A stretch of 64,000 bases of DNA from Bryobacterales bacterium (lineage in GTDB: Bacteria; Acidobacteriota; Terriglobia; Bryobacterales; Bryobacteraceae). The DNA is taken from the NCBI GenBank assembly GCA_963772905.1, contig CAVYZD010000001.1, forward strand, positions 926,144 to 990,143. The letters run 5' to 3'. The translations under genes and the position numbers were made by a program. Under the pieces are notes generated by a model. That model was not told where the DNA came from, did not search any database, and saw only the letters and a list, made by a program, of their open reading frames with translations. Below, one piece after another: positions 1 through 64,000 of the stretch (positions within the stretch are counted from its first letter, which is position 1; the number at the start of each line of letters is the position of its first letter).

Positions 1-656
1 CCGCTGATTCCCTTGAAGTGAAGAAACAATCGCTTCAATGCCGACAGGCTGCCGATGATGTAATTCGCCGCGCCCAGGGTAAGGTAGGCATCGGCGGCGT
101 CCGGGTTGATGGCCAGTAGGGTCTTAGCAAATCCGTCTGCCTCGCGAATCATGGCAAGGCTTTCCAGCTGGTGCTTCTCGATCAAACTGGCATAGTCGGC
201 CTGCATGCCCACGCTAATGGTCATGGCGAACAGCGCGTTCACATCGTCCGGGTCTGTCTCCAATCGAAGCCGTGCCAAGTTTTGCGCTCGCAGGTCCGCG
301 GCGAAGAATGCATTGCGAATCTGCTGGTCCGGCTTAATCGCTATCTTGCCCAGAAAACGCTTGTTGTCAAAGAAGTACTCCGACGTCAGGACGCCTTGGC
401 GGTAGCACTCCTCAAACAAATAGCTGGCGGCCTCCGACGCGCTCCCCAGAGGGTCTTCCGGATGGGACGCCTGCCAAACGGCAAACTGCGCCCGGCCTTC
501 TTGAGGCTTCAGTTCGTACAGCAGGTGAAAACCGACGTCGAGTTCCGACGCGTTCGAAACCTCAGCCTGAGGCCGCCACGACCAAGCTGACGCCGCGCGG
601 GCGTTAAGCGCCACCACACTTGGAAGGAGAAGAAGCCACCACGAAAGTCGTCGCAT
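1..656 (-). CDS. hypothetical exported protein (3' end beyond window start)
   Basis: Own minus-strand translation from the ATG at 656-654 gives MRRLSWWLLLLPSVVALNARAASAWSW..., a signal-peptide-like N-terminus. The frame stays open to base 1, so it is missing from the ORF track only because it is truncated. The + ORFs 171-590 and 205-405 look like Arg/His-rich antisense shadows. Confidence 0.5.
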   Translation of the reverse strand, partial: MRRLSWWLLLLPSVVALNARAASAWSWRPQAEVSNASELDVGFHLLYELKPQEGRAQFAVWQASHPEDPLGSASEAASYLFEECYRQGVLTSEYFFDNKRFLGKIAIKPDQQIRNAFFAADLRAQNLARLRLETDPDDVNALFAMTISVGMQADYASLIEKHQLESLAMIREADGFAKTLLAINPDAADAYLTLGAANYIIGSLSALKRLFLHFKGIS

Positions 657-902
657 AAGCCACGCGCCAATCCGTCATCACGAGGGACGACTATCTTCCC
701 GCTTGCAAGGGCGATGCCAACCCTTCCTCGGATGATATCTGCCGAACGCGATTTTGGCAGCTCCTCTGCAATGGCGACGCGAACAGGGCGTAAGTGCTTT
801 CAGCCAGGACAGCAGTTAAATTGCGGAGTTTTGCCCAGCCGTACGCTTAAGACGAAATTGACGCGCAGCGCGGCCAGTACTGGATGGTCCCAATTGAGGG
901 CC

Positions 903-1139
903 TCATTCCAGGCTTTCGATTTGAAGATCAACGGAAGTATATTCGTGGGACTTGTCACATTCTGGGCATTTGAGGACGCTCTTCCAGTGCGGGCTCTGCC
1001 ACTGCGGATGCTTCGGATCGTAAACGAAAGAGGAATCCTGATCCGCGAGGGGAGTCTCGCAGGTTTTGCATCTTACAAACCAATGCTGGCCCATCTCGAG
1101 ATTTATCGTGGTTCGGATCGCGGCAATGCAGCCCGGCAA
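903..1139 (-). CDS. small zinc-ribbon-like hypothetical protein
   Basis: 78-aa ORF with two CxxC pairs (CKTC, CPEC) and balanced composition. The overlapping + ORF 714-1214 is Arg/Ser-rich and less protein-like. Confidence 0.4.
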   Translation of the reverse strand: MPGCIAAIRTTINLEMGQHWFVRCKTCETPLADQDSSFVYDPKHPQWQSPHWKSVLKCPECDKSHEYTSVDLQIESLE

Positions 1140-1232
1140 CGCCGTGAGCCTGGCGTGGTCACTTTTGAACAGACACGACGGCCCCGAGAATGCATCAATG
1201 GTTTACACCTTTAGAAAAAGGACGGCATTCAG

Positions 1233-1556
1233 ATGACAACACCTATGGTGTCTTCTAAGGTATTGCTTTCCGGCGTGACTTGCGGTGAGAAGAAGCCTTC
1301 TGCCGGGCAAACGTACCGGGCAAAAACTTCCTTCGTCGCAGTTCATTTCGATCAAGCTGGCAAAGGACGAATCGTCTTCCTGCCGGAAACGGCGGTGGTT
1401 CGCGTTATGGCACCGTCTTCGTGTTTACGCGAAGCCTGTGAGGTGATATTCGAGAGCGAGCTTTACAACGTATTCGAAATCGACCTGGTGACCAGGTCGA
1501 CCCTGATTTGTGAGCCGATCAGGGCCAAGAGCCGCGCCATCGCCGTTTGCGCCTAA
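1233..1556 (+). CDS. hypothetical protein
   Basis: 107-aa ORF preceded by AAGGA about 10 nt upstream. No recognisable motif. Confidence 0.4.
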   Translation: MTTPMVSSKVLLSGVTCGEKKPSAGQTYRAKTSFVAVHFDQAGKGRIVFLPETAVVRVMAPSSCLREACEVIFESELYNVFEIDLVTRSTLICEPIRAKSRAIAVCA

Positions 1557-1621
1557 TTAAACTGGCGCGAGTCTGGTATCATCGCACTGCGCGGGATTCG
1601 TTTCCCGACCGGAGATTGACT

Positions 1622-1897
1622 GTGCCTTGCTTCCTCCTATTCGTTATCCTGCTATTTCCGCGCGTCGCACTGGTATTGATGTGGCTTTTCTCGACCTATC
1701 TGCAGCGCGCATTCCACGGCGGCTTGATACTGCCGGTTCTCGGCTTCATTTTCCTGCCGCTCACCACGATCGTTTACGCGTGGGAACTGAACAGTCATAT
1801 GCCGACGGCGGGCATCAATCTGCTATGGCTGCTGATTGCGGTGATCATTGATCTTGGGGGCCTTGGCGGCGGAGCGCATCGCCAGTCGCGGCGCTGA
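1622..1897 (+). CDS. small integral membrane protein
   Basis: Same frame as ORF 1547-1897. A GTG at 1622 lies 7 nt after GGAG (1611-1614). The product is almost entirely hydrophobic (FLLFVILLFPRVALVLMWLF..., LLWLLIAVIIDLGGLGGG). The start is uncertain. Confidence 0.5.
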   Translation: MPCFLLFVILLFPRVALVLMWLFSTYLQRAFHGGLILPVLGFIFLPLTTIVYAWELNSHMPTAGINLLWLLIAVIIDLGGLGGGAHRQSRR

Positions 1898-2001
1898 GTA
1901 GCGGAACGGCGCGCGCGTGCTCTAAGGCGGATGGCACCATGCCGGTCGACGTCGCAAGACCGGATCGCAAGCCGATCACGCTCGTCTGCCAGCGCAAATA
2001 G
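1869..2001 (+). pseudogene. internally deleted remnant copy of the 5229-5766 segment
   Basis: 1869-1925 aligns with 5229-5287 and 1926-2001 aligns with 5691-5766, roughly 85-95 percent identical by eye. The ~400 bp that encode most of the 5308-5766 protein are missing here. Confidence 0.7.
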
Positions 2002-2007
2002 GCGCCA

Positions 2008-2514
2008 CTATTTTGCCCGCTTCACTGCGGCCACCAGGCCAGGATAGGGGTCAATGGCCTTCCCCTTCCACCACTGCCTTTCCGGCCCCAATTCGAAGAT
2101 CGCAAAATGCAGATGCGGCGTGCGCGAATCCGCATTACCCGTCGATCCCACAAAACCGATGATCTCCCCGCGCGCGACACGCGTTCCCTCGCGCAGCCCT
2201 TCCGCGTACCCGTCCAAATGCGCGTAGTAGTAGCAATACACTCCCATTTCGTCGAACTCGTATATCGTGTTGCCGCCAGGTTTGCTGAGGAAAAGTTTAC
2301 GGACGGTTCCCGACACCACGGCGTGCACGGGTGTCCCTCTCGGCTCGATAATGTCGATTGCCTCATGAGGGTGTCCGTTGTGAACCTCTTGGAACATATC
2401 CCGCAGCTCCGCAAGGGCGAGTCCGCGGATAGGAGGACTCATGTCGAGAATGGAAGCAGTGCCGCCAACAAGGAGAGACACCGAGAGCCCGGCAATGCAA
2501 GCGCAGAGCCTCAA
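2008..2514 (-). CDS. M23 family metallopeptidase
   Basis: HxxxD (HEAID) and HLH (TPHLHF) motifs are present, along with GFVGSTGN. The likely start is a TTG at 2514, 6 nt after GGAGGA, which gives a signal-anchor N-terminus. The track ORF extends to 2598 and overlaps the upstream gene. Confidence 0.85.
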   Translation of the reverse strand: MRLCACIAGLSVSLLVGGTASILDMSPPIRGLALAELRDMFQEVHNGHPHEAIDIIEPRGTPVHAVVSGTVRKLFLSKPGGNTIYEFDEMGVYCYYYAHLDGYAEGLREGTRVARGEIIGFVGSTGNADSRTPHLHFAIFELGPERQWWKGKAIDPYPGLVAAVKRAK

Positions 2515-2516
2515 AG

Positions 2517-3542
2517 CTATTCCTCCAGGACGACCGGTGTACCTCGTCGAACCATGTGCGACAGTTGATCCACATCCCAGTTGGTCAAGCGGATGCACCC
2601 AGCGGATGCGCCGTGCCGGATATGCCCCGGATCCGGCGTCCCATGGATTCCATAATGTTCTTTCGAGAGGCCGATCCAGACGGTGCCGACGGGGTTTCTC
2701 GGGCCGGGCGGGAGTATCGCTGCTGCTTTCTTGGGGTCCGGATTCCAGAAGAGGTCCGGGTCATAGTTGAACCACGGATAGTGGACAACGCTCGTGATGG
2801 TCCAATGACCAATTGGCAGCGGATCGTGCGTGTCGCCGATCGAGGCTGGATACTGGGCCAGTTCCTTGTCGCGAGCGCCGTACGCGATTACTGTGCGTTT
2901 CGACTTTGACACCACCACGCGGAACGCCAAGCCCCCTGCGATGTGCCGCACATTCGGAACGTTGATTCGAACGCCCACCGCGCCCAGTTTCAAGCCGGGA
3001 TTCAACTCTGCGAGCAGCTTCGGCGAACTGTGGAACTTCTCGCCCAGTCCCTCTTCCGGCGTTTCGAAGCCCAGCCATTTCATCTTCGCCTTTTCCAGGG
3101 TGTCGTCGGGAATTGGTTGGAACGGGCCTTTCTCATCCGCCTTGGTAATCGTGTAGGTCAACAAGAGAGGGCCGGCATCGGCATCGAGCAAGCGCCACAT
3201 CTGCTCGTCAATCGTGCCGGTCGGCTTCAGACCGTGGTTTTCCTGATATCCCTTGACTGCGATCGCGAAATCGTCGCCGTAGACACCATCAATTTCACCT
3301 GGCGAAAACCTGGCACGGTCCAGAAGAATCTGCGCCCGAACCACTCTTGGCCCCGCCGCTCCCGGCCCCACCGCGCCAGTCTCCGTTGAGTCCTCGATTT
3401 CGCTTGCGGCAAGACTTCGAGTGGCAGCCGTGGCGTGGAGGCGGTTCGCCGGTCGGGCGCTTGAGGCCAGCGCCGGAATCGAAGCAATCACCGCGACTAG
3501 ACAAGTTAGGCGCAAACCCAAAAGCCGGTATTTTTGCTTCAT
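2517..3542 (-). CDS. L,D-transpeptidase with peptidoglycan-binding domain
   Basis: YkuD catalytic motif HGTPDPGHIRHGASAGCIRLTNWD, plus a PG_binding_1-like segment (DGVYGDDFAIAVKGYQENHGLKPTGTID) and a signal peptide. The ATG at 3542 overlaps the upstream stop as ATGA. Confidence 0.9.
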   Translation of the reverse strand: MKQKYRLLGLRLTCLVAVIASIPALASSARPANRLHATAATRSLAASEIEDSTETGAVGPGAAGPRVVRAQILLDRARFSPGEIDGVYGDDFAIAVKGYQENHGLKPTGTIDEQMWRLLDADAGPLLLTYTITKADEKGPFQPIPDDTLEKAKMKWLGFETPEEGLGEKFHSSPKLLAELNPGLKLGAVGVRINVPNVRHIAGGLAFRVVVSKSKRTVIAYGARDKELAQYPASIGDTHDPLPIGHWTITSVVHYPWFNYDPDLFWNPDPKKAAAILPPGPRNPVGTVWIGLSKEHYGIHGTPDPGHIRHGASAGCIRLTNWDVDQLSHMVRRGTPVVLEE

Positions 3543-3808
3543 CGCCGGTACCAAGCCAGGTTCCGTCGCCTTATTAGGTGATACGCAACCAGAAGGAGCA
3601 CTGCCCCAAGCACTGCCACGAACAGGCTATATAGATTCAAGCCCGTCACTCCGGAAGCTCCGAATCGGTTGAAGAGGAAGCCGCCGACGACAGCACCGAC
3701 GATCCCCAAGACAATGTCGAGAACAACTCCTTCGCCGGTTTTATTGACGAGTTTGCTACCTATGAAGCCCGCGAACAAGCCCAGAACGATCCACGCGAGA
3801 AGTGACAT
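3539..3808 (-). CDS. GlsB/YeaQ/YmgE family stress-response membrane protein
   Basis: MSLLAWIVLGLFAGFIGSKLV...GIVGAVVGGFLF is the typical transglycosylase-associated family sequence. The internal Met at 3808 was chosen as the start. Confidence 0.85.
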   Translation of the reverse strand: MSLLAWIVLGLFAGFIGSKLVNKTGEGVVLDIVLGIVGAVVGGFLFNRFGASGVTGLNLYSLFVAVLGAVLLLVAYHLIRRRNLAWYRR

Positions 3809-3824
3809 ATCATGTTTTCCTTTT

Positions 3825-4217
3825 CTAAACAGACAAGAGCTGGTCAAAGAAAGACCGGTACCGGCGGAGGGCGACGCGGAGTTCCTCCGTCGAAACGTTG
3901 TCGCTCTTGCCCCATTCCGCCTCTAGTTTCTGACGCTCGGTGGCGAAGACTTCCGCCAACCGTTTGATGGCGCTGGCCACCAGCTCGTCAGCGTGTTCCA
4001 CGGCTCCTCGGGGCTCGTCCACGAAGCCGATTTGAATCTTCTCCCAGCGGGAACGGAAGTCCTGCGTGTCGTTCTGTGCAAATAGCGGCACGTTTGGTTC
4101 TTGCGTTGCCGCCTTAAGTTTGGCGCCGCTGTCTGTGCCGTTAAACTTCGGCATCTCAGCTGTCAACGGCAGATTCTCGTCGCGCTCTCCGCGTAACTCA
4201 AGTTCTTGCGGCATCAT
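3825..4217 (-). CDS. hypothetical protein (paralogous C-terminal domain with 4214-4822)
   Basis: 130-aa ORF. It shares the pattern FVDEP..AV.HAD.LV ... STE(E/D)LR.A(L/M)..YR..F..LL with the upstream gene. The starts and stops overlap by 4 nt. Confidence 0.5.
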   Translation of the reverse strand: MMPQELELRGERDENLPLTAEMPKFNGTDSGAKLKAATQEPNVPLFAQNDTQDFRSRWEKIQIGFVDEPRGAVEHADELVASAIKRLAEVFATERQKLEAEWGKSDNVSTEELRVALRRYRSFFDQLLSV

Positions 4218-4822
4218 TTTGTTACCTCCTCGGGTTTCTCCACGGTTTGATCCAATAGATCCTCAAACAAGACGCGGTAACTCACCATGGCCTTGCGCAA
4301 ATCCTCAGTGCTACCCCGATTTTGACCTTCTCGGATGGCTATCTCATGAGCGATCCGGTAGTTTTCTACGACGCGGGGATGATCCACCGAGAGATCGGTG
4401 GCATTTTGATCGAAGTCGCCCACGGGATAGCCGCGGCGCAGCATTACATCCTGCACCAGAGTATCGGCATGATTCACGGCGGCCTGAGGATCGTCCACAA
4501 ACAGAGACTGCTCTCGGCGCCAATCCTCGGTGTACTTCGAGCGTTCCTCGGTCTTGAGCGCGTGAATGTTAAACTTGGCGACGCGCGTTGCCCGTTTCTG
4601 CAGTTCCGATTCCGCATGCCCGCGATCCCGATGTTCGCTGAGGGCTTTATCGTATTCGGGCCCAAATTTGGAACGGAGATTCTCCGTGCGCTTTCTCTGC
4701 GCGTACTTCATGTAGATCAACAGCGCAATGCCAATCGCAAGAACAACGCCCACGATGGCGATCAGCATGGGCGGATTGAGGGTGGTTAGATTCATAGTTC
4801 GCGTTTCCTCCAGTTGCAACAC
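4214..4822 (-). CDS. membrane-anchored hypothetical protein
   Basis: 202-aa ORF with one N-terminal TM segment (LIAIVGVVLAIGIALLIYM). Its C-terminal domain is related to 3825-4217. Confidence 0.55.
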   Translation of the reverse strand: MLQLEETRTMNLTTLNPPMLIAIVGVVLAIGIALLIYMKYAQRKRTENLRSKFGPEYDKALSEHRDRGHAESELQKRATRVAKFNIHALKTEERSKYTEDWRREQSLFVDDPQAAVNHADTLVQDVMLRRGYPVGDFDQNATDLSVDHPRVVENYRIAHEIAIREGQNRGSTEDLRKAMVSYRVLFEDLLDQTVEKPEEVTK

Positions 4823-5132
4823 ATTTTGGAAGCCATGAGACTTCTAGTCTCTGCACTGCAGATGTCCATCCAAAGAGTCCGCAGGTTGGTGAGGACGTTG
4901 CTAGAGCAGCCCGACGTTGCTCAGAATTCGCGCGCTCTTTCTTGCGAGTAGGCTCCGGACGTAACCACACTTGGTCACATGACCATATATCGTTACCAGC
5001 CTAAGGCCCCGAACAGTACAGTGCCCGCCGTTTGGGCCTTTGGCTATAGGCAGCCTTAGAAAATTCCGCTTGGCGACGTTCGGTCCTTCTCATGCCTTAG
5101 AAGGAGATGTCGGTATCGAAAGGAGAAACAAA

Positions 5133-5207
5133 ATGCTTGGCTTAGGATTGGTTGGAACCATCATCGTGATTTGTCTAATTGTTTGGATCATCCGCAGAGT
5201 GGCGTAA
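5133..5207 (+). CDS. possible 24-aa hydrophobic peptide
   Basis: ATG lies 7 nt after AGGAGA. The product is MLGLGLVGTIIVICLIVWIIRRVA. It is below the ORF-track size cutoff and rests on the RBS and hydrophobicity only. Confidence 0.3.
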   Translation: MLGLGLVGTIIVICLIVWIIRRVA

Positions 5208-5307
5208 GAACAACTGAAAACGCGGCCTCGGAAGCGCATCGCCAGTCACGACGCTGAGTAGCGGAACGGCGCGGCGCGTGCTCTAACGCTAGGCCTGGAA
5301 GGAAGTT

Positions 5308-5766
5308 ATGAGAACCTATTCAACGATTACAACCACTGGAGCCGTCTTGGCGACTCTGCTCTTCGCGTCCACCGCTTTCGCGCGTGACCGCACCCTGTTG
5401 AACGGCACCTGGACGCTGGTGCCCACCAAGAGCGATTTTGCGGGCCAGCCCGTCATTCAAACCGGCACTGTGACGATCAATGAGCGGGACGGCGACATCA
5501 CCGTTTCTCGCAGTTTCGCGTACGAAGGCGCCACCGATACGTTCTTCTACAAAGACATCACTGACAGCGAGAATAGCGCGACGATTCACAGCGGCAAGGA
5601 CCTCAAGAGCAAGACCAAGTGGGATCATGACGTCCTCAAGGTGATCACCACGCAATCCGGCGTCGTGACTGTCGAGAGCTACTCCCTGGCCGCGGATGGC
5701 ACTATGCTGGTCGACGTCACAAGGCCGGGCCGCAAGCCGATCACACTCGTCTTCCAGCGCAAATAG
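5308..5766 (+). CDS. secreted hypothetical protein (beta-rich)
   Basis: 152-aa ORF with a signal peptide (AVLATLLFASTAFA) and GGAAGG upstream. The sequence alternates in a beta-strand-like pattern. Confidence 0.6.
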   Translation: MRTYSTITTTGAVLATLLFASTAFARDRTLLNGTWTLVPTKSDFAGQPVIQTGTVTINERDGDITVSRSFAYEGATDTFFYKDITDSENSATIHSGKDLKSKTKWDHDVLKVITTQSGVVTVESYSLAADGTMLVDVTRPGRKPITLVFQRK

Positions 5767-5835
5767 ATCAAACGGCCGGAGGCGAAACTCGCACGCTGCG
5801 GGCCTCGCCTCTGGCCGGTACGTCAGCCCAGTACG

Positions 5836-6447
5836 TCAACCGATGTTGATTGAAATGTATACGCCTGGATGGACGGGGTTGCACAGGAAATAACCCCCGT
5901 TGATGTAGTCGACGTAGACGTTGTCGGTATAGAGCCAACCAACGGGCCACGGGTCAATCACGTTGAACCAATAGCCGCCGTATTGAAAACGTCGCGATCC
6001 CTCGAAATCGGACCGGTTTACGTGAAACGAATGCTCACGGCCAAAACTGGCACGAAAGCGGTCGTCAGGAATTCGCCCATGACTTGCTGCGGGCTGTGAC
6101 CGGCTGGCCTGTTGCTGTCGCTGAGCCGGTTTGGCCTGCTGCTGGTGAGCTTGTTTCGATTGCTGTGCCGGCTGGGCGTGCTCCTGGTGCTGAGCGCGTT
6201 GCGGTTGCTGTGTCGGCTTAGCCTGCTGCTCGTGCTGAGCTTGTTTCGGTTGCTGCGCCGGCTTGGCTTGCTGTTGTCGCTGAGCGTGTTGCTGTTGCGG
6301 CTTAGCCGGGTGCTGTGCTGGCTTGGCTTGTTGCTCCTTCTGCTGCGGTTGCTTCTCCTCCTCGTGCTCTTTCTGCGCGTACGCAGGAGCAATAACGCCA
6401 GGAAGCAGGAACAGAACTGCCGTACTTAGAATTTCAATGGGTTTCAT
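5836..6447 (-). CDS. secreted Gln/Lys/Pro-repeat protein with conserved C-terminal domain
   Basis: Signal peptide (LFLLPGVIAPAYA), then about 90 aa of QQAKPAQ-type degenerate repeats, then an aromatic-rich C-terminus (YGGYWFNVIDPWPVGWLY). Confidence 0.6.
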   Translation of the reverse strand: MKPIEILSTAVLFLLPGVIAPAYAQKEHEEEKQPQQKEQQAKPAQHPAKPQQQHAQRQQQAKPAQQPKQAQHEQQAKPTQQPQRAQHQEHAQPAQQSKQAHQQQAKPAQRQQQASRSQPAASHGRIPDDRFRASFGREHSFHVNRSDFEGSRRFQYGGYWFNVIDPWPVGWLYTDNVYVDYINGGYFLCNPVHPGVYISINIG

Positions 6448-6586
6448 GAGTTACCTCGTTTCCAAAATCAAAATCGACCTTATTTGGTCATATGACCATC
6501 CACAGTCAACCTGGGTGGCTTGCTTAAAGAAAGCGGGGATAGAATCGAGTATCCCCGCGAGTGCGCCAACCTAAGATTCCACGTGA

Positions 6587-7291
6587 TTATCGGTCCCGGT
6601 GGGCCGAGTCCCGATTCAGCGCTCTTTCAAACCTTCTCGCCGCCGCCGGAGTCTTGAAGCCACCAGTCAGAATTTCGCGATTCGTGGTGTCGTGGCGATA
6701 GAGTTCCCGGTTGGTATCTCCATCCGGACGAAGCGTCGCGCCTGACAGCGAAATGCCCGCGAACAGGCCGTGCGAACGGGAATACGACAGGATCTCGGCC
6801 TGCAGCTCTGCGTCGGTCTGAGCGGTCGCCGAGCGGCCAATCGGGCCTGCCGCCACAGATGCATCTCCGCCCAGCGTAAACTTGTCGGATAACAGGTGCT
6901 TCATTGCGCCTTCGTTCATCACCAGCAACACTACATCGGTATCCGAGGCGCCAATCTGGAATCCAAAACTTCCACCTTCTGTCCGCATCGCGGCCGGGGC
7001 GCTCCAGCCCGAGCCGCCATGCCGGCGGCACACCGCGAATCCGCGGCCTTCCTCCGCGCCGAAGATGAATCCGGCTTTTTTCATGCCTGGGATGACAACC
7101 ACGCAACGCGCCTTATCGATCAGATCGTGGGGGATGCCGTGATCGGAGGCTTTCATCATATCGGTCAGCGTTTCGGCCGAGGCATCTAGCCTGTCGTCCA
7201 CCTTGATTGCCCTCTCCGACGCAAAAGCAGCGGCGGTCATAGTACCGGCGATTGCCAGAACCCAGACACCGCGTCCTAGATTCGTTTTCAT
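6587..7291 (-). CDS. SYLF (Ysc84-like, DUF500) lipid-binding domain protein
   Basis: Typical SYLF blocks are present: VVIPGMKKAGFIFGAEEGRGF, GGSFGFQIGA, FTLGGDASVAAGPIGR, YSRSHGLFAGISLSG. It has a signal peptide. Confidence 0.85.
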   Translation of the reverse strand: MKTNLGRGVWVLAIAGTMTAAAFASERAIKVDDRLDASAETLTDMMKASDHGIPHDLIDKARCVVVIPGMKKAGFIFGAEEGRGFAVCRRHGGSGWSAPAAMRTEGGSFGFQIGASDTDVVLLVMNEGAMKHLLSDKFTLGGDASVAAGPIGRSATAQTDAELQAEILSYSRSHGLFAGISLSGATLRPDGDTNRELYRHDTTNREILTGGFKTPAAARRFERALNRDSAHRDR

Positions 7292-7579
7292 AAAAATTCA
7301 CTCCTTTCGCTTTCCTTAAAGCCTGAAGTCCGCTCTGGGCTACCCGTCGTCGCTCTGAACTTCCCCTCCGTAACGAACCCAAGCTCATTTTGAACGAGGC
7401 ACGTCCACGACCACTCCAGCGGCGGGCGACCAGCATTGCAGCCGTCAAGTGGGCGGACCGTCTTGGCAGTAAAGCTGCATTGAATGAGAACAGGCTACGG
7501 CGATGAGCCGGCCTTGTTTACACCGTGCGGTCGCTTAATGCGATCGCCGACGCGGCATGAGCCGCAGAAGGAGTCCTAT

Positions 7580-8263
7580 ATGACCCGTTTCGTTCTTGCA
7601 ATGGCATCCATCGGATTGCTCGGAGTCGCTTTCGCGCCGAGCGGCCGCGCGGACGAATGGAACAAAAAGACGACCTTGACCGTGAGTGAATCGTTTCAGG
7701 TTCCCAACAAGGTACTGCCTCCGGGCACGTACGTGATCAAACTGCTCGATTCACCATCCGATCGTCACATCGTTCAAATTTTCAACGCGGATGAGACCGA
7801 GCTACAGACCACCATCCTCGCGATCCCAAATTACCGCCTTCAACCCACCGGCAAGACAGTCGTCACGTTCTGGGAAACGCCTCCCGGACAACCGAAGGCT
7901 TTGAGGGCATGGTTCTACCCGGGCGATAACTTCGGACAGGAGTTCGCTTATCCGAAGTCGGCCGCCGTGCAGATTGCGGCCGTGTCGCATGAAACGGTGC
8001 CCACCACCGAAGCAATCCAGCCGGCCGAGTTGCCGAAGGCGGAAGTAACGCAAACGCAGCCTGAGCCGCAGGAAGTAGCGCAGGCTACTCCTCCGCCAGC
8101 AGCGGCAACGCAGGAGCCTGCTCTTGGTCCGGCTCCAGCCGCAACAGTGGTTCCAGCCCCTCAGGAACTGCCCAAAACTGCCAGCCCGTATCCGTTGATT
8201 GGCTTGGCTGGCCTCCTATCGCTTGGCTTGTTCGCGCTATTGCGTTCTTTCCGTTTGTCGTAG
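7580..8263 (+). CDS. secreted protein with C-terminal sorting-signal-like tail
   Basis: ATG at 7580 lies 7 nt after GAAGGAG. A signal peptide is present. The C-terminus reads ELPKTASPYPLIGLAGLLSLGLFALLRSFRLS, i.e. motif, TM segment, basic tail. Confidence 0.65.
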   Translation: MTRFVLAMASIGLLGVAFAPSGRADEWNKKTTLTVSESFQVPNKVLPPGTYVIKLLDSPSDRHIVQIFNADETELQTTILAIPNYRLQPTGKTVVTFWETPPGQPKALRAWFYPGDNFGQEFAYPKSAAVQIAAVSHETVPTTEAIQPAELPKAEVTQTQPEPQEVAQATPPPAAATQEPALGPAPAATVVPAPQELPKTASPYPLIGLAGLLSLGLFALLRSFRLS

Positions 8264-8281
8264 TGTCACGATCGAAGAGTT

Positions 8282-9235
8282 ATGACGCCCGGCCGCGTAG
8301 TGGTCTTGTCGGTGAACGTGCTAATTTTCGCGAGCGCGGTGGCATTCGGCCAAACGAATGGCCCCGCCATCGCGAAAGCTGAACAATCAAACGACTTCAC
8401 TATACGGACTACTTCGCGGCTGGTTCTTTTAGACGTAAGCGTGAAAGATGCATCTGGCGGCTTTGTGTCGGGGCTTTCCAAGGACCGTTTCCAGGTTTAC
8501 GAAAACGGCAAGCCGCAACAGATTACGCATTTCGCCGATGCCGACATTCCCGTGACAGTGGGAATCGCGGTGGATGGGAGCGGAAGCATGCGGCCGAAGC
8601 GAGCGGAAGTGATCACGGCAGCGCTGACGTTCAACCAAGCCAGCAATCCAAAGGACGAGATGTTCATCGTCAACTTCAATGAAAAACCTCGGCTTGGCTT
8701 GCCGGATGATGTGCTGTTTTCGGACAACGTACAACAACTACGGTCCGCGTTGTGGCACGGCAATCCGGAAGGGCGGACGGCGCTCTATGACGCGCTTGAA
8801 ATGTCTCTGCGCCATCTTGAATTCGGAAGGCAGGCCAAAAAGACCCTGGTCGTGATCAGCGATGGTGGAGACAATCACAGCAGCCACACGCTGGAAGATG
8901 TAATGAGCGACGTGCTGACGTCGGCGGCGACCATTTATACGATCGGCATTTATGACGAAGACGATCCGGAGAAGAATGAAGGCGTGCTGCGGAAATTCGC
9001 GCACGTGAGCGGCGGCGTGTTTTACCACCCCAAAACGCTGGACGAGATCGTGCCGATTTGCCGGCAGATCGCGAAGGATATTCGCTCGCGGTACACGATC
9101 GGATACGTGCCATCCATCGAGGGCAAGATGGTTCGTCATCTCAAGGTAGCAGCGTCGGCGGCCGATCATCAGACGTTAGTCGTGCGAACGCGGGCCAGCT
9201 ATGTGTTTCCCGATCAGGCGATGGAGTCCCAATGA
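8282..9235 (+). CDS. VWA domain protein (VWFA-related Acidobacterial-type)
   Basis: FQVYENGKPQQITHF is followed by a MIDAS-like DGSGSM and by VVISDGGDN. A signal peptide is present. Confidence 0.85.
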   Translation: MTPGRVVVLSVNVLIFASAVAFGQTNGPAIAKAEQSNDFTIRTTSRLVLLDVSVKDASGGFVSGLSKDRFQVYENGKPQQITHFADADIPVTVGIAVDGSGSMRPKRAEVITAALTFNQASNPKDEMFIVNFNEKPRLGLPDDVLFSDNVQQLRSALWHGNPEGRTALYDALEMSLRHLEFGRQAKKTLVVISDGGDNHSSHTLEDVMSDVLTSAATIYTIGIYDEDDPEKNEGVLRKFAHVSGGVFYHPKTLDEIVPICRQIAKDIRSRYTIGYVPSIEGKMVRHLKVAASAADHQTLVVRTRASYVFPDQAMESQ

Positions 9236-9388
9236 GGCGAGGCCGGACGCAACAATCGGCAGAGTTTCAGAGGCGAATTCACGAGTCGTAGCATGCGTGG
9301 TTTTATTTGAAGAAAATGAAAGGTGTGGATCCACGCGCGGATCTCATACTAGGAACCTGGTCGGAAAGACCTCAAAGGAGCTTTAAAA

Positions 9389-9910
9389 ATGCCAACTACT
9401 CAAGACAAACTCGGAACACGCCGCCGGGCTACACTGGCGACACCCAGTGACCTCGGTGCCGAAGCCGTCAAAAACATCAGCGGCGCGCTCAACGCGCTGC
9501 TGGCCGATGTATTTACTCTCTATATAAAAACGAAGAACTTTCATTGGCACGTGAGCGGACCGCATTTTCGCGACTATCACCTCTTGCTCGATGAGCACGC
9601 CGGCCAGCTTTTTGCGATGACCGACGACATCGCCGAGCGCGTGCGTAAAATTGGCGGCACCACGATTCGATCGATCGGCCACGTTGCCCGCCTGCAACGC
9701 CTCAGCGATAACGACGCCGACTATGTCGATCCGCTCGATATGCTCGCCGAATTGCGCGAAGACAACCGGACGATTCTCGCCAACATGCGCGAAGTTCACG
9801 ACCTATGCAGCGAATCGAACGACGTGGCCACAACAAGTCTCTTAGAGAATTGGGTAGACGAAACGGAGCGGCGCATCTGGTTTCTCTTCGAAACGGGACG
9901 AACCACATAG
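9389..9910 (+). CDS. dps: Dps family DNA starvation/stationary-phase protection protein
   Basis: [34 protein letters not shown] contains the ferroxidase-centre residues characteristic of Dps. Confidence 0.95.
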
Positions 9911-10010
9911 AGTTGTGCGCGTTAACGCTGGGCCTGCGCACTGGTCATCGGGCACATTCCTAGTCCCGCTACCAGCGTCGAAAGCGGCACTGCCACCGCA
10001 GTCGTAGTGA

Positions 10011-10241
10011 CCAACGGAGTCAACACCTATTTGGGCAGTAATGGCCCACTCGATTATGTTTCTGCTGTTTCGCGTCGGTCTCGAAGTCAAAGCCAGCCGA
10101 TGGAAGCAGATCGGCTGGACGGGCACCCTGTCGGGCGTGGCGGCATCATTTGTTGCCCATCGGGGAGGGGCTATGTCTCGCTTAGCGGACCTGCTGGCAG
10201 CGCTTGTCAAGACAAAACGCCGTGCGTACCAGGGCGAGTGA
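10011..10241 (+). pseudogene. possible fragment of a cation:proton antiporter gene
   Basis: A short open frame reads ...[34 protein letters not shown], which resembles the conserved LLFxVGLE helix of CPA-type antiporters. There is no upstream or downstream continuation. Confidence 0.25.
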
Positions 10242-10697
10242 TGAGTACTCGTGGCGTTCAGGCACTCCTCATAAGCGTGCGTGTAATCCTTCCAATATTT
10301 GCGCTCGTGAATATCCGCGGTGCTGAATTTCCAGTTATGATCAGGTTCATCAAATGCGCTCAAGGAAGCGCTTTCTCTGTTCATCCTTCGAAAGGTGGAG
10401 GAAGAATTTAATGATCCGCGTTCCGTTGCGATAGAGGTGGCTTTCCAGATCCACAATGGAGCGGTAGCGCTCCTCCCAGATGGTTTTATCTTCGCGCAAC
10501 TCTTCCGGAAGCCCCTGATTGCGGAGAATCTCCGGATGCACACGAACGACCAGCACTTCTTCATAATAGGAACGATTAAATATACCGATTCGCCCGCGTT
10601 CCGGAAGCACGCAAGTGGTGCGCCACAGGAAATCGTGCTCCAGTTCGTTGGCGCTCGGCTGTTTGAAACTGAAAACCTCGCAGCCTTGTGGATTCAC
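10226..10697 (-). pseudogene. polyphosphate kinase 2 (PPK2) pseudogene, truncated at both ends and frameshifted
   Basis: [25 protein letters not shown]...[18 protein letters not shown]...[19 protein letters not shown] lies in one frame. [31 protein letters not shown]...SPWY lies in another, with the switch near 10350-10380. The Walker-A N-terminus and the C-terminus after PWY are absent. Confidence 0.75.
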
Positions 10698-10927
10698 CCC
10701 GGGCTGGAACCGTGATGGCGGCCATGGTGGTGCTCGGTGATCTACAGCATCTGGCTCGATACAGGGAGAAAACGGCTGCTCGTTCTGGCTAGTCGTGTCG
10801 GCTACAGAGCCCTCTAGCGTCCCATATCTCGACTCCAGCGTCGTTTGCGTTCCTTCGCCTGCTGCTGTTCGAGAACGAATGCGGCGTCAACCAGGGCTTT
10901 CTGATAACGTCCGCCCGAAATCAAGCA

Positions 10928-12160
10928 GTGATACCATCCCAATCAGACCAGAAAACAGCGCCGGAGACGCCGGAAAGGACATACGTGCGTCAACTTGGCT
11001 GTGTGCGGAAGGCCAAGCACGGCCGGATATGGGTATGGATTGGAAAGTACTACGAGAATGGAAGGGGGCGATCAAAAGTGCTGGGGCACTGTGCGCAGAT
11101 GACGGAAGGCGGTGCCCGGGCGAGGCTGCAGGAGTTGCTGAACCCGATCAACGAGACTGCCGGATTCGGGCAGACGTTGCCAACCGATTTCAAAGAATAC
11201 GTTACGAATGTGTTCTTGCCGCAGCGCCGCAAGAAATGGAAGGACCCATCAGACAAGACAACGACGGAACGTTTTAGAGCACATCTGATTCCGGCATTTC
11301 GATGGCCGGCAATTGCGGGAGCTAACGCGCAACCGCTTACAGCGTTTCCTCGACAGCAAGACCAAAGATGGTCTTTCAAAAAGCGTTGTGAGCCATCTTC
11401 GTTGGGATCTAAACGCCGTCTTTAAAAAGGAGGCCAACGATGGTCTGATTCAAGGCAATCCAGCGGGTTCATTGGTCACGCCCAAGGAGGCAAGGACGTT
11501 CGAGAAACGGAAAATGACAAGGGAGGAAATCCATCTCGCGTTATCTGTACTGGATCTACGGGAACGGACCGTCTTCTTACTCGCAGTTCTAGTCGGGCTT
11601 CGCCCCGGTGAAATTTTTGCTCTACGCTGGGGCCGGGTTGGGCCGGATATGGTCAACGTCATGGAACGGGTATATCGCCGCTTGCCCAGTCATCCCAAGT
11701 CAGAACGAGGGAAACGGCTAGCTGCGGTTCCGCCCGGCCTGGCGAGTGACCCCGCGGAATGGCGCGATGTTGCCCTCGATCTCAGTCCAGAGTCGCTGGT
11801 ATTTCCGTCGGAGCGTGGGACGTTCATGTCTCGCGACAATTTTTTGCGACGGAACATTCACGACAAACTGGAGAAGGTTGGCCTAGGCTGGGTGAACTTC
11901 CAGGTGTTGCGCAGGACGCAGGCCAGTCTCGGACACAAAGAGGGTGTCGATCCGAAGGTCGCAGCGGATCAGCGGGGCCATGCAATCGGCGTAGCCATTG
12001 ACACGTATACGACGACTGATTTGGAATCCCGGCACCAAGCAGTTACGACTCTTGAACAGGCGCTGAAGTTGAAGGAAGGGGTTCGATCAGTTTGGGATCG
12101 GTATTGCCCCCGTTGTTGGCGTAGAGCCTGTGCGGCTCGACACATAGGTAACAGAACGTA
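10928..12160 (+). pseudogene. tyrosine integrase, frameshifted and lacking its own stop
   Basis: The N-terminal part (10928-~11296) and the catalytic part (from ~11297: ...GLRPGEIFALRWGR...VLRRTQASL...DQRGHAIGVAIDTYT) are in different frames. One extra base lies near 11293-11300. It is paralogous to integrase 13572-14657. The frame continues without a stop into the IS481 element. Confidence 0.8.
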
Positions 12161-13421
12161 CCGGAGACATGGGTTACACTTTTTCCCCTGGAAGGGGGCG
12201 GGAAGTGGGATGCCATGGAAGGAAAGTTCTGTTATGGATGAACGCATACGATTCGTGATTCGGCTCAAAGACGGCGAGAGCATGGCCGCGCTGTGCCGCG
12301 AGTTTCAGATCTCCCGCAAAACCGGCTACAAGATCTTCGAGCGTTATGAGGAATGCGGACTGGAGGGGCTCACGGATCGTGCCAGGCGCCCCCACCGCTA
12401 CGCCAACCAACTGCCCGAGCAAATCGAAGCGGCCATCGTAGCGGCCAGGCGCGAGAAACCGAACTGGGGCGCCCGCAAGATCCGGGAGCGCCTTCTTCGA
12501 CGACTGCCGAGCGAAGTGAAAGTCCCAGCTCGCAGCACCATTCACGCCATCCTGGATCGTCATGGACTGGTGACTCGCGCCAGGCGATCACGCACCCGCA
12601 CCGAAGGAACGCCGCTGTCAGAGGGCGCCAGCCCGAACTGCCCTGTGGTGTGCTGACTACAAGGGAGAGTTCATGCTCGGCGATCGGCGCTACTGTTATC
12701 CGCTCACGGTCACCGATCATGCTTCGCGCTATCTGCTGCTGTGCGAAGCCATGGAATCGAATGCCGAAAAGACCGCTTTTACGGCCTTTGAGCGCTTGTT
12801 CAAGGAGCGCGGTTTGCCGCAGGCCATCCGCTCCGATAACGGCGTTCCCTTCGCTTCGCCCAATGGGCTTTTCAATCTATCCAGACTTTCGGTCTGGTGG
12901 TTGCGGCTCGGCATCAGCATCGAACGCATCCGGCCTGGTCATCCGCAGCAGAACGGCCGTCACGAACGCATGCATCTGACGCTCAAGAAGGAAGCCACGC
13001 GCCCCGCCGGCGCCAATCTGCTTCAACAGCAAGCCAAGTTCGACGCCTTCATCGAGGAGTTCAACAACGAACGCCCGCACGAAGCCCTCGACATGAAATG
13101 TCCGGCGGAGGTCTACTCTTCTTCCTGCCGCCCTTACCAGGGTATTCAGGAACTCAACTACCCGTTTCACGACAAGACGGTCGTCGTCACCAACTGCGGC
13201 CGCCTGTGTCTGTACCGCAAGAAGATCAACTTAAGCACTTGTTTGGCCGGCCAGGCGGTTGGCATCAAGGAAGTCGACGACGGCATCTGGCTCGTCAGCT
13301 TCATGGATTACGATCTCGGTTATATCGATCTGGAGGAAAAAACTCTGCAGCCCCTCAACAACCCCTTCGGGCCAAAAGTGTTACCTATGTCTTAGGAACA
13401 TTCTGTTACCCATGTCTCCGG
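12161..13421 (+). mobile_element. IS481-family insertion sequence
   Basis: Terminal inverted repeats CCGGAGACATGGGTTACA (12161-12178) and its reverse complement at 13404-13421 match 17/18. They enclose a DDE transposase. No obvious target-site duplication is present. Confidence 0.7.
12210..13395 (+). pseudogene. IS481-family transposase, split into two frames
   Basis: The N-terminal HTH part (ERIRFVIRLKDGESMAALCREFQISRKTGYKIFERY...) ends at 12656. The DDE/rve part (LWCADYKGEFMLGDRRYCYPLTVTDHASRY...SDNGVPF...NGRHERMH) is in another frame. The single-base shift lies near 12635-12650. Confidence 0.75.
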
Positions 13422-13438
13422 GCCGGACAGCCAAAAGA

Positions 13439-13513
<75 letters not shown>

Positions 13514-13571
13514 ATGCCTTTTTCTTTAACGACTTCCACAACCGCGTTTCATCCTGAACACTGATTGAACA

Positions 13572-14657
13572 CTATTGTATCAACAATCGCTTCTCCAGCT
13601 GATTCACGATCACCAGGCGGCTCTCGACCGGCGAATGCGTGTAGACGTTCTGGTTCACGTCGAGCGTATGGCCCAGCTGGTCCGCCACAAGTTTGCCGTC
13701 GACGCCGATGGTTTTCATCAGTGTCGCGTGAGTTCGCCGCATCACCTGAAACGTCGCCCAATCAAGGCCAACCTTTTTAAGAGCCGGGCGCGCAGTGCGA
13801 TGCCACCAGTTGTCCTTTGAAAGCGGCGTCATCCGCTCCGAAGGAAAGACCCAGGCATCATCGCGCGTATCGACCGCGCGCATACGCCACGCCTCGATCT
13901 CCGCAAGCAACCCTTCGGACAGCGCCGCCTGCCGGCAGGAATTGTCGGTCTTCGGGGTGTCGATCTTGCGCCGGTAGACCCGCTGCCGGATGTCAGCATG
14001 CGTTGCCGTGAGCCTGCCCCAGGTGAGAGCGAAGATTTCGCCGGGGCGCATACCGGCCAGCAAGGCGAGTTTTACAATAAGCCGCTCCCGCTGTCCGAGG
14101 GCGCCGAAGCAGGTTTGAACCTCCTTCATCGTCATGGCGCGATGAACGGCTTTCTTGGCTTCCTTCGGCGTGAACAGAAGCAACGCGGGGTTGAGCCTGA
14201 TATGGCCCTCGGCTACCGCCATGTCGAAAATCTGCTTCAAATCCCATCTAAGATGATCGACGACGGAGAAGGAGAGGGACTTTGCTTTCGCATCGAGCAG
14301 GTCCTGCAGCCCGTCGCGGCGGAACCCCGGAAGCTCGCCGTCCCTGAACGCTCCCACGAGATGTACCGATACACGGTTCACGTTGTTCTCCCGTGTCGAG
14401 TCTTTCCATTTCCGGGTGTAATAGGGGAAGTACGCATTCTCGACGAACTCACCGAACTTCAGGACTCTGTTCGGCTCATGTTTGGCGCGTTCCTCCGCGA
14501 TGATCCTGGAGACAGTTTCCCGCGCCTCGCCTTTCGTCATCTCCTTGATCAGGCCGATGACACGGCTTTTCTTCCTACCGTCCTCGTACCAGAGGCCAAT
14601 CCACCGGCCCCGTTGTTTCCGGACACCTCCCATTGAGTGCCGCTGACGCATAATCAT
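13572..14657 (-). CDS. tyrosine-type site-specific integrase
   Basis: 361-aa ORF with R (GMRPGEIFAL), HxxR (RRTHATL), H (LGHT) and Y (NVYTH). The true start may be the ATG at 14651, which has better spacing from AAGGAG. Confidence 0.9.
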   Translation of the reverse strand: MIMRQRHSMGGVRKQRGRWIGLWYEDGRKKSRVIGLIKEMTKGEARETVSRIIAEERAKHEPNRVLKFGEFVENAYFPYYTRKWKDSTRENNVNRVSVHLVGAFRDGELPGFRRDGLQDLLDAKAKSLSFSVVDHLRWDLKQIFDMAVAEGHIRLNPALLLFTPKEAKKAVHRAMTMKEVQTCFGALGQRERLIVKLALLAGMRPGEIFALTWGRLTATHADIRQRVYRRKIDTPKTDNSCRQAALSEGLLAEIEAWRMRAVDTRDDAWVFPSERMTPLSKDNWWHRTARPALKKVGLDWATFQVMRRTHATLMKTIGVDGKLVADQLGHTLDVNQNVYTHSPVESRLVIVNQLEKRLLIQ

Positions 14658-14663
14658 TTCTCC

Positions 14664-14915
14664 TTATGCGCTCTTGCGGCCTCGTTCTGGCGATGTCTGA
14701 ATCGTATCAGAAGTGGCCGCATGTTCGTTGTGCTCGATCCAGGAGAGAAGCGCTTCACGGCGCACGAGCTTCCGCCGGCCAAGCGACACGGAGGGTATCG
14801 GCGGGCAGCCTCGGACCCGACCGGCGACGATGTTGCAGATATGCGCCTTGGAGCAGTGCAGGAGTTCTGCGACAGCGGCGAGTGTCAAAAGGCCAAAATC
14901 ATCAAGCCCATTCAT
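14664..14915 (-). CDS. excisionase-family helix-turn-helix DNA-binding protein
   Basis: 83 aa. LLTLAAVAELLHCSKAHICNIVAG...RRKLVRREALLSWIE is the AlpA/excisionase-type HTH pattern. It sits immediately upstream of the integrase. Confidence 0.7.
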   Translation of the reverse strand: MNGLDDFGLLTLAAVAELLHCSKAHICNIVAGRVRGCPPIPSVSLGRRKLVRREALLSWIEHNEHAATSDTIQTSPERGRKSA

Positions 14916-14974
14916 AAATTCGTCTGGCGAGCGGGCAGGGGGCTTGCGCTCGGCTCAGACCCTCATCGGTACGG

Positions 14975-15937
14975 CTACCTCACATCCAGACCCAGTCGGT
15001 GGGCCGTGGGGAAAAAGTCGGGTTGTTTGCCACGGAGCAGATCGTTCCAGTCCTTGAAGCCAACCGGCTCGTCTTCGTGAAATCGCAGATCGCGCCGGCC
15101 AGATCCTTCGAAAGCATGGCGCACGATGCCGGCAAGTTTGCGGCCGTCGTCATCCGCATCCATGGCCGCGACAATCTCGGAGTGCGAGGGCATGCGTTGA
15201 ATGGCGTCGGCAATCAATGCCGGCTGAACCGGATTCGGCTTGCCGCCGATCGAGGCATAACGCGCGCGATCATCGGGAAACAAAACAGCGTGGCTCAACG
15301 CGTCAATCGCCGCTTCGCAAAACACCAGGCGCTTATCATCCGCCCGTTCGTTCGAAAGCCACAGACCCTTTGTGCCGCCGGATGCAAAACCGGTGAAGCC
15401 CTTGTTTTTGATCTCGTAGCCGCTCAGCCCCTCGGCATCGAAATGGGGAAATACGGCATTGCCGCGGACATCGATCTTGATCCGGCCCTTAAAGCGTTCG
15501 GACTGCAGCAGCGAAGCGGGCAGGGCGCGCTCGTTCTCCAGATAGGGATGGTGCAAAGCGTCCTGCATCTTCGCGTACTCCGCTTCGACGCGCATGCGGT
15601 CTCTCGACGTTTTGACGAGAGGCGAGAAGGCGGGAACCGGGACCGGCGGCTGACCGATCCAGGGCCTCAGCTCCTTGCGAACGGTGCCGATACTGAGGTT
15701 TTGCCGGTTCTGCACGAAGTCAATGATCGTGCCGTTGTCGCGGTCGTCACGGACGCTGAAGTAGACATAGTGCCCGCTCGCGGCATCCTGCCTGATGACG
15801 ATCTTGTCACCCTTCAGATGACGCATCACCGCCGAGCCGCGCCAGCTTTCCTTGCGGTCGAGCTCGTAGCCCTGAGACGCCGCATAGGCCCGGAGATCAA
15901 TGCTGCTTTTGAAACTGTCGAGCTCGGTATCAAACAT
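14975..15937 (-). CDS. DUF3991/Toprim domain protein (plasmid-type primase-like)
   Basis: The N-terminus (IDLRAYAASQGYELDRKESWRGSAVMRH...GTIIDFVQ) is followed by a Toprim-like segment (LVFCEAAIDALSH...AAMDADDDGRKLA). The start is set at the ATG 5 nt after AGGAAG. Confidence 0.75.
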   Translation of the reverse strand: MFDTELDSFKSSIDLRAYAASQGYELDRKESWRGSAVMRHLKGDKIVIRQDAASGHYVYFSVRDDRDNGTIIDFVQNRQNLSIGTVRKELRPWIGQPPVPVPAFSPLVKTSRDRMRVEAEYAKMQDALHHPYLENERALPASLLQSERFKGRIKIDVRGNAVFPHFDAEGLSGYEIKNKGFTGFASGGTKGLWLSNERADDKRLVFCEAAIDALSHAVLFPDDRARYASIGGKPNPVQPALIADAIQRMPSHSEIVAAMDADDDGRKLAGIVRHAFEGSGRRDLRFHEDEPVGFKDWNDLLRGKQPDFFPTAHRLGLDVR

Positions 15938-16039
15938 TTTTCTTCCTATTGCCCAATTTTCCTGGCCAACAAACGCGCAACAGCCTACAGCAGGGCGCCG
16001 CAACGCGACAAGCTTTAAGCGGCGGACGGAGCGTCCTCT

Positions 16040-16687
16040 TTATTTCCTGAACGGCACCCATCCCGGCACCTCGCGCAGCGGCCAATGGCCCTTAATCGTG
16101 AAGGTCGCCGGCCATGCCATGTGTTGAATCATGAGTGGCCAAACTCGCATGATCAAGGCCCTCGCGTCATTCCAGACGGTGGAGCCCGCGCAGTGAGCGA
16201 CGCCGTTCGAGCCGTGGAAAATCTTCCGCGGAATAAATGGCCCGAAACAGAAGCTCAGTAGATCGCCGGCTTCCGTCTCCGTCACTTCCATGGTCCACCG
16301 CCTCGGCAATCCCGCGCCATGGCAGGCGACTGTGCAGCTCAATTCCGGCTCACGTGTTTCGCCGTTGAGCCAGAAATACGCATCAGCCCATTCCTGCGAT
16401 ACTTCGGCGCTTTTGACGATCTCGACGCCCACGGTGTAGCAAGCACCGCCGCAAGCCTGGCATACACAGGCATTCAGGTGAGCGTAAAAGCAGTGGTCAT
16501 CAATCGACAGGGCAAGGCCGCCGGCAACCGATTTCGCGTCGGGCATGGCGGCATGCATCTCGATCGTGTCGCCGTCATGGACGCTCAGAGTATTCTTGCC
16601 CCCGCAATGCGGGCATTTGAGCGTTGTACCCGGTGTAACTGTTATTCGGAATTCTCTGCTCTGTGATTTCGTATTGTTTCTCGGCAT
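16040..16687 (-). CDS. Cys-rich hypothetical protein (zinc-ribbon motifs)
   Basis: 215-aa ORF with GAGGTG upstream. Motifs CPHCGG and CVCQACGG are present. Confidence 0.55.
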   Translation of the reverse strand: MPRNNTKSQSREFRITVTPGTTLKCPHCGGKNTLSVHDGDTIEMHAAMPDAKSVAGGLALSIDDHCFYAHLNACVCQACGGACYTVGVEIVKSAEVSQEWADAYFWLNGETREPELSCTVACHGAGLPRRWTMEVTETEAGDLLSFCFGPFIPRKIFHGSNGVAHCAGSTVWNDARALIMRVWPLMIQHMAWPATFTIKGHWPLREVPGWVPFRK

Positions 16688-16695
16688 TGTTCACC

Positions 16696-17238
16696 TCATC
16701 TCGCCGAATACCCGCCCCTATGCGGCGCACCCGGCGTTACGCCTTGATGTGTCCGTGCCTCGGGGACCATCGTTCCGTGCCCTCCGCAGCTATCGCGGCA
16801 GCGGAAGTACCGCCCGACGCTTTTCCCGTAGCAAATTTCCTTGAGGCAGCTTCCGCAGCGGACCGAGCCGCGCCCATGCCCGCCGCACCACGGACAGAAT
16901 TCTTCCGCAAGCTCACTACCCTGCAAGAGCCGCACTTCGACGCTGTCCGCGTACTGCTCCAGATACAGCGCCTCCGTGACCCTGATCGTTTGTGCGTAAT
17001 GGAATCGGCCGTCGGTACCGGCGACGTAGCGGGCCGCATAGGGTTTGTCATGCACGGCACAGATGCGCGCCAGATCGACGACTTCACCGCCTCGTGGTAG
17101 TAGGGCAGGGGGCATCGTCCCTTGTCCCCAGTGTGGTGGTTCGCTCCTTCCGCCTTGGCGCAATTTCGCAAGCGCCGTGTCCATTTTGCTTCCGGGCACG
17201 AGCTCGGCCGGGCGCCATTTGACCAGTGCTTTGCTCAT
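16696..17238 (-). CDS. Cys-rich hypothetical protein
   Basis: 180-aa ORF with a C-terminal cluster CPWCGGHGRGSVRCGSCLKEICYG...CRDSCGGHG. Confidence 0.55.
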   Translation of the reverse strand: MSKALVKWRPAELVPGSKMDTALAKLRQGGRSEPPHWGQGTMPPALLPRGGEVVDLARICAVHDKPYAARYVAGTDGRFHYAQTIRVTEALYLEQYADSVEVRLLQGSELAEEFCPWCGGHGRGSVRCGSCLKEICYGKSVGRYFRCRDSCGGHGTMVPEARTHQGVTPGAPHRGGYSAR

Positions 17239-17243
17239 CGCCG

Positions 17244-17423
17244 TTACCGCGAACGGCCTCCGTCTTGCTGCCGGTAGTAATCCGGGAAGCGTTCCTTTTC
17301 CGATTGAGGACGCGTCTCCCGTTCCGGGTGCGCGCGACGGCTTACAGGTTCACTTTCCGCGCGACCCCCGCGTTCACCGCGAATGCCCGCAAGGGCGCGG
17401 TCCATCTTCTCTCCGCTTGTCAT
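17244..17423 (-). CDS. possible 59-aa basic protein
   Basis: Own translation: AAGGAGG lies 8 nt upstream of the ATG at 17423. Product MTSGEKMDRALAGIRGERGG... It stops 5 nt before the next gene's ATG and is just under the track cutoff. Confidence 0.35.
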   Translation of the reverse strand: MTSGEKMDRALAGIRGERGGRAESEPVSRRAHPERETRPQSEKERFPDYYRQQDGGRSR

Positions 17424-17447
17424 ATAAGAAACCTCCTTTTCAAGACT

Positions 17448-18236
17448 TCAGAAAAACCATCCGAAGACCCATGAAATCGCCCGCCGCACGGAGAACCCGG
17501 CGAAGGCCTCGGGAACTCTCTTCGCGATACGTTCGGTGAATTTCGACAGCACCAGCAGCATGGTGAACACCGACACGAAGAGGGCAGGGACCGGCTCACG
17601 ATGAAACATCGATGCATCCCAGGGAGGCCCATCGAAAAAGACCACCGCGGCCACAAAAAATCCCGGTCCCAACAATACCCACTTCATGACGAGTTGCCCC
17701 CAACCCATCTCGCGATTTTGCGCCCGGTGCCATTGTGCGAGCAGCCAGGCTCCCGACAGCACGAGAAGCATATTCGCCAGCCAGGGAGCAAAGCCTCGAC
17801 CGGTGTGCGCAGTACCAGTGACAGACGGACCCTCGCCGAGCGCGATGTAAAGGACGAGCCTCGCCGAGATCACCCCTGCCAGAATCAGCAGGAGAGTTTT
17901 GGGGGACCACACTCGGCCTACGGGCTCGCTCTGCCGTTCCAGGAGGGCAATTTCTTTCCTGGCTTGATCGAGAGCTTCCGCCAACTCGTCGCCGCCCTGT
18001 TTCCTCCGCTCCACTTCCTCGCGCAGCTTTGCGTTTTCCTCTTCCAGCTGCGCCGCACCGTCATCCCGTCCAAACGCTTCAGCCATCGCCTCACTGAAAG
18101 ACAAGCCGTTTTCGACGCAGAAGACCGAGATTTTGCGAACCGCCGCTTCCATCCTGGTCGGATTGCCCGTTTCAAGATCGGCTGCGAGCTTCCTGATTTC
18201 GGGACCTTTGCCGTTTTTCGATGTGGCCGTCGCCAT
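17448..18236 (-). CDS. membrane protein with N-terminal coiled coil
   Basis: 262-aa ORF. A charged helical N-terminus (EEENAKLREEVERRKQGGDELAEALDQARKEIALLE) is followed by about 5 hydrophobic segments. Confidence 0.6.
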   Translation of the reverse strand: MATATSKNGKGPEIRKLAADLETGNPTRMEAAVRKISVFCVENGLSFSEAMAEAFGRDDGAAQLEEENAKLREEVERRKQGGDELAEALDQARKEIALLERQSEPVGRVWSPKTLLLILAGVISARLVLYIALGEGPSVTGTAHTGRGFAPWLANMLLVLSGAWLLAQWHRAQNREMGWGQLVMKWVLLGPGFFVAAVVFFDGPPWDASMFHREPVPALFVSVFTMLLVLSKFTERIAKRVPEAFAGFSVRRAISWVFGWFF

Positions 18237-18252
18237 AATTCACTTCCCCGCC

Positions 18253-19827
18253 TCATCGCCCGCCGTTCCAGTAGGGATTAGGCCGGTGCTTGCCGCGAAA
18301 TTCCCATCCCTCGAAATACGGCTTGCGCTTCGCATGGATAGGCCCGCCCACCTTCTCGCAAAACACGATCATTTCCCGGTCGTTCATCCGCATGACCTCG
18401 TGAGGCCGCACAAGCCTTTCCCATGCACGCCCGCTGCTTTCGCTGATGTCCACGTCACAGAGCCTGCCGGCGCGCCGGTTCTCGTTCTCGCGCACGCTGC
18501 CCGACGGCACGATCAATTCCCGGTCGCCGCACAGCGCCGAAATATATTCCGCGTCCGACTGCTCAAGATTGGCGCCGCCGAAGAAAATCTTGACCGCGCT
18601 GTTGCTCAGGAAGGTTCTCCACCCCTCATACCTGTACAGGGTCTGAAGCTGCGACAGCGATTGAAGCACCGGCCACAGTTGCAGGCCGGCGGCCCCCGCT
18701 GCTTGTGACATCGCCGCCTGAAACGTGTCGAGATGGCCGATGGAAAAGAACTCATCGACGATGCAGAGAACAGGAAGCCCGCGCGAACCGGCCTTGAGCA
18801 ATTCATTCAGCCATGCGGACACGCAGAGGCGGAACCACTTCACCGCGGGCGTGCCGAGCTTGTCCAGCGGCAAAACCAGGTAGGCCGTAATGGGCTTGTG
18901 TTTCATGTCACGCGGCCGGATGCCGTCTTGCAAGAGGGATTCCCGTATGCCCTCCATGCCCTCGAACGCCGTTTGCGTCCTGAAGGTCGAAACGATGTCC
19001 TCGACCGACCGGCTTTGTTCCGCCCCCTTGCCGGTGTAGCGGCTGCATTCCGCCTCGACCGCAGCATCCCCGCATTTTGCGAACCTCCTGGCGAAGCCGA
19101 ACACATCCCGACAGATCATGTCACGCACGGCGGGAAGGTTCTTTTCATCCTGCCGCCCGTCTTTCGTGAACACCGCCCGGATGCCGGTGGACTGGAGCAG
19201 CGCCGCGCTGTCGTTGAAAAACGCCGCGTTGTCGCCGCCGCCCGTTTCACGCGAGAACACCCCGTCCGTCACGCTGTCCACGTCACCGCCGAAGGAAACG
19301 GTTTTCGGGTCGAGAACGGCGAGGGGATTGAAGCCCACGACCTTGACGCCCGTGACTCCGTTTACCTTCAGGGTGCCGAAGGGATCAATCGCCACAACGT
19401 CGCTGTATCGCGCCGCCGCCGCGTGCGTGACCGCGCATAGCTCGCCCTTGGGGTCAATGATGAGCCGCGAGCATTTGCGGGCGGGACGTTCCAGCAGCGC
19501 CGGTGCAAGAACGGATGTCATTTTCCCGGTCCGCGCGGGCGCGATCAAGATGAGGTTTCCCGGCCCGCCGTAGTGCAGAACCTTGCCCGATTGCGACATG
19601 CCGATACGGATTCCCTTGCCCTTGAAGAGATCGGCGAGTTTCAGCAGCTTGTCACACGCCCAACGCGACGAGGCCGCGCTTTTGGGATTGGCATAGGCGA
19701 CCGGCTCCAGAACCTCGCTGGCTTGCTTCCGCCGTCTTTTGATCCGCTGGCCTCCCGTCTCTTGCGCCGCCATCACGAAAAACAAAACCAGGAATATCAA
19801 TACCGCCCACCCTTGGAGCGTTTCCAT
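18253..19827 (-). CDS. traG: type IV secretion coupling protein (TraG/VirD4 family)
   Basis: Walker A-like IAPARTGKMTS, then LIIDPKGEL, then Walker B VLCIVDEFFSIG. An N-terminal TM segment is present. Confidence 0.9.
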   Translation of the reverse strand: METLQGWAVLIFLVLFFVMAAQETGGQRIKRRRKQASEVLEPVAYANPKSAASSRWACDKLLKLADLFKGKGIRIGMSQSGKVLHYGGPGNLILIAPARTGKMTSVLAPALLERPARKCSRLIIDPKGELCAVTHAAAARYSDVVAIDPFGTLKVNGVTGVKVVGFNPLAVLDPKTVSFGGDVDSVTDGVFSRETGGGDNAAFFNDSAALLQSTGIRAVFTKDGRQDEKNLPAVRDMICRDVFGFARRFAKCGDAAVEAECSRYTGKGAEQSRSVEDIVSTFRTQTAFEGMEGIRESLLQDGIRPRDMKHKPITAYLVLPLDKLGTPAVKWFRLCVSAWLNELLKAGSRGLPVLCIVDEFFSIGHLDTFQAAMSQAAGAAGLQLWPVLQSLSQLQTLYRYEGWRTFLSNSAVKIFFGGANLEQSDAEYISALCGDRELIVPSGSVRENENRRAGRLCDVDISESSGRAWERLVRPHEVMRMNDREMIVFCEKVGGPIHAKRKPYFEGWEFRGKHRPNPYWNGGR

Positions 19828-19840
19828 AAAGTCCTTTCAT

Positions 19841-20008
19841 TCACCCGAAGATGTACCCGAGCAGACCGCGGAAGAAATGTTCGAATTGGTCGAAACTGAC
19901 GAGCTGCCCCGTCATGATGCAGCGCAGCACATAGAGCGAGAGGCAGACCAGCAGGAAAATCCCGGTCAGCTTTTGCACCCACGCCCACAGCCCAAGAATG
20001 CGATCCAT
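19841..20008 (-). CDS. possible 55-aa membrane protein
   Basis: Own translation: GGAGAGGAG lies 7 nt upstream of the ATG. Product MDRILGLWAWVQKLTGIFLLVCLSLYVLRCIM... It is packed tightly between neighbouring genes. Confidence 0.4.
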   Translation of the reverse strand: MDRILGLWAWVQKLTGIFLLVCLSLYVLRCIMTGQLVSFDQFEHFFRGLLGYIFG

Positions 20009-20021
20009 AAGAACTCCTCTC

Positions 20022-20189
20022 CTATCGCCCGCCCGTGAGCCAGGTGAAGTCGGATGTCATCAATTCGTCGGGGGTAAGCAAATGCCCGGTGTGAAACGAA
20101 GCCGCCACCCACAACACCGCTGCCACGGTCAGACATGTCCAGGCATAGATTTCAAATACCCGCTTGCCGATATGCCATATCCGACGCAT
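20022..20189 (-). CDS. possible 55-aa membrane protein
   Basis: Own translation: MRRIWHIGKRVFEIYAWTCLTVAAVLWVAASFH... The ATG lies 1 nt after the stop of 20191-20466. Confidence 0.4.
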   Translation of the reverse strand: MRRIWHIGKRVFEIYAWTCLTVAAVLWVAASFHTGHLLTPDELMTSDFTWLTGGR

Positions 20190-20190
20190 G

Positions 20191-20466
20191 TCAAAGCCAT
20201 CCTTTCGCCCGAAGCAGTTTCTTGTCGCTCTCGGCTGTGATCGGCGTCGTTTTCAAGACGCCTTTCAGCATCAGCTCGAAATCGGCGTTTTCTGTCGCAT
20301 TGGCGAGCAGGGCTCCGCCGACGATGCTTTTCAGGCGCTCGTATTCTCGCCACTCCCGTTTCTGCTGTTTCACCCGCTCAGCCGCGAGCTTCGCCCGTAT
20401 CTCGGCTTCGCGCTTTCTGAGAAGCTCAATCCGTTCGTTGCGATTTCCGTTGTTGTTGTCGTTCAT
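20191..20466 (-). CDS. TraD-like small conjugal transfer protein (tentative)
   Basis: 91 aa. A coiled basic N-terminus is followed by KSIVGGALLANATEN, resembling the small Ti-type TraD proteins encoded next to traG. Confidence 0.45.
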   Translation of the reverse strand: MNDNNNGNRNERIELLRKREAEIRAKLAAERVKQQKREWREYERLKSIVGGALLANATENADFELMLKGVLKTTPITAESDKKLLRAKGWL

Positions 20467-20737
20467 GGCCTTCCTTCCTTTGCTTTTTCATCAAGTCGCT
20501 GATCGCCGCCGTCACGCTGAGCCGAAACCACTTTTGCGGCATGAAGCCCGGACCTTGCGGCGGCAGCACGACGAACGGGTTGATAGTCAGGATGCCGCGC
20601 CTGTTTTTCTTCGTCTTGCGCGCAATCACTGCCGCCAACTCGCCCTTGGGATCGAGCAGCACGATGCTACGTTCTGGAGAAAGCAGGGCGTCGAGAGGCT
20701 CCCGGCCCGACGCTTTTCGTTTCTTGTTGTTGTTCAT
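20426..20737 (-). pseudogene. internally deleted remnant of a second TraG/VirD4 coupling-protein gene
   Basis: The product contains IVLLDPKGELAAV...INPF and then directly KWFRLSVTAAISDL. In the intact TraG, the matching blocks LIIDPKGELCAV...IDPF and KWFRLCVSAWLNEL are about 200 aa apart. Confidence 0.5.
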
Positions 20738-20748
20738 TGAATGCAACC

Positions 20749-21042
20749 TCAATCCTCGAAGCTGTAGCCTGTGGGGTCGTTGCACCACGCGCCCCAGATT
20801 TCGGCGTTGTGACGCGCGGCCCATGCTTCGCCGTAGATGACCTCGGCAGCGAAGGAGAGAGCGCCGTCAGTGGTGGGAATTGGAATGGGGGAGCCGGTAA
20901 GCTCCCCCGAGATGGCCGCACCCGGTAAGGCGCAGCCGTTTGTGACCGGGACCGCCTCATCGTGCTTTCCCGCGTCTCGATAGATCGTTTTCAGGCCGGT
21001 CGGAGTCATCTGCGAATACCAATCCGTAACGGAACGGTTCAA
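20749..21042 (-). CDS. hypothetical protein
   Basis: 97-aa ORF with no recognisable motifs. It is co-directional with the transfer genes. Confidence 0.35.
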   Translation of the reverse strand: MNRSVTDWYSQMTPTGLKTIYRDAGKHDEAVPVTNGCALPGAAISGELTGSPIPIPTTDGALSFAAEVIYGEAWAARHNAEIWGAWCNDPTGYSFED

Positions 21043-21111
21043 TTATAAAGATGCAGATCGCGGATGCGGAGTTTCGACTTTTTACCCAACCGGGCGGATA
21101 ATGGTAATTAG

Positions 21112-22155
21112 ATGCCTCCCGATAAGCGCAAATCCATTACGCCGGCTACCGAGCCGTCATCAGAGTGGATGCCATATGTGCATGCCTGGAAAACGGAGAC
21201 AATCGAGTGGCTTGAGATACATCTTCCAGGAGTAGAAGGCCCAAACGCGCAGGGGCGGATCGATGGGCGTACCCTTATCGTGGAGGGCCACCGCAGAATT
21301 CCAACTCAGAACGCGCTCGTTCCTTTTTCCCTGAGCCTCAACCTGCCATCAACCTACAGCATCGAAAGCCGTGAGGCTCGTTTCGACAGAGACGTTCTAA
21401 CGATCAAATTCCTCAAGGCGACCGCAGTTCGCAAAGACGGCGTTCTGACCCTTTCTTTCCCCGAAACCCCCGATCCCGCCAAGCCGTCGTTTCGCGAGGC
21501 GTTGCGCTCCTTGGGCGCTCGCGTACCGGACCCCGCCGGCGTGCCTTTTTCCATTGACATCGTTAGGCCTACTTCGGCTACGATCCCTCAACCCGAACAT
21601 GAATTCACCCATGAAACGAAGATGGTTGAGGACGATTACGCACTCCAGCTAGGCCGCATACTTGCGCAGAAGGCGATTACAAAGGCAGGAAAGCGCTATT
21701 TCCCGCTTTCCCTCGCTGCGCCACTGGCGCAAGCACCCGAAACGACACTTCGCGACTGGATCACCAAGAAAACCAAATTCGCCGGGCGAACGATTCAGAC
21801 GCATACCTCGCCGACCGCCGGAATCTATATCAGCGAAGAATCCGTCAACAGAATGGCGAACCGTTTCATCAAATGGCCATCGCAAGAACCGGCCGGGCGG
21901 GTCACGATTGGCGAAACTGACGACCAAAGCGGCTATATCGGACTTACAGACGCCGCCCGTATGATCGGAGTTGAACGTCATACGATCTGGCGCTGGGCTA
22001 CAAAGGGAACTTCCCCGACTGAAAACACACTCGATATCATCAAATGTCCGGCCTCGGAACAGTTCTATATCAGCGAAAAGGACGTCGAGAGTTTAAAGAG
22101 CGTCGTTCCGCGCAGCGGGCTTAGACGAGGCCCCCGGTCACATCTCACTCCGTAA
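21112..22155 (+). CDS. hypothetical protein: Hsp20/ACD-like N-domain plus two tandem excisionase-type HTH repeats
   Basis: The N-terminus IEWLEIHLPGVEGPNAQGRIDGRTLIVEGHRR ... ARFDRDVLTIKF resembles alpha-crystallin blocks. TTLRDWITKK...GIYISEESVNRM and HTIWRWATKG...QFYISEKDVESL are an internal duplication. Confidence 0.6.
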   Translation: MPPDKRKSITPATEPSSEWMPYVHAWKTETIEWLEIHLPGVEGPNAQGRIDGRTLIVEGHRRIPTQNALVPFSLSLNLPSTYSIESREARFDRDVLTIKFLKATAVRKDGVLTLSFPETPDPAKPSFREALRSLGARVPDPAGVPFSIDIVRPTSATIPQPEHEFTHETKMVEDDYALQLGRILAQKAITKAGKRYFPLSLAAPLAQAPETTLRDWITKKTKFAGRTIQTHTSPTAGIYISEESVNRMANRFIKWPSQEPAGRVTIGETDDQSGYIGLTDAARMIGVERHTIWRWATKGTSPTENTLDIIKCPASEQFYISEKDVESLKSVVPRSGLRRGPRSHLTP

Positions 22156-22501
22156 CTTCGCCAGCTGGCGGCTCTCTCCGGTATTTGCTCCCTTCCGTAG
22201 CAGTTTGGTAGTATTAAGGTGTGGGCAGCATCGATCCATTCGCCCGCACTCCGAGGCGTCAGCCCGACACGCTAGCCGGCACCTTCGCCGTCCTTGATAC
22301 CAGCGCGTCGCCATGGACAAGCACAGTTCCTTCAACCGTTACGCTCGAAGGCAAGCCATCACCGATCAGGTTTCGGGATCGCCGGGTATGTTGGTCAGTC
22401 CCGGTGTTTTCTCCTTCCTGTTTTCAGTGCTGCATAATCGCAAGCCTGACCGATGCAAGCCGTAGCGCGTCCGGCGTGCCTGTCAAAAGGTGGTTTCTCG
22501 C

Positions 22502-22543
22502 AATTTTTCCTTGCATGCGCACCGCTGCGCGGACGGAAAAATT
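22502..22543 (+). promoter_or_regulatory. hairpin H0 upstream of ORF 22649
   Basis: AATTTTTCC (22502-22510) pairs perfectly with GGAAAAATT (22535-22543). The 24-nt loop contains CCGCTGCGC. Confidence 0.5.
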
Positions 22544-22648
22544 CCTGCGATACCGCTGCGCGCTTTTGACATTCCCGCCTCGGGAGACGCGCTTCACGGA
22601 ATGCATCGGCTGCGATCATGCAGCCCACTTTCAACAAAGGAGAACACC

Positions 22649-22915
22649 ATGTCAGACAACAAACAACCCGCAGCAAAGATCAACCTTCATCCGGTTTCGG
22701 CCGCCATCTGGCGAAACGAGAACCAGAAGGGAGTCTTCTACTCCGTCACCTTCGAACGCAGCTACAAGGATGACGACGGCAAATGGCACCGCTCCGGCAG
22801 CTTCAACGCGAGCGATCTGCTTCTGCTGGCGAAAGTCGCCGATCTGGCCCACAGCGAGATTTACAAGCTCCGGGCCGGCGACCGTAATTCGCAGACCGAA
22901 GACGAGGCCGCCTGA
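22649..22915 (+). CDS. small hypothetical protein, possibly PC4/YdbC-like ssDNA-binding fold
   Basis: ATG lies after AAAGGAGA. The 88-aa product reads ...AAIWRNENQKGVFYSVTFERSYKDDDGKWHRSGSFNASDLLLLAKV. The giant track ORF 22221-23960 is not credible. Confidence 0.6.
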   Translation: MSDNKQPAAKINLHPVSAAIWRNENQKGVFYSVTFERSYKDDDGKWHRSGSFNASDLLLLAKVADLAHSEIYKLRAGDRNSQTEDEAA

Positions 22916-22924
22916 CCTCGCGGG

Positions 22925-22962
22925 GCAGGGCGCTCTTCATCGGGCGCTCTGCTCCTTTTTCT
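22925..22962 (+). terminator. putative intrinsic terminator
   Basis: GCAGGGCGC..(loop)..GGCGCTCTGC forms a stem with one mismatch, followed by TCCTTTTTCT. It lies directly after the stop at 22915. Confidence 0.45.
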
Positions 22963-22992
22963 CCATCAACCAGCGACAGCAAGGAAAGCGCA

Positions 22993-23178
22993 ATGCAAAT
23001 CAATTTAAAATGGCAGGTCCTCGACGACGACCGCATCGCCCTAATTTTCGACAAGACGGCATGGGAGCCGTTTCGAGCTCTGGCAACCGAACGCGGAATC
23101 CTCGCAACCGAGATGATCGCCGATGCCGTTGCACGACTCCTCGGCCCGCATGTAGCGAGACGCGCCAACGACGGTTGA
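22993..23178 (+). CDS. small hypothetical protein
   Basis: 61-aa ORF with AAGGAAAG 5 nt upstream of the ATG. Confidence 0.4.
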   Translation: MQINLKWQVLDDDRIALIFDKTAWEPFRALATERGILATEMIADAVARLLGPHVARRANDG

Positions 23179-23376
23179 CGAGCATACGATCGCGGTGTGC
23201 TTTTCGCAGCACCCCGCTTTCTTTTCTATTGTCCAAAGCCGCGTCTGCGCCGGGCGATTCTCAGACCCTTGGCCGTCAATCTGTTTTCGACAAGACTTCT
23301 CGCACCAGAATAAAACCGGACCGCCCGCGGCGTACGAAAATCACGCATAGCTTGCGCGATTTTAGTCCAAGCAGAC

Positions 23377-23507
23377 AATTTTTCCGCTTTCTGATCTGGA
23401 CATGGCAGCCCTGCGCTGTCGCTACGGGCGTGTCCATGTCCAGACACGTTATCGCGCCGCATATCCGTGGCGGCGCGATGTTGCCCTTCGGGGAAACGAA
23501 AAAATTC
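23377..23507 (+). promoter_or_regulatory. branched hairpin element H1 upstream of ORF 23595
   Basis: Perfect 11-bp stem 23395-23405/23434-23444 and perfect 10-bp stem 23451-23460/23470-23479. The outer arms AATTTTTCC (23377-23385) and CGAAAAAATTC (23497-23507) pair partially. The 3' box CCCTTCGGGGAAACGAAAAAATTCT is shared with H2 and H4. Confidence 0.55.
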
Positions 23508-23594
23508 TCCGCCTGCGCCTCGGACGGTCCGGTTTTTTTCTGGCCCCACGTTCTGGCGCAATCCCGCGCCAGCGGAACCCAACGGAGAACAATC

Positions 23595-23960
23595 ATGGGG
23601 CTCGATATGTATGCCTTCGTCACGCGCAAAGCCATTCCGCCAGTCGATTTCGACGACCCGGAAGATGCTTTCGAAATCTTTTACTGGCGCAAACACCCGA
23701 ACCTCCACGGCTGGATGGAACGCGTTTACCGGAACAAGGGTGGTCTCGACGAGGTTTTTAATCTTGTTCCTGTCCGCCTTGACCAGTCTGATCTGGATGC
23801 GCTTGAGCAGACCGTCAATACAGGCTCACTCCCGGTTACCGCCGGCTTCTTCTTCGGGGTGTCATCCCCCGATGACAAGAAGGACGATCTTGAGTTTCTC
23901 CGCTTGGCTCGACAAGCCATTAAGGAGGGGAAGCAGGTGTATTACATAACATGGTGGTGA
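23595..23960 (+). CDS. conserved-looking hypothetical protein (121 aa)
   Basis: ATG lies after ACGGAGA. The product is MGLDMYAFVTRK...FYWRKHPNLHGWMERVY...ITWW. This is the only protein-like part of track ORF 22221-23960. Confidence 0.65.
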   Translation: MGLDMYAFVTRKAIPPVDFDDPEDAFEIFYWRKHPNLHGWMERVYRNKGGLDEVFNLVPVRLDQSDLDALEQTVNTGSLPVTAGFFFGVSSPDDKKDDLEFLRLARQAIKEGKQVYYITWW

Positions 23961-24038
23961 CACACATTGCCGGATGTGGAGATGCCCTCGGGCGTCTCCA
24001 CTTCAACCGAGGCCGCGTTTGCCGCGCCGCGCGGACCA

Positions 24039-24240
24039 CAAGGGCAAACTCTCCGCTCCGTCCTCGCGCGTTGCACGCGCTCCAACTCCGCTGCGACTTT
24101 GCGCTTGGGCGAATTTTACGCTGGCGCTTCGTTTCGGCCTTGACCGCCCTCCGCTGCGCTACGTGCCGTCAAGACCCAAGCCCTTCGGGGAAACGAAAAA
24201 TTCTTCCGCGCCCCGGCGTGCCGCCGGGCCTTGAGGCCTC
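24039..24240 (+). repeat. ~200-bp intergenic repeat, copy A (contains hairpin H2 24111-24203)
   Basis: About four-fifths identical by eye to 25398-25602. Inner stem GGCCTTGAC (24136-24144) pairs with GTCAAGACC (24168-24176). CGTTTC pairs with GAAACG, and GAATTTT with AAAAATTC. Confidence 0.7.
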
Positions 24241-24469
24241 CGGTGCCGATTGCGAACGGACCTTTTGACGGCTTGCGGAGTTTATGTTAACGATGTCCAA
24301 ACCCAACATTATCGAAAATAGGCTCACTGTCTTTTCCTGCGGGTCGTGCGTCGGTCTCGTCTTTAACGAGGTCGTCCCAAGCTCGTGCGGGGGAAGGGGC
24401 TTTTTTCTTTGGGTCGCAACACGGCGGATCTCCACATGGTGGGTGGCCGCTTTCAGCAGGAGCCCGGAA

Positions 24470-24715
24470 ATGCCCCAGAACGAAAACGTTCTTACCCGCC
24501 GAAACCGCTCAAGGAAGATTCACGGGATAAGCACCACGCCTCCCCATCCCTTGGCATGGGCCATAACCGGAAACCAGGTGTATCCGATCAATGACCTTCG
24601 CCAGCATTCGCTTCGCGATTGCTGGTGCCGCCCGATCGACGATGAGGGCGTGTCCGTGCATAACAGCCTTGATGGCCGCGAAATTTATGAGCGTGGCGAG
24701 AGAAAACTTTCTTAG
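24470..24715 (+). CDS. small hypothetical protein (81 aa)
   Basis: ATG lies 7 nt after AGGAG. The product reads ...KIHGISTTPPHPLAWAITGNQVYPINDLRQHSLRDCWCRPIDDEGVSVHNSLDGREIYERGE, a pattern I associate with small conjugative-element proteins. Confidence 0.6.
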   Translation: MPQNENVLTRRNRSRKIHGISTTPPHPLAWAITGNQVYPINDLRQHSLRDCWCRPIDDEGVSVHNSLDGREIYERGERKLS

Positions 24716-24798
24716 TCGGCCGGCGGCGGATCGTCGCATTAGCCCAGCACCATTCGCTGCTACCGCAGCAGTTGGCAGGGGACTCCGTCCCCTCGGCT

Positions 24799-24888
24799 GT
24801 CAACCAAAAAGAAAACTGAGACACACATCGTTGCTTTTTGCTGATAGGCGCAAAAAGACAAACGATGTTGCTCACTTTTTGGTTGGAC
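24799..24888 (+). promoter_or_regulatory. long imperfect hairpin H3 upstream of ORF 24967
   Basis: Outer stem 24799-24811/24875-24888 has one bulge. Inner stem 24826-24841/24850-24867 has two bulged A residues. The loop is 7-8 nt. Confidence 0.55.
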
Positions 24889-24916
24889 AGCCACACCCCC
24901 GTTCTCGGCGAAGCCA

Positions 24917-24940
24917 GGGTTGCAGCAGCTGCTGCAACCC
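24917..24940. promoter_or_regulatory. perfect 24-bp palindrome GGGTTGCAGCAGCTGCTGCAACCC
   Basis: Read directly from the sequence. It ends 26 nt upstream of the ATG at 24967. Confidence 0.6.
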
Positions 24941-24966
24941 AAAACTAACGAGAAAGGAAGGACAAC

Positions 24967-25248
24967 ATGCCAAGAGGAAGAAAACCATCAACCGAGCCGT
25001 TTCGCCGCAGTCAGGTCGTGTCGCCGGTTCCCTCCGAGAGGAGATACGGCAGGCCGCCAAAGGCCGTAAAGAAGAGTTTCGACATCTACGTCAGCGATAT
25101 CGAAACCGGCGAGGAGACGCTGGCTTTAACGGTGTTCGCGGTCGATCAGCGAAACGCCACCCAGACGGCCAAAAAACTGCTCCAATCCTCGCCGCTGATG
25201 CGCAAGATTACCTATGCCGCGTACAGCGCCGTGGAGGTCAAGGAATGA
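24967..25248 (+). CDS. small hypothetical protein (93 aa)
   Basis: ATG lies after GAAAGGAAGG. The N-terminus is basic. Confidence 0.5.
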   Translation: MPRGRKPSTEPFRRSQVVSPVPSERRYGRPPKAVKKSFDIYVSDIETGEETLALTVFAVDQRNATQTAKKLLQSSPLMRKITYAAYSAVEVKE

Positions 25249-25397
25249 GAAGGCACTACCGGCTGGTATCCCACAAAGAAAGTGAGGCCCAACCGAAATG
25301 ATGAGCAGGGGGGACGCGCGTCCGGGCGCGTCCCTTTCATTGGCGGCGAAGGCGCTGTACCAAGCGGTCGGCAGCTCGTCCTTCCCGGCGCGGGCCT

Positions 25398-25602
25398 CAA
25401 GGGCAAACTCTCCGCTGCGTTGTCGCGCATTTTATGCGCTCCACCTCCGCTTCGACTTTGCTCACGTCAGAAGTTTTCCGCTGTCGCTTCGTTTCGGCCT
25501 TGACGGCTCTACGCTCCGCTCCGTTCCGTCAAGACCCAAGCCCTTTGGGGAAACGAAAAAATTCTTCCGTGGCCCGACATGCTGCCGGGCCTTGAAGCCT
25601 CA
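25398..25602 (+). repeat. ~200-bp intergenic repeat, copy B (contains hairpin H4 25470-25567)
   Basis: It has the same stems as copy A (25496-25504/25528-25536 and so on), but the loop sequence differs. Confidence 0.7.
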
Positions 25603-25894
25603 GCTTTGCATTTCTTTGGTCTCTGACCGTATCGGCACGGGTGCATATTCGTGCATGCAGCCAATCGATCAGGCCTTCCACGGAAACATTCAAAGCGGTG
25701 AGACCCACTCGTTTCCGAAGTTATCCACATGGTCGGCAGCGCTCGCAGCTTACAACGCGCGCTTCCATTTTTTCTCCCTATTGCCCGCGGCTTTTTCGCC
25801 GAATGCGCATGAGTGTCAGGGTGAGTACGTTGCTATCGGCTTCCGAAGTGCGGGACGCGAAGCGGCCCGCACTTCACATCGTTCATGGAAACGA

Positions 25895-26050
25895 CGTTCC
25901 GCAAGCGGAACGCTGAAAAAAAGAATTGCAGCGGCACTGATTCTCCGATTCAAGGAACGGTGTAGCAGCCGGATAGTGCGGAGTGACAAGGTATGTGTTT
26001 GTCGGACCGCGCAGCCTCCGGCAGCCCGGTCCCAAACACCCTTGCAAGGG
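25895..26050. other. candidate oriT region (position-based only)
   Basis: Non-coding stretch immediately upstream of mobC and the relaxase gene. It contains palindromes CGTTCCGC-AA-GCGGAACG (25895-25912) and CCCTTGCAAGGG (26039-26050). No known nic consensus was recognised. Confidence 0.25.
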
Positions 26051-26097
26051 GGCTCCGCCCCCGTTGACCCCCGTGAAGATCGTTCCGAAAGGACCCG

Positions 26098-26478
26098 ATG
26101 AACGGCAGGCCAGAAACCAAACGGAGCAGCGGCAGCGAAAATCGTAAGCGTTACCCGCGCGTGTACTCCCGTGTGACTGTCGCTGAGCGCGACCAGATCA
26201 TAATGGACGCCGAAGCGCATGGATTTACGGTCGGCTCCTATCTGCGCTGGTTAGCGCTTGACCACCCGCAGACCCGTCCCGTGCGCCGGCCACTCCCAGA
26301 AGAGAAACTGCTCGCCCAAATCAAGGGCGGTGCGGGTAAGGTGGACGGCAACATCGCGCAGCTGGTCAGGCGTGCCAATCGCGGTGAGATTGTGGATGTT
26401 GAGGAACTGGCCGACGCCGCGAAGGCGGTCAGTGATTTTTACCGAGCCGCCCTCGAACTCCTGAAAGGCGGCCATTAA
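26098..26478 (+). CDS. mobC: MobC-family relaxosome accessory protein
   Basis: 126 aa. GKVDGNIAQLVRRANRGE matches the MobC GNNLNQIAR-type block. It overlaps the relaxase start by 1 nt. Confidence 0.8.
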   Translation: MNGRPETKRSSGSENRKRYPRVYSRVTVAERDQIIMDAEAHGFTVGSYLRWLALDHPQTRPVRRPLPEEKLLAQIKGGAGKVDGNIAQLVRRANRGEIVDVEELADAAKAVSDFYRAALELLKGGH

Positions 26479-28343
26479 TGTATATCAAAGGCGGCTCCCG
26501 CCGCAGCATCGGCTTCTGGTCCAAGCATCTTCAGGACCGGGAGCAGAACCTCCGCGTCGATATCATCGAGAGGCGCGGCCTGGCCGCGACCGATCTAAAG
26601 GACATGATGCTGGAAATGCAGGAGGACGCCCGCTTCACTCGCTGCGAAAACTTTATGTATATCGCCGCCTTCAATCCCTGCCCGCACGAGCAGCTGACAG
26701 AGGAGCAGTGGGAGAAGGCCTATGAGATCTTCGAGAAGCACCGGGGCATCCCGGCGGGCCAGCAGCGCATCGTCATCGAGCATGAGAAGGAAGGGCGCAT
26801 ACACCGGCATGTCGTCTGGAACCGGGTCGATCTCGAAAACATGCGCGCTTTCCGCGATGCCTGGAATTCGGAGGTATGCGCCGAGGCAAAAGTGGAGATC
26901 GAGCAGGAGCTGAAACTGGAACGGACCCCCGGTCTCCGCGAGCGGCAGCCGGGGGACCCTCGCCCCCTGAAGGCCTTCGAGATGCATCGCGGCATGAAGA
27001 GCGGCCTCGATCCTCGCCTCATCACGGCCGAAGTTACGCAGATCTACCGAGACAGCCGTAATGGTGCGGATTTTGTGGAAGGCCTGGTCCAGCACGGCTA
27101 TCAGCTCGCCGAAGGCCGGCGGGGTCTTTGCATTCTCGACGGTGCCGGGCATGAGCACAGCCTCGCGCGACGCATCGAAGGCGTGAATGCCAAAGAGCTG
27201 CGCGCATTCATGCAAGGGGTCGATCTCGGGAACCTTCCTACGGTCGAGCAGGCGAGGGCCCAGTTCCGGGATCGAAAGATCAGCGACCTCGAAGCCGACC
27301 GCGACACGGTCCGGCACGAGATCGTATGGCTGGAGGCCCTCGCCAAAGCCGCGATCGAGAAGGAAAAGATCGAGCAACGGTTCGTAGAACCGAGGCCGGA
27401 GAGAAACAAAGGTCAGGACGATAGGGAAAAAATCTGGCCGATTGAGCCTCCTAAGCCGGAGCGGATCAGGACCTCGCCGGAGTTTCATTTCGGGGACGCG
27501 GCAAGGGAGGCCACGCGAGGCGAGCCGCAGCCGCCGATGCCGGAAAAGCTGAGAGGGACGCCGGCGGAGATCTGGAACGCTTACCATCAGAGCGATAATG
27601 CGCGCGCTTTCGCCGCCGCGCTCGACGAGCAGGGGATTTCGCTTGCCGTTGTCACGAAATCCGAAGCCGACCGCAGCCATAGAAATGCTGAATTCGCGCG
27701 AGCCGCCGGCAATTATGCGCCCAGGTTCAAAGAGGGGGAGATCGTCGCCATTGCGGAGCCCGGCCTCACCTACCGCGACGGCAAGATTGCGGAGCCGCGC
27801 GTCTATCGCCTCGATAAATTCACGACCGGCGAGGAGCCCCGGAAAGTCGAGGCCTTCCTGAAACCGCTCGATCGCTCGCAGCTTGAGGGCATCGAGGCGA
27901 CCCAGGAGAAGATCAAGGCCCGCGTCGAGCAGCGCATCATCGAAGTCCAGGCCTTCCGGGATCTCCTCCGCGACGTGAAGAACGACGAGCGGATGAAACA
28001 AGCGCAAGCGCCCGGACGTACGCAACCGATAGGGGCTCTAAAGAGAGGCGCCAGGTCAGTCGTGACAAAAGCGCTTGCGGCGCCCAGGCTAGCAGAAAAG
28101 CCCGTCGGATCGGCCTTCAAATTGTTGGGCGCCGCCGGAAAACTCGCCGACGGCCTATTCGATCTGATCGATCCGGTGCTGACGCCGGCGCTGAAACGCG
28201 AAAAAGAAATCATGGCGCGCACGCGCGAAGCCGAAGCCGAAAACACGACGGACCTCCAGAAATACGCAGCCGAGCGACGACGGCAAGAGGAGGAGCGTCC
28301 TAAAGAAAGGGAGCCCGACCGGGACCGGGGCCGAGAACGGTGA
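26478..28343 (+). CDS. relaxase/mobilisation nuclease (MobA/VirD2-type, MOBQ-like)
   Basis: The N-terminal relaxase domain carries the His cluster IEHEKEGRIHRHVVWNRVD. The C-terminus is long, charged and low-complexity. Confidence 0.9.
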   Translation: MYIKGGSRRSIGFWSKHLQDREQNLRVDIIERRGLAATDLKDMMLEMQEDARFTRCENFMYIAAFNPCPHEQLTEEQWEKAYEIFEKHRGIPAGQQRIVIEHEKEGRIHRHVVWNRVDLENMRAFRDAWNSEVCAEAKVEIEQELKLERTPGLRERQPGDPRPLKAFEMHRGMKSGLDPRLITAEVTQIYRDSRNGADFVEGLVQHGYQLAEGRRGLCILDGAGHEHSLARRIEGVNAKELRAFMQGVDLGNLPTVEQARAQFRDRKISDLEADRDTVRHEIVWLEALAKAAIEKEKIEQRFVEPRPERNKGQDDREKIWPIEPPKPERIRTSPEFHFGDAAREATRGEPQPPMPEKLRGTPAEIWNAYHQSDNARAFAAALDEQGISLAVVTKSEADRSHRNAEFARAAGNYAPRFKEGEIVAIAEPGLTYRDGKIAEPRVYRLDKFTTGEEPRKVEAFLKPLDRSQLEGIEATQEKIKARVEQRIIEVQAFRDLLRDVKNDERMKQAQAPGRTQPIGALKRGARSVVTKALAAPRLAEKPVGSAFKLLGAAGKLADGLFDLIDPVLTPALKREKEIMARTREAEAENTTDLQKYAAERRRQEEERPKEREPDRDRGRER

Positions 28344-28713
28344 GAGCCGGTGGACTGCCCCCATCCTCCGGCGAGAACCTGCAAGGGGCAAAGACGAAAA
28401 GAGCTTTCTTCGCCGTCGATCCCGTAATGCTGTTTTCCGAATTGCCGCCAGAGCCGTCATCCACTCCCACGACGCAAGACCCGCGAGAACATTCGAGCCC
28501 GGTCTGGTTCAGGCCTGGCAGCAGCACTCATCCCGAAATGAAAATCATCTTCCCGTGATCGGCGCACCCGATCGGCCCTCTAATGCGGCGGAGATAATCT
28601 TCCTACTGCTGGCGAACGGTTACAGCTGGGCGCAGATCCGCGCCATGTATCCCGGTCTCTTTTCTCATGCCCCTCATCCCACAAGTTAAAACCCACCCAC
28701 CATGGAGCGACAC

Positions 28714-29019
28714 ATGAACACGACGCCGTATCAAAAAGCCTTCGACGAATTGAGAAAGCTCGGGCTCATTCTGCAGCAGGCTCCGGGACACTACAGGGTG
28801 AATTTCCGCAACGGCACGACGGCGACGGAATACCAGACCGAGGATCTGTTTGATGCCTTGCAGACGGGACGCGTGATGGCATTGAATCCACCGCCACCAG
28901 CGGAACCGCCGCCCGGTCCGACAAGGGCACGTTCACGCCGGCGGGCCTTCATGCTGGCCCACAACAACAGGGTCGAAGCCCGGCGGAAAAAGCGAAGGGC
29001 GCAAAAGCGCAGGGGTTGA
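28714..29019 (+). CDS. hypothetical protein with basic C-terminus
   Basis: Frame of track ORF 28702-29019. The ATG at 28714 lies 7 nt after GGAG. Confidence 0.45.
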   Translation: MNTTPYQKAFDELRKLGLILQQAPGHYRVNFRNGTTATEYQTEDLFDALQTGRVMALNPPPPAEPPPGPTRARSRRRAFMLAHNNRVEARRKKRRAQKRRG

Positions 29020-29023
29020 AGAT

Positions 29024-29410
29024 CTAGTGTTGCTCTGGGGCGGAATTCCCATCCGGCGGATTGGGCGAAAGGATTTCCTCGGCAATATGGGCCACGTCGA
29101 GATATGCAAACCAGCGTTGCCGGTCCGCGTCGGTCACTTCCTGTCCGGTTTCCTCGCGATGCTTTATGAGTTGCTCCTGCTCCTGGGCTTTGGCGATGAC
29201 GCGGTTGAGCCCGTCGCGGTATCGGTTGGCATCGAACAGCAGCAGCGCCATGCCTCTGCCCGCGTCGAACCGCGGAGCGCCGTAGGGCGCGGTTTCATGC
29301 CAGTAGGCCTCCACCTGTTTCAACGTATCCGCGATCCGCTTTTCATCGGCTTGCTGCTGCTCAATAAGCTTGGGCAGCGGTTTCCAGTCGAACGTGCTCT
29401 TCAGTTCCAT
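29024..29410 (-). CDS. hypothetical protein
   Basis: 128-aa ORF with balanced composition, divergent from the rhs gene. Confidence 0.5.
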   Translation of the reverse strand: MELKSTFDWKPLPKLIEQQQADEKRIADTLKQVEAYWHETAPYGAPRFDAGRGMALLLFDANRYRDGLNRVIAKAQEQEQLIKHREETGQEVTDADRQRWFAYLDVAHIAEEILSPNPPDGNSAPEQH

Positions 29411-29526
29411 GCCGACGATTTTAACGCCGCGCGAGTAGCCGCAATCAGGAATTTCTTTTGACGCATTTCCTCAAAACTGCTAAGGGTGCGATCTCCTAGG
29501 TCTTCTCTTCGGGTCAGGGTGTTCCG

Positions 29527-32500
29527 TTGTTTGTTCCCCGTCCGCGCCTTGGCCGGCATTCCAGACGTACCTCGAAGACGAGCTTTCCTTGCATTCTGCG
29601 CTTTGCTTTTCTCGGCGTCATGGCCGCGGTTGCGCTCACTCTGCCCCAGCAGGCGAAGGCACAGGCATCGCTGACGCAGATCACGCTCACAGGAACAGTG
29701 GCCTCTGGCACCGACAGCACAGGTTCGGCGAATGTGTTCGGCGTCGGTACCAATCTTGCGACTTTAGATTTCACCCTGATCTACACCTACGATCCGTCGC
29801 AGGGAACGCCAGGTTTCCTGGACTGCTCCGGCGGCAGCCCGATCTACTACACCGATATCAGGAACAGCGGCTCTGCCTATCCAGGCACAGCAACGCTGCA
29901 GATCGGCGGCGGCACGCCATATCCGTTCGGTGGTGCCGGCGAGAGTAGTGTCACGTCATGGGCACTTCGCTACGCGCCAGTCTGCGGCAGTGTGGCAAGC
30001 GAGGCGGGGGCAGGGGTTACGACAAACTTCAGCGGGGCTTTCGGCGGCGGTGCGAGCGTAGGCCCCGGAGCCGTCAGTCCGGATATTTATCCGCCGTCGG
30101 GTGGCCCACCCCTGAGCTCGAATCCTGACTGGAGTTCCGACGTCAATCCCGCCGTCGCGACAGATAGCAGCGTTCACATTAGCTTCAACGTCGGTATTAC
30201 GGGGGCGGAGACCAAGACCGCGAGCGGCGATCTTAGTCCAACGACGTTCCTGGTGACGCAGCTCGGGCTGGACATCAATGCCCTGACCGACGGATCGGGT
30301 TGCGGCTGCGATGGACCATACAGCGGGAATCCCGTTGAATGGATGTATATTCAGGCTCACGAAGCTGGCCAGTCTTTCGGCAAGGACTATACCGACCTCA
30401 TAGGCGATCCGGTCAATCCCGCGACGGGAAACACCTTCGAGGCCTCGACCGATTACACCACAGCGGGGCCGAATGTCCTGGCCTTCCGCCGCTACTACAA
30501 CGGCATGGCCAATCAGGTTTATATCGGCCCACCCTTCAGCGGCTATCTCGTCTCACTGGCAACGGAACTCGGTTCGAACTGGCGCTCCAATTATGACGGA
30601 TATTTGCAGATCGGTACTTCCATCGTCAGCGCTGAACGACCGGATGGAATGGTTATTCCGTTCCGCCTCAACGGCAGCACATGGACGGCTCCCGCAGGCG
30701 TAGATGCGACGCTGACTCAGGCGGGCTCGACCTGGACACTGACCCTTCCTAACGACTCCGTCGAGACCTACTCGACTGCAACGACCGCCTATGGCGAGCT
30801 GACCTCAATCCGTCTGCGCAACGGCTACACGATGTCGATGACCTATAACAGCAGCAACCAGCTCACGACTGTGACGGACAGCTACAGCCGGCAGCTGACC
30901 CTCAGCTACAGCAGCGGCCTGCTGCAATCGGTGACGACACCCGACAGCACGACCATCAATTACGGCTATACCGCGGTCACTGGCGGCAATGTCCTGAGCT
31001 CGGTTTCCTATCCAACGACGCCCGCCACCAGCCTCACCTATCAATACACATCGCCTGGCCAGCCCTTCCTGCTCACCGGCATTCAGGACGCTGCCGGGAA
31101 CCAGCTCGCGACATGGACCTATGACAGCCAGAGCCGGGCGATATCCAGCAAACGCGGCGGCTCGCTTGGCGCGGACGCGACCACCTTCACCTACAACAGC
31201 GACGGCACCGTGACAGTGACGAACGCCTTCGGGGTGGCAGATACGTATACCTACCACAAGCTGCAGGGTGTGCCGCGTCTCCTCAAGATCAGCCGCGCCG
31301 CCACGTCCACCACGGCCGCGGCGACGCGCTCTTTCGGGTACGACGCGAACGGCTACAAGACGATCCAGACGGACTGGAATGGCAACACCACCATCTATGT
31401 CAACAACACGCATGGTCTCGCGACCAGCATGACCGAAGCGGCGGGCACGACCATCGCCCGTACAACGACCACCGTTTATGACCCGACTTTTGTCCATCTG
31501 CCCGATACGATCACGATGCCGGAGCTGACGGTCGGCTTTACGTACGACAGCAACGGCAACCCCCTGACCAAAACCGAGACCGACACGACCACCACCAGCA
31601 TCCCCTACAGCACCAACGGCCAGACCCGCACGACCCAATGGACCTGGAGTTCAACCGGTGAAATGCTTACGGAGCAGCTGCCTCGCACGGACGTGACGGC
31701 GAAGACGACTTACGGTTATTCATCCGATGGAGCGCTGACCAGTGTTACCGATGCCCTGAGCAACGCGACGACCGTCACCACGCATACCGGCGGCGGAAGG
31801 CCGCTGACGGTGCAGGACCCGAACAGCGTGGTCACAGCGCTGACTTATGACGGGGGTCAGCGGGTGCTTACCAGCAGCATTGCCACGACCGGCGGTGCCT
31901 TAACCACCACCTACACTTACGACACGGCCGGCAAACTCGCGAGCGTGGAGAAGCCCGACGGCTCGACACTGAGCTATGGCTACGACGCGGCGAACCGGCT
32001 CACCTCGATCACGGACCTGTTTGGCAACAGCATCAACTACACGCTCGATCCGCTCGGTAACAAAACGCAGACGGAATGGGAGGATAGCGGCAGTACCGTG
32101 CATCGGAGCACCACGGCTACTTTCGATGCGCTCGGGCGGATGCTGACGAATGTCGGCGGCATGAGCCAGACGACAACCTTCACCTATGACAAGAACGGGA
32201 ACACCCTCACCATCAAGGACCCGGACCTCAACACCGTCACGAAAACCTATGACGCGCTGAACAGGCTCAAGACCTCCGTCGATCCCTCGCCCGGAGGCAC
32301 GACGACGCTGACCTATGACGCGCATGACCGGCCGCTCACGGTCCAGGACCCTCTCGGCCACACAACTTCCTACGTCTTTGACGGGTTCGGCGACCGCATA
32401 CAGGTCGCCAGCCCGGACAGCGGCACGGCGGTCTACTATTTCGACCCCGACAGCAACCTAACTAAGCAGGTGCTGGCAGGGTCGCTCGAAGCCGACATGA

Positions 32501-34311
32501 CGTATGACGCCGACGACCGGTTGCTGACAACCAGCTATCCCTCCGACGGCACGCTCAACGTCACGAATGCCTATGACCAGACCGGCCACGGCTACGGCAT
32601 CGGGCGGCTGACGAGCGCAACGGACAAGATCGGCAGCCTGAGCCTCACCTATGACGAGCGCGGCAATATCACTTACGAGAGCCGGGTCGCCACCGGCATC
32701 ACCACGCTGAACACGACGTATGCGTTCGACGCCGGGAACAATATCTCCAGCATCACCTATCCCTCCGGCACCGTAGTCGCCTACGGGCGGGACACGATGG
32801 GCCGGGTCACCTCTGTCACGGCGCAACCGCCGGGCTTCGGCAGCCCGAGCAACGTGGCGGTCTTGATTGCCTATGAGCCCTTCGGCCCCGTCACCGGCCT
32901 CACCTACGGCAACGGCATCACCGGCACATATTCCTACGATAACGATTACAGGACCACGTCGCGCGTCGATGCCGCCACGTCGAGCGTGATGAACCTCGCC
33001 TACACTTACGACGCCGCCGATAACGTCAAGACGATCACCGACAGCGTGAATGCAGCAAACGGCCAGACATTGACCTACGACGCCCTCAACCGCCTCAAGA
33101 CGGCCGTGAGCGGCACGGGCGGCTATGGTTCGTGGAGTTGGACGTGGGACGCCGTGCACAACGCCAAAACGCAGGTCATCGCTGGTACCACCACGACGCT
33201 CAACCAGGTTTCGGGCAGCAACAAGCTGCTGAGCATGACGACGGGATCGACGACCACGAACGTTACGAACACATCCGCCGGAAACATCAACCTTCTAAAA
33301 ATCAGCGGCACCACCGTCGAAACCCTGACATACAACCAGGCCAACGAGATGGCGAGCGCAAGCGCCTCGGGCGGCTCGGCCTCCTATGCCTACGACCTGC
33401 TCGGACGGCGTATCGAGAAATCGCCATCGGGCGGGAACACGATTGTGCTCCAGTATGCGGGCCTGAGCCCGAGCACCTTGCTTGCTGAGGACGACCGGCA
33501 TGGTAACGCGGCGGATTACATCTACCTCAACGGTGTCCCCATCAGCGAAGTGAACCCCGGAACCGGCGCGCTCTACTACACGCACACCGACACTCTCGGC
33601 ACGCCGCAGGCTCTGACGAACGGATCAGGCACAGCGGTGTGGAACGCGACGTACAAGCCGTTCGGCAACACGCAAACCACGGCGGGCAGCGTTATCCAGC
33701 ACCTCCGCCTCCCTGGCCAGTACTACGATTCCGAGACCGGCTATCACGCCAACGGGTACAGGGTCTATGATCCCTCATCGACCCGCTACGTTGAAAGCGA
33801 CCCCATCGGCCTCGCCGGAGGCATCAACACTTATCAATATGTCAGAGCCAACCCCTTCAAAAACATCGACCCGATAGGGTTGAAGGAATTGACCGTCAGC
33901 GTCGGTGACATCCTCGGGCCGGTTGGGGTAACTGCCTATCTTGGGTACAACAGCGGCCAATGGAGTTACGGCGGCTATATCGGGGTTGGCACAGGTTGGT
34001 CGATCAACTATGACCCGAACGATTCAGGTTGTCACGAAGCAGGCTATCAGTGGGGCTGGCAGGGCAACGGTCAGCTTGCGTACTATGGCCCTAACATAAA
34101 CGCTTCTGTATTTTGGGGAGCCCCCGGTTACTATTCATTCGGCCAAATCTCTGCCGGAATTCCCGGAACACCGCTCAGTTGGAGTATTGGGGAAGAGAAT
34201 GGAAACTTACTTCCCCCGTCGCCCTTCCCCACCGTAGGCATTGGAGATTCAACGACCTTCGGTTATGGTGGAGTTCATTACCTTCCCCGAGGTCAAGAAT
34301 TGCTGCCATGA
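29527..34311 (+). CDS. RHS/YD-repeat polymorphic toxin with unassigned C-terminal domain
   Basis: Dozens of YD repeats (YTYD..G.L, Y.YDA.NRL). The RHS core ends with YYDSETGYHANGYRVYDPSSTRYVESDPIGLAGGINTYQYVRANPFKNIDPIGL, followed by a ~140-aa Gly/aromatic-rich tail. The N-terminus is signal-like and the start is uncertain. Confidence 0.9.
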   Translation: MFVPRPRLGRHSRRTSKTSFPCILRFAFLGVMAAVALTLPQQAKAQASLTQITLTGTVASGTDSTGSANVFGVGTNLATLDFTLIYTYDPSQGTPGFLDCSGGSPIYYTDIRNSGSAYPGTATLQIGGGTPYPFGGAGESSVTSWALRYAPVCGSVASEAGAGVTTNFSGAFGGGASVGPGAVSPDIYPPSGGPPLSSNPDWSSDVNPAVATDSSVHISFNVGITGAETKTASGDLSPTTFLVTQLGLDINALTDGSGCGCDGPYSGNPVEWMYIQAHEAGQSFGKDYTDLIGDPVNPATGNTFEASTDYTTAGPNVLAFRRYYNGMANQVYIGPPFSGYLVSLATELGSNWRSNYDGYLQIGTSIVSAERPDGMVIPFRLNGSTWTAPAGVDATLTQAGSTWTLTLPNDSVETYSTATTAYGELTSIRLRNGYTMSMTYNSSNQLTTVTDSYSRQLTLSYSSGLLQSVTTPDSTTINYGYTAVTGGNVLSSVSYPTTPATSLTYQYTSPGQPFLLTGIQDAAGNQLATWTYDSQSRAISSKRGGSLGADATTFTYNSDGTVTVTNAFGVADTYTYHKLQGVPRLLKISRAATSTTAAATRSFGYDANGYKTIQTDWNGNTTIYVNNTHGLATSMTEAAGTTIARTTTTVYDPTFVHLPDTITMPELTVGFTYDSNGNPLTKTETDTTTTSIPYSTNGQTRTTQWTWSSTGEMLTEQLPRTDVTAKTTYGYSSDGALTSVTDALSNATTVTTHTGGGRPLTVQDPNSVVTALTYDGGQRVLTSSIATTGGALTTTYTYDTAGKLASVEKPDGSTLSYGYDAANRLTSITDLFGNSINYTLDPLGNKTQTEWEDSGSTVHRSTTATFDALGRMLTNVGGMSQTTTFTYDKNGNTLTIKDPDLNTVTKTYDALNRLKTSVDPSPGGTTTLTYDAHDRPLTVQDPLGHTTSYVFDGFGDRIQVASPDSGTAVYYFDPDSNLTKQVLAGSLEADMTYDADDRLLTTSYPSDGTLNVTNAYDQTGHGYGIGRLTSATDKIGSLSLTYDERGNITYESRVATGITTLNTTYAFDAGNNISSITYPSGTVVAYGRDTMGRVTSVTAQPPGFGSPSNVAVLIAYEPFGPVTGLTYGNGITGTYSYDNDYRTTSRVDAATSSVMNLAYTYDAADNVKTITDSVNAANGQTLTYDALNRLKTAVSGTGGYGSWSWTWDAVHNAKTQVIAGTTTTLNQVSGSNKLLSMTTGSTTTNVTNTSAGNINLLKISGTTVETLTYNQANEMASASASGGSASYAYDLLGRRIEKSPSGGNTIVLQYAGLSPSTLLAEDDRHGNAADYIYLNGVPISEVNPGTGALYYTHTDTLGTPQALTNGSGTAVWNATYKPFGNTQTTAGSVIQHLRLPGQYYDSETGYHANGYRVYDPSSTRYVESDPIGLAGGINTYQYVRANPFKNIDPIGLKELTVSVGDILGPVGVTAYLGYNSGQWSYGGYIGVGTGWSINYDPNDSGCHEAGYQWGWQGNGQLAYYGPNINASVFWGAPGYYSFGQISAGIPGTPLSWSIGEENGNLLPPSPFPTVGIGDSTTFGYGGVHYLPRGQELLP

Positions 34312-34739
34312 AGCCCACGCTTAACTTCTGGCTTATTTCGAGATTGGCTGTTGCCGTTTTGGACATACGGTACGCCTTTGAACTGTCAGCCTCCCCTGAT
34401 AATACTCACTTTGATTGGCTCTTCTGTATTTTCGCTTCCACCATTCCACCAATAGTGATCTTTGGAGGGCTCTTAGCTGCGAACCCTGGAGACCCTGACG
34501 ACATTGCTGATCCATACTCTTTCACAAAACCATGCTGGCCTACCGCACGCTTCCCGCTTCGCACTTGGTTCACAGGTTCTTGGATATTCATGCTTATGGG
34601 AGCAATTTCATCTTTACGGGACATAATTACTCGCCAAACAATAATGCCGATTGAGATGATGTTCTTGTTATTGGGTTCACTACTAATGTGCGGGGTTATC
34701 GTTCATGTTAACCTCAGACGGACAAAAGCCCGCAAATGA
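34308..34739 (+). CDS. putative RHS immunity protein (multi-pass membrane protein)
   Basis: The ATG overlaps the rhs stop as ATGA. The 143-aa product has about 4 hydrophobic segments. The DNA is AT-richer than the rhs core. Confidence 0.6.
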   Translation: MKPTLNFWLISRLAVAVLDIRYAFELSASPDNTHFDWLFCIFASTIPPIVIFGGLLAANPGDPDDIADPYSFTKPCWPTARFPLRTWFTGSWIFMLMGAISSLRDIITRQTIMPIEMMFLLLGSLLMCGVIVHVNLRRTKARK

Positions 34740-34765
34740 AGTGACCCACGATCGTTGAACGGCTC

Positions 34766-34833
34766 GCTGCTAGTCAATTGCTTCAACCCTATCGGGTCGA
34801 TGTTTTTGAAGGGGTCGCCTCCGACATATTGGA
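34766..34833 (-). pseudogene. orphan inverted fragment of an rhs core 3' end
   Basis: The reverse complement encodes QYVGGDPFKNIDPIGLKQLT. A 35-bp stretch (34781-34815) is identical to 33851-33885 in inverted orientation. Only about 25 further codons follow before a stop. Confidence 0.75.
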
Positions 34834-35055
34834 ATTCACTTTGCCACGGCGCGAAAGCGGGTCAGAACGGGATGTGGGCGGGGATCTTTTCATCCACCGT
34901 GCGACAGCGCGACAGCGTAAAGTTAGCACGAAGTGCAGCAAGGCCAACCGTTCGCATTGACGAAGCAGAACAACTGAATTAATAAAGGCAACTGTGTGAG
35001 ACAAAGCAGTGGCTCTTCGACCACAGCGTTGTAGCCAGCGGAGTCCGGTATTTTC

Positions 35056-35895
35056 ATGGTGAATATTGAGACAACCTTATTCCGTTCGATATTCTATGTC
35101 GTCATCGGATTGAAGACGCTCGCGCTTTATAGCCTGCCATTTACCGCGCTGGCGTTCGTTTTTCCAAGCAAGCCATCCCAGCCGTTGTTTCGGCGGGACA
35201 TGGTAACCGATGCGCTTTTTGCGCTTATTACGTTCGTGTATCACCCCATCCAGGCGCTTTTACAAGTCATCTTTGTAGCCAGCATCTATTCGATCCTGGC
35301 CGCGAATATCCTGAAACCGGCCCATACGCCCATCCTCACCACGCTGCCGCTATGGTCGCAGATCGCGTTCATCATTGTTGCAACGGATTTTCTGCAGTAC
35401 TGGACCCATCGTCTCTCCCATCGGAATATACTGTGGCGCTTTCACGCCATCCACCATTCCTCTGAAAATGTTGATTGGATGTCAGCCTATCGGTGGCATC
35501 CAATCAACTTTCTGTTCCATGTTACAGTCCCGCAAGCGCTCGTGTGGTCGGCTGGATTCAGTCCCGAGGCGTTTCCCCCGGTTCTTCTTCTTTCTACGAT
35601 TAACGGCTGCCTCGTTCACGCCAATGTGAAGTGGACGTATGGCCCATTACGCTATGTCATTGCGAGCCCCGTATTCCACCGCTGGCATCACACCCCGCCT
35701 TCGCAGGGCGGCGAAAAGAACTTCGCGCCCTTCTTCTCCGTTTTCGATGTCGTTTTCGGAACCTTCTACATGCCGGAGGGTACGCCTACGAATTTCGGGA
35801 CGCCCTACGACTCCATTTCCAGCAATTTCTTAGGGCAGCTTGCTTATCCGTTCATAAGGAAAGTGAACAATAAGCTTCCGCGTTCTGCGGTGTAG
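35056..35895 (+). CDS. fatty acid hydroxylase / sterol desaturase family protein
   Basis: His boxes HRLSH, HAIHH and HRWHH are present, with multiple TM segments. Confidence 0.85.
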   Translation: MVNIETTLFRSIFYVVIGLKTLALYSLPFTALAFVFPSKPSQPLFRRDMVTDALFALITFVYHPIQALLQVIFVASIYSILAANILKPAHTPILTTLPLWSQIAFIIVATDFLQYWTHRLSHRNILWRFHAIHHSSENVDWMSAYRWHPINFLFHVTVPQALVWSAGFSPEAFPPVLLLSTINGCLVHANVKWTYGPLRYVIASPVFHRWHHTPPSQGGEKNFAPFFSVFDVVFGTFYMPEGTPTNFGTPYDSISSNFLGQLAYPFIRKVNNKLPRSAV

Positions 35896-35897
35896 GG

Positions 35898-37031
35898 ATG
35901 CTGCGGAAGGGCCAGAACGGCGTCAACCAGAAAGAGCATGCCTTTCTTGTGCTGGATGGGCTTCGTGGCGTGGCGGCTGTTTCGGTGATGATATATCACT
36001 ACTCTGGGCAGTTGCATGATGAATTTACGCCATGGCTGCCCAATGCGTTCTTGGCGGTCGATTTCTTCTTTGTGCTGAGCGGATTCATCGTCGCTTATGC
36101 CTACGAACACCGCCTTATGGCTGGCGAACCCGCCGCTCAGTTTATGTTGCGCCGTTTCATCCGACTTTATCCGCTTTATTGGCTGGGGACCACGCTGCCA
36201 CTGCTGATGCAAGCTGCAATAGGTTTGCTTAGTGGGCAGAGCGGCGCATCCTCGTGTTCGCGTTTGGTGTTTCCATACATATTGAATGTCCTGTTCCTCC
36301 CACTCCTGCCGAGTTTATTGACAACGCCGACCCATACCTCAATTCCAGCATTCCCACTAAACGTTGCAGCTTGGTCGCTTTCCGTCGAGGTTGGCGTCAA
36401 CGGTATTTACGGGGTGCTCGGTCGTCGATTAAAAACGTCTCGCCTCATCGTCCTCGTTTTGATAAGCTGCATAGCCCTCGCTTCGGCAATCTGGACTATG
36501 GGAACGCCCAATATGGGATGGCAGGTAGCGACCTATGACGGTGGTTGGGCTCGGGCCATGTGGTCGTTTTTCCTGGGGGTATTGTTGTTTCGATCATTTC
36601 AGTCCCGTCAGGATCAAGAGCCATTCCCTGCATGGATTGGAGGCACACTAGCCATAGGCTTGTTTACTAGTTTCGCTTGGCCGTCCGTGGCCTCAGCCTA
36701 CGCTCTTTGGAACACTATCGTTGTATTTCCGTTAATCGTTTGGGTCGGAGCGAGAACGAGGATATGGCGCGCGGCGCACCGGGTCTACGCGTGGCTGGGC
36801 CGAGTCTCTTATGCGCTATACATCCTGCATGTCCCGTTGTTCTTTGTCTACGTACTCATTTCAAAACGGATAGGTCTTCATCTGCAAGAGAACATCTCCC
36901 TCAGCGTGTTTGCTTACTCAGCCCTTTCTCTATCAATCGTGTCGATACTCGACGCCGCATACGATACTCCGATGCGATTACTCTTGGCCCGCATCGCCGC
37001 CCGGCACCCCTTACCTTGGAGGAAACAATGA
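35898..37031 (+). CDS. acyltransferase family (acyltransferase_3) membrane protein
   Basis: The N-terminus LDGLRGVAAVSVMIYH is typical, and the protein has about 10 hydrophobic segments. Confidence 0.85.
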   Translation: MLRKGQNGVNQKEHAFLVLDGLRGVAAVSVMIYHYSGQLHDEFTPWLPNAFLAVDFFFVLSGFIVAYAYEHRLMAGEPAAQFMLRRFIRLYPLYWLGTTLPLLMQAAIGLLSGQSGASSCSRLVFPYILNVLFLPLLPSLLTTPTHTSIPAFPLNVAAWSLSVEVGVNGIYGVLGRRLKTSRLIVLVLISCIALASAIWTMGTPNMGWQVATYDGGWARAMWSFFLGVLLFRSFQSRQDQEPFPAWIGGTLAIGLFTSFAWPSVASAYALWNTIVVFPLIVWVGARTRIWRAAHRVYAWLGRVSYALYILHVPLFFVYVLISKRIGLHLQENISLSVFAYSALSLSIVSILDAAYDTPMRLLLARIAARHPLPWRKQ

Positions 37032-37426
37032 GCCCAAAATGTTGTGGCGTAGTGGTGATTGGATTGCTTGCGGTAACGTGTGTGGCGTCGGCGAAGACGG
37101 TGAAGGAAATGAGCTGTTCCGAATTGCTGACGGAATGCAAGACTTCGATAGAAATGTACACCAGCAGTCCTGTTTGCGACGACGCTCTGCGCGAGGCCAT
37201 CGAAATTCAACAGGGGATGTGTCTTCCGCAGCTTATATCGATGTCGCATTTGAAGGAACAGTTCGTCATCTGGGCCGAGCATCATCCGGAGGCCATGAGC
37301 ATGGACGGTCCAAGCTGTATGACAAAGGCCCTTGAGGATACCTATCCCTGCTACTTCGGTCGCCTTACTAAACCGAATTTCAGGCACGTTAAGGCGGACC
37401 ACATGTCTGTAATTGCGCCCACGTGA
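37028..37426 (+). CDS. secreted Cys-containing protein, possibly Rap1a/Tai4-like
   Basis: The ATG overlaps the upstream stop as ATGA. A signal peptide is present. The pattern C.P....L....W.EHHPE......C..KAL...YPC resembles Rap1a-type immunity proteins. This is tentative. Confidence 0.4.
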   Translation: MSPKCCGVVVIGLLAVTCVASAKTVKEMSCSELLTECKTSIEMYTSSPVCDDALREAIEIQQGMCLPQLISMSHLKEQFVIWAEHHPEAMSMDGPSCMTKALEDTYPCYFGRLTKPNFRHVKADHMSVIAPT

Positions 37427-37496
37427 CCTTCTCCGAAAAGGGTCGCCGGAATTGGATGCACGGACCGATCTGCCGCACGCCCGAAGCTCGATTAGT

Positions 37497-38240
37497 TCAA
37501 GTCAGCGTGAACCGCTGCCAATTGGATTTGGCCAGCTCCGTTTTAGGACAGTCCTCCTCGCGCAGCACCATGTAGAATTTCAGGCGCCACACGAAACCGC
37601 TCCCGAAAGGCATGGTCCCGTAGGGCAGGAACAGCCGGAAATCCCGGTAGACGGTGAACTGATAAGGCGGATTGAAGTATTCCCATACGCAGAGCCCGCC
37701 CGTGGTGGTCTGAAAACTCTCCACGCTCGTCGGGACAGGGTCGCCGTACCCGTCGTCCGCGTGAAAAAAGGCAATCGCCCGGAATTCCCGGTTCTGCGAG
37801 TTGTCGATTTCGAAGGCCGCATGGATTTTCATGCCATGCTCGCCGTTGCGGCAGACATTGTGATCCGTCCAGACCTTCTGGAACGCCGCGCGCGGGCAGT
37901 ATTCGAGATCGCTCCAGGTTTCACCCGCGTTGGGAAGGGACGGGGTAGGCGGAGGCACATAGACTGAAGGGCAGGAAAGGACTGGGCCTTGCGCTGGAGT
38001 AGGGGGCGCTACGGGAAAGCGAAGATCGACCTTGGGTTTCGGCGGTTGCGCCGGCTGGCCGACCGCGCAGACGGACCACGGGGTCGTCATCGGAAGCCCC
38101 GACGGCGACTTTAGGAGCTGGAATGCCGGATGCGGAACGAGCCCGCCCGTCATGCGGCAGGCCTCCAGCTGGTTCTTGTAGGAGACGAAATCAAAATTCA
38201 GCATGGCGTTTTCGAAGGCTGCGCGTAGGGCAGTGGTCAC
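37497..38240 (-). CDS. hypothetical protein with Pro-rich linker
   Basis: 247-aa ORF whose start overlaps the upstream stop as ATGA. No family was recognised. Confidence 0.55.
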   Translation of the reverse strand: MTTALRAAFENAMLNFDFVSYKNQLEACRMTGGLVPHPAFQLLKSPSGLPMTTPWSVCAVGQPAQPPKPKVDLRFPVAPPTPAQGPVLSCPSVYVPPPTPSLPNAGETWSDLEYCPRAAFQKVWTDHNVCRNGEHGMKIHAAFEIDNSQNREFRAIAFFHADDGYGDPVPTSVESFQTTTGGLCVWEYFNPPYQFTVYRDFRLFLPYGTMPFGSGFVWRLKFYMVLREEDCPKTELAKSNWQRFTLT

Positions 38241-39025
38241 ATACCGAGGTTGTTGCTCAGCAGGCTCTTGACGACGTTCAGCTTGGAAAGGTCGGGCTGC
38301 ATGCTGTTCTTGACGATGTCGACAGCTTCACGCACTGCGGCCGTCACGGCTTTTGCTTGCGCCAGACCGCTGTTTCCATACACCGTGCCCTTGGCGGTAT
38401 CGTAGACCTCGCCGCCGGGCATGCCGTTCTGGCTTTGCAGGCTTATGGTCACGCCGCCACCACCGAGGGAGCCGCCTACGCGCCCTTGTTCTCTGTGTGC
38501 CCATTCCTTCATGAAGCTGCCGGCGCCCGCTTTATGAAAGTGCAGTTCGTAAGCCTTCGTGCCGGCGGGACCGGGCATCTGGACCTTCAGAATGTCGTCG
38601 TCGACGAAGGTGACCGACCTTCCGTCAGACAACGTCACGGTTTTGCTCGCCGCGTCGAACCCGGCAGCGGCCGTCGTTTGCGTAAGAGGGGGATCGTCTT
38701 TCTTCGGGCCGTCCGTTTGCGCGGCAGCCGATGCGCTGCCTCCGTTCATGTGCTTCTCATACGCCGATTTGATGTCGTAGCCCGGCATGGGCGCGAACAC
38801 GGGAGCACCGCCCGGCGGAAGAATGACCGTACCGGCGTTCTGGTTTTTCGCCGTGTCTAGAACCTGCATGAAACCGGTGCTGCTGCGATGAAATTTCAGG
38901 TTGCCTTCGGTAAAGTCGTCGCCGGAGGCGGTTTGTTGATTGGCCGTGCCTCGGGGCTGCTGCGCCGGGGCGAAAACAGAAAAAGCGGCAAGGAGCGACC
39001 CCGCCGCCAGCATGTTTCTCAGCAT
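38237..39025 (-). CDS. secreted hypothetical protein
   Basis: 262-aa ORF with a signal peptide (AAGSLLAAFSVFAPA). No family was recognised. Confidence 0.55.
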   Translation of the reverse strand: MLRNMLAAGSLLAAFSVFAPAQQPRGTANQQTASGDDFTEGNLKFHRSSTGFMQVLDTAKNQNAGTVILPPGGAPVFAPMPGYDIKSAYEKHMNGGSASAAAQTDGPKKDDPPLTQTTAAAGFDAASKTVTLSDGRSVTFVDDDILKVQMPGPAGTKAYELHFHKAGAGSFMKEWAHREQGRVGGSLGGGGVTISLQSQNGMPGGEVYDTAKGTVYGNSGLAQAKAVTAAVREAVDIVKNSMQPDLSKLNVVKSLLSNNLGM

Positions 39026-39120
39026 GATTCATGATCGCCAATTTAGTTATGATAATCAACTAGTTGTGTATCACATTCATATAGTTGGGTTTAACTGCGA
39101 TGCCGTGATAGCGTCGGGGA

Positions 39121-39372
39121 TTGATTACAGGAAGACAGCTGCGCGCCGCGCGCGCGATGCTTGGAATGGAACAGATCGACCTCGCGAAACGTGCGCGCGT
39201 TGCCATCGGGACAATTCGGCGAATGGAATCCTTCGCAGGCGAAGTCGGCTCGCGCACTGAAACCCTGTCAAAGGTTCAGGCCGCGCTGGAGAGGGCCGGG
39301 ATCGAATTCCTCGGCGAGGGACGGCCGGGAGTGCGTTTGCGAGGACCGCAGGCACCTGCCCGGCGCAATTAG
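39121..39372 (+). CDS. XRE-family helix-turn-helix regulator
   Basis: ITGRQLRAARAMLGMEQIDLAKRARVAIGTIRRME is a typical HTH_3 pattern. The start is a TTG. Confidence 0.8.
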   Translation: MITGRQLRAARAMLGMEQIDLAKRARVAIGTIRRMESFAGEVGSRTETLSKVQAALERAGIEFLGEGRPGVRLRGPQAPARRN

Positions 39373-39487
39373 ACGGGGCTAGGGTTCATCTCTTCGCCAG
39401 CATCCGCCTTCTCCGCGTGAGAGGGGATACGCTAGCACACCGGCCAGACTGTAGCTTTTCTTGGCTCGTTCGCCTGATGGGCGAGCG

Positions 39488-40216
39488 TCATCCAGGGCCG
39501 TGATGAGCGACGCCCGGTTCGGCGAGCCATCGGAACGCGCGCTCCACGAACGGTTTTGCGTCTTTTTCGATGCACGCGCCGTGGGCGATGACCAGCTTGT
39601 CAAAATCCCACGACAGCAGCTTTTCGAGCGATCGCCGCGCGAGGTCTCGATTAGTGAATGACAGCCTAATGTCGAGCCCGACGCCGCCGTGCGGAGATAC
39701 AACGCCTTCCAACTTCATCAGAGCGTTGCGAAAAGGCTTGCCCTTCACCATCGGATGAATCTGAATCAAATCGTCGAGAATGACCGTGCGCGACTGCTTA
39801 TGAAAGAAGAGGATTTCTTCGATGAGCGGGTTGCCCTTGAAGGCAAGCTGGTCGAAGTCATTCTTCCAGGCTTGAGGCGGCTCATCCCCCAGGATGCCGG
39901 TAAAGGGCAGCTGCCCTTTCTTTAGGGTAAACGGAGTAGGCCGCGGCGCCCACAATTGTGCTTCCGGAAACAACGTGTGCCATGCCGCCAGCCGCCAGAC
40001 ATGGCGCGGTGTCGCTGCAAGAAGGTACCGGACGGGACCCAGTTCGGTGATGCGTTTCAGCGTATCGAACGGCACGGCGACAGGAGAGTTCACCCAAAGC
40101 GAGCCGTCCAAGAGCTTCGCCACGGTCATGCGGGTGGTAAACATGACACCCATGTCGCGAACGTTGGGGCCGTCGACGATCAGGATGTCTTTGGCAAAGG
40201 GCTGAAGCTCGGGCAT
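39488..40216 (-). CDS. DUF4336-like protein
   Basis: The start Met is 8 nt after GGAG. The pattern ...ILIVDGPNVRDMGVMFTTRMTVAKL.DGSLWVNSPV...EEILFFHKQSRTVILDDLI... resembles DUF4336. Confidence 0.6.
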   Translation of the reverse strand: MPELQPFAKDILIVDGPNVRDMGVMFTTRMTVAKLLDGSLWVNSPVAVPFDTLKRITELGPVRYLLAATPRHVWRLAAWHTLFPEAQLWAPRPTPFTLKKGQLPFTGILGDEPPQAWKNDFDQLAFKGNPLIEEILFFHKQSRTVILDDLIQIHPMVKGKPFRNALMKLEGVVSPHGGVGLDIRLSFTNRDLARRSLEKLLSWDFDKLVIAHGACIEKDAKPFVERAFRWLAEPGVAHHGPG

Positions 40217-40301
40217 GGATGCGTCTCCGGGACTATCAAACCTGCGATGGATGCTTGTGTGTTGCAAGCCTATCGTAAAAAGCGGCCCATTTTCCTACCA
40301 C

Positions 40302-41603
40302 TCAGCCGCCAAGGTCATTCGCCGCCGGACGCTGAGGGTTCGGCAACGCGGACGGTCTCGAATTGCCGTAATGTTCGAACAGCATCTGCGCCGAGATCTT
40401 CGGCCCGTCCCATTGCGCGATGATTTTCGCGAATGCAGCGGCTTTGGCCTTCGCCTGCTCGTCATGGAGCAACTTCTCGATCGCGGCTTGAACGTGCCGG
40501 GACGGGTCCTTCGATTTAGGGACGCGGATCGCGAAACCGAGGCGTTCAAGACAGGCGAGATTCGCGACCTGCTCCATCTGCATGCCGACGCCGACAACCG
40601 GCTTGCCCGCAAGAGCCGCGGCCATGACGGTTCCGACGCCTCCGTGAATGACGGCCAGATCCGCCATTTTATTGACCTGGATAGCGGGGACCCAATCGGT
40701 GACGAGCACGTTCGGCGGGACGCGGACGCCGGGGACGTGCTGCAGCTGGAACTTTATCGGCGCGATCACGCGGTAGGGCTCGCCTTCAAAGCTCTCGACA
40801 ATTTTGGCGACGATCTCGGGCGTCCCAGAACTTCCCATAGCGAAATAGATCAGCGGCCTGTCCCTCGGAATCGCGGCGATCTCCGGGGGCAGGGGGAATT
40901 CATCCTGAGGGATGAGAGGTCCTGTGAAATAGTGCCTGGGAGGCAGTTTGACGCCGGAAAACTCCGGAGGCTCCGCTACCAATGTGATATCGCCGCGCCA
41001 GAATTCAAAGATCGAATCGTAGCCCGGAACGCCGAAATGCTTGGCGGTGCGGTTTACGGGGTTGAGAAAGCCGTACCTGATCCAGAAATTGATGAACTGC
41101 AGAACGGACCAATCCGCGACCGCTTTCAAGGGGGCGGGCCGGATGTTGTCCGTCATGCCGGCGCCGTGGCAAAAGAAGTCCGGCAGCCAGGTCGATTGAA
41201 TGACCCAGACGAGGGGCGTCTCCAAAACCCGGCACGTCACCGGGATGGTCACGTAGGAGCCGGTGACCACTGCGGCGGGCTTCAACTCCTTGAGACAGGC
41301 GATTTCATTGTCGACGCGCTGGATCAGTTCGGCATCGGTAAAGGCAGGGGCGAACTTCTCGCCACGGTCCACCTTGGCGATAAACTCGATCTTTTCCTTC
41401 GTGAGGCGGGGCTCCATCCGCGTCAAGGCAAAACCGTGCTTTTCGATCATGCTCTCGAAATCGCCGCCGTCGGAGATGAAATGAATATCGAAGGCCTTGC
41501 TGGCTGCAGGATGGCGCTCAACCGCTTTGGCGATCTCCACCATGCGACTGGTTTCCGCCAGATTGAAAGCGCACGGCGCGAAGAGCAGGGTTTGCCTGGG
41601 CAT
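40302..41603 (-). CDS. GT1-family glycosyltransferase (MGT/UDP-glycosyltransferase-like)
   Basis: The C-terminal donor-binding block reads VIHGGVGTVMAAALAGKPVVGVGMQMEQVANL. Confidence 0.85.
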   Translation of the reverse strand: MPRQTLLFAPCAFNLAETSRMVEIAKAVERHPAASKAFDIHFISDGGDFESMIEKHGFALTRMEPRLTKEKIEFIAKVDRGEKFAPAFTDAELIQRVDNEIACLKELKPAAVVTGSYVTIPVTCRVLETPLVWVIQSTWLPDFFCHGAGMTDNIRPAPLKAVADWSVLQFINFWIRYGFLNPVNRTAKHFGVPGYDSIFEFWRGDITLVAEPPEFSGVKLPPRHYFTGPLIPQDEFPLPPEIAAIPRDRPLIYFAMGSSGTPEIVAKIVESFEGEPYRVIAPIKFQLQHVPGVRVPPNVLVTDWVPAIQVNKMADLAVIHGGVGTVMAAALAGKPVVGVGMQMEQVANLACLERLGFAIRVPKSKDPSRHVQAAIEKLLHDEQAKAKAAAFAKIIAQWDGPKISAQMLFEHYGNSRPSALPNPQRPAANDLGG

Positions 41604-42208
41604 TATCTCGCTCCCGCGCGTGCGAGAAGCAGATCGACAAAGGTGGTCCAGGCGCGTTTGGACTGTTCCCGTTCCTTGGGTCCCTTGCGCATGACGAGGG
41701 CGATCATGAGGCCGTCGAGCGTCATCTCGGCCATGCGTGCCAGTGCGTCGATCTCAGATGCCGGGAAGTTCTTCGGCAGCCGCGCCGCAAGCGCCTGGAC
41801 CACGGCCTGATGCATCTGGACCGCGCCCGCGGCCAGATGGCGGCGCAGGCGGGAATCGAAGAGCGCCTTCGTCATAAAGACGATCTGGGCGCGCAGCAAT
41901 TCGCCATGCTTCTCAGCCGAATTGATGACCTGCCGGCCGAGATCCTCAAGATAGTCGCGCGCTGAGATCAGCTTTCGGGTATCGGGGGCGAGGGATTGGA
42001 GCCAGAACTGCTCAAAGGCTGCGAGCGGGATTTCCTCGATCGAACCGAAGTGATGGAAGAGCGTCGCCTTGCTCACGCCCGCTTCCTTCGCCAAAGTTGA
42101 GGCGCTGAACGCGTCCGGGCCCGCGCGGCCCAGAAGCCTGAGCGTGGCTTCCAGGATGGCCGTCCGGGTCCGGTCCCCGGCTTTCGTGCGCTGTCCTTTG
42201 ATGGCCAT
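41603..42208 (-). CDS. TetR/AcrR family transcriptional regulator
   Basis: The N-terminal HTH reads RTAILEATLRLLGRAGPDAFSASTLAKEAGVSKATLFHHF. Confidence 0.9.
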   Translation of the reverse strand: MAIKGQRTKAGDRTRTAILEATLRLLGRAGPDAFSASTLAKEAGVSKATLFHHFGSIEEIPLAAFEQFWLQSLAPDTRKLISARDYLEDLGRQVINSAEKHGELLRAQIVFMTKALFDSRLRRHLAAGAVQMHQAVVQALAARLPKNFPASEIDALARMAEMTLDGLMIALVMRKGPKEREQSKRAWTTFVDLLLARAGAR

Positions 42209-42217
42209 AAGCCGACG

Positions 42218-42249
42218 CTACTATTATCTGACCGAACGGTCAATAGTAG
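42218..42249. promoter_or_regulatory. palindromic operator candidate 1 (tetR-proximal)
   Basis: CTACTATT-ATC-TGACCG-AA-CGGTCA-ATAGTAG, read directly from the sequence, 10 nt upstream of the tetR start. Confidence 0.5.
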
Positions 42250-42321
42250 TGAACGCGTCAGGAAGCGGTTGGGGAGCGCAACATAGAAAGTACGCTAAGG
42301 TGAGCTGTCTTACCCGCCGGT

Positions 42322-42353
42322 TTACTATTGATAACTGATTTAATCAATAGTAA
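42322..42353. promoter_or_regulatory. palindromic operator/recombination-site candidate 2
   Basis: TTACTATTGAT (42322-42332) and ATCAATAGTAA (42343-42353) form a perfect 11-bp inverted repeat with a 10-bp spacer. It shares the TACTATT half-site with candidate 1 and ends 9 nt before the recombinase ATG. Confidence 0.5.
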
Positions 42354-42362
42354 CCTCCGCCG

Positions 42363-43346
42363 ATGAATCCGGCCAAACTTCCCGTCTTCTTAAAGGGTGG
42401 AAACCGGCTCCTCACGGCGCCGGAGTTCCAGCATCTGGCGAACGTGCCGCCTGAAATCGAGTGGTTCAAGAACATCGACAATCACCATACCAAGCGGGCC
42501 TATGAGAAGGCGGTCAAGGACTTCATGCTTTTCGCCGGCATCGACCGCCCCGAGAAATTCCGCCTGGTCACCCGATCTCATGTGATCGCCTGGCGCGACG
42601 ACCTCACTGAACGGGCTAACCGAAACGGCAAAAAGCTGGGCAAGACCACCGTCCGGCACCGGCTGACGGCCCTTTCAGCGCTGTACAACTACCTCTGCGA
42701 CCGGAACGCCGTTCTGCATAATCCATGCAGGGGCGTAAAGCGGCCGACTGTCATACGAAACACCGGCAGGACGCCGGCCATCGCCGATCGCCAGGCGCGC
42801 GGACTGCTCGGCGCTCCCAAAGAAGAAACCCTGAAGGGCAAACGGGATCGCGCCATTCTGGCCACGCTTCTTTATCACGGCCTCCGCCGCAGCGAATTAT
42901 GCAAGCTGAGGGTTCAGGATTACCGGTTTCAGATCGAGGGCGTTCCCCATCTGTACGTGCAAGGCAAGGGCGATAAGGAGCGCTACGTCCGGCTACACGA
43001 TTTCGCGGCCGACCTCATTGATGACTATCTCGACGCCGCGGGGCATGGAGACGATGCAGACGGAGCCCTGTTCCGGCCGCTTCGTAATAGCCGGGGTGGC
43101 GGTAGGGAGAAAGCGATTACGGCCGACGGCGTGTACAAACTGGTGCAACACTACGCGTCTGTGCTTGGGGTGAGGATAAGAACGCATTCATTGCGCGCCA
43201 CTGCGGCGACAAACGCTCTCAGCCACAACGCGGACATCGCCAAGGTCCAGGAGTGGCTCGGTCACTCGAATATCTCGACAACACGCCTTTACGACAAGCG
43301 TAACTCCCGGCCCGAAGACAGCCCGACGGTTAAGGTTGCGTATTAA
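42363..43346 (+). CDS. tyrosine recombinase (phage integrase family, XerC/D-like size)
   Basis: ...[14 protein letters not shown]..., [25 protein letters not shown] provide the R, HxxR, H and Y residues. Confidence 0.9.
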
Positions 43347-43477
43347 GAGCGACTGCCAACGCCTTATTTCAGTTGCCATAGGTGTAAAATCATTTACGAA
43401 CAGTTATGTTCAGAATGGTCCAGGGATTATGTCCCAGCGCCCAAGGTGAACGTGCATATGCAAGGTGAGTTGGTACG

Positions 43478-45044
43478 GTGGCGGATCAATCAATTCCACT
43501 CAGCGTCTATTTGCTGCGGCCAGATCGATTGGCTTCGTTCGAAGCCGCCCTTTCTGTCGCTACAGCGGCATTGCCGCTAGCTCCCCCTTTGGACGGCTAT
43601 GCTATTCCGTTGCCATCTGGCGAGCGTACGCCAGAGTGGGTACCGGTTATCCAGTCCGCTCTTCAAAGCCCCAACGCGTTTTCACTCGTCGGTCAATCCC
43701 CTGCCGCATTAGTAGTCGTTCGCGAGGATGGCAAGACCTTCGTCCTGAGCTTCGGGCATGCCTGGTCAAAACTAGACGATGATTGGCTGGAGCCCGATTT
43801 TGGCCGCCGCATCGCTCTCAACTTGATCCCGCCGGACCAACTCGTCGAGATTCACGTCGAACAGATATTTGCCAAATGGCATGTCGCGCGCGAACGCGCG
43901 CCTCGGGCATCTTCGGTCCGTGAATTCGCGGTACAGTTCGACCGCGACCTCGTTGCCAGCGTCGAAGGCATCCCTTCCGACAGTCAGTTTGGGAAAAAGA
44001 TTCGTGGAGCCACGAGCCTGCGAGTGGAGATCCCCTTCTCGGAAGCTCACGGATCTCCTTACGACTTCGATCACGTATTACAAGAGCGACTGCTACAAGA
44101 AGCATTGGCCGGAAATAGACAACATGAAGGTGGTCACCGACGAAGCCGTAATGACGGACCTGGAGACCCATCTCGACGCCGAACTAAAGTCCGGACAAGC
44201 GCAAAAAAAGCTGGTCATGTTCACGCCGGCCCACCGCCGCACTGACACGTGGACAGTTGATTCCTACGTTTTCGGCAGGATGTCGAAATCACCGCCCGCA
44301 AGCCCTTACCTCCTGGTGGACAGCTGGCTCAATTACTTGCGCAAAAGCAACCGGGAACCGAGCGTAGCGGCAGCAAAAGATTCCTTGGTCCATCTTATGG
44401 ATGACAGTAAGGAGCCTGTAGACAAATGTACGGCCTTTCAATGCTTCGGGTATGAACTATCAGTTGGACCGCGCCAATACATCCTCTCCTCTGGAATCTG
44501 GTACGAAGTAGCCATCGACTTCCTGAGCAAGGTAAATAAAACCGCGTCGAAGATCCCTCCTCCAAAGATCGCCCTGCCAGCATGGAACGGCGTCGACAGC
44601 GAAGGGGAGTTCAATTTAAAGTGCGGCAAGGCAAATGGATTCCTCGGCTTCGACGCAAAGAACCTTATGTTCGGCGGCGGGCAATCTAAATTCGAATTCT
44701 GCGACGTCCTTCACATGAAAAGCAAAACTCTGTTCTTCGCCAAGATTCCGTCGAAATCCAGTGGCATGAGTCATCTCGTCGAGCAAGTACGCCGAACCGC
44801 CGAACTTCTTTTCAGCGCCGATGCCGCCTATCGCAAGGAACTCACGAAGGTTTTTAAGCAACACTTCAAAGGCGTCGATACCGAGTGGCTAAAGACGAGA
44901 CCGAAACACGGCGATTGGAACATCTGTCTAGTTTCTCTCGGCAGGCCGGCAATGAAATTGCCGTTCTTCGCCCGATGCAGCCTCGTCAAGGTCTACACCG
45001 ACCTCCGCGAACAAGGACACGATATCTCTTTTCTCGCGGTATAG
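43478..45044 (+). pseudogene. TIGR04141/DUF6119-like sporadically distributed protein, frameshifted
   Basis: Two overlapping frames (43478-44245 and 43869-45044) carry successive parts of one protein. The junction is near 44038-44046, where ...LRVEIPFS switches to KLTDLLTTSITYYKSDCYKKHWPEIDN... Confidence 0.65.
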
Positions 45045-45146
45045 GAGCGCTGCCTGCTATTTCCGGCAGGGAAGTGATATCCGTTTGTCCGGATACCTGC
45101 GTAACGACGATGGCCTGTCGGTCTCGCCTTCAACGAAAAAACGTCG

Positions 45147-45410
45147 TCAGTGCTTCGTGAACTCGGATGGCTTTCGGTGCTCGCGGATTTGCGAAAAACT
45201 GACGGCGACCGAGGATCCCAACTCCACCTTGCCGCCGTAGTCGTTCAACGGTTCGTTGTCGAGCGTGCCAATGATCAGTTTCCTGCTGGCGTCGCAGACC
45301 TCGACTCGGACCCACATCCACTCGCCCACGCCGGTGGCCTCGTCCGGAAAATCAACTTTGACGTAATCACCGCGCTCGTAGACTGGCACTTTGCCTCCAC
45401 CATTCCTCAT
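45147..45410 (-). CDS. small protein, DUF2314-like (tentative)
   Basis: The ATG at 45410 follows AGGGGAAG. GEWMWVRVEVCD...GTLDNEPL resembles the DUF2314 pattern. Confidence 0.4.
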   Translation of the reverse strand: MRNGGGKVPVYERGDYVKVDFPDEATGVGEWMWVRVEVCDASRKLIIGTLDNEPLNDYGGKVELGSSVAVSFSQIREHRKPSEFTKH

Positions 45411-45517
45411 TTTACTTCCCCTGAGAACGCGTCGCACTGTGACGCCGCGACTCTCGATGAGCTTCTAACACATTTATGACCCAGGCCTACTGAAGACTTT
45501 CCGGACAAACTCACCCT

Positions 45518-46243
45518 TTACCGGGAATCGGGTTCAGCCCCGCCGCCTTCCGGGGGAGCATAGGGAGCCAATCGCTCCGGTTGGGGCGTAATTTTGCCGA
45601 GATGCGTGTCAAAAATATGATCGATTTCGCAGCCGCCTGCATGGTCGCGAAGAGCTTGCCACCTGTATGGAAGCGATGCCGGATCGCCGATATCCGTCCA
45701 GCCCCTCGGGAATCCGCAGTCCTCTTCCGCGTCTTCGATCGTTTTTCCGATCGAGGCGAAGTACTCCGCTGTATATCTCTGCCGCCCGTCGATGATAGGA
45801 CCGAACCGGAGATAACAATCGAACACGACGGACAGCAGCATACGGAAATACTCCCTGCATGCGGTCACCACGTCATCGCCGGGAACATCGGAAACCTCGG
45901 CCGTCGGCTGGAACCAGTACACGACCGGCTGGCCCGGCGCTGCGTAACCGCCGGACACAAGATTGTCTCCGATATGCTGATTTACGGTTCGAAACTGGTG
46001 GAAAAACCGGGCGATGCGATCGGCGCGAAGCTGGTCCTGTTCCGCAGCGTACCAATTCGCGAAGCCGTCGGCATCGCCCAACACCGCCTGCAGCGCGAAC
46101 GTGATCGAACGGGCGGATGCGACGAACGCCCCTGCATAGCAGCGGGCGGCAAAGAAGTCGAAACCGCTTGCCCCAAGTTTAACCAGAAAGAATTCTGCCT
46201 CAGCGACCTTGTGATCTACGAGGCTAAATGATCGTTGTGACAT
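45518..46243 (-). CDS. hypothetical protein (241 aa)
   Basis: Long ORF 33 nt downstream of the nuclease-like gene on the same strand. No motif was recognised. Confidence 0.5.
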   Translation of the reverse strand: MSQRSFSLVDHKVAEAEFFLVKLGASGFDFFAARCYAGAFVASARSITFALQAVLGDADGFANWYAAEQDQLRADRIARFFHQFRTVNQHIGDNLVSGGYAAPGQPVVYWFQPTAEVSDVPGDDVVTACREYFRMLLSVVFDCYLRFGPIIDGRQRYTAEYFASIGKTIEDAEEDCGFPRGWTDIGDPASLPYRWQALRDHAGGCEIDHIFDTHLGKITPQPERLAPYAPPEGGGAEPDSR

Positions 46244-46276
46244 CGCTATTCAATCGAAGGGAAGGACGGCGCGGGA

Positions 46277-46996
46277 TCAATTTGCCAGCCACTTCGCGTA
46301 AGCGCGAGTGTCGATCATCGGCACCGTGCCGCTGCTTTGAAGCCGCGCAATAAGTTCGAAAAGGAAAGCTGTGGCCGGCTTGCCTTGATCGGTAATCGTG
46401 AAGCATCCGGACGGATCGCAGGCGAATGTTCCATGAGCCGCAACGCAGCCGAGGTCAAGCCGTCCGTCGGCATTCTTGTTCAGCGCCGCGACCAACGCGT
46501 CGCCGAGCGGTGGCTTCCAATCGCTGTCAAATGCCAGGATGCCGCCGAGAATATAAGGGAGCGCTTTCGGCTCAAACGTTCCGCCGGCGTGTGGGATCGG
46601 CAGGCTGGTTCTATAAAGACGGCGCACGCTCGCCACCTTGCGCTGCGCGTATTCAACCTGTGCAGCGTTGATAACCTGCTTCGCTTCAAATGCAGCGTAG
46701 ACGCTCTCGGCGGGGACGATCAGCTGTTCCTCATAGTTGAATATAAGCGGCGAGTACTGCTGATCGAACACCACGATATCAATCTGGTCGCTGAAAACGC
46801 CGTTGCTGTCGACGACATAGGCTTTCTCCGCCCGGTAGCGCAGCGGCATATACTTCTGCAACAATTCGCGCCATACATGCTCGCTCGCATCTCCTTTGGC
46901 GCCCGGATGGCCGAATGTTTCGCGGGCGGCGGCCAGCCGACGCTCAATGTCATCATGAAGTCCGGCAAGAAGCTTGGGTAAAGACCATGTGCTCAT
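46277..46996 (-). CDS. PD-(D/E)xK-type nuclease-fold protein (DUF6602-like)
   Basis: DQIDIVVFD ... VPAESVYAAFEAKQ gives a D...ExK arrangement. The ATG overlaps the stop of the upstream nucleotidyltransferase gene as ATGA. Confidence 0.6.
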   Translation of the reverse strand: MSTWSLPKLLAGLHDDIERRLAAARETFGHPGAKGDASEHVWRELLQKYMPLRYRAEKAYVVDSNGVFSDQIDIVVFDQQYSPLIFNYEEQLIVPAESVYAAFEAKQVINAAQVEYAQRKVASVRRLYRTSLPIPHAGGTFEPKALPYILGGILAFDSDWKPPLGDALVAALNKNADGRLDLGCVAAHGTFACDPSGCFTITDQGKPATAFLFELIARLQSSGTVPMIDTRAYAKWLAN

Positions 46997-47754
46997 ACGA
47001 CAATCTGGCTCCAGTTGGTTGCTCGAAGGGCCTGTTCGGCAGCGGCCTTGATCTTGGCCCGTTCAGCGGCGGTGAGGTCATCCGAGATGATGTTATTTGT
47101 GTTGGCGGGGTCAACTACCCGCGCGTTGGGAAACGTGTCGCGTAGATACTCGAACACCTTCCACACATTGCCGGACAAGGTTCCGAAATACTGCCCGGCC
47201 AGGGCGTTGATAACGGTCAACTCCAGATAGAATGACGGGAATTCGAGCCCCTTCTGGTCACGCCAGAGCTTGATAATCCTGATCTCGTTTGTCCGTCCGC
47301 TTCCGCTTACATGCGCGATATGCGTCGCCACGTTTGTCTTGGTCCAGGTATCGGCCTTGCGCCGGTAGAGGCTGTGATCCGTCGCGAATAGGTCTTGAAG
47401 TTTGGCTGGCACGAGGTCAACGCGGTAGCCGTTCACCCGGATGCCGACCGAGACGTTCTGACGCTTCGGGTTGTATCCTCTTTCGCTCATCGTATTGAAG
47501 AGCTTGTTGTAGACCTCCCGGAGCGTTTCGCCGGTCTGGTCGGACAACGAAATGAACAGGTCGATATCGGTTCCAGTCACGTTCGCGGTTCCCTTGGCAA
47601 AGGACCCGCTCGGACTTACGCTCACCAGCTTGTCGCCGGCCCAGGCCGCGATCACCGGCTGAATCGTGGCCTGAACACCACGCACCGGGGAGAGTATCCC
47701 CGTATTGACGGCCTCCCGGTTCAGTATGTTCTGGAGGTATGCGTCGGCTGTCAT
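46993..47754 (-). CDS. minimal Pol-beta-fold nucleotidyltransferase (SMODS/CD-NTase-like)
   Basis: SGSFAKGT provides the G[GS] motif and DIDLFISL the DxD. A third acidic residue lies in YRVDLVPA. The C-terminal helical part reads EIRIIKLWRDQKGLEFPSFYLELTVINAL. Confidence 0.7.
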   Translation of the reverse strand: MTADAYLQNILNREAVNTGILSPVRGVQATIQPVIAAWAGDKLVSVSPSGSFAKGTANVTGTDIDLFISLSDQTGETLREVYNKLFNTMSERGYNPKRQNVSVGIRVNGYRVDLVPAKLQDLFATDHSLYRRKADTWTKTNVATHIAHVSGSGRTNEIRIIKLWRDQKGLEFPSFYLELTVINALAGQYFGTLSGNVWKVFEYLRDTFPNARVVDPANTNNIISDDLTAAERAKIKAAAEQALRATNWSQIVV

Positions 47755-47777
47755 TTCGCCCTCTTCGCCTTTCGCAC

Positions 47778-50075
47778 CTATGCCGCCTCGATCAGGCGGA
47801 CCTCGCCGTTGCAGGACTCGATAGCCGACGTAACGATCCGGCGAATTTCTCCCAAGAACGCCGCCGACGGTTCCGTCATCACCGCATCGGGCACCGGCGC
47901 CGCTGCATCATAGATTCCGTGTATGGCGTTAGCCCGGCGGAAGGTCGATCCCGCTCCCCGCGAGCCCGGACCATCGTAGGCCGCGCGCCAATCCGCCAAG
48001 TGATGCTCGACGAGCCGCCGCACGACGAGATCGCGCAACGCGACCTCGATCACCTGCCGAATGCGGTCGATGGTCCTCTGGCCTTCGTCTTCGTCTTCCG
48101 GCTCGCGCGTCCAGCTGATGGGATTATTCAGAAACCGCGAAATCGATTCCCGCAGTTGGGTCGCTAGGTCCGCGATCGGCCGAAGGGTATCGTATTCGTC
48201 GTCAAGCTCGCCCGCGATCCGGCGGTTTAAGGCCTTAACACGCGTCCAATGCTCCTTGCGAAAACCCTCGTAAGTGCCGAGGCCGAGGCGGGCGAGCCAC
48301 GGCCCTTGAAACTTGCTGACGGCATCTTGCACGGCAAAACCGACGCCGGTCGGGTCGTAAACGGGCCGCGCCTCGGCGGGCGGCGGCGGCAGTATGGCTT
48401 GGCGGAAGAAATCAACCATCTCCGCAAGCTGTGATCGCATGTATTCCGCCGCCCGCGCCGGAAGCTTCGTCAGATGCCGGTCCACTCCGCCGAGCATGAA
48501 GCAGCGAGGGTCGATTCCGCGCTCGATTGCATTCACCACGGAGACGCCGAGAACGTCCCGCAGGCTGGAGAGCGCATTCAGAACCGACGCCATGACATGC
48601 GCGCGCTTATCGGCGAATTTTTGGAAGTTCTGACCCTTGATCTGATCGAAGTGGGTAAAGGCTACGGCGAGTTTCCGGTGATGCCCGCTCGATGCCACAG
48701 CCCTCAATACCGAAAGCGGCGCCGCCTGCATCGGCTGCTGCGCGTTATCGACGAGCAGAATTACGTCAACCTGCGCGAACCGGCGGGTCACATGGGTTGT
48801 GACGCTCGACGATGAGTCCGGGGTGTGTCCAAGGCCCTGCCCGTCAATCAGCACCAGCCGGGATTGGTCCTCCAGAAAGTCGGGGAACAATGGCCCGCGC
48901 ACGCGGATGCCGTCCACCAGCGGCGTCAGCAGCCGCCCAAATTGAGGCCAGTAATTGCTCGAAAACCACCGAATGTGCCGTATAAACTCATCACGGTCAG
49001 CTGATTCGAACACCCACAATTCCGGCCAGCCGGACGGCCGCCGCCGCAGCTCGCCGGCGGAAATGAAGTCGAACCGGCCGCGCACATCTTCGAGAATGTC
49101 CTGCACCAACTCATGAAAGGCTTCTTCCTGCGTCAGGTAGAGATCGAAGTTCTCCTCGATCAGTTGCTGCGCAACATCACGATCAGGCCCAGCCTCCCTG
49201 GGATCGACCCCCAGATCTTCATGCAGCTTGGCTTCGACCGCCCTGCTCAAATCGCCGATGCGCTCCAGGTAACGCGTAATCGCTTCGCGATTAGCGGCGC
49301 GCTCCGCTTCGGTCAGCGCGACCTCGTCGTCAAGGACCGCGGTTGAATCGCCGGCGTCGTCGAACGACATCTCGTCCTGTTCGTCGCCTCCTCCGTTCGC
49401 GCGCCAGCCGCCGAGAATATAGCTCAGCCGGAACTTCTGATCGCGATGGCTTAGGAACCGGTCCGCGATTTTGTCCAGCGGGGCTCTTTCAAGAATCGCA
49501 AGCGCGGCGTCAATGATGCATTCCTCGATGTTCGCCTGAGTCTGGAACTCCGTAAAGAAGGTGACCGCGGCGGCAAAGTCGCCGTCGGTCTGAATAACCT
49601 CGATATCGGCTATGGTCGTCTTGGCGGGCGCCGTGGACGGGAAGCGGTCCTCATCCGGATCGGAGCCGATCAGCTGCCGGAGAAGCGAAGTTTTGCCCGC
49701 CCCCGTGGTTCCGACGAACAGGACGTTGGGGTAGCCCTCATCCTTATTAGGAAGCCTGATGCTTGCTTCGCGCAGAGCTTCCGGGTCGTCGCGCCCCGCC
49801 TGGATTTCGTCGTAGAACGCTTCGACAACCGGCTTGGAAAACCGCATCTCGGCTTCGGACCGTTTTGCAGCGTTCCACCACGACTGATCGCCCAAAATCA
49901 CGTTCATTTCGGCGACCATCACCTCGGCTTCCGTCGCGTCCGACGTGCCTAAGCCGCGACGCATCTTCAGTCCGGCGCGGCCGCGGGCATCATTGCGAAG
50001 AGGATGCCGGAAGCTAACGGACCATCCAGGACGGTTCGATCGGGTTTTGCTGGCAGTGTAAGTTGCTTTGTTCAT
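47778..50075 (-). CDS. large P-loop GTPase-like protein (765 aa)
   Basis: G1 is GTTGAGKTS, G3 is LIDGQGLGH and a G4-like motif is AFTHFDQ. About 270 aa are inserted between G1 and G3. The start is set at the ATG 6 nt after GAGGA. Confidence 0.7.
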   Translation of the reverse strand: MNKATYTASKTRSNRPGWSVSFRHPLRNDARGRAGLKMRRGLGTSDATEAEVMVAEMNVILGDQSWWNAAKRSEAEMRFSKPVVEAFYDEIQAGRDDPEALREASIRLPNKDEGYPNVLFVGTTGAGKTSLLRQLIGSDPDEDRFPSTAPAKTTIADIEVIQTDGDFAAAVTFFTEFQTQANIEECIIDAALAILERAPLDKIADRFLSHRDQKFRLSYILGGWRANGGGDEQDEMSFDDAGDSTAVLDDEVALTEAERAANREAITRYLERIGDLSRAVEAKLHEDLGVDPREAGPDRDVAQQLIEENFDLYLTQEEAFHELVQDILEDVRGRFDFISAGELRRRPSGWPELWVFESADRDEFIRHIRWFSSNYWPQFGRLLTPLVDGIRVRGPLFPDFLEDQSRLVLIDGQGLGHTPDSSSSVTTHVTRRFAQVDVILLVDNAQQPMQAAPLSVLRAVASSGHHRKLAVAFTHFDQIKGQNFQKFADKRAHVMASVLNALSSLRDVLGVSVVNAIERGIDPRCFMLGGVDRHLTKLPARAAEYMRSQLAEMVDFFRQAILPPPPAEARPVYDPTGVGFAVQDAVSKFQGPWLARLGLGTYEGFRKEHWTRVKALNRRIAGELDDEYDTLRPIADLATQLRESISRFLNNPISWTREPEDEDEGQRTIDRIRQVIEVALRDLVVRRLVEHHLADWRAAYDGPGSRGAGSTFRRANAIHGIYDAAAPVPDAVMTEPSAAFLGEIRRIVTSAIESCNGEVRLIEAA

Positions 50076-50232
50076 GTTGTTCCTCGTTGTACCAGACCAG
50101 TATCGGGTCAACACTTAGCAGATGTCAAGTGAATTCTGGAACAACACGCTACAACATTGCTGGATGGCGCTGAACAGTGTCTTCTATCGAACTGATACTT
50201 AAGCGCTTATGAACACTTAACCAATTGCGCAT

Positions 50233-51052
50233 CTACTCGGTTTGGTCGCCCCTCACAAATGAGGCGCGCCACGTCTCGGGCCTGAGGCTGACCGCTTTTT
50301 CCAGCGGCGGCGCGATTGTGAAGATCCGCGGCTCCGTCGAGAACAGATGAACGCGGTAGATGCGCCAATCATTGGGTCGGTCAGTCGCCACAGCGCGTTC
50401 GGTGCGGGTGAGGAAAAAAGGCGTGCGCGCCGATCCGTTTGTGGTCTTTATCTCCAGGAGTCGCTCGCGACCGTTCGGCTCGAAGGACAGCACATCGTAC
50501 CCCGCTCCATCGCCCTCCTCCGCTGAAATCCAGCGAATCTTATGGGCGAGGTCCGGGCGGTCGGTTCTACTGAGACGAAGCTTCTCGACCTCGATCACGA
50601 ACTCCTCGCCCGCCCGACCGAGCAATCGGTTCCGGTGGTCCCTTTCCACCGGATCGAATTTCTTCACCAACCTTCGCAAACCCGGTGGAATAGTTTCTTC
50701 GGCAAGCACAGGCGGAGCGACAAAAATCTCCTCGTCCGCGGCAAGCAGAGGAGGCGGAGCAGCGACAGCCTTGAGAAAGCCAGGGTGCTTGCTCAGGTAG
50801 CGGTCGATCGCGTCGAAAATGGCGTTTTGATAGTTCCTCTTTGGAATGTACCCACGAATCCACGGCATCCCCAACTCATCCAGCACGGCGGAGATGTTCT
50901 GATGTTTGAATTCGACGGACCGGTGCGTCCGGCCGATCCGCTCCATAAGGGCCTTGCTGTGGTGAGATTTGACGTACGGCCTGCCTGCGAGGTCCGCTTC
51001 GAGCATCGCAAAATAATCTGCGACAATCGCGTCGAGTTCGTCGTCCTCCCAG
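50233..51052 (-). pseudogene. DUF3883-domain protein gene interrupted by IS3-family element
   Basis: The C-terminus GYDVLSFEPNGRERLLEIKTTNGSARTPFFLTRTERAVA...WRIYRV matches the DUF3883 pattern. The first 11 codons (MANEAKIGRNW) lie at 52488-52456 on the other side of the IS. Confidence 0.8.
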
Positions 51053-51153
51053 TGACCTGCCTCGGTTTTCTCTACCAAAGATAATTGAGACGCTTCCGTC
51101 TAATTTAACTCCTCTTCTGCCATCCCGTCGGAGCCGCCCGTCGCAATCACCTC

Positions 51154-52089
51154 TCATGCAGAACGGCACGGAGCGGTCAAGGGCGCGCCAATCGGCGCGG
51201 CGTCAGCGAACCCTTGATCGCGAGTACCGTTCTGCGACTCCGACTCTGCTGGCGGGCGGCGACCAGGCGGGATGGCAGTAACCTCCATCCTGTTGGTGAG
51301 CTTTGAGCAGATTTCGGCGTATTCTTCCGGTGTTCGGTACGCCAGACTGCTATGCGGACGCTCGGCGTTGTAGTCCATCCGCCATCGCTCGATCTTTTCC
51401 TTCGCATCGGCAAGCGTCGTGAACCAGTGATGATTCAAACACTCGTCACGAAGCCGACCATTAAAGCTCTCCACGTGTCCGTTCTGCATCGGCCGTCCGG
51501 GCTGAATGTGGATCAGCCGAATACCTCGTTCCTCGCACCAGACCAGGAAGTGGCGACTGGTGAACTCCGGGCCGTTGTCGCAGCGAATTACTTCCGGTGT
51601 TCCTCGCCGGCTGATGATCCACTCCAGCACGCGCGTCACTCGTCTGCTTGACAGCCCCGTATCCACCTCGATCGCCGGACACTCCCGCGTGAAGCTGTCA
51701 ACGACCGTCAGCATGCGCAGCCCTCGCCCAGTAGCCAGTCCATCGGCCACAAAATCGATGGCCCATTCCTGATTGGCCCGGCTCAACAAAGCTCCCGCCG
51801 GCGCCGGCCGCACTAATCGTTTCCGCTTCAGCCGCCGCACCGCCAGATGCTCCTGGCTGTACACGCGATACACCCGTTGCGGACTAGCTCGGCATCCTCG
51901 CCGTTCCAGGAGTGCACACAAACGCCGATATCCGAAGCGCGGCTTCTGCCGCGCCAGTGCGATTAGCTCGCGACGCAGCTCCGCGTTGTGGTCCGGCCGC
52001 GGCCGATATCGGTAACTGCTTCGATCCATCGCCAGCAGCTTGCAGGCTTCGCGTTCCGTGTAATGAAACTCGCTCATCACCAACGCCAC
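51154..52089 (-). CDS. IS3-family transposase OrfB (rve/DDE integrase core; expressed as OrfAB by -1 frameshift)
   Basis: ...WAIDFVADGL...RCDNGPEFTS...MQNGHVESFNGRLRDE. The -1 frame from the A6 run reads straight into this ORF. Confidence 0.9.
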   Translation of the reverse strand: MALVMSEFHYTEREACKLLAMDRSSYRYRPRPDHNAELRRELIALARQKPRFGYRRLCALLERRGCRASPQRVYRVYSQEHLAVRRLKRKRLVRPAPAGALLSRANQEWAIDFVADGLATGRGLRMLTVVDSFTRECPAIEVDTGLSSRRVTRVLEWIISRRGTPEVIRCDNGPEFTSRHFLVWCEERGIRLIHIQPGRPMQNGHVESFNGRLRDECLNHHWFTTLADAKEKIERWRMDYNAERPHSSLAYRTPEEYAEICSKLTNRMEVTAIPPGRRPPAESESQNGTRDQGFADAAPIGAPLTAPCRSA

Positions 52090-52103
52090 ATCCTGCCTTC
52101 GAC

Positions 52104-52406
52104 CTACAAGCTCCAGCCGTTTTTTCGAATCACCGCTTTCAGCGCTTCTTTGTCCAGGCTGAGATCGGCGACCATGTGCTTCAGCCGGCGGTTTTCGTCT
52201 TCCAGCTCCTTCAAACGGCGTGCTTCATTCACTTCCATGCCGCCGTACTTGCTCTTCCACGTGTAGATCGTCGCCTCGCTGACGCCTAGCTCCCGCGCGA
52301 CTTCTTTCACTGTCCGGCCTGCTTCCACCTGCTTCAGCACGCCGATGATTTGTTCTTCTGTGTGTTTGCCCTTTTTCATTCGAAGCTCCTTTTCTTCGTC
52401 TTTCAC
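52104..52406 (-). CDS. IS3-family transposase OrfA
   Basis: KKGKHTEEQIIGVLKQVEAGRTVKEVARELGVSEATIYTWKSKY is followed by a leucine zipper. The slippery A_AAA_AAC motif lies at about 52119-52126 (complement). Confidence 0.9.
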   Translation of the reverse strand: MKDEEKELRMKKGKHTEEQIIGVLKQVEAGRTVKEVARELGVSEATIYTWKSKYGGMEVNEARRLKELEDENRRLKHMVADLSLDKEALKAVIRKNGWSL

Positions 52407-52646
52407 TGCTGGAGCTTCTCAATTATGGCTGGAGGAGATTATCGAGGGCAGGTCACCAGTTCCTGCCGATTTTTGCTTCGTTAGCCATGATTACACGGTG
52501 CTCTACCCTAAACGAACATTATCCTCGGATTCGCGGGCAAGGCGGTCTTGCCCGTTTTTGCTACATTTCCACATGAGACTAAACCGTTCTCTGTAAGCAG
52601 CACAATGGCGGCTGCAGTAGCATTAAGGGGCCGCACTACAATAGAG

Positions 52647-53114
52647 ATGCAATCAATGAAGGCCCCGTCTTTTGTTGGCCGAAAGCCGTCATCCAAAGCC
52701 GCCTCACAATCAAAGCGGATGAACCGAAGTGTCGACACCGCGCATGAAAAGCTCCTGCGCCAAGCTTTGTGGAGACACGGTCTTCGTTATCGGAAGAATC
52801 TCGCGACGCTTCCCGGTAAGCCAGACATCGTATTCGGCCCTGCACGCGTCGCGGTTTTCTGCGACGGCGATTTCTGGCACGGCAGAAACTGGCAGCGGCT
52901 CTCGAGACAACTCAGGAAGCGAGCCAACGCCGATTACTGGTGCCAAAAGATTCGGTCCAACATGCTCCGTGACCGCCGCATCACAACGCTCCTCCAGAAG
53001 CAAAACTGGTTCGTCCTTCGGCTCTGGGAGCGGGATATTCTCGCAGATCCTGAGCGAGCAGCTTGCCATATCCAAAACGTCGTTGCCGAACGATCCGCAC
53101 GCCGGCGGCTGTAG
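52647..53114 (+). CDS. vsr: very short patch repair endonuclease
   Basis: ...LRQALWRHGLRYRKN...LPGKPDIVFGPARVAVFCDGDFWHG...YWCQKIRSNMLRDR...LRLWE. The start was chosen to give about 155 aa and is uncertain (52605-52656). Confidence 0.85.
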   Translation: MQSMKAPSFVGRKPSSKAASQSKRMNRSVDTAHEKLLRQALWRHGLRYRKNLATLPGKPDIVFGPARVAVFCDGDFWHGRNWQRLSRQLRKRANADYWCQKIRSNMLRDRRITTLLQKQNWFVLRLWERDILADPERAACHIQNVVAERSARRRL

Positions 53115-53115
53115 C

Positions 53116-53979
53116 CTACGCGCGGTGCTCCTCTATTTGATCGTTGCGCCAAGTCTCAAGAGCACTCTTCAACCCAACGTCCTTTACGCCGTGCGGAAGG
53201 TGTCTTATCATGCGCACACGATCGAAGACCAGGCCTTTCACCTCTCGCGCCACATCGTGCCATTCATCGTCCGTGATTACACACGGAACGGCAAACCCGG
53301 CGATAGGGTCAGAAGCCCAATGAATATACTGAGTCCATGATGCCATGGGCAGTTCGTGCGTCTTATCTCGCCAATCGTGGCCGGCCGCACATTGAGAAAG
53401 AACTACGAGTTGCCCCGATCGACGACTAGCATAGTCTGGCTCCGCAAATGGCAGCCAAGAAATGACATCTACGCCCCGATCTTTGTATTGGGTGGCGGGT
53501 GCCTCGACAAAACGCTCTCGAAGCAGCTCACACGCCTGCTTAACTCTCTCCCCAATAGCTTTCTGCACGTTCGGCAGCGCCGGCCAGCCAAAAACAAACA
53601 CCTCCCCATTTATGTGGTGCGCGATCGCTTCAGCGGACATCCGCTCAAATAGCTTGGGGTCGGCGCCTGTCTGGGCCGAAGCACCATAGAGTGAGAAGAA
53701 CAAGCAAGTTTCATACTCTAGCCTGCCGTCCTTGACGTCATCTCGCCGCACAATCAGGTCCCCCTGGATTTCAAAGAATGGCGAAGAGTACAATCCTGCC
53801 CGCCGACGTAAGTGTTGCCAGATGTCAGATAGATAGGCCTCGCTTGGCTCGTCTCCACTGGCATCCCGAATGATCGCCGCCACGCGCGACTTTGAGAACG
53901 CCGCTTCGCCCAAACTCAATTCGAGTTCTATCCAGTCGGCTACGCGCTCGGCATCATCCGCATCGTCGAGGGCTAACAT
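53116..53979 (-). CDS. hypothetical protein (287 aa), coupled to ParB-like gene
   Basis: The ORF starts 2 nt after the upstream stop. No motif was recognised. Confidence 0.55.
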   Translation of the reverse strand: MLALDDADDAERVADWIELELSLGEAAFSKSRVAAIIRDASGDEPSEAYLSDIWQHLRRRAGLYSSPFFEIQGDLIVRRDDVKDGRLEYETCLFFSLYGASAQTGADPKLFERMSAEAIAHHINGEVFVFGWPALPNVQKAIGERVKQACELLRERFVEAPATQYKDRGVDVISWLPFAEPDYASRRSGQLVVLSQCAAGHDWRDKTHELPMASWTQYIHWASDPIAGFAVPCVITDDEWHDVAREVKGLVFDRVRMIRHLPHGVKDVGLKSALETWRNDQIEEHRA

Positions 53980-53981
53980 CG

Positions 53982-55157
53982 TTATTCCTTAACAGTCCTT
54001 AGTACGCGTCCCGCCGTATCGACACATTTCTCCGCTTCTGCTATTACTTCTGCCGTCTTATGGCGATGAACTACACCTAGCGCCTTTTCTAACTTGGTGC
54101 TCGCCGTTCCCAACAGTTTGCGTACCATGGTCTCCTCGCCGTCCGACATTTCATACGCCTCACGAAGATCACGATTGTTGCGTAAGTACTCAACTGCAGC
54201 CGGGCTGGCGACAACATGCGACAAGTAGTTGGTGATGTCCCTTGATTCCTTAATCACGGGCCGCACCTTGGTTCCCTCCCCATAAATCCACGATAGAAAA
54301 TCTCGAAGGTTCTTCAGGTGCGTCTCTGGGATAGGCTCTTCAAGATCCACCTCGTCCAAAGGAAGAACCTTAGCTTTGTCAGAAGTCTTGGTCGGCTTGG
54401 CCCAGCCGAGAAAGATCTTTATGTTGCGTTGCCCGATTGCGAGGACCATATACGAGAAGTCCTCCTTTGCCCGCGAGATGTCCCAATCAAGATCGGTCCG
54501 TGCCTGTTGGAGGATGAAGTACGACACAGCATTCTTGAGGACACCTTGAGACCTGTCTCCCACTTCCTGCTCGATTTCCTCAATTTTCTTACCCTCATCA
54601 AGCATTTTGGCGATATAGCGAGCCTTAGCATAGCTGTCCCATTTCTTGTTGCCAGTGATGTGCCGGACGCCTAAGTACGGGAGTACTTCCTTCCGCGTCG
54701 GATAAATTATCACTGGCAGTTCGTCCAGGTCCTTGCGTACTGCGGGAGAGATTTCGGGCCAACCGCGAACATGGAGCTTCTTCCGCGTTGTGGCCTCACG
54801 AAGAATTCGGGCAGTGGCCAACCGACGATTTCCCTCAACAACGGTAAACTCAGCGTCAGTGAGGAAGGCTAGATATTCCTTTGAGGGCGTCTCGCCTGTT
54901 TTTGGTTGAAGTTTCTTAGGAAGGTCGTCTGGCACGGCTACAAGTGGCTCTTCATCGAAGTAACCGTTTTGAGCCATAGGCGCCGCAATCTCATCCAAGT
55001 CGAAGTGCTCGTAGAGATGTTGAAGCAATTCGTCCTCATCAGTCCCTTGAATGTTTTCGGGCAGGCGAGGGTTTAGGGGATCCAAATGCAATTGATCGAT
55101 CGGGACGTTTCGGAGCGGTCTCTTGCGCCCCAGGGCTGCTGGTTGTTTGTTAGCCAT
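53982..55157 (-). CDS. ParB/Srx N-terminal-domain protein
   Basis: VPIDQLHLDPLNPRLP and VVEGNRRLATARIL are ParB-box-like blocks. The C-terminus is long and helical. Confidence 0.7.
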   Translation of the reverse strand: MANKQPAALGRKRPLRNVPIDQLHLDPLNPRLPENIQGTDEDELLQHLYEHFDLDEIAAPMAQNGYFDEEPLVAVPDDLPKKLQPKTGETPSKEYLAFLTDAEFTVVEGNRRLATARILREATTRKKLHVRGWPEISPAVRKDLDELPVIIYPTRKEVLPYLGVRHITGNKKWDSYAKARYIAKMLDEGKKIEEIEQEVGDRSQGVLKNAVSYFILQQARTDLDWDISRAKEDFSYMVLAIGQRNIKIFLGWAKPTKTSDKAKVLPLDEVDLEEPIPETHLKNLRDFLSWIYGEGTKVRPVIKESRDITNYLSHVVASPAAVEYLRNNRDLREAYEMSDGEETMVRKLLGTASTKLEKALGVVHRHKTAEVIAEAEKCVDTAGRVLRTVKE

Positions 55158-55285
55158 CTCGTTCGCTGCCTTCTATGATCCAGATTGCTCTACATAACAG
55201 GTTCGGTCGCGTCGGCCAACTTTGTGTCTCCTGGCCCTCAAGTGAGGACATGTGGTACAGGAGCTTGCTTGTAACTGAAACTCAC

Positions 55286-56296
55286 TCATAACTCTCTCCG
55301 AGGAAGCAGCCTCCCAAACGCAGCGTCCGACTCAATCAATGTGTCGGTGCTGACTGCCTCCAACGCAGAAAGATCAGCCCGAAAATGTACGTCGCTCACG
55401 CCAGCGGGCAAAGGACCCCGTATCGCAGGGATTTCACTGAGCCGGTAGAATCTGAGCGAAGATTTAGCGAGTTTAGAGTCGAATGCAAGTGCCAGCGAAT
55501 TCGTCAGGTCCGACCCGAGCGTGCCGGTCACCACATCGTGAAGTTTAAGCACGAGGTCAGGATAGGCTGCGATGCTCGTCTCAATCTCGGCGATGACCGA
55601 ACGCAGCGTGACGCCACCGGGCGATCGCTCGACAAACAATGAAGCCGCAATCGCGACTGTGGCAGGTGGCGGATTGCATTGTTCGTACGAGAAGGTATGC
55701 GCGCGAACACGTCCCGCAGTTGTCTTGACATCCATACGAATGTTGCCATCGGCGAAATCAAAGCGCGCTGTTTCATCTATCCGCCAAGCCGTCACTGCCG
55801 CCGGTGTGCTCTCGCTCATCGATAAGACGTACAACTCGCCGAAGAGACCGTTGACCGAACGTGACGGCGCCTTTTGCAACTTCTGAAAGATAGCTGCCAG
55901 CCTATGGACAGCGCTCGCAATCTCTCGCTGTCTCGGCCTATCGCCGACCATTCCGATGATCGTGTCGCAAACTGAAAGGAAATACCTTGCGGTTTCGGCA
56001 TCGAGAGAGCGACAGCGAACAACCGTGAAAAGGCCGGTCCGCTCGGCTTCCTTGCCTCGCTTAACGTGACACCGAAGCTCGAATTGAACATCGAGATTTT
56101 CCAGCCGAATCGGCGATGAAAGCCGCCCCTGCTCACTCGCGACGACAAGAAGGCAAGCGTGCCCCTCCCGGTCCTTTCCGACGAAGTAGCTTTCGTAGCC
56201 ACGGAGGGGCATTACCGAATAAATCGGCTTATCGAGGTTTTCCCCGGTCGGCGCCGCAAGGCCGTCGAAGATTCCTTCAAGGCGCGCTGCCATCAT
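55286..56296 (-). CDS. PD-(D/E)XK motif protein
   Basis: ...ELYVLS...FDFADGNIRMDVKTT gives a D..D.K arrangement. The ATG at 56296 overlaps the Z1 gene stop as ATGA. Confidence 0.7.
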   Translation of the reverse strand: MMAARLEGIFDGLAAPTGENLDKPIYSVMPLRGYESYFVGKDREGHACLLVVASEQGRLSSPIRLENLDVQFELRCHVKRGKEAERTGLFTVVRCRSLDAETARYFLSVCDTIIGMVGDRPRQREIASAVHRLAAIFQKLQKAPSRSVNGLFGELYVLSMSESTPAAVTAWRIDETARFDFADGNIRMDVKTTAGRVRAHTFSYEQCNPPPATVAIAASLFVERSPGGVTLRSVIAEIETSIAAYPDLVLKLHDVVTGTLGSDLTNSLALAFDSKLAKSSLRFYRLSEIPAIRGPLPAGVSDVHFRADLSALEAVSTDTLIESDAAFGRLLPRREL

Positions 56297-58530
56297 TCGG
56301 CCTGACCCGGCTGGTTCTGATCCAGCCAGCCACGAGCCATCCGAGCGGGCACCCATACCGCGAGCACGGGTACATTCTCCATAATCACTCGTTGGACGCC
56401 GCCCTCTTCTCGCGTCAGATCAAGCGTGTGTATCTGAATTGACACATTGCCATCCTCCCGGATCGCGCTGTCACCCGGATAAACCTCTCCACGACGCTCG
56501 CGGGGCTGTACTGGGGCAGCGCCTTGAAAGAGATTGGTGACCTCTCCGTTCTCGTCAATGCCGCGGCGTCTTCTGGAGGCGGGGCTCATGCGAAACACGG
56601 TACACACTTCGTCGGGATTATCTTCCAGTGCCTTACTCAACTGCAGAAGCAGGCCAGTGTAGCGCTGTGAATCGGTAGTGCCGGTGATGCGCATCCGGAC
56701 GAGTAATCGCTCTATGGCGTCGCGGAGTGGAAAATCTTCGCACACCTGATGCCTCTGAATGTCGGTGCGAGCCGGGTGCCCGTCATTATCGACAAATTGA
56801 AGACCCTGGATGAAACCGGTTACGGCATCACGGTTAGCCCGGACAACACTGTCAGACGATAGAACCACGCGGGGAGTGACCCAGTCATCTGAGAAACGGC
56901 CCCGCATGAAATCGAACTCAAGCACGCTATTCCGGCACGGCTGCAGCGCTGTATCCAACACAAAGGCTCTCTTCCACTCGTTTAGCGACCGGCCGTTGTC
57001 CTGAAACTCGCTTAATTGGCTGCGGATATCCTCTTCATGCTCCACGTAATTCTGGAATGCCGTTACTGTCCCCTGCTCCAGGTACACCCGGCAGTAACCG
57101 AGGTATCGTCTCTTGTACCCGAAGAAGCGTGCGCGCTGCTGTATGGTATCGGCGTTCCCCACTCCAATTCCGCGCGGCATATAGGTGACAGTGAGGCCTT
57201 CAACTGTGAAGCCGCGGTCCATTGCCTGCCCGCCCACCAATATCCAGCCGTAGGCGCTACGCCAATCAACTTCAGGAGTACGCCCTCCTACAGCGTTCAC
57301 CTCCATGAGCCGCGTATTCCGAAACGCAAATCGGAAAGAAGGAACAAGCTCATCAAACGCGGGAAGACCTGCTCTAACTGTCGCGGCTAGGTCGGTATAA
57401 GCTTCGCGGAACTCTTCGATCAACTCCTGCTTATCCGCATCGTCATCACGGAGATTCAGGATACGCTTCCACTCTTCAAAAATGTCCCGGACCCAGTTGT
57501 AGTATTCCCGATGCTGCGCAGTCCTGTGCGATGGGTGAACCAACATTGAGCGGTTCCCGGTATTCCGGCCCGCTTGTATTCCTGCGGTTACACCGACCAT
57601 GAAAACCTTGAGCGCTTCCAGGAGCGATTCCGGAGGCTCGTTCAGCGGATTGGCATTGGTTGGAACGTCCTGAGGTGGAATGACGCGCGCCAATCCGCCG
57701 TTGTCCGCAAAAAACTCCCGGCCACCGACATAGTCCGCGCCCGGATCGAGCACCTGGACAAAGTTCGGCGACAGGGAATCAATAATACTGATCAGGAGCG
57801 GCGCCTGTGGTGTCGCGGTGTATTGCAGGTAGGTCTGGTTCGGCAATTCCTGACGTAACTCCATGAGGCAGCGGTACGTCGTGCTTTCCTGGCCTTGCGC
57901 GACCTCGGTGTTCAGGCTCGCCTGGTCCGCCTCGTCGTCAATGATCAGCACCGGCGTGGCCTGCATTCCGACGGCACGAACGAGATCTCTGAGGTTCTGC
58001 AGGCGGCGATGATTCTTCAGAACAGTAATGAGGATCGTCTTCTTGAATTCTTCCGGTGTGCTGTCGTCCCGCCAATCGTCCAAAACATCGCGAATGGCTT
58101 GGACCGTAGGATCGTCATCGCCAGGATTCTGAAATTGAATCCACCGCCTCTCGCGGCCAGGCTCATCCAGTCTCAAGTCCCGACGCAGCCGCCCGGTAGA
58201 TTGCTCAAAGAGCGGGTTGGATGTGCCGGCAACGACAATCACAACATGGAAGGCGTTGTCGCGGGCTAATGCGGCAACCGTCTCAAAAGACATCGTCTTG
58301 CCGCTTTGAACGTAGCCAACCACGAGCCCGGTCTCCTGCCCGGCCGGCGCAGTGGGCGGTGTTCCTTTCGCAAGGATCGAGATCGCTGCTTCGCGGACGC
58401 CGTCTCGGCTGGCTTCAGGAACTACCGTCTGTAGAAACTCAAGCCCCTCTGGGCCAACAGTCGGTACCCAATTGCCCTCGGGTACGCCGTCCGGGTCGGG
58501 CTCTACAATGATTTGATCTCCATCTGCCAT
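56293..58530 (-). CDS. Z1-domain P-loop/helicase-like protein
   Basis: Walker A is GYVQSGKT and the DEAD-like Walker B is LIIDDEADQAS. The large C-terminal region is typical of Z1 proteins from dcm-linked restriction clusters. Confidence 0.8.
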   Translation of the reverse strand: MADGDQIIVEPDPDGVPEGNWVPTVGPEGLEFLQTVVPEASRDGVREAAISILAKGTPPTAPAGQETGLVVGYVQSGKTMSFETVAALARDNAFHVVIVVAGTSNPLFEQSTGRLRRDLRLDEPGRERRWIQFQNPGDDDPTVQAIRDVLDDWRDDSTPEEFKKTILITVLKNHRRLQNLRDLVRAVGMQATPVLIIDDEADQASLNTEVAQGQESTTYRCLMELRQELPNQTYLQYTATPQAPLLISIIDSLSPNFVQVLDPGADYVGGREFFADNGGLARVIPPQDVPTNANPLNEPPESLLEALKVFMVGVTAGIQAGRNTGNRSMLVHPSHRTAQHREYYNWVRDIFEEWKRILNLRDDDADKQELIEEFREAYTDLAATVRAGLPAFDELVPSFRFAFRNTRLMEVNAVGGRTPEVDWRSAYGWILVGGQAMDRGFTVEGLTVTYMPRGIGVGNADTIQQRARFFGYKRRYLGYCRVYLEQGTVTAFQNYVEHEEDIRSQLSEFQDNGRSLNEWKRAFVLDTALQPCRNSVLEFDFMRGRFSDDWVTPRVVLSSDSVVRANRDAVTGFIQGLQFVDNDGHPARTDIQRHQVCEDFPLRDAIERLLVRMRITGTTDSQRYTGLLLQLSKALEDNPDEVCTVFRMSPASRRRRGIDENGEVTNLFQGAAPVQPRERRGEVYPGDSAIREDGNVSIQIHTLDLTREEGGVQRVIMENVPVLAVWVPARMARGWLDQNQPGQAE

Positions 58531-58547
58531 AGCGTCGTCATCCTATC

Positions 58548-60083
58548 TTACGGCTCCGAAAGCGCCTCCCGGAGAATATCGTTCACATTGCGCCGCACCG
58601 TTCCCGCTTTGCGTACACCGGAATCGCGCGCCAGGACCTCCGCCAATCCAAGCGCAGCCGCCACGCGAAGGAGGGCTTCCACGTCCTCGATGTCGGTTTG
58701 GGCGAAGCGCACCATGAATGGATGTGACATTGAGACTCGGATATCGAGTTTTCTTGGCTCTTTCCGCGTCTCGGGAGTATCGCTAAGAGCCAGCCACTGG
58801 CTTTCGCTGGCATCATCTGCGAGCTCCACGTTTATCGACCAAATCTTGCCGCGGAACTTTACTTCAAACCGTCGATTGGCCAAAGTGGATTTATGGGGAG
58901 CCTCTCGCTCTGGGGTGTCCACTGGCGCCGCGCCTGCGACGGCTGGCAGGACTTCCGGCAGTTTTTTCTCCATGGCCTGCGCCGTGTTTGAGACGGCCTG
59001 CTTTGCTGTATTCGCCAGTTGAGCGCGAGCCGCGCGCACTCTGTAATTCTCCGCCTGCTTAAGCAGCGGCAATTCTTCACTGTCGAGATGGTCACGGAGA
59101 AGCTCTAGAAACGGCTGCTCGTTCTCGTCCCAGCGAAACCCGTCTTTCGTATGGCTGACCTCAAAGCCTTCGAGATGGAGCTCCCCGAATAGACGCTGGT
59201 ATCGGTAGCTGTTGGGATTGCCGAAAATGTACGCAGGGCGGTAGCCTTCATCCCCGGTACCCTGAATAACGCGCCCTCTGCGAAACAGAGAGAATCCGGC
59301 TCTTGCAACGCTTGCTGTCTCCCGCAGCGCTGCAAATCCATGTACGGCAAGACCATCGCCGAAATCAAACTCGATGGTCTTTCGCCAAACACGGTCTGGG
59401 CCGCCCTTATCCTTGTAATAGGGTGCCTTGAACACTTTTGGTTCTTTATAGGCCAGCGCCTCACCGTTGAAGCGCAAATCAAGCAAGCCGTCCCTTATGA
59501 ACCCTCTGTAGATATCGGTCAGGTGCTCCTTAAGCTTGGCCACCGTGCGTCCGACTGGGACGTGAAAAATGTCCTCCAGAATAACTTCCGTGTAATGGCT
59601 GGTGGGCTTCTCCGCTTTCTCGCGGATTTCCAACTCCTCGATGTCGTCATTGATAATGTTCTCGATGTCAAAGTGGATCGTGCGGGAAACCGACTCCCCG
59701 ATTGCGCAAGTGCGCACACTCCACCGCGGCGCGAACCAGCACGCGGCACTTTTCATCCCCATCCCAAACTCCGCAAGTCCCGATCGGTCCGGCGGAAGGG
59801 CTGCAGGACGGAACGCGCGGGCGTATTCCCGCTCAGAGATACCGGCAGCATTATCCCGTATCGATATTCGTGCGGGCGCCGTTGTGTTGATATCGACATC
59901 AACGCGCAGCTTGAAGGCCTTTCCTTCGATCTTTTCCAGGGCCTCGCGATGCTTGCTGAAGCTCTCTACAGCGTTATCGACGAACTCGCCCAACGCGAAC
60001 CAGGGCCTGTAGTTGAGGTGCCGCAAGACTGCGAGCACGCTGACGCCCGGTCGGATGTCTACCTTTTTAACTGGCACGGCCAA
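58548..60083 (-). CDS. GHKL (MORC/HATPase_c_3-like) ATPase
   Basis: N-box EFVDNAVES, G1 IRDNAAGIS and G2 GLAEFGMGMKSA are present. Confidence 0.85.
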   Translation of the reverse strand: MAVPVKKVDIRPGVSVLAVLRHLNYRPWFALGEFVDNAVESFSKHREALEKIEGKAFKLRVDVDINTTAPARISIRDNAAGISEREYARAFRPAALPPDRSGLAEFGMGMKSAACWFAPRWSVRTCAIGESVSRTIHFDIENIINDDIEELEIREKAEKPTSHYTEVILEDIFHVPVGRTVAKLKEHLTDIYRGFIRDGLLDLRFNGEALAYKEPKVFKAPYYKDKGGPDRVWRKTIEFDFGDGLAVHGFAALRETASVARAGFSLFRRGRVIQGTGDEGYRPAYIFGNPNSYRYQRLFGELHLEGFEVSHTKDGFRWDENEQPFLELLRDHLDSEELPLLKQAENYRVRAARAQLANTAKQAVSNTAQAMEKKLPEVLPAVAGAAPVDTPEREAPHKSTLANRRFEVKFRGKIWSINVELADDASESQWLALSDTPETRKEPRKLDIRVSMSHPFMVRFAQTDIEDVEALLRVAAALGLAEVLARDSGVRKAGTVRRNVNDILREALSEP

Positions 60084-60110
60084 TGAGGGTCATCCATCTT
60101 GCAAGATCAG

Positions 60111-61517
60111 TCACGCTGCTTGGACCGCAGCCTCCGCTTTCTCTGAGCTCCGCGGCGACCGCACGCGGCTTTCAGATGCATGCGCGTCAGGCTGTTCAGC
60201 ATCGCAAGCCAGAAGGTGTTCGGCAATCTTTTTCACGACGGTGACATTTACTGCGTTGCCCAAAGCTTTGAAAGCGCCTCCCTGAGTATCCGGGAGATAC
60301 TTAAGTCCACCCATGCTTTGAAGCCGGCTGCATTCACGGGTAGTCATATACCGACGCTCCCACGCGATCACAGGAACCTGGCTTGTCGTCATCGCCACAA
60401 GCGATGGCGCGGTCGTCGGGCGCTTGACTCGAATGCCCGATGCGCGAAACTGCAACACATACTTCCAGACGTCTCTTTCTTCGCCCTTACAGTTCCATTC
60501 GAATTTCTGGAAACTCGGCGCGAAGTCCCAAATCGAAGGCAGCCAATTGTCGATCCACTTCCTGTGGCGTTTATAGAGCTCCCGGTTTTGCCGAATAAAA
60601 TCGATCTTCCATTTCGGAAAAGCCTTCGTGCGTCCGCGGGCGTAGGGCGGCAGCGCGGCGATCACTTCCTTCCGGGACAGCCCGCGAAGGGACACACCCA
60701 TACTTCCCTTGAACGAGTCGAGACGCGTCAGCCCTGCTCCAGCCGGAGATTCGTCTTCGTACGGATAAGTTGCGCCGAATTCCATCGCCCAAATCGGAAA
60801 TGAGGGTAGCTCTTCTCGTTTCGGAAAGCGATCGAGAAATTTTTGCCAGGCACGAAGGTAAGTCAGGAAGGTTTTGGGCAGTGGCCGCGCGTCAGTCGGC
60901 GTCTTGTCGAGCACCGACCGAATTGAGAGCTCTATGTCTTTTGACGGCTCTGGCCAAGTGAAACCATCGAGCCCTCCGCGCCGGCCGACGATGAATGCGC
61001 GCTCCCGGATTTGGGGGACTCCAAACTGGTGCGGAGACGCCAACCCATCATCAACGCCGTAGCCTGCCAACCGTAAGCGATGCTCGATCGTCCGCCATGT
61101 CTTGCCCTGTCGGTGACGAACCAGGTTGGGAACATTTTCAATGATGAAGTAACGAGGCTTATGAGTACGCAGTATTTGAACTACATAGTCAATGAGATCG
61201 CCCCATTGCGGACATTGAAGACCCTCCTGCCAGCCTGCTTTTGAGAACGGCTGACACGGAAATCCGGCACAGAGGATATCGTGGGACGGGACCTCATCGA
61301 TGTCGAGCGTCCTTATGTCGCCGTGCGGAAGAAGTCCAAAATTCTTCTCATAAAGTGCGGCCAGGATCTCGTTGACTTCGCATGCGAACACGCATTTATG
61401 GCCTAATGACTGCAGCGCCAAATGAAAACCGCCGAGGCCGGCAAACAGATCCACGAACCGCAGGGGCTCATCCGCCTTGCTGTGCGCGCCGTGTCCGTTA
61501 TTGCGTCCTATCCCCAT
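60111..61517 (-). CDS. dcm: DNA (cytosine-5)-methyltransferase
   Basis: Motif I is DLFAGLGG, motif IV is GFPCQPFS and motif VI is ENV (IIENVPNL). Confidence 0.95.
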   Translation of the reverse strand: MGIGRNNGHGAHSKADEPLRFVDLFAGLGGFHLALQSLGHKCVFACEVNEILAALYEKNFGLLPHGDIRTLDIDEVPSHDILCAGFPCQPFSKAGWQEGLQCPQWGDLIDYVVQILRTHKPRYFIIENVPNLVRHRQGKTWRTIEHRLRLAGYGVDDGLASPHQFGVPQIRERAFIVGRRGGLDGFTWPEPSKDIELSIRSVLDKTPTDARPLPKTFLTYLRAWQKFLDRFPKREELPSFPIWAMEFGATYPYEDESPAGAGLTRLDSFKGSMGVSLRGLSRKEVIAALPPYARGRTKAFPKWKIDFIRQNRELYKRHRKWIDNWLPSIWDFAPSFQKFEWNCKGEERDVWKYVLQFRASGIRVKRPTTAPSLVAMTTSQVPVIAWERRYMTTRECSRLQSMGGLKYLPDTQGGAFKALGNAVNVTVVKKIAEHLLACDAEQPDAHASESRVRSPRSSEKAEAAVQAA

Positions 61518-61519
61518 TT

Positions 61520-61726
61520 CTAGTCCTGTTTACCGCCGAAGAGCGGCCATTTGTCCGCCAGATATTTATCAACGGCATCCCGTACTACCCAGGCCAAAGA
61601 CACCTTCTTCTCCTTGGCGATTGCGTCCAAAGTTCCGTACACATCGGGCGAAAAACTGATCGATGCCCGTATGGCCGCCTTGCGTCCGGCCTTGATCTTC
61701 TTTCCATCGAGCGGCTTATCCTTCAC
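61520..61726 (-). CDS. ribbon-helix-helix (CopG-like) protein
   Basis: 68 aa. ISFSPDVYGTLDAIAKEKKVSLAWVVRDAVDKYL fits a beta strand followed by two helices. It stops 2 nt before the dcm start. Confidence 0.6.
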   Translation of the reverse strand: MKDKPLDGKKIKAGRKAAIRASISFSPDVYGTLDAIAKEKKVSLAWVVRDAVDKYLADKWPLFGGKQD

Positions 61727-61876
61727 ACACGATGCCCGTTCACCACTTTACACCACCTCGGTGACGGGCGGAAGGCACGTTGGCTTTAGAACAGCCATCG
61801 ATGCCCAGACTGTGACAGTCGGGTTACACGATCCGATCATGCCCCGAATTGTGGGCCATGACCGGACACTATTACG

Positions 61877-62200
61877 TCACGACTGCGGTTTGTATCCGTA
61901 TTCAGCTAAGCGCTTGCGAGCAATTTCACGCTCCTGCTCCGAGAAAAGCGGGTGCCATTCCTCAGCAAGAATGACCGCTTCGACCGTCAGATCAAGACGC
62001 TGCCGCTCCCACAGAGCAATGTAACCTTCGGAGACCTTGGTAGCGTGCAGGAGAATCTGAGCGGTCTCAAGCCCGCGACGATCGTGCAGCATCTGAAAAA
62101 AACGCGTCGCCTTGTAGTCGCACTCGTCCAGCGCCCGCCGGTACACCGCCATCATGGCGTCGTCAAACCGCACCTTAAGCCTCGTCAAGTCGTCGCTCAT
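61877..62200 (-). CDS. hypothetical protein (107 aa)
   Basis: GAGGAG lies 3-4 nt upstream of the ATG. It overlaps the upstream HNH gene by 26 nt. Confidence 0.5.
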   Translation of the reverse strand: MSDDLTRLKVRFDDAMMAVYRRALDECDYKATRFFQMLHDRRGLETAQILLHATKVSEGYIALWERQRLDLTVEAVILAEEWHPLFSEQEREIARKRLAEYGYKPQS

Positions 62201-62813
62201 CTGCTCCTCGATTCTCTAACGAGTGGCCGTCACTACCTCCGCCAATTGGCGATTTAGTCCGTCCCGCCTCGATGATCGCGAGCAACTCCAAAGCAACCTT
62301 CTGAGCTTCGGACAAATGCGCCACCGCGGTATCCAGCAAATTCCGGTAATGCGACCAACGCTCCGGGCCAACAATCGCCGCGTAGTCAATGCATACCGGA
62401 TCGCGCCAGCGCTCGTACGCTTCCAGCCTTGATACCCGCTCATCGAGGTCAGAGATGCCGCGGCGTTTTGGCGAGCGGGCGGCGGTGCTGAGCATCCATT
62501 CCTTCCAGTTTTTGTTTCCCTTCGACTGGTTGCACTTGCCGCAAGCGGGCACGAGGTTGGCGATTTCGGTGATGTACCCCGTCGGCAGACGCCCCTTGAC
62601 GATCGGCCGAAAATGGTCCCATTCGGTGCGCGGGTCACCGCAGTAGGCGCAACGGCAGTTGCCGGTGGTCATTCCCAATACTGCCAATGCCTCCGCAACG
62701 TCGTCGTCGGACGGGGGAATGACCGGAGTAATGGCTTGGAAAAAAGCCGCCGTTATGCTCGACGTGCGTCCGTCTACGCGGCCTCTGCTGGGAAGATCAA
62801 AATCCGGATGCAT
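62175..62813 (-). CDS. HNH endonuclease-domain protein
   Basis: CAYCGDPRTEWDHFRPIV...NLVPACGKCNQSKG is an HNH motif with a Cys4 zinc site. Confidence 0.8.
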   Translation of the reverse strand: MHPDFDLPSRGRVDGRTSSITAAFFQAITPVIPPSDDDVAEALAVLGMTTGNCRCAYCGDPRTEWDHFRPIVKGRLPTGYITEIANLVPACGKCNQSKGNKNWKEWMLSTAARSPKRRGISDLDERVSRLEAYERWRDPVCIDYAAIVGPERWSHYRNLLDTAVAHLSEAQKVALELLAIIEAGRTKSPIGGGSDGHSLENRGADERRLDEA

Positions 62814-63297
62814 AATCCCTGTTCAACTCTTTTCCATCCCCGTTTGCACGATGGTAGTCGAGCGTTCGGGTGAATTGCGGAGCCGAAGTGTTGCAGCTCA
62901 CGATGCGGTTTTACCACGATTACAACCTGCTGATCGAGGGTCACATTGCGAGCCAAGGAACGGCGAATCCACCTGACGGCGAGGCCGGGTTCTCATACGC
63001 GGGGATGTCGCACCGGGCTCCAAGCCTGCTCCTTCCAAGGCGGGCGTCTGCGGTGACCGGTTCATAGTCGTTTCTCGGTCCTTTGCTGTGCCCCTCCTCC
63101 GCCAGGTTTATCCGAACCGTAAGCCTCGACCCTGACCGTCCGCAGGCGCGCCCGTCAACGGCGCGGCCCGCTCCATTCGCGCTTCGCGCTCCCGTGTTGG
63201 CCGTTTCCCTTCGGTGACGTTCGGCCTTTTTGCGGCCGGTCCTCTGGTGCTCGGCGGTTCGGAAATAACCGGGCCGCAGAAAAAGGAGCACAGAATT

Positions 63298-64000
63298 ATG
63301 ACTACCGAGAAACAAGACGTTTATGCCCGTATCACCAACAAGATCGTCGCCGACCTCGAACAGGGCGTCCGGCCCTGGCTGAAACCCTGGAACGCGGCGC
63401 ACACCCAGGGGCGCATCACCCGGCCCCTGCGTCACAACGGCCTCCCCTACTCCGGGATCAACATCCTCATGCTGTGGGCCTCTGCCATGGAGCAAGGCTT
63501 CGCGGCACCCATCTGGATGACCTTCAAGCAGGCGCTTGAGCTGGACGCCCATGTCCGCAAGGGCGAGAAAGGCTCGCTCGTCGTCTACGCGAATTCCATC
63601 ACGAAGACGCAAACCAGCGATGCCGGCGAGGAGATCGAGCGCGAGATCCCCTTCATGAAGGGCTACACCGTGTTTAACGTCGAGCAGATCGAGGGCCTGC
63701 CCGAGCATTACTACGGCAAGCCCGAGGTCAAGCTCACGCCGGTCGAGCGCAACCAGCGCGCCGAGACGTTCTTTCGCAACACCGGCGCCGATATCCGGTA
63801 CCGCGGCGACCGTGCCTTCTACGCTTACGAAGCCGACTACATCCAGATACCGGTGATCGAGGCCTTCTGCGATGCCGAAAGCTTTTACGCCACGCTCGCG
63901 CATGAGGCGACGCACTGGACGCGACATACATCACGGCTCGACCGCGATCTCGGCCGCAAACATTACGGCGACGAGGGCTATGCCCGCGAAGAGCTGGTCG
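63298..64000 (+). CDS. ardC: ArdC-type antirestriction protein (3' end beyond window)
   Basis: Own translation from the ATG after AAAGGAG: MTTEKQDVYARITNKIVADLEQGVRPWLKPW...GINILMLW...WMTFKQALELDAHVRKGEKG...LAHEATHWT (HExxH). It is not in the ORF track because it is truncated. Track ORF 62941-63927(-) is its antisense shadow. Confidence 0.9.
   Translation, partial: MTTEKQDVYARITNKIVADLEQGVRPWLKPWNAAHTQGRITRPLRHNGLPYSGINILMLWASAMEQGFAAPIWMTFKQALELDAHVRKGEKGSLVVYANSITKTQTSDAGEEIEREIPFMKGYTVFNVEQIEGLPEHYYGKPEVKLTPVERNQRAETFFRNTGADIRYRGDRAFYAYEADYIQIPVIEAFCDAESFYATLAHEATHWTRHTSRLDRDLGRKHYGDEGYAREELV

Follow-up and report, generated by a model that had tools for sequence, protein, structure and literature searches.

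The segment from 22.4 to 25.6 kb of the analysed DNA is best explained as the leading region of an integrative mobilizable element (IME) of the Acidobacteriota, in which intergenic hairpins act as signals on the transferred single strand and start early RNA synthesis; we give this reading a probability of about one half. Switching on small genes early in a new host is probably what the hairpins do, and is put forward as a candidate function. The DNA, a window of 64,000 nt, belongs to a Bryobacterales bacterium (Acidobacteriota; GCA_963772905.1, CAVYZD010000001.1, positions 926,144-990,143 of the forward strand). Structure, conservation, covariation, orientation relative to the relaxase and strand bias of the hairpins were computed directly.

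The carrier is a tRNA-Gly-linked IME encoding an integrase, a DUF3991/Toprim primase, a T4CP, the small genes, a NikA-like protein, a relaxase and an RHS toxin (Table 1). The genome that harbours it is that of a soil Acidobacteriota. Relatives of the IME are found in Acidobacteriota MAGs, and a DUF3991/Toprim protein is encoded throughout the family. The five small plus-strand ORFs of the preliminary description were confirmed at their positions by independent gene calls on an identical contig. All genes from H0 to the oriT-like region share the orientation of the relaxase, and the geometry proposed earlier, with small genes pointing toward oriT and the NikA-relaxase pair, holds for the window as well as for all related loci. 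A structured element had been described before each small ORF; this is true of most, while ORF2 is preceded only by the terminator of ORF1. With that exception, each small gene forms a unit of its own element, a ribosome-binding site with the ORF, and a terminator-like hairpin; there is one element per gene, its base ~45-50 nt 5' of the start codon. At the position of the terminator-like repeat closing the block, homologues have different hairpins followed by T-rich sequence. The elements are also conserved beside relaxase modules elsewhere: in related IMEs every occurrence lies no more than ~5 kb upstream of the relaxase and keeps this orientation. Moreover, class A architecture (that of H1) precedes an ORF3 homologue adjoining NikA-relaxase in RepA_C plasmid-like contigs, an independent replicon. 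When the whole window was scanned with GC correction, the strongest fold outliers lay at 22401, 23321, 24721 and 25841, with 51081 as the sole comparable site elsewhere. Rfam gave no match for the elements, and neither strand between 22100 and 26200 yielded a canonical double-strand sigma-70 promoter.

Table 1. Features of the leading-region block and the adjoining transfer genes (window coordinates).
Feature	Position	Strand	Remarks
Candidate ordinary double-strand promoter, left edge of H0	22409..22438	+	TTCTCC-N18-CATAAT; would transcribe H0 as leader
H0	22429..22624	-	~200-nt imperfect hairpin upstream of ORF1
Promoter-like boxes, minus-strand 3' arm of H0	22459..22486	-	TTGACA (22486..22481), 16-nt spacer, TACGGC (22464..22459)
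H0 AT-rich apex stem	22502-22510 with 22535-22543
ORF1	22649..22915	+	88 aa
Intrinsic-terminator-like hairpin after ORF1	22922..22955	+	14-bp stem, then TTTTTCT
ORF2	22993..23178	+	61 aa; without structured element of its own
H1, class A branched element	23302..23546	-	~245 nt
H1 outer stem	23305-23332 with 23516-23543		Carries conserved unpaired A (minus-strand TATTCT = plus 23307-23312)
H1 P0 side hairpin	23337-23363		Adjoins minus-strand box TTGGAC (plus 23365-23370)
H1 C-GAA-G mini-hairpin	23484-23492
H1 other sub-parts			AT-rich P1; two inner hairpins
ORF3	23595..23960	+	121 aa; very large unnamed family, 5183 homologues
H2, class B element (four-way junction)	24029..24240	-	Copy 1 of ~210-bp repeat
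ORF4	24470..24715	+	81 aa; PHROG 2864 (function unknown), E 7e-11
H3	24795..24892	-	98-nt bulged hairpin; z -8.9
Perfect 24-bp palindrome	24917..24940	none	Between H3 and ORF5 ribosome-binding site
ORF5	24967..25248	+	93 aa
H4, class B element	25388..25601	-	Copy 2 of ~210-bp repeat; then no gene
14-bp inverted repeat, end of small-gene block	25845..25875	+	Read as terminator-like
oriT-like conserved blocks	25937..26072	none	CTGATTCTCCGATTCA 25937-25952; TGACAAGGTATGTGTTTGTC 25984-26003; CCAAACACCCTTGCAAGGGGGCTCCGCCCCCGTTGACCCCC 26032-26072
NikA-like RHH gene	26098-26478	+	Pfam PF21983, E 5e-9
MobA/VirD2-type relaxase gene	26478-28343	+	PF03432, E 4.5e-15

ORF1 represents a conserved family of 399 homologues found just upstream of MobC/NikA-relaxase. 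Its AF2 model (pLDDT 88.9) shows four strands and a long helix, a topology compatible with the PC4-like fold suggested before; neither fold searches nor Pfam returned a significant match. The AF2 model of ORF3 (pLDDT 92) had no fold match in the PDB, and ORF2 and ORF5 matched no family. The small ORFs had been put forward as anti-defence candidates, and none could be tied to anti-defence.

H0 had been described as a 9-bp perfect stem at 22502-22543. That stem exists, as the mere apex of the long imperfect hairpin, which when folded in full as minus-strand DNA (22414-22634) reaches -67.4 kcal/mol (z -7.5 against dinucleotide shuffles). Covariation among homologues, a check advised at the outset, is strong in H0 and in class A. 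Across 11 H0 homologues 67 pairs are 95.4% paired, and 20 pairs show double changes compared with 8.5+/-1.8 in shuffles, none of 500 shuffles scoring as high. The minus-strand 3' arm carries, in this order, the AT-rich apex, ~14 nt, TTGACA, 16-17 nt and a TAnnnT-like box. Among the homologues the first box is TTGACA, TGGACA or TCGACA, and the second, 16-17 nt further on, is TAGGGT, CAGAAT, CAGGAT or TACGGC, always with A at position 2. On the plus strand, the right arm also contains TTGACA (22566-22571), at the wrong spacing of ~21 nt to the equivalent box. H0 thus reads like a promoter, and its arrangement of an AT-rich apex above boxes in the 3' arm is also that of Frpo. The idea that -35/-10 boxes are reconstituted in the stems applies to H0 only: H1 to H4 have no assignable canonical boxes, none being found at workable spacing in class A, class B or H3 on either strand, although Acidobacteriota sigma factors may have other preferences.

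The 11-bp and 10-bp stems reported for H1 at 23377-23507 are likewise present, embedded in a larger branched element. Full H1 (23296-23560) folds at -87.2 kcal/mol on the minus strand (z -8.7 against dinucleotide shuffles) and at -75.0 on the plus strand. In the class A alignment of nine homologues 60 pairs are 95.2% paired, with 20 double-change pairs compared with 8.8+/-1.9 in shuffles. Within TAYTCT (TATTTT in L053), ~55 nt from the start codon, one A is invariant and stands exposed through a purine·A mismatch; from the TTGRAC box to TAYTCT there are 19 nt even with P0 looped out, 12 nt in L007 and ~23 nt in L053. The H3 stem is as first described and exceeds dinucleotide shuffles (z -7 to -9); H3 occurs in six related loci, with compensatory stem changes seen by eye, and one of these has a different palindrome at the position of the 24-bp palindrome, which we confirmed as perfect. 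H2 and H4 do lie inside ~200-bp repeats, which are 80-90% identical. The predicted excess stability over shuffled sequence was found for H0, H1 and H3, is marginal for H4 (z -3.6 minus, -2.3 plus) and is missing in H2 (z -0.4 minus, 0.0 plus). The box CCCTTYGGGGAAACGAAAAA said to be shared by H1, H2 and H4 was recovered in three plus-strand copies (23484, 24181 and 25541); chance alone would give no copy, the rest of the 64 kb has no other, and in public data it occurs only in related elements, apart from a few chance matches.

Which strand folds was examined in several ways, and the results favour the minus strand (the small genes' template) folding as DNA. Folded as DNA, the minus strand is more stable than the plus strand in 10 of 11 H0 elements and in all class A (n = 10) and class B (n = 6) elements; ~3-6 kcal/mol of this gap is compositional, because shuffled sequences show it as well (baseline in the window, -1.3+/-3.9). 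As a positive control, the T strands of ColIb/F Frpo, taken from the supplements of PMC11541004, were 4-17 kcal/mol more stable than their complements. Internal G·T pairs outnumber A·C 1x1 mismatches by 65 to 10 on the minus strand, compared with 22 to 29 on the plus strand, much of the excess in H0 stemming from two conserved base positions that overlap the plus-strand CATAAT box; the class A alignment contains ~31 G·U cells over 16 columns versus 2 A·C cells. C-GNA-G mini-hairpins with stems of at least 3 bp number 31 on the minus and one on the plus strand in 28 elements, with N varying (GAA, GCA, GTA, GGA); within the block of the window there are 8 versus 2, and the background outside is 0.23-0.40 per kb. 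C-G-closed d(GNA) loops form exceptionally stable DNA hairpins and are found at single-strand initiation sites, namely the phage G4 origin, RSF1010 ssiA and N4 promoters (PMC13037366, PMC3201870). The wobble and mini-hairpin asymmetries are those expected of a single-stranded DNA signal and agree with how known Frpo sequences behave.

The oriT-like blocks upstream of nikA/mobC are conserved in 11 loci and pTF4.1, and on the minus strand the loop of the core hairpin reads G...A in all families (GGA, GAA, GGCA, GGCTA). The minus strand as the strand folding at oriT would fit this rule. The relaxase has a weak NCBIfam match to TraI/MobA(P). Relaxase genes typically enter last, and on the T strand ssDNA promoters precede the leading-region genes (PMC11541004, PMC9849209, PMC12672017). 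By this general rule, by analogy to IncI1 NikA/NikB and by the strand bias of the oriT loop, we take the minus strand to be the one transferred.

Besides this polarity, we infer that RNA polymerase is recruited and when the genes are expressed. Upon entry of the minus strand into the recipient, each element would fold and recruit host RNA polymerase, and RNA synthesis would begin near the hairpin base, ~45-50 nt upstream of the start codon. The transcript would consist of a short leader with a small hairpin and Shine-Dalgarno sequence, followed by a monocistronic small gene, whose expression would be early and transient, preceding complementary-strand synthesis. The elements would be functional analogues of Frpo/ssi-type single-stranded promoters, and their RNAs could also prime complementary-strand synthesis. 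Points against the promoter reading are the lack of sequence similarity to known Frpo/ssi, boxes readable in H0 only, an H2 no more stable than shuffled sequence and a marginal H4, the compositional share of the energy gap, the dependence of the G·T excess in H0 on two positions, and the lack of a gene after H4.

A serious rival sees priming signals instead of promoters: ssi/sso-type sites on the transferred strand, used by the element's own DUF3991/Toprim protein or a host primase, or else replication roadblocks. The constant presence of the DUF3991/Toprim gene agrees with this, as do the absence of canonical boxes from most elements, the lack of a gene after H4 and the P0 hairpin, which together with its conserved flanks (GCTTGRAC ... 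CGTAC) resembles a primase recognition hairpin. C-GAA-G mini-hairpins, which bind SSB poorly, are characteristic of RSF1010 ssiA and of the complementary-strand origin of G4 (PMC13037366), and the roadblock version has a precedent in an ssDNA promoter of F, which is also such an obstacle when the complementary strand is made (bioRxiv 10.64898/2026.01.09.698686). We nevertheless consider it rather unlikely. Priming requires neither one element per gene nor a fixed distance to the start codon; all sites fall within the first ~3.5 kb to enter, from which a primer can be extended only to the 5' end close by; the gene for the primase sits at the far end of the element; and H0 has good -35/-10-like boxes. 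Promoter and priming roles are, besides, compatible, and Frpo was first described as serving both.

A reading of the hairpins as RNA, folded within long 5' leaders of plus-strand mRNAs from ordinary double-strand promoters and controlling stability, processing or translation, is possible for H0 because a sigma-70-like plus-strand promoter is conserved at its left edge (TTGCCT-N17-CATAAT in most homologues, scoring 8-9 of 12 in most of 11). The stems also fold as plus strand with similar z-scores, and in most copies the mini-hairpin, read on the plus strand, becomes the highly stable RNA tetraloop C(UUCG)G. Yet the wobbles favour the minus strand, and GCA, GTA and GGA loops keep the DNA GNA rule there while losing UUCG on the plus strand (11 cUNCGg versus 31 cGNAg loops). 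Transcription starting after CATAAT would miss the left half of H0 helix 1 although this helix is conserved as a pair, no conserved plus-strand -35 was found upstream of class A elements, and Rfam is silent; we judge leaders improbable. Function in duplex DNA, as palindromic operators, divergent promoters or selfish repeats with no role in transfer, appears the least probable. It would account for the minus-strand TTGACA-N16-TAGGGT as an ordinary leftward promoter, for minus-strand genes left of H0 in two loci, for operator-like TTGAC...GTCAA inverted repeats and for the repeated nature of H2 and H4. Most loci, however, have no leftward gene adjoining H0, the strand asymmetries are meaningless in a duplex, a duplex operator would not need pairing kept across ~200 nt by compensatory changes despite sequence change, and CCCTTYGGGGAAACGAAAAA, a few chance matches in public data apart, occurs only in these and related elements. 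Hardly more probable is transfer of the plus strand, relaxase first, with the minus-strand structures at work not in the recipient but in the donor, or when the excised circle replicates. In its favour, conservation extends to both sides of the oriT core inverted repeat, and relaxase-first transfer has precedent, for instance in the Rep-like MOBT family of ICEBs1. Here a MobA/VirD2-type HUH relaxase is encoded beside a NikA-like partner, and in this class the relaxase gene typically enters last (PMC11541004); the oriT core loop keeps the G...A rule on the minus strand through five loop variants, and leading-side genes and structures are all polarised for that strand.

Single-stranded promoters, our preferred reading, have their closest parallel in class 1 Frpo/ssi elements (Frpo1/2 and ssi1-3 of F and ColIb-P9; 200-330 nt), which are long imperfect hairpins of the transferred strand upstream of oriT-pointing leading-region genes. 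Shared features are the AT-rich palindromic apex, the -35/-10-like boxes on the 3' arm in H0 and, given the polarity assumed here, a T strand more stable than its complement; as with Frpo before ssb, in the simplest relatives an element precedes the first gene to enter. Unlike Frpo of enterobacterial plasmids, the present elements belong to an Acidobacteriota IME, and most have several branches (three- or four-way junctions, side hairpins) and lack readable boxes. They have no sequence homology to Frpo: nhmmer found no similarity to known Frpo/ssi, and the best blastn match had an E value of 0.013. Class 2/3 ssDNA promoters (ssp2 and the M.EcoGIX promoter; pESBL, F) resemble them in that sequence-unrelated hairpin classes share one leading region, one per operon; those promoters have mapped transcription start sites and reconstituted boxes, whereas the boxes here are read from sequence in H0 only. 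A further role of class 2/3 promoters as roadblocks to complementary-strand synthesis was shown (PMC12672017; PMC13478746; bioRxiv 10.64898/2026.01.09.698686). RSF1010 ssiA/ssiB and phage G4-type origins are also single-strand signals around C-GAA-G or GCGNAGC-type mini-hairpins (PMC13037366), orientation-specific and linked to an element-encoded primase; they differ in size (40-130 nt), in serving replication priming, in their location at oriV or the origin and not one per gene, and in their cognate primase (RepB' or DnaG), which is unrelated to DUF3991/Toprim. The sso of rolling-circle plasmids and sso1 of ICEBs1, although from Firmicutes, unrelated in sequence, only one or two per element and not tied to gene starts, are likewise highly structured, strand-specific non-coding elements on mobile DNA, and they recruit host RNA polymerase to single-stranded DNA (PMC4595007).

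The structured elements that precede the small genes beside the relaxase (H0 to H4) belong to a well-supported family of structured DNA; the function that we propose for them is putative. They are carried by a mobile element whose features are collected in the table.

Features of the mobile element and of the region around its small genes (window coordinates)
Feature	Position	Strand	Remark
Transposase-like ORF pair	11313-13395	+	just left of tRNA-Gly
tRNA-Gly(CCC)	13439-13513	minus	
Tyrosine integrase	13572-14657	minus	adjoins tRNA-Gly(CCC)
DUF3991/Toprim primase-like protein, then TraG/VirD4-type coupling protein		minus	
Two larger genes, five small ORFs, NikA-like RHH, MobA/VirD2-type relaxase, RHS toxin		+	
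sigma-70-like motif, left edge of H0	22409-22438	+	conserved
H0 hairpin, full extent	22429-22624		imperfect, ~200 nt
ORF1	22649-22915	+	88 aa
Terminator	22922-22955		14-bp stem, 3' of ORF1
ORF2	22993-23178	+	61 aa
H1, closing arms	23305-23332 and 23516-23543		branched, ~245 nt
ORF3	23595-23960	+	121 aa
Direct repeat with H2	24029-24240		~210 bp
Stretch 3' of H2	24284-24340	+	TTTGACGGCTTGCGGAGTTTATGTTAACGA, conserved
ORF4	24470-24715	+	81 aa
Palindrome	24917-24940		perfect, as described
ORF5	24967-25248	+	93 aa
Direct repeat with H4	25388-25601		~210 bp
oriT-like blocks	25937-26072		conserved
Part common to distant relaxase modules	26040-26072		CTTGCAAGGGGGCTCCGCCCCCGTTGACCCCC
RHS-repeat toxin	29527-34311	+	1594 aa
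Isolated fold outlier	~51081-51300		between two minus-strand ORFs

No T4SS is apparent in the related loci, and we therefore read the element as integrative and mobilizable. No direct repeat of the tRNA region (att) of at least 14 nt, which would define the element's ends, occurs elsewhere in the window. Relatives of the relaxase are found in Bryobacteraceae, Bryobacterales and Terriglobia MAGs, and metagenomic contigs show this order of genes again. The N-terminus of the relaxase shares 38% identity with its counterpart in the Acidithiobacillus plasmid pTF4.1, which MOB-suite assigns to MOBP; it has no homologue among PDB sequences, and the NCBIfam search gave only a weak TraI/MobA(P) match. 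A near-identity search against PLSDB plasmids yielded no match. The integrase faces the 5' side of the tRNA-Gly gene. The two transposase-like ORFs, one with integrase and IS481-type HTH domains and the other with an rve core, look like a separate insertion. The RHS toxin downstream of the relaxase looks like conserved cargo, since similar genes follow the relaxase in several relatives (L008, L022, L026, L027).

The five small ORFs lie where the preliminary description had placed them and agree with genes called independently on a metagenomic contig of identical sequence. Each looks like a separate transcription unit, with a terminator 3' of ORF1 and terminator-like hairpins 3' of each of the others, and a strict scan of 22100-26200 revealed no canonical double-strand sigma-70 promoter on either strand. 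A structured element had been claimed before every ORF; ORF2 has none of its own, and no gene follows H4. The ORF1 family comprises 399 proteins (70-94% identity), and where the elements are simpler and have relaxases of other types, no gene but ORF1 separates a ~400-nt structured spacer (H0) from the MobC/NikA-relaxase genes. The AF2 model of ORF1 (four strands, then a long helix; pLDDT 88.9) suggests the topology of PC4, Whirly and PUR proteins. Foldseek returned nothing significant for it (best E 0.13 in PDB, 0.02 among viral models), Pur-alpha, the PC4 homologue 5a4o and phage SSB/P15 appearing among the non-significant matches only, and Pfam, PC4 included, gave no match. ORF3 is a member of an unnamed family of 5183 proteins; Foldseek found no fold relative in PDB for its AF2 model (pLDDT 92). 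Neither ORF1 nor ORF3 received a significant functional assignment from Pfam, NCBIfam, PHROGs, PADLOC, PDB sequence search or Foldseek, and the PHROGs matched by ORF3 and ORF4 are of unknown function. For gene content typical of leading regions (anti-defence, SSB, SOS inhibitor), the ORFs have no Pfam, NCBIfam or PADLOC matches; the anti-defence role suggested for them is a guess. The conserved stretch 3' of H2 is followed by a possible short ORF (MLTxxKPNIxEN...), common to the window and the Bryobacteraceae relative L004 (7594-7650), where it is out of frame with ORF4; this stretch may represent a leader peptide or a promoter, or be neither of them.

Small + strand genes, oriT-like blocks and nikA-relaxase follow one another in this order at every related locus as well as in the window, and co-orientation is 100%. 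The oriT-like blocks are in part common to pTF4.1. The part upstream of nikA that is found in pTF4.1 (L052, ~240-280) and also in distant MobC-relaxase modules is probably the oriT core. On the strand complementary to the relaxase gene, its hairpin loop invariably has the form G...A, with five variants on the minus strand (GGA, GAA, GGCA, GGCTA, GCGAAGC). Minus-strand CACTATCCGG, which resembles what we take to be the IncP-type ATCCTG nick motif, was rejected as nick site, being not conserved in more distant relatives; a literature search with the nick consensus string gave nothing useful. That the minus strand is the transferred (T) strand we infer from this loop, from the general rule that the relaxase gene enters the recipient last (PMC11541004) and from the IncI1 NikA/NikB arrangement, in which the leading region lies on the far side of oriT (PMC12672017). 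The proposed leading-region geometry, in the sense of PMC11541004, is borne out: the block lies beside the putative oriT, on the side opposite the relaxase, and the putative T strand is the template of its genes.

Folded as stem-loops of the putative T strand, H0, H1 and H3 are more stable than expected by chance. H0 had been described as a stem at 22502-22543; the stem is there, as the mere apex of the longer hairpin (-67.4 kcal/mol, z -7.5 against dinucleotide shuffles). Similarly, the core of H1 is as described and its extent is larger, a branched element of -87.2 kcal/mol (z -8.7). H3 is a very stable hairpin (z -7 to -9 against shuffles). H2 and H4 do lie within direct repeats, 80-90% identical; the stability of H4 is marginal (z -3.6) and that of H2 does not exceed dinucleotide shuffles (z -0.4). 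When the entire window was scanned for folds in sliding frames, with correction for GC, the strongest outliers fell at 22401, 23321, 24721 and 25841; the sole comparable outlier elsewhere reaches -65.9 kcal/mol per 220 nt (z -5.1 after GC correction). The elements are not ordinary terminators: terminator-like sites (GC-rich hairpin plus T run) follow ORF1 (22922) and ORF5 (25316), none was found at H0, H2, H3 or H4, and the sole one within an element is a weak 5-bp hairpin (23520-23532) before the H1 lower-stem T run. The box CCCTTYGGGGAAACGAAAAA, said to be common to H1, H2 and H4, occurs there in three + strand copies (23484, 24181, 25541) and nowhere else in the 64 kb, where none is expected by chance. 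Seven of its 12 metagenome matches are homologous elements; six are chance matches in unrelated contexts and were rejected (L011, L012, L015, L016, L020, L021).

Homologues identified by nhmmer were available for H0 (L004, L005, L006, L007, L014, L022, L024/25, L027/28 and ORF1-only elements), class A, the H1 type (two copies in L004; L007, L010, L013, L014, L017, L019, L022), class B, the H2/H4 type (L004, L014, L018, L022), and H3 (L004, L005, L010, L018, L022, L026). The elements are kept beside the relaxase elsewhere as well: among loci orientable by their relaxase, all matches lie at most ~5 kb upstream of it in the same orientation, and none lies downstream. Double-change pairs exceed shuffled controls for H0 and class A. 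The 11 H0 sequences (67 pairs, 95.4% of cells paired) contain 20 such pairs, compared with 8.5+/-1.8 after shuffling (0/500 as high) and 3-8 when slid; the nine class A sequences (60 pairs, 95.2% paired) likewise contain 20, compared with 8.8+/-1.9 (0/500) and 1-6. Class B folds into a four-way junction, with 10 double-change pairs among 70 pairs in six sequences. The structures are real and under selection, class B too despite its unremarkable stability in the window. In plasmid-like contigs with RepA_C, an ORF3 homologue directly precedes the NikA-relaxase genes, and the 300 nt upstream of it have class A architecture (minus -93 versus plus -79 kcal/mol). The hairpin-plus-gene module is thus not confined to integrative elements but is present on a plasmid backbone too. 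These contigs (L053-L060) represent a small replicon with the order T4CP (minus strand), class A hairpin, ORF3 homologue, NikA/MobC, relaxase. In L004, a gene of ~437 aa (5938-7250, +) takes the place of ORF3 behind one class A element, and an ORF3-like gene stands behind the second, beside oriT. This arrangement suggests a modular shuffling of elements and genes.

Under DNA folding parameters, the minus-strand fold has the lower energy in 10/11 H0, 10/10 class A, 6/6 class B and 6/7 H3 sequences. Known Frpo and ssi T strands of ColIb-P9 and F (sequences from the supplements of PMC11541004, folded here) exceed their complements in stability by 4-17 kcal/mol. However, 3-6 kcal/mol of the minus-over-plus difference is compositional, as shuffled sequences show it too, and the window baseline is -1.3+/-3.9. 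Since fold energies are thus partly confounded by composition, we did not rely on them; the strand call rests instead on counts of wobbles and mismatches and on the type of loop. Internal G·T pairs outnumber A·C 1x1 mismatches in the helices 65:10 on the minus strand, as against 22:29 on the plus strand. The class A alignment has ~31 G·U cells over 16 columns and 2 A·C cells; in H0 the excess is weaker (~18:7 outside helix 1, plus two conserved wobble positions within it). In 28 elements, C-GNA-G triloop mini-hairpins with a stem of at least 3 bp number 31 on the minus strand and one on the plus. The middle base of the loop differs among copies (GAA, GCA, GTA, GGA), one of which is exactly GCGAAGC. 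In the window block the count is 8 to 2, against a background of 0.23-0.40 per kb. Such d(GNA) loops with C-G closure are exceptionally stable DNA hairpins that bind SSB poorly and are present at the G4 complementary-strand origin, RSF1010 ssiA and N4 promoters (PMC13037366, PMC3201870). Known Frpo T strands carry GAA, GAAA or GTAA mini-hairpins too. Taken together, these observations favour minus-strand DNA as what folds.

Promoter-like boxes within the stems, of the predicted kind, can be read in H0 but not in class A, class B or H3, none of which has a canonical pair. Along its minus-strand 3' arm, H0 has an AT-rich apex (GGAAAAATT), ~14 nt, TTGACA, 16-17 nt and a second box. Across 11 homologues the pair keeps a TTGACA-N16/17-TAnnnT-like form: the first box reads TTGACA, TGGACA, TCGACA, TTGACC or TTGATC, and the second TAGGGT, TACGGC, CAGAAT or CAGGAT with an invariant A at position 2. 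A relaxed scan for sigma-70 pairs on both strands likewise gave consistent boxes for H0 only. Polymerase on these boxes would transcribe the 5' arm and continue into ORF1, and the resulting leader of ~43 nt would contain a small hairpin and a Shine-Dalgarno sequence. On the + strand, the right arm of H0 has a TTGACA, but ~21 nt from the equivalent box. In class A, the invariant A of TAYTCT (TATTTT in L053), ~55 nt from the ATG, is kept out of pairing by a lower-stem purine·A mismatch. The other class A box, GCTTGRAC, has invariant Ts paired with G or A, and the two boxes are 19 nt apart with the side hairpin P0 looped out (12 nt in L007, ~23 nt in L053). Class A elements have TAAAAC at their left base; a + strand promoter that would use it was rejected, since the -35 upstream is not conserved (plausible in 2/9).

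We consider the elements to be RNA-start signals of the transferred strand that act as promoters, with a probability of about 0.5. Clearly less probable is that they serve priming only. Their mini-hairpins, together with the resident primase, do recall ssi priming signals, and C-GAA-G mini-hairpins and a P0 hairpin with conserved flanks are present. RSF1010-type ssi signals are hairpins of ~40 nt with conserved flanks that a cognate RepB'-type primase recognises; the primase here is a DUF3991/Toprim protein. RNA leaders made from the + strand are less probable still. H0 could be transcribed as one, because its left edge carries a conserved TTGCCT-N17-CATAAT (TTCTCC-N18-CATAAT in the window), whose CATAAT overlaps the two conserved minus-strand G·T wobble positions. 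A reading of the loops as C(UUCG)G in + strand RNA fits the commonest variant only (11 cases). Rfam 15 at the gathering threshold finds tRNA-Gly alone in the window, a permissive search adds a chance CPEB3 match, and nothing in 22000-26500 has E < 0.9.

A duplex-level role and a reversed transfer polarity are each improbable. Read as a duplex promoter, the minus-strand boxes of H0 would direct transcription to the left, and most loci have no gene on that side.

Beyond the transferred-strand promoter reading, we tentatively suggest, as a possibility to which we give less credence, a modular class of branched ssDNA promoters. In it, a -35 box (TTGACA/TGGACA) would sit on a side hairpin or junction, A(-11) of a TAYTYT -10 box would be left unpaired by a purine·A mismatch, and GNA mini-hairpins would keep SSB off the fold. 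Such shuffled modules would drive zygotic induction of leading genes in Acidobacteriota mobilizable islands and small plasmids, with the ORF1 and ORF3 families as establishment or anti-defence factors. To our knowledge, ssDNA promoters have been shown by experiment only in IncF and IncI plasmids of enterobacteria. If true, this class would lie far outside those plasmids and bear on the means by which the establishment and anti-defence genes of other conjugative and mobilizable elements are expressed ahead of strand copying. The ~30 homologous elements, from mobilizable islands of a distant soil phylum, are a covariation-supported family unrelated in sequence to the known ones and offer testable features: the strand-specific fold, the GNA mini-hairpins, the unpaired A in a -10-like box and a constant spacing from the start codon. 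As candidates for a role in establishment, the locus also offers two conserved families of small proteins that come first at oriT.

Under the criterion of PMC11541004 for Frpo/ssi homology (BLAST E <= 1e-6), the elements do not match Frpo1/2, ssi1-3 or ssiD: nhmmer found nothing, and the best blastn match (29 nt, E 0.013) lies inside ORF3. An AT-rich palindromic apex is common to H0 and known Frpo sequences. With Frpo-type and class 2/3 ssDNA promoters (PMC9849209, PMC12672017, PMC13478746) likeness in the layout of the boxes is confined to H0, and the elements as a whole share with them position, orientation and a strand-specific fold.

Follow-up and report, generated by a model that had tools for sequence, protein, structure and literature searches.

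A Type I CBASS pair predicted directly downstream of a dynamin-like GTPase gene in a defence island of a Bryobacterales bacterium

The window analysed here is a stretch of 64,000 nucleotides from a Bryobacterales bacterium (contig CAVYZD010000001.1, positions 926,144 to 990,143). Three co-directional genes within it, encoding a GTPase, a nucleotidyltransferase (NTase) and a nuclease, lie end to end in a defence island, as the original prediction described (Table 1). The spacer between the GTPase stop codon and the NTase is 23 nt long and includes a ribosome-binding-like GAGGG motif, and the NTase stop overlaps the nuclease start in an ATGA. With hundreds to thousands of homologues, the three are judged to be genuine genes, and chance ORFs were ruled out. 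The open frame of the GTPase extends back to a GTG at 50114, which would give 778 aa; the ATG start is favoured because homologues are about 765 aa long. The candidate promoter upstream of this ATG agrees with the sigma-70 consensus at 10 of 12 positions – a consensus match only – and could drive joint transcription of the GTPase and the two genes that follow. No terminator-like site was found between the GTPase and the NTase. The short spacing, common strand and lack of a terminator are compatible with an operon in this genome, and the three genes are probably co-transcribed here.

Table 1. Coordinates of the genes and other features at the locus, numbered from the first letter of the window
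Feature	Position	Strand	Description
96-aa ORF	45147..45437	(-)	same strand as the three genes; downstream of orf241 (ORF list)
orf241	45518..46243	(-)	241 aa; 34 nt downstream of NucC
Nuclease (NucC)	46277..46996	(-)	239 aa, 46996->46277
NTase (short CD-NTase, CBASS cyclase)	46993..47754	(-)	253 aa, 47754->46993
GTPase gene	47778..50075	(-)	765 aa from ATG, 50075->47778 (ORF list)
Sigma-70-like promoter match	50099..50128	(-)	TTGACA, 18-nt spacer, GATACT; upstream of GTPase ATG
DUF3883/NOV_C gene	50233..51078	(-)	PADLOC PDC-S36 1.3e-107, NOV_C 6e-18
IS3-family element	51060..52447	(-)	two-ORF transposase 51154-52406; 35-nt imperfect inverted repeats

The nuclease is, by sequence, NucC, a DNA endonuclease that is activated by cA3 and serves CBASS as its effector. 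It matches solved NucC structures over its full length (phmmer, 2.5e-99 to 6Q1H and 2.6e-96 to 6P7O), with the alignment to E. coli NucC 6P7O spanning residues 1-239, and it matches the PADLOC profile Effector Endonuclease (NucC) PDLC00745 end to end (2.3e-102) and Pfam DUF6602 at 1.5e-30. The D...ExK signature and PD-(D/E)xK assignment noted earlier correspond to an intact NucC IDx30EAK active site, I72-D73 and E104-A105-K106. Residues of the cA3 pocket are also kept (R53, Y81 and T224/V225, equivalent to E. coli T226/V227). In the gate-loop latch, H136 is kept and E. coli Y141 is replaced by F, which retains the aromatic ring and is common to 8 of 48 homologues; the roles of the pocket and latch residues are taken from bioRxiv 10.1101/694703.

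The NTase is assigned to the CD-NTases as a genuine CBASS oligonucleotide cyclase, in agreement with the SMODS/CD-NTase type first proposed for it. PADLOC Cyclase PDLC00803 covers residues 1-252 of 253 at 1e-97. The expected GS, DxD and third-Asp motifs are present as G50-S51, D63xD65 and D113, which are at least 97% conserved in 78 homologues and fall on catalytic positions in an alignment to CdnC. The closest solved structures, BcCdnD 9sa4, EcCdnC 6p80 and PaCdnD 6p82, are cA3 synthases (PMC13424991), with similarity only at E ~1e-6. The clade also partners TIR-SAVED, another cA3-responsive effector type (PMC10419184), and six related loci have the short cyclase as a second cyclase within a HORMA-cyclase-TIR-SAVED operon. 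Because of the NucC and TIR-SAVED partners and the similarity to CdnC/D, the product is most likely 3',3',3'-cyclic tri-AMP (cA3).

Among 80 cyclase loci, 64 have NucC directly downstream of the short cyclase, as does a viral locus (L178), and the cyclase loci have no third conserved gene in common. No matches to Cap2/Cap3, HORMA/TRIP13 or QueC/TGT/OGG were found in Pfam, PADLOC or NCBIfam for the flanking ORFs (GTPase, orf241, the 96-aa ORF and the DUF3883 gene). Type I CBASS is defined as a cyclase and a single effector (PMC10419184). The locus has a cyclase with catalytic motifs, an adjacent co-oriented effector and no ancillary genes, and on this sequence evidence the NTase and nuclease form an ordinary two-gene Type I CBASS. 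The layout had been called non-canonical for its lack of SAVED, CARF or TM components, a description that does not hold because NucC itself binds cA3. Nor is the pair undescribed, since PADLOC places both proteins in the named system CBASS (1e-97 and 2e-102).

The closest parallel is the Type I CBASS that combines NucC with a cyclase of clade C/D, such as XpCdnC03-NucC, a two-gene CdnC-NucC operon that was defensive in experiment (bioRxiv 10.1101/2023.05.21.541620). It has the same overlapping cyclase-effector arrangement and the same effector, and likewise lacks Cap2/Cap3, HORMA/TRIP13 and QueC/TGT genes, but the cyclase in the window is unusually short and falls in its own PADLOC cluster. 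The Type III systems of E. coli MS115-1 and P. aeruginosa ATCC27853, CdnC/CdnD-HORMA-TRIP13-NucC, supply the NucC structures matched full length at E ~1e-96 to 1e-99. Their CdnC/CdnD are distant relatives, about 70 aa longer than the window cyclase, for which the same cA3 signal is expected, whereas HORMA and TRIP13 genes are absent from the window by Pfam, PADLOC and NCBIfam. The 241-aa ORF predicted downstream is present on the same strand but lies outside the CBASS module – it has no match in Pfam, PADLOC, NCBIfam or PHROG, is kept only in L081, is reduced to a 44-nt remnant in L161/L162, and is missing from the other 79 cyclase loci.

The third protein is, on the evidence of its motifs and modelled fold, probably a dynamin-like GTPase, and the TRAFAC-like assignment of the original prediction holds. 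G1 (GTTGAGKTS, residues 122-130), G3 (DGQGLG, 411-416) and the G4-like THFD (474-477) do not vary among 45 homologues that share 66-89% identity, and the large insert reported between G1 and G3 is borne out by a distance of about 280 aa. In an AlphaFold2 model (pLDDT 78.3, pTM 0.69) the motifs follow beta-strands, as expected of G motifs. Pfam, NCBIfam and PADLOC give only sub-threshold P-loop matches (Pfam Dynamin_N, 18.7 bits against a cut-off of 27). The best Foldseek matches are SynDLP, Campylobacter DLP1/2, MxA/B, IniA, mitofusin/Fzo1 and EHD4 (E 2.6e-6 to 8e-4), and giant-virus dynamins are also found; all 21 PDB matches at E <= 1e-3 belong to the dynamin superfamily, with TM-scores of only ~0.25. 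These bacterial and eukaryotic dynamin-like proteins are the sole consistent structural matches. They appear to share with the GTPase a G domain followed by a helical stalk or bundle, and G1 and G3 are conserved, but sequence identity is 8-12%, THFD takes the place of N/TKxD as the G4 motif, and the GTPase has no TM or paddle-like hydrophobic segment. It carries a helical insert of about 160 aa inside the G domain, and its basic N-terminal domain (~100 aa) has no structural match.

Eleos (formerly 'Dynamins'; LeoA with LeoBC) is a dynamin-like anti-phage system (bioRxiv 10.1101/2022.05.11.491447) and, as here, places a large dynamin-superfamily GTPase beside defence systems; the predicted fold of the GTPase in the window matches bacterial dynamin-like proteins. 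Membership of Eleos was rejected. Eleos is a pair of dynamin-like genes, whereas the GTPase is a single gene with the G-domain insert and N-terminal domain described above; PADLOC LeoA matches it at E = 0.004 in the P-loop only, and neither a LeoB/C match nor a second dynamin-like neighbour was found.

The GTPase family, 1,239 clusters at 50% identity, is unannotated and patchy across phyla. Neighbourhoods were surveyed with crude ORF calls and the best 25 PADLOC/Pfam families, and the GTPase has no conserved neighbour – no family among those listed occurs in more than 7 of 79 loci. Its immediate neighbours are a mixture of MkoA, PD-T4-6, GmrSD, Type I RM, IS and phage genes. The GTPase may not be a defence protein at all; a dispensable dynamin-like protein of membrane or nucleoid remodelling, or a mobile-element maintenance factor, could hitch-hike in variable regions in this way. 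Across the 79 loci, many of the neighbouring genes are housekeeping or unclassified, and the protein lacks an effector domain, a TM segment and any PADLOC match above threshold. Against this stand the repeated occurrence next to defence genes (three times CBASS, and also Type I RM, GmrSD/HEC-06, MkoA, PD-T4-6 kinases and Vsr/Z1), the antisense position of one clade as an accessory gene (a 'moron') inserted in prophage tail modules, the patchy distribution, and the precedents for dynamin-like defence in Eleos LeoA/LeoBC and Mx (bioRxiv 10.1101/2022.05.11.491447). A role outside defence is a serious contender that falls somewhat short of even odds.

The original prediction joined all three genes in one coupled system. 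In such an integrated system, the CD-NTase would be activated or licensed by the GTPase acting as sensor or regulator, and the locus would represent a new CBASS type in which a dynamin-like ancillary protein pairs with varied cyclase/effector cassettes. The tight co-directional linkage without a terminator is consistent with this, as is the retention of all three genes in L081 and L161/L162. These loci and the window share remnants of the same flanks, and so trace to a single ancestral arrangement. Other CBASS cassettes also directly follow GTPase homologues: a 4TM-type CD-NTase system in L001, with a 1-nt overlap, and, in L082, a NucC-like gene and cyclase behind a GTPase of 40% identity. The three configurations (window, L001 and L082) could hint at a facultative partnership as against co-localisation in islands, and the GTPase might conceivably be an accessory sensor for the Type I CBASS cyclase.

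The wider synteny argues against integration. None of 95 GTPase loci has a cyclase or NucC of this type, and a GTPase homologue is found at just 2 of the 80 cyclase loci; where the sequence upstream of the cyclase exceeds 1.5 kb (42 loci), the GTPase is present in 2 and missing from 40. At least 92 of ~97 independent GTPase loci lack a CD-NTase nearby, and three CBASS adjacencies per ~100 loci is the expectation from co-residence in defence islands. DNA homology of the window to L001, L160 and L163 stops at 47777-47779, exactly the GTPase stop codon. The genes that follow are, respectively, a different CBASS (two cyclases and a 4TM effector), an unknown gene, and Vsr and Z1; elsewhere the same slot is occupied by RM, GmrSD-like or Vsr/Z1 genes. 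GTPases without the NucC CBASS are intact, with 85-90% amino-acid as against 76-81% nucleotide identity, which points to purifying selection on the GTPase without the CBASS. The divergence in L082 is discordant (GTPase 40%, NucC-like protein 39%, cyclase 78%), and the cyclase-NucC pair is self-sufficient elsewhere (bioRxiv 10.1101/2023.05.21.541620). The three-gene system thus fails both on synteny and on assignment of the pair to a named system. An integrated system or new CBASS type is improbable, and functional coupling between the GTPase and the CBASS is similarly unlikely.

The best explanation, with a probability of roughly 0.85, is that a Type I CBASS of known kind lies beside an independent, stand-alone GTPase – two modules in one defence island. 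In the first (46277-47754), an infection cue would switch on the short CD-NTase, which would turn ATP into a cyclic oligonucleotide, most likely cA3. With this signal bound in their three-fold pocket, NucC trimers would pair up into a hexamer, which would cleave double-stranded DNA without sequence specificity and abort the infection. We infer this mechanism because the catalytic and ligand-binding residues are intact and it is established for homologues that match full length. In the second module (47778-50075), the GTPase is a single gene of variable, defence-rich or prophage contexts. It most likely works on its own, and a mechanochemical role as an Mx-like defence protein or as an accessory protein of mobile elements is plausible. 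In this lineage the variable slot that immediately follows the GTPase stop codon would have received the CBASS pair, and transcription from the GTPase promoter probably runs on into the pair – transcriptional piggy-backing rather than a three-protein function. The CBASS pair is of a kind already known, and the modest residual interest lies in the GTPase family.

That the NTase is instead a minimal MNT/KNTase type (an antitoxin or aminoglycoside NTase) beside a generic restriction-like nuclease, with no cyclic-nucleotide signalling, is suggested by its small size, a Pfam NTP_transf_2 score barely at threshold (21.4 against 21 bits) and a Pfam SMODS match (5e-5) under its cut-off, but is exceedingly improbable given the full-length CBASS cyclase match, 16 other PADLOC CBASS cyclase models, NCBIfam matches (CBASS_cyclase_a 4.5e-18, itself under its cut-off), best PDB matches to CdnC and CdnD, the obligate partnership with NucC or HORMA/TIR-SAVED operons and the absence of a HEPN or antitoxin partner, and the NTase was found not to be of that type.

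The DUF3883 gene, 118-119 nt upstream of the extended GTPase ORF, is a separate island gene; PDC-S36 is a PADLOC candidate single-gene system. The gene had been described as IS-inactivated. The IS3 element, with inverted repeats at 51060-51094 and 52413-52447, does abut and replace its start codon, but the rest of the ORF is complete and spans positions 4-279 of the 280 in the PDC-S36 profile, so the description is only partly right. The family of the element was assigned by reading the transposase ORF sequence only, and L001, otherwise collinear, lacks it. Orthologues in L001 and L081 begin MADE(T/A)KIGTDW, while the window copy has a TTG start in IS-adjacent sequence.

The gene order, shared strand, 23-nt gap and ATGA overlap that the original prediction gave for a GTPase, a nucleotidyltransferase and a nuclease gene are all present (table below). 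The gap runs from the GTPase stop to the nucleotidyltransferase start and contains a GAGGG Shine-Dalgarno-like motif, and the overlap joins the nucleotidyltransferase stop codon to the ATG of the third gene. The GTPase frame is open upstream to a GTG at 50114; the ATG at 50075 is favoured as the start because the homologues are about 765 aa long. No terminator-like hairpin was found between the first two genes, and in this lineage the downstream pair probably borrows the GTPase promoter.

Features of the window and of comparison loci (window numbering unless a locus is named)
Feature	Coordinates	Strand	Remarks
765-aa P-loop protein (GTPase)	50075–47778	minus	ORF call
253-aa nucleotidyltransferase (cyclase)	47754–46993	minus	ORF call
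239-aa protein (NucC)	46996–46277	minus	ORF call
241-aa and 96-aa ORFs		minus	downstream of NucC, same strand as the three genes
Sigma-70-like site (TTGACA, 18 nt, GATACT)	50128–50099		upstream of GTPase ATG; consensus match
Tyrosine recombinase gene	42363–43346		start of island
DUF6119 (TIGR04141-like) gene	43478–45044	plus	two overlapping ORFs, adjoining tyrosine recombinase
IS3-family element, inverted repeats	51060–51094 / 52413–52447		between DUF3883 and 287-aa genes
vsr gene	about 52700–53114	plus	beside IS3 element
391-aa and 287-aa gene pair	53116–55157	minus	
DUF4420 (PD-(D/E)xK), Z1-domain helicase-like, GHKL ATPase and Dcm cytosine methyltransferase cluster	55286–61517	minus	
CBASS behind GTPase, Terriglobia MAG	L001:10313–12985		
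GTPase, 328-aa NucC-class effector, short cyclase	L082:74–4081		in this order
Prophage-borne GTPases	L171:5821–8082; L177:6001–8262		IMG/VR contigs; also in L037, L040–L043 and L055

On their profile matches, the second and third genes are a Type I CBASS (one cyclase and one effector; PMC10419184), made up of a short cyclase and NucC. Since this CBASS is already catalogued, its biology is not new. Against PADLOC-DB, the nucleotidyltransferase matched the CBASS Cyclase model PDLC00803 at 1e-97 (residues 1–252, profile length 253) as well as 16 more CBASS cyclase models, and the third gene matched the CBASS 'Effector - Endonuclease (NucC)' model PDLC00745 at 2.3e-102 and a CRISPR-associated NucC model at 1e-55. 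Pfam gave SMODS at 5e-5 for the former, under that family's cut-off, and DUF6602 at 1.5e-30 for the latter; CBASS cyclase matches of the nucleotidyltransferase in NCBIfam were sub-threshold. A KNTase or MNT type, which the original prediction had named as grounds for refutation, was rejected on the PADLOC, NCBIfam and PDB cyclase matches. The GS, DxD and third-Asp motifs are real – conservation across 78 homologues is 97% or higher at G50-S51, D63xD65 and D113. The best solved relatives of the cyclase are BcCdnD (9sa4), EcCdnC (6p80) and PaCdnD (6p82), with E-values of about 1e-6 to 1e-3, and all three synthesise cyclic tri-AMP (cA3) (PMC13424991; bioRxiv 10.1101/694703).

Among PDB sequences, the third protein aligned end-to-end with NucC of P. 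aeruginosa (6Q1H, 2.5e-99) and of E. coli MS115-1 (6P7O, 2.6e-96). Residues 1–102 have identical numbering in the window and E. coli proteins, so key residues can be read directly. The D...ExK nuclease signature noticed earlier is the NucC active-site motif, I-D73...E104-A105-K106, and it is intact. The cA3-contacting residues R53, Y81 and T/V (224/225 here, 226/227 in the E. coli protein) are kept, as is H136 of the gate loop, in which Y141 is conservatively replaced by F (residue roles from bioRxiv 10.1101/694703). The lack of SAVED, CARF or TM domains had been read as a sign of a non-canonical layout; it is not one, because NucC is itself the cA3 sensor, through a pocket in its trimer. By homology to close relatives in which the NucC mechanism is established, an infection cue would activate the short cyclase, the cyclase would make cA3, as its relatives suggest, and cA3 would drive hexamerisation of NucC, which would cleave dsDNA non-specifically and abort the infection. 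A two-gene CdnC-NucC operon, XpCdnC03-NucC, restricts phages (bioRxiv 10.1101/2023.05.21.541620).

The short cyclase was surveyed in 80 metagenomic loci with relatives 62–97% identical to it. NucC lies directly 3' of the cyclase in 64 of these, overlapping it or within about 12 nt, and most of the remaining 16 are contig ends. Clustering of the neighbours found no other gene common to the family, with the exception of one subset of six loci (L090, L094, L110, L124, L148 and L149), where the short cyclase closes an operon that, in the roughly 2.7 kb upstream of it, encodes HORMA, then a 296-aa cyclase (PDLC00809) and TIR-SAVED (PDLC02012). This arrangement is that of a two-cyclase, Type III-like CBASS; no TRIP13 was seen in the fetched flanks of the six loci. 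NucC and TIR-SAVED are both cA3-responsive effector classes (PMC10419184), and cA3 is supported as the cyclase product because the family partners with both. Soil and peat metagenomes are rich in this clade, and because it pairs with NucC or with HORMA/TIR-SAVED operons it is a compact candidate for studies of minimal-cyclase activation. The possibility that the 241-aa and 96-aa ORFs are unrecognised Cap genes, HORMA/TRIP13 or otherwise, was rejected: they had no family matches and are not conserved beside the cyclase. A GTPase homologue is found in only 2 of the 42 cyclase loci whose upstream sequence exceeds 1.5 kb.

The GTPase has thousands of full-length, unannotated relatives, which form 1,239 clusters at 50% identity with E <= 1e-3, or 416 with E <= 1e-30. 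Seventy-nine genomic loci (32–85% identity) from Acidobacteriota, Alphaproteobacteria, Actinomycetes, Nitrospirota, Planctomycetota, Chloroflexota and others were surveyed, together with 14 IMG/VR contigs and two close metagenomic relatives. The cyclase and NucC of the window are absent from all surveyed GTPase loci (tblastn, clade HMMs), and clade HMMs and phmmer brought up only the different CBASS at L001. No partner is conserved; when ORFs within 4 kb were clustered, the top neighbour family was found in at most 7 of the 79 loci. Gene orientation is variable and the downstream gene often convergent, and in loci other than L160, L163 and L001 (below) the gene that follows co-directionally encodes a Type I methyltransferase or GmrSD/HEC-06-like enzyme. 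The 149 immediate neighbours were scanned against PADLOC and Pfam; the matches listed include the defence genes MkoA, PD-T4-6 kinases, mad6, GmrSD, AbiEi and Type I RM, as well as IS, phage and housekeeping genes. The original prediction had treated the trio as an undescribed nucleotide-signalling system, which if true would have meant a new class of nucleotide-signalling immunity. This system-level claim is refuted on two of the criteria that the original prediction itself set, because PADLOC assigns two of the genes to CBASS and because the synteny of the three does not extend across either family.

A GTPase clade about 47% identical to the window protein lies antisense within prophage structural modules. 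Its flanks are tail-terminator/phrog_6367 (DUF6441) genes on one side and minor-tail/tape-measure genes on the other; portal and head-protease genes are close by. Such a setting is typical of a moron.

The three genes are found together in the window, in L081, which is 84% identical to it in nucleotide sequence across 5.5 kb, and in L161/L162. The latter retain, as remnants, 95 nt of the upstream DUF3883 gene and 44 nt of the 241-aa ORF, and all of these loci therefore come from one arrangement. For the GTPase loci next in similarity, the DNA matches the window only as far as 47777–47779, the GTPase stop codon. The gene downstream is unrelated in L160 (GTPase 90% identical in amino acids), and in L163 (89%) the slot is taken by genes for Vsr and a Z1-domain protein. 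In L001 (85%), a different CBASS – Cyclase PDLC00776, 4TM effector PDLC00721 and Cyclase PDLC00823 – overlaps the GTPase stop codon by 1 nt at its start, and beyond this CBASS, on the opposite strand, comes an E1/ThiF-like gene cluster. The GTPases without the NucC CBASS are full length, and their amino acid identity (85–90%) is well above their nucleotide identity (76–81%), which argues for purifying selection on the GTPase independent of CBASS.

L082 is a second, independent juxtaposition of GTPase and CBASS. Unlike in the window, the effector is upstream of the cyclase, and it is extended by about 55 aa at its C-terminus. Identity to the window proteins is 40% for the GTPase, whose nearest relative is a Dehalococcoidia homologue, 39% for the NucC-like protein and 78% for the cyclase, a discordance better explained by shuffled modules than by co-evolution.

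We put at about 85% the probability that the window holds two independent modules, a Type I CBASS and a solitary dynamin-like GTPase that may itself serve in defence. A weaker form of the sensor reading given below, in which the GTPase family would make up a new single-gene defence system with no connection to CBASS, is tentative and rather unlikely to hold; the family is sizeable, unannotated and found in defence islands and moron positions, which makes it a reasonable candidate for single-gene defence screens. Functional coupling of the GTPase to CBASS is improbable. It is kept in consideration because three different CBASS cassettes lie directly behind GTPase homologues (NucC-type in the window, 4TM/two-cyclase in L001, NucC-like in L082), but about 3 in 100 loci is the frequency expected from co-residence in defence islands, and the slot behind the GTPase holds non-CBASS systems as well. 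It is likewise improbable that the GTPase is a new Mx-like anti-phage protein with a second, facultative role upstream, in which it would act as sensor or licensing factor for any CBASS that lands behind it; were this true, CBASS would have a variant whose ancillary protein is a GTPase. Under the reading of two independent modules, what remains is a fresh instance of a catalogued CBASS beside an uncharacterised, not obviously extraordinary GTPase family.

The GTPase motifs reported earlier are borne out, as GTTGAGKTS, DGQGLG and the atypical G4 THFD do not vary across 45 homologues. Profile searches gave only sub-threshold P-loop matches (AAA_22, MMR_HSR1, Dynamin_N, LeoA), and a sequence search of the PDB gave nothing at E <= 10. 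With an AlphaFold2 model built from the 45 homologues (pLDDT 78.3, pTM 0.69), all Foldseek PDB matches at E <= 1e-3 were to the dynamin superfamily (SynDLP, Campylobacter DLP1/2, MxB/MxA, IniA, mitofusin/Fzo1, EHD4), followed at weaker scores by IRG and GIMAP GTPases, and a BFVD search matched giant-virus dynamin-like proteins. The model suggests that the protein is likely a member of this superfamily, graded no higher because TM-scores to the superfamily structures are low (about 0.25). Some 160 aa between the G1/switch-I region and G3 form a helical insert. Membrane anchoring was rejected on a scan for hydrophobic segments, in which no 19-mer exceeded 1.3 (Kyte-Doolittle). The basic N-terminal domain of about 100 aa (residues 1–105), modelled as three beta-strands and three helices at pLDDT of about 80–90, is invariably present in family members of 750–770 aa and absent from those of 640–700 aa, many of them actinobacterial. 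An integrase Arm/AP2-like DNA-binding role for it is unsupported: the sole hint was Pfam DUF6538 (E = 0.11), a PDB profile search gave nothing, and a separate AF2 model (pLDDT 79) had no Foldseek matches below E = 0.5.

The surrounding island starts at the tyrosine recombinase gene; no tRNA was found near this integrase at 42.4 kb. The adjoining DUF6119 gene, with ORFs covering profile positions 48–187 and 187–520, has the appearance of a frameshifted gene or pseudogene. Next come the two CBASS genes, then the GTPase and DUF3883 (PADLOC PDC-S36) genes. In L001 the 287-aa and DUF3883 genes are contiguous, whereas in the window the IS3 element and vsr are inserted between them (51060–53114), and the IS3 element replaces the start codon of the DUF3883 gene. 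The 391-aa protein matches PADLOC PDC-M38A at 2e-20, is PD-Lambda-5_A-like and by eye has a ParB-like N-terminus; the 287-aa protein had no family matches. This pair may be a two-gene defence candidate, because it is conserved in L001, collinear with the DUF3883 gene and the GTPase. The cluster of DUF4420, Z1, GHKL and Dcm genes is a predicted methylase-linked restriction-like module. In L081, too, the DUF3883 gene has a Z1/helicase gene at its flank, and Vsr and Z1 genes flank the GTPase in L163.

What the first reader, a model, noticed from the sequence alone, without database searches (positions are those of the whole stretch)
53116..55157. ParB-like protein plus coupled 287-aa unknown protein occupying the slot where an AIPR gene is expected
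In the dcm/GHKL/Z1/PD-(D/E)xK clusters I know, the gene between the PD-(D/E)xK gene and vsr is an AIPR-family (abortive-infection-like) gene. Here that position holds a 391-aa ParB/Srx N-terminal-domain protein (DPLNPR and EGNRRLA boxes). It is translationally coupled by a 2-nt gap to a 287-aa protein with no motif I recognise. A 128-nt gap separates the pair from the upstream operon. The pair may be an alternative module of the same system or an independent two-gene defence unit.
Basis: partly seen in the sequence, partly recalled or inferred. Interest (0 to 1): 0.6.

Follow-up and report, generated by a model that had tools for sequence, protein, structure and literature searches.

The report
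ParB-like plus nuclease restriction pair
The two genes are a widespread, never-characterised pair, a ParB-type DNA-binding nucleotide switch plus a restriction-fold nuclease, that almost always sits beside a cytosine methylase, so it is most likely the DNA-cutting half of an undescribed kind of restriction-modification defence rather than a stand-in for an AIPR gene.

Summary
Two minus-strand genes of 391 aa (P, 53982-55157) and 287 aa (N, 53116-53979) lie 2 nt apart and 128 nt after the DUF4420 gene.

- **What they are.** P models as a ParB/KorB/Noc-type N-domain plus HTH, with an extra helical tail. N models as a winged helix plus a PD-(D/E)xK nuclease, closest to FokI and MspJI. Neither matches Pfam or NCBIfam.
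- **Linkage.** In 80 genomes from more than 10 phyla, P is followed directly by N in 76. A C5-cytosine methylase is adjacent in all but two. The commonest layout is a P-N-dcm operon without GHKL/Z1/DUF4420.
- **The neighbouring module.** dcm-GHKL-Z1-DUF4420 clusters usually lack P-N. None of 43 sampled carries AIPR in this slot.
- **Modularity.** On the Dcm tree the two modules are gained and lost repeatedly. They are separate restriction-type modules that share one methylase here.
- **Prior record.** A distant version, phage Wphi orf98-orf96-mth, was catalogued as "RM-like" by Rousset et al. 2022, and no activity was reported for it.
- **This scan.** It has found the same cassette before on other DNA.

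The mechanism is inferred: nucleotide-gated P directs N to unmethylated DNA.

The parts
53982..55157 (-). P: 391-aa ParB-like protein. Residues about 15-165 form a ParB/Srx N-domain with the motifs D26-PLNPR31, N64-GYFDEEP71 and E108-GNRR112. Residues about 176-250 form an HTH region that follows Y161-LGVRHI167. Residues about 278-390 form a helical C-terminal domain.
   Evidence: AF2 model with pLDDT 86.4. Foldseek PDB hits to KorB 8qa8, ParB 7bm8/7bnk/6sdk and Noc 7ol9 at probability 1.0. Invariant motifs in 34 diverse relatives. PADLOC domain-level hits to PDC-M38A (2e-20) and PD-Lambda-5_A (3.5e-12). No Pfam or NCBIfam hit.
53116..53979 (-). N: 287-aa protein with an N-terminal winged helix (about residues 10-80) and a C-terminal PD-(D/E)xK-type nuclease. 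Invariant residues are E112, D167, D171, Q196, K206, D253, R254 and R256.
   Evidence: AF2 model with pLDDT 90.8 and pTM 0.90. Foldseek hits to FokI 2fok (1.6e-5), MspJI 4f0p, VC1899, Can2/Card1 and HindIII, plus many winged-helix hits. Invariant columns. No Pfam, NCBIfam or PADLOC model.
55158..55285 (-). 128-nt spacer holding a promoter-like element for the pair: TTGGCC (55219-55214), a 17-nt spacer containing TG, then TATGTA (55196-55191), 33 nt before the ATG.
   Evidence: The sequence was read. The block AACCTGTTATG(A/T)AG, preceded by TTGCGA/TTTGCC, is conserved upstream of P in close relatives L001/L008, L004 and L107 but not in distant ones. The consensus scan did not call it, so it remains an inference.
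60111..61517 (-). Dcm-type C5-cytosine methyltransferase, the presumed cognate methylase shared by the P-N pair and by the GHKL/Z1/DUF4420 module.
   Evidence: PF00145 at 2.9e-60. Homologs lie next to P-N in 73 of 75 loci that have one intact copy of each gene, and 51 of those lie directly downstream on the same strand.
52548..53114 (+). Vsr very-short-patch repair endonuclease, convergent with N. It is the usual companion of Dcm.
   Evidence: PF03852 at 2.7e-22. Vsr is found beside P-N-dcm in about a third of loci.
55286..60083 (-). A separate neighbouring module: GHKL ATPase (58548-60083), Z1 P-loop/helicase-like protein (56293-58530) and DUF4420 PD-(D/E)xK protein (55286-56356).
   Evidence: Pfam hits to HATPase_c_3, Z1 and DUF4420. 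M-G-Z-D is a nearly invariant four-gene unit in 80 metagenome loci, and only 5 of those carry P-N.

Best explanation
P and N are the two subunits of a restriction-type nuclease whose cognate methylase is the Dcm-family C5 methyltransferase of the same island. Shown here: P has the ParB/KorB/Noc architecture, meaning a nucleotide-binding N-domain followed by an HTH DNA-binding domain, plus an extra helical tail. N has a winged helix plus a PD-(D/E)xK nuclease fold. The two genes are translationally coupled, co-evolve as a unit, and are almost always linked to a C5 methylase. Inferred: P binds DNA and uses its nucleotide pocket (R111 and R112 retained, Asn in place of the ParB catalytic Glu) as a switch. 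m5C at the Dcm sites prevents productive engagement on host DNA. On unmethylated incoming DNA, P recruits or activates N, which cuts. In this window the pair has its own promoter and is a module distinct from GHKL/Z1/DUF4420. The two modules share one methylase, so this is a doubly armed R-M island on a mobile element.
For: Fold evidence: P matches KorB, ParB and Noc at probability 1.0 over 240-300 columns; N matches FokI, MspJI and HindIII nuclease domains and winged helices. Conserved catalytic-type residues persist across relatives only 25-55% identical to the window proteins. Coupling: the P-to-N gap is between -8 and +7 nt in nearly all of 75 loci. Pairwise identities of P and N correlate at r=0.87, against 0.36-0.39 for either one with Dcm. 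Methylase linkage: 73 of 75 loci have an adjacent C5 methylase, and 51 form a P-N-dcm operon, 15 of them with a 4-nt overlap. The apparent exceptions L070, L076 and L084 carry other PF00145 subfamilies. Independence from GHKL/Z1: only 19 of 80 P-N loci have it, and only 5 of 80 M-G-Z-D loci have P-N. On the Dcm tree the contexts are interleaved, with at least 13 changes of P-N and at least 19 of GHKL/Z1. Mobility: N is single-copy here and was not found in 40 relatives. The cassette occurs in more than 10 phyla, on a conjugative plasmid and in P2-like phages, where Wphi gp98 and gp96 are homologs (hhalign E 9e-42 and 4.5e-10) followed by Mth.
Against: There is no functional evidence anywhere. 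The P2-phage version was cloned as 'RM-like' (pFR107) by Rousset et al. 2022, and their text reports defence only for three other systems. A plain R-M system would often be expected to restrict at least some phages. N lacks the canonical Lys two residues after Q196, where A198 is nearly invariant. The invariant K206 must substitute if the site is active. P has Asn where ParB has its catalytic Glu, so hydrolysis is uncertain. No sequence profile links P to ParB. One MAG (L034) has P-N with no Dcm-family gene found, although the genome is incomplete. Hymenobacter humi (L041) has intact P-N beside a fragmented dcm, which may be long-read assembly error. Weak P/N-to-Dcm co-evolution leaves open how specificities are matched.
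Confidence: 0.6

Rival explanations
1. The pair is an accessory component of the GHKL/Z1/DUF4420 system, filling the role AIPR has in related operons, and works only with that system.
For: It lies directly after the DUF4420 gene here, in L001/L004/L008 and on a Neorhizobium plasmid. In four Bacteroidota loci it is inserted between the GHKL and Z1 genes (L065, L074, L075 and L078).
Against: About 75% of P-N loci have no GHKL/Z1/DUF4420. More than 90% of M-G-Z-D loci have no P-N. The pair has its own spacer and promoter-like element. No AIPR occupies the slot in 43 related loci.
Confidence: 0.1
2. The pair is a modification-dependent (Type IV-like) or methylation-independent nuclease, a split analogue of GmrSD/BrxU/SspE (ParB-fold NTPase plus nuclease). 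It attacks foreign modified DNA, and the neighbouring Dcm is not its protective partner.
For: The architecture parallels DUF262-DUF1524 enzymes. The MspJI nuclease domain, from a modification-dependent enzyme, is among the best fold matches. One P relative gives a faint GmrSD_N hit (E=0.036). No defence was reported for the cloned P2 version against eight ordinary coliphages.
Against: The near-obligate operon linkage to a C5 methylase (73 of 75 loci, often with overlapping stop and start codons) is the signature of a methylation-protected enzyme. An m5C-directed nuclease beside an active Dcm would be self-destructive.
Confidence: 0.12
3. P and N are a KorB/KorA-like regulatory pair, a DNA-sliding repressor plus partner, that controls expression of the methylase or of the mobile element. 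They are not a nuclease.
For: KorB is the top structural match of P. N begins with a winged-helix DNA-binding domain. The canonical Lys of the nuclease motif is missing.
Against: E112, D167, D171, Q196 and K206 of the nuclease fold are invariant across phyla, which is not expected of a degenerate scaffold. Controller proteins of R-M systems are small. The cassette moves as P-N-dcm into phages, plasmids and chromosomes, as defence modules do.
Confidence: 0.06

Closest known systems
P2-hotspot 'RM-like system' of Rousset et al. 2022 (PMC9122126, Table S5; phage Wphi orf98-orf96-mth)
   Same: The three-gene architecture is the same: a ParB-like protein, then an unannotated protein, then a C5-cytosine methylase. 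Wphi gp98 is homologous to P over 319 columns (hhalign probability 100, E 9e-42). gp96 is homologous to N (probability 96.7, E 4.5e-10), and the E, D, Q...K and DR-R motifs align.
   Different: The relationship is distant, about 28% identity for P. N was undetectable by tblastn against phage records other than one unannotated record from human faecal samples. The methylase is a shorter, different C5 subfamily on the opposite strand. The phage version sits in a prophage hotspot rather than beside a GHKL/Z1 module. It was only catalogued and cloned, with no activity or mechanism reported.
ParB / KorB / Noc CTP-dependent DNA clamps
   Same: The N-domain plus HTH architecture matches by fold. Motifs are positionally equivalent: NPR, G-x-x-x-P and G-N-R-R-x-A compare with the ParB boxes, on the basis of established knowledge of ParB motifs.
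   Different: No sequence-profile match exists. Asn replaces the catalytic Glu of GERR. There is no ParA partner. The C-terminal domain differs. The genomic context is a methylase plus a nuclease, not partition.
GmrSD / BrxU / SspE (DUF262 ParB-fold NTPase + DUF1524 HNH nuclease)
   Same: A ParB-superfamily nucleotide-binding module is coupled to a nuclease in a defence context.
   Different: Those enzymes are single polypeptides with an HNH-type nuclease and are modification-dependent or PT-sensing. Here there are two polypeptides, a PD-(D/E)xK nuclease, and obligate linkage to a C5 methylase. Pfam GmrSD_N was not matched (0 of 34 at E<=0.001).
PD-lambda-5 (Vassallo et al. 2022, PMC9519451) and PADLOC candidate PDC-M38
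   Same: The ParB-type N-domain of P matches the first ~160 positions of PD-Lambda-5_A profiles and positions ~58-350 of PDC-M38A. The authors describe PD-lambda-5 as a compact prophage RM+Abi system with a methyltransferase.
   Different: These are only domain-level matches to much longer profiles (428-592 and 715 positions). N matches no PADLOC model, so PADLOC would not call this system.
MORC/paraMORC-SFII helicase-Dcm-Vsr operons (Iyer, Abhiman & Aravind 2008, PMC2292703) and the MZA system
   Same: This describes the neighbouring GHKL-Z1-DUF4420-Dcm-Vsr module, which shares its methylase with the pair.
   Different: That literature does not mention a ParB-like component (0 occurrences). 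The window's proteins score far below the NCBIfam Mza cut-offs. AIPR is absent.

Membership tests
ParB/Srx superfamily (fold level) | ParB N-terminal domain fold with a Gly-x-Arg-Arg-type box at the start of a helix | tested here: met
   Foldseek probability 1.0 to KorB, ParB and Noc. E108-G-N-R-R112 is invariant and lies at the start of helix 110-120.
Canonical ParB/KorB/Noc CTPase clamps | Sequence membership (Pfam ParBc) and the catalytic Glu of the GERRxR box | tested here: not met
   No Pfam hit, even at E=10 or among 34 relatives. Asn110 is invariant at the Glu position.
Canonical ParB/KorB/Noc CTPase clamps | CTP binding, clamp closure and sliding on DNA | not testable with these tools
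   Needs biochemistry.
AIPR (PF10592) | Profile match to the AIPR domain | tested here: not met
   No Pfam hit for P or N. None among the 43 slot genes of related clusters.
DndB / DUF262 (GmrSD_N) | Profile match; DGQHR or DGQQR motif | tested here: not met
   0 of 34 P relatives match at E<=0.001; one gives a faint GmrSD_N hit at 0.036. The motif here is EGNRR.
PD-lambda-5 | Full-length match to PD-Lambda-5_A plus a PD-Lambda-5_B partner | tested here: not met
   Only the first ~160 of 428-592 profile positions are matched. N has no PADLOC hit at E<=10.
PD-(D/E)xK nuclease superfamily (N) | Restriction-endonuclease fold with conserved acidic residues and a Lys | tested here: inconclusive
   The fold matches FokI, MspJI and HindIII. 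E112, D171, Q196 and K206 are invariant. However, the Lys is not at the canonical +2 position, and no coordinates were available to check the geometry.
Restriction-modification system | A nuclease gene linked to a DNA methyltransferase gene | tested here: met
   A C5 methylase is adjacent in 73 of 75 loci.
Restriction-modification system | Cleavage of unmethylated DNA blocked by the cognate methylation; host-controlled modification of phage | not testable with these tools
   No experimental data exist. The only cloned relative has no reported activity.
P2-hotspot 'RM-like' cassette (Wphi orf98-orf96-mth) | Homologs of both gp98 and gp96 next to a C5 methylase | tested here: met
   hhalign E 9e-42 for P against gp98 and 4.5e-10 for N against gp96. 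Mth is adjacent.
MZA system (neighbouring genes) | NCBIfam equivalog scores for MzaB/C/D, plus an AIPR protein (recalled as MzaE; not checked here) | tested here: not met
   Scores of 16.9, 92 and 20.1 bits against cut-offs of 850, 1500 and 420. No AIPR was found.

The most novel reading that the evidence does not exclude
P is a true ParB-type nucleotide-gated clamp. It loads on unmethylated Dcm sites, closes around the DNA, slides, and carries or activates the N nuclease. This would define a new class of restriction enzyme in which long-range communication along DNA is driven by a CTP/NTP switch of the chromosome-partition type rather than by an ATP-dependent motor.
Probability: 0.25. Interest if true: 0.85.

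Novelty: new variant of a known kind. Interest (0 to 1): 0.6.

Why it matters
If the reading is right, a large family (more than 1000 clusters at 50% identity, found in over ten phyla, in plasmids and in P2-like phages) is an unrecognised restriction enzyme type. It is built from a ParB-fold nucleotide switch and a new PD-(D/E)xK nuclease family. It is missing from Pfam, NCBIfam and PADLOC, so defence-system censuses overlook it and count its methylases as orphans or assign them to other systems. It would extend the ParB CTPase-clamp paradigm from chromosome segregation and gene silencing to immunity. The window also gives a clear case of one methylase serving two interchangeable nuclease modules, which bears on how R-M islands are assembled.

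Tried and rejected
- **Profile libraries.** Pfam, NCBIfam and PADLOC scans of P and N, and of 34 diverse relatives of each, gave no family for N and only domain-level PADLOC hits for P.
- **Solved structures by sequence.** Sequence-profile searches of the PDB gave nothing meaningful. Only fold comparison worked.
- **AIPR and DndB identity.** Both were rejected.
- **PD-lambda-5 and PDC-M38 membership.** Both were rejected as partial domain matches. No paper mentions PDC-M38.
- **Literature.** Searches for a ParB-linked cytosine-methylase restriction system found nothing specific.
- **Gene fusions.** I looked for P-N fusions among the best 150 N relatives and found none.
- **Missing methylases.** I looked elsewhere in the genomes where the pair lacks an intact neighbouring dcm. 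None was found, but those genomes are incomplete or come from long-read assemblies, so the result is inconclusive.
- **Promoter motif.** The motif upstream of P is conserved only in close relatives, so it is not a family-wide operator.
Full report
**Observation.** The minus strand carries the following genes:
- dcm (60111-61517, PF00145)
- a GHKL ATPase (58548-60083)
- a Z1 protein (56293-58530)
- a DUF4420 PD-(D/E)xK protein (55286-56356)
- a 128-nt spacer
- a 391-aa ORF, called P here (53982-55157)
- after 2 nt, a 287-aa ORF, called N here (53116-53979)

The same notes describe an IS3 element splitting the next gene, which encodes a NOV_C/DUF3883 protein.

**What the proteins are.** Neither protein matches any Pfam or NCBIfam model, even at E=10. 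The same holds when 34 relatives sharing only 25-55% identity with the window proteins are scanned one by one.

PADLOC matches only the N-terminal part of P. The hits are PDC-M38A (2e-20, positions 84-336 of 715) and the first ~160 positions of PD-Lambda-5_A profiles. PADLOC has no match for N.

AlphaFold2 models built on alignments of 63 and 71 homologs are confident. P has pLDDT 86.4; N has pLDDT 90.8 and pTM 0.90.

Against the PDB, P matches C-terminally truncated KorB, ParB and Noc over 240-300 columns at probability 1.0. It therefore has both the ParB nucleotide-binding N-domain and the following HTH domain, plus an extra helical C-terminal domain.

N matches FokI, MspJI, VC1899, Can2/Card1 and HindIII. 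Its first ~80 residues match many winged-helix domains. N is therefore a winged helix plus a PD-(D/E)xK nuclease.

Residues invariant across phyla:
- In N: E112, D167, D171, Q196, K206, D253, R254 and R256. The D...Q pattern recalls what I remember of the MspJI motif (D...QxK), which I did not check here. In N, however, the Lys is ten residues downstream of Q196 rather than two.
- In P: NGYFDEEP (64-71), E108-G-N-R-R112, and Y161-x-G-x-R-H-I167. Measured against the ParB GERRxR box (established knowledge), the two arginines are kept and the catalytic Glu is Asn. Nucleotide binding is therefore plausible and hydrolysis is uncertain. Both statements are inference.

**Linkage.** Homolog searches returned 1222 relatives of P and 205 of N, many on contigs of identical length. 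A full HMM search found 2049 clusters (50% identity) for N at E<=1e-3 and 1082 at E<=1e-10. Complete entries among the best 150 are mostly 260-330 aa, and none of the 150 is long enough to be a fusion.

I fetched 80 genome loci holding a P relative. They come from Bacteroidota (39), Acidobacteriota (12), Planctomycetota, Verrucomicrobiota, Pseudomonadota, Nitrospirota, Chloroflexota, Ignavibacteriota, Saccharimonadota, Zixibacteria and two archaea.
- **P followed by N.** N directly follows P in 76 loci. Of the other four, three are cut by a contig end (one also has a frameshifted P), and in L083 a Vsr gene follows P instead of N. The gap is between -8 and +7 nt in nearly all cases.
- **Methylase.** Among the 75 loci with one intact copy of each gene, 73 have a C5-cytosine methylase beside the pair. 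In 51 it lies immediately downstream on the same strand, and 15 of those overlap by 4 nt. L070, L076 and L084 looked like exceptions but carry other PF00145 subfamilies. Only L034 (an orphan pair) and L072 (a contig end) have none.
- **Co-evolution.** Pairwise identities of P and N correlate at r=0.87. Each correlates with Dcm at only 0.36-0.39. P-N is thus a tight unit and the methylase is more exchangeable.

**Relation to the GHKL/Z1/DUF4420 module.**
- Only 19 of the 80 P-N loci also carry GHKL/Z1(/DUF4420).
- Conversely, 80 metagenome loci fetched with a Z1 alignment show a nearly invariant dcm-GHKL-Z1-DUF4420 unit, and only 5 of them have P-N.
- The gene after DUF4420 in 43 such loci is Vsr (7), another C5 methylase (2), P (2), or unrelated singletons. 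None is AIPR.
- On a tree of 98 Dcm proteins, the P-N-only, GHKL/Z1-only and combined contexts are interleaved, with at least 13 changes of P-N and at least 19 of GHKL/Z1. The window's nearest Dcm relatives are GHKL/Z1-only.
- In four Bacteroidota loci the pair sits between the GHKL and Z1 genes.

The two are therefore separate modules that each partner the same methylase family and are often combined. The 128-nt spacer holds a sigma-70-like element, TTGGCC-N17-TATGTA at 55219-55191, that is conserved in close relatives only. This fits separate transcription.

**Mobility.** N is single-copy in this genome. It was not found in 40 relatives, 24 of them from the same genus. A Neorhizobium conjugative plasmid carries Z1-DUF4420-P-N, with P and N both annotated 'hypothetical'.

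**Comparison with the literature.** After reaching the R-M reading (stated), I found that this scan has met the same cassette on other DNA several times. Two leads from those notes were tested here.

The first lead was the P2-like phages.
- P has homologs at about 28% identity in P2-like phages.
- In phage Wphi, orf98-orf96-mth has the same layout.
- gp98 aligns with the P profile at E 9e-42. gp96 aligns with the N profile at E 4.5e-10, and the catalytic-type motifs line up.
- Rousset et al. 2022 list 'DNA_methylase + hypothetical + ParBc' as an 'RM-like system' of the P2 hotspot. They cloned it from E. coli ATCC9637 as pFR107.
- Their text reports defence for three other systems only. The cassette is catalogued but has no demonstrated function.

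The second lead was the GHKL/Z1 module. It fits the MORC/paraMORC operons of Iyer et al. 2008, where AIPR appears as a common R-M-operon gene. That paper does not mention ParB.

PD-lambda-5 is described as a compact RM+Abi system with a methyltransferase. It shares only the ParB-type N-domain with P.

**Interpretation.** The near-obligate operon linkage of a nuclease-fold protein to a methylase is the signature of restriction-modification. I therefore read P-N as a two-subunit restriction enzyme protected against by Dcm methylation, with P as the DNA-binding, nucleotide-gated partner (confidence 0.6).

Points against this reading:
- The canonical Lys position in N is empty.
- P has Asn in place of the ParB catalytic Glu.
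- One pair has no methylase (L034), and one sits beside a fragmented dcm (L041). Both cases are of doubtful quality.
- The cloned phage version has no reported activity.

The rivals I weighed are an accessory of the GHKL/Z1 system, a Type IV-like enzyme, and a KorB/KorA-like regulator. They are scored in their own section.

The most novel reading still open is that P is a true sliding clamp that delivers the nuclease.

**Verdict.**
- The AIPR premise is not supported.
- The pair is real and widespread.
- It is uncharacterised and absent from the main family and defence databases.
- I class it as a new variant of a known kind, restriction-modification.

Noticed in passing
L134:13142-14410, L135:13142-14221, L143:10837-12042: An unannotated protein family of about 400 aa, with no Pfam hit, follows the DUF4420 gene on the same strand in three dcm-GHKL-Z1-DUF4420 loci. 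Shorter relatives lie on the opposite strand in L106 and L110. It may be another accessory of that module.
   Followed up: partly
L084:5344-9722: Next to a P-N pair lie two C5 methylases of other subfamilies and a 691-aa protein that combines MTaX1, Mrr_N and GmrSD_N domains. This is a different methylase-associated ParB-fold protein in the same island.
   Followed up: no
L065, L074, L075, L078 (Bacteroidota): In these loci the P-N pair is inserted between the GHKL and Z1 genes, giving the order dcm-GHKL-P-N-Z1-DUF4420. The two modules are physically interleaved there.
   Followed up: partly
window 47778-61517 compared with L001 and L008: The whole island order, vsr-dcm-GHKL-Z1-DUF4420-P-N-NOV_C followed by a protein of about 770 aa, is syntenic with Terriglobia genomes whose P is about 79% identical. 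The window differs in two ways: vsr is relocated and inverted between N and NOV_C, and there is an IS3 insertion.
   Followed up: partly
L041 (Hymenobacter humi) 13955-19061: dcm is in three fragments and Z1 in two, while P and N are intact ORFs. No other Dcm-family gene was found in that genome. This is either decay of the methylase beside an intact pair or indel errors in a long-read assembly.
   Followed up: partly
window 55191-55219 (-): A promoter-like element, TTGGCC-N17(TG)-TATGTA, lies upstream of P. The core AACCTGTTATG(A/T)AG is conserved in L001/L008, L004 and L107 but not in distant relatives.
   Followed up: yes
window 50233-51078: The IS-split NOV_C/DUF3883 gene matches the PADLOC candidate PDC-S36 at 1e-107.
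   Followed up: no
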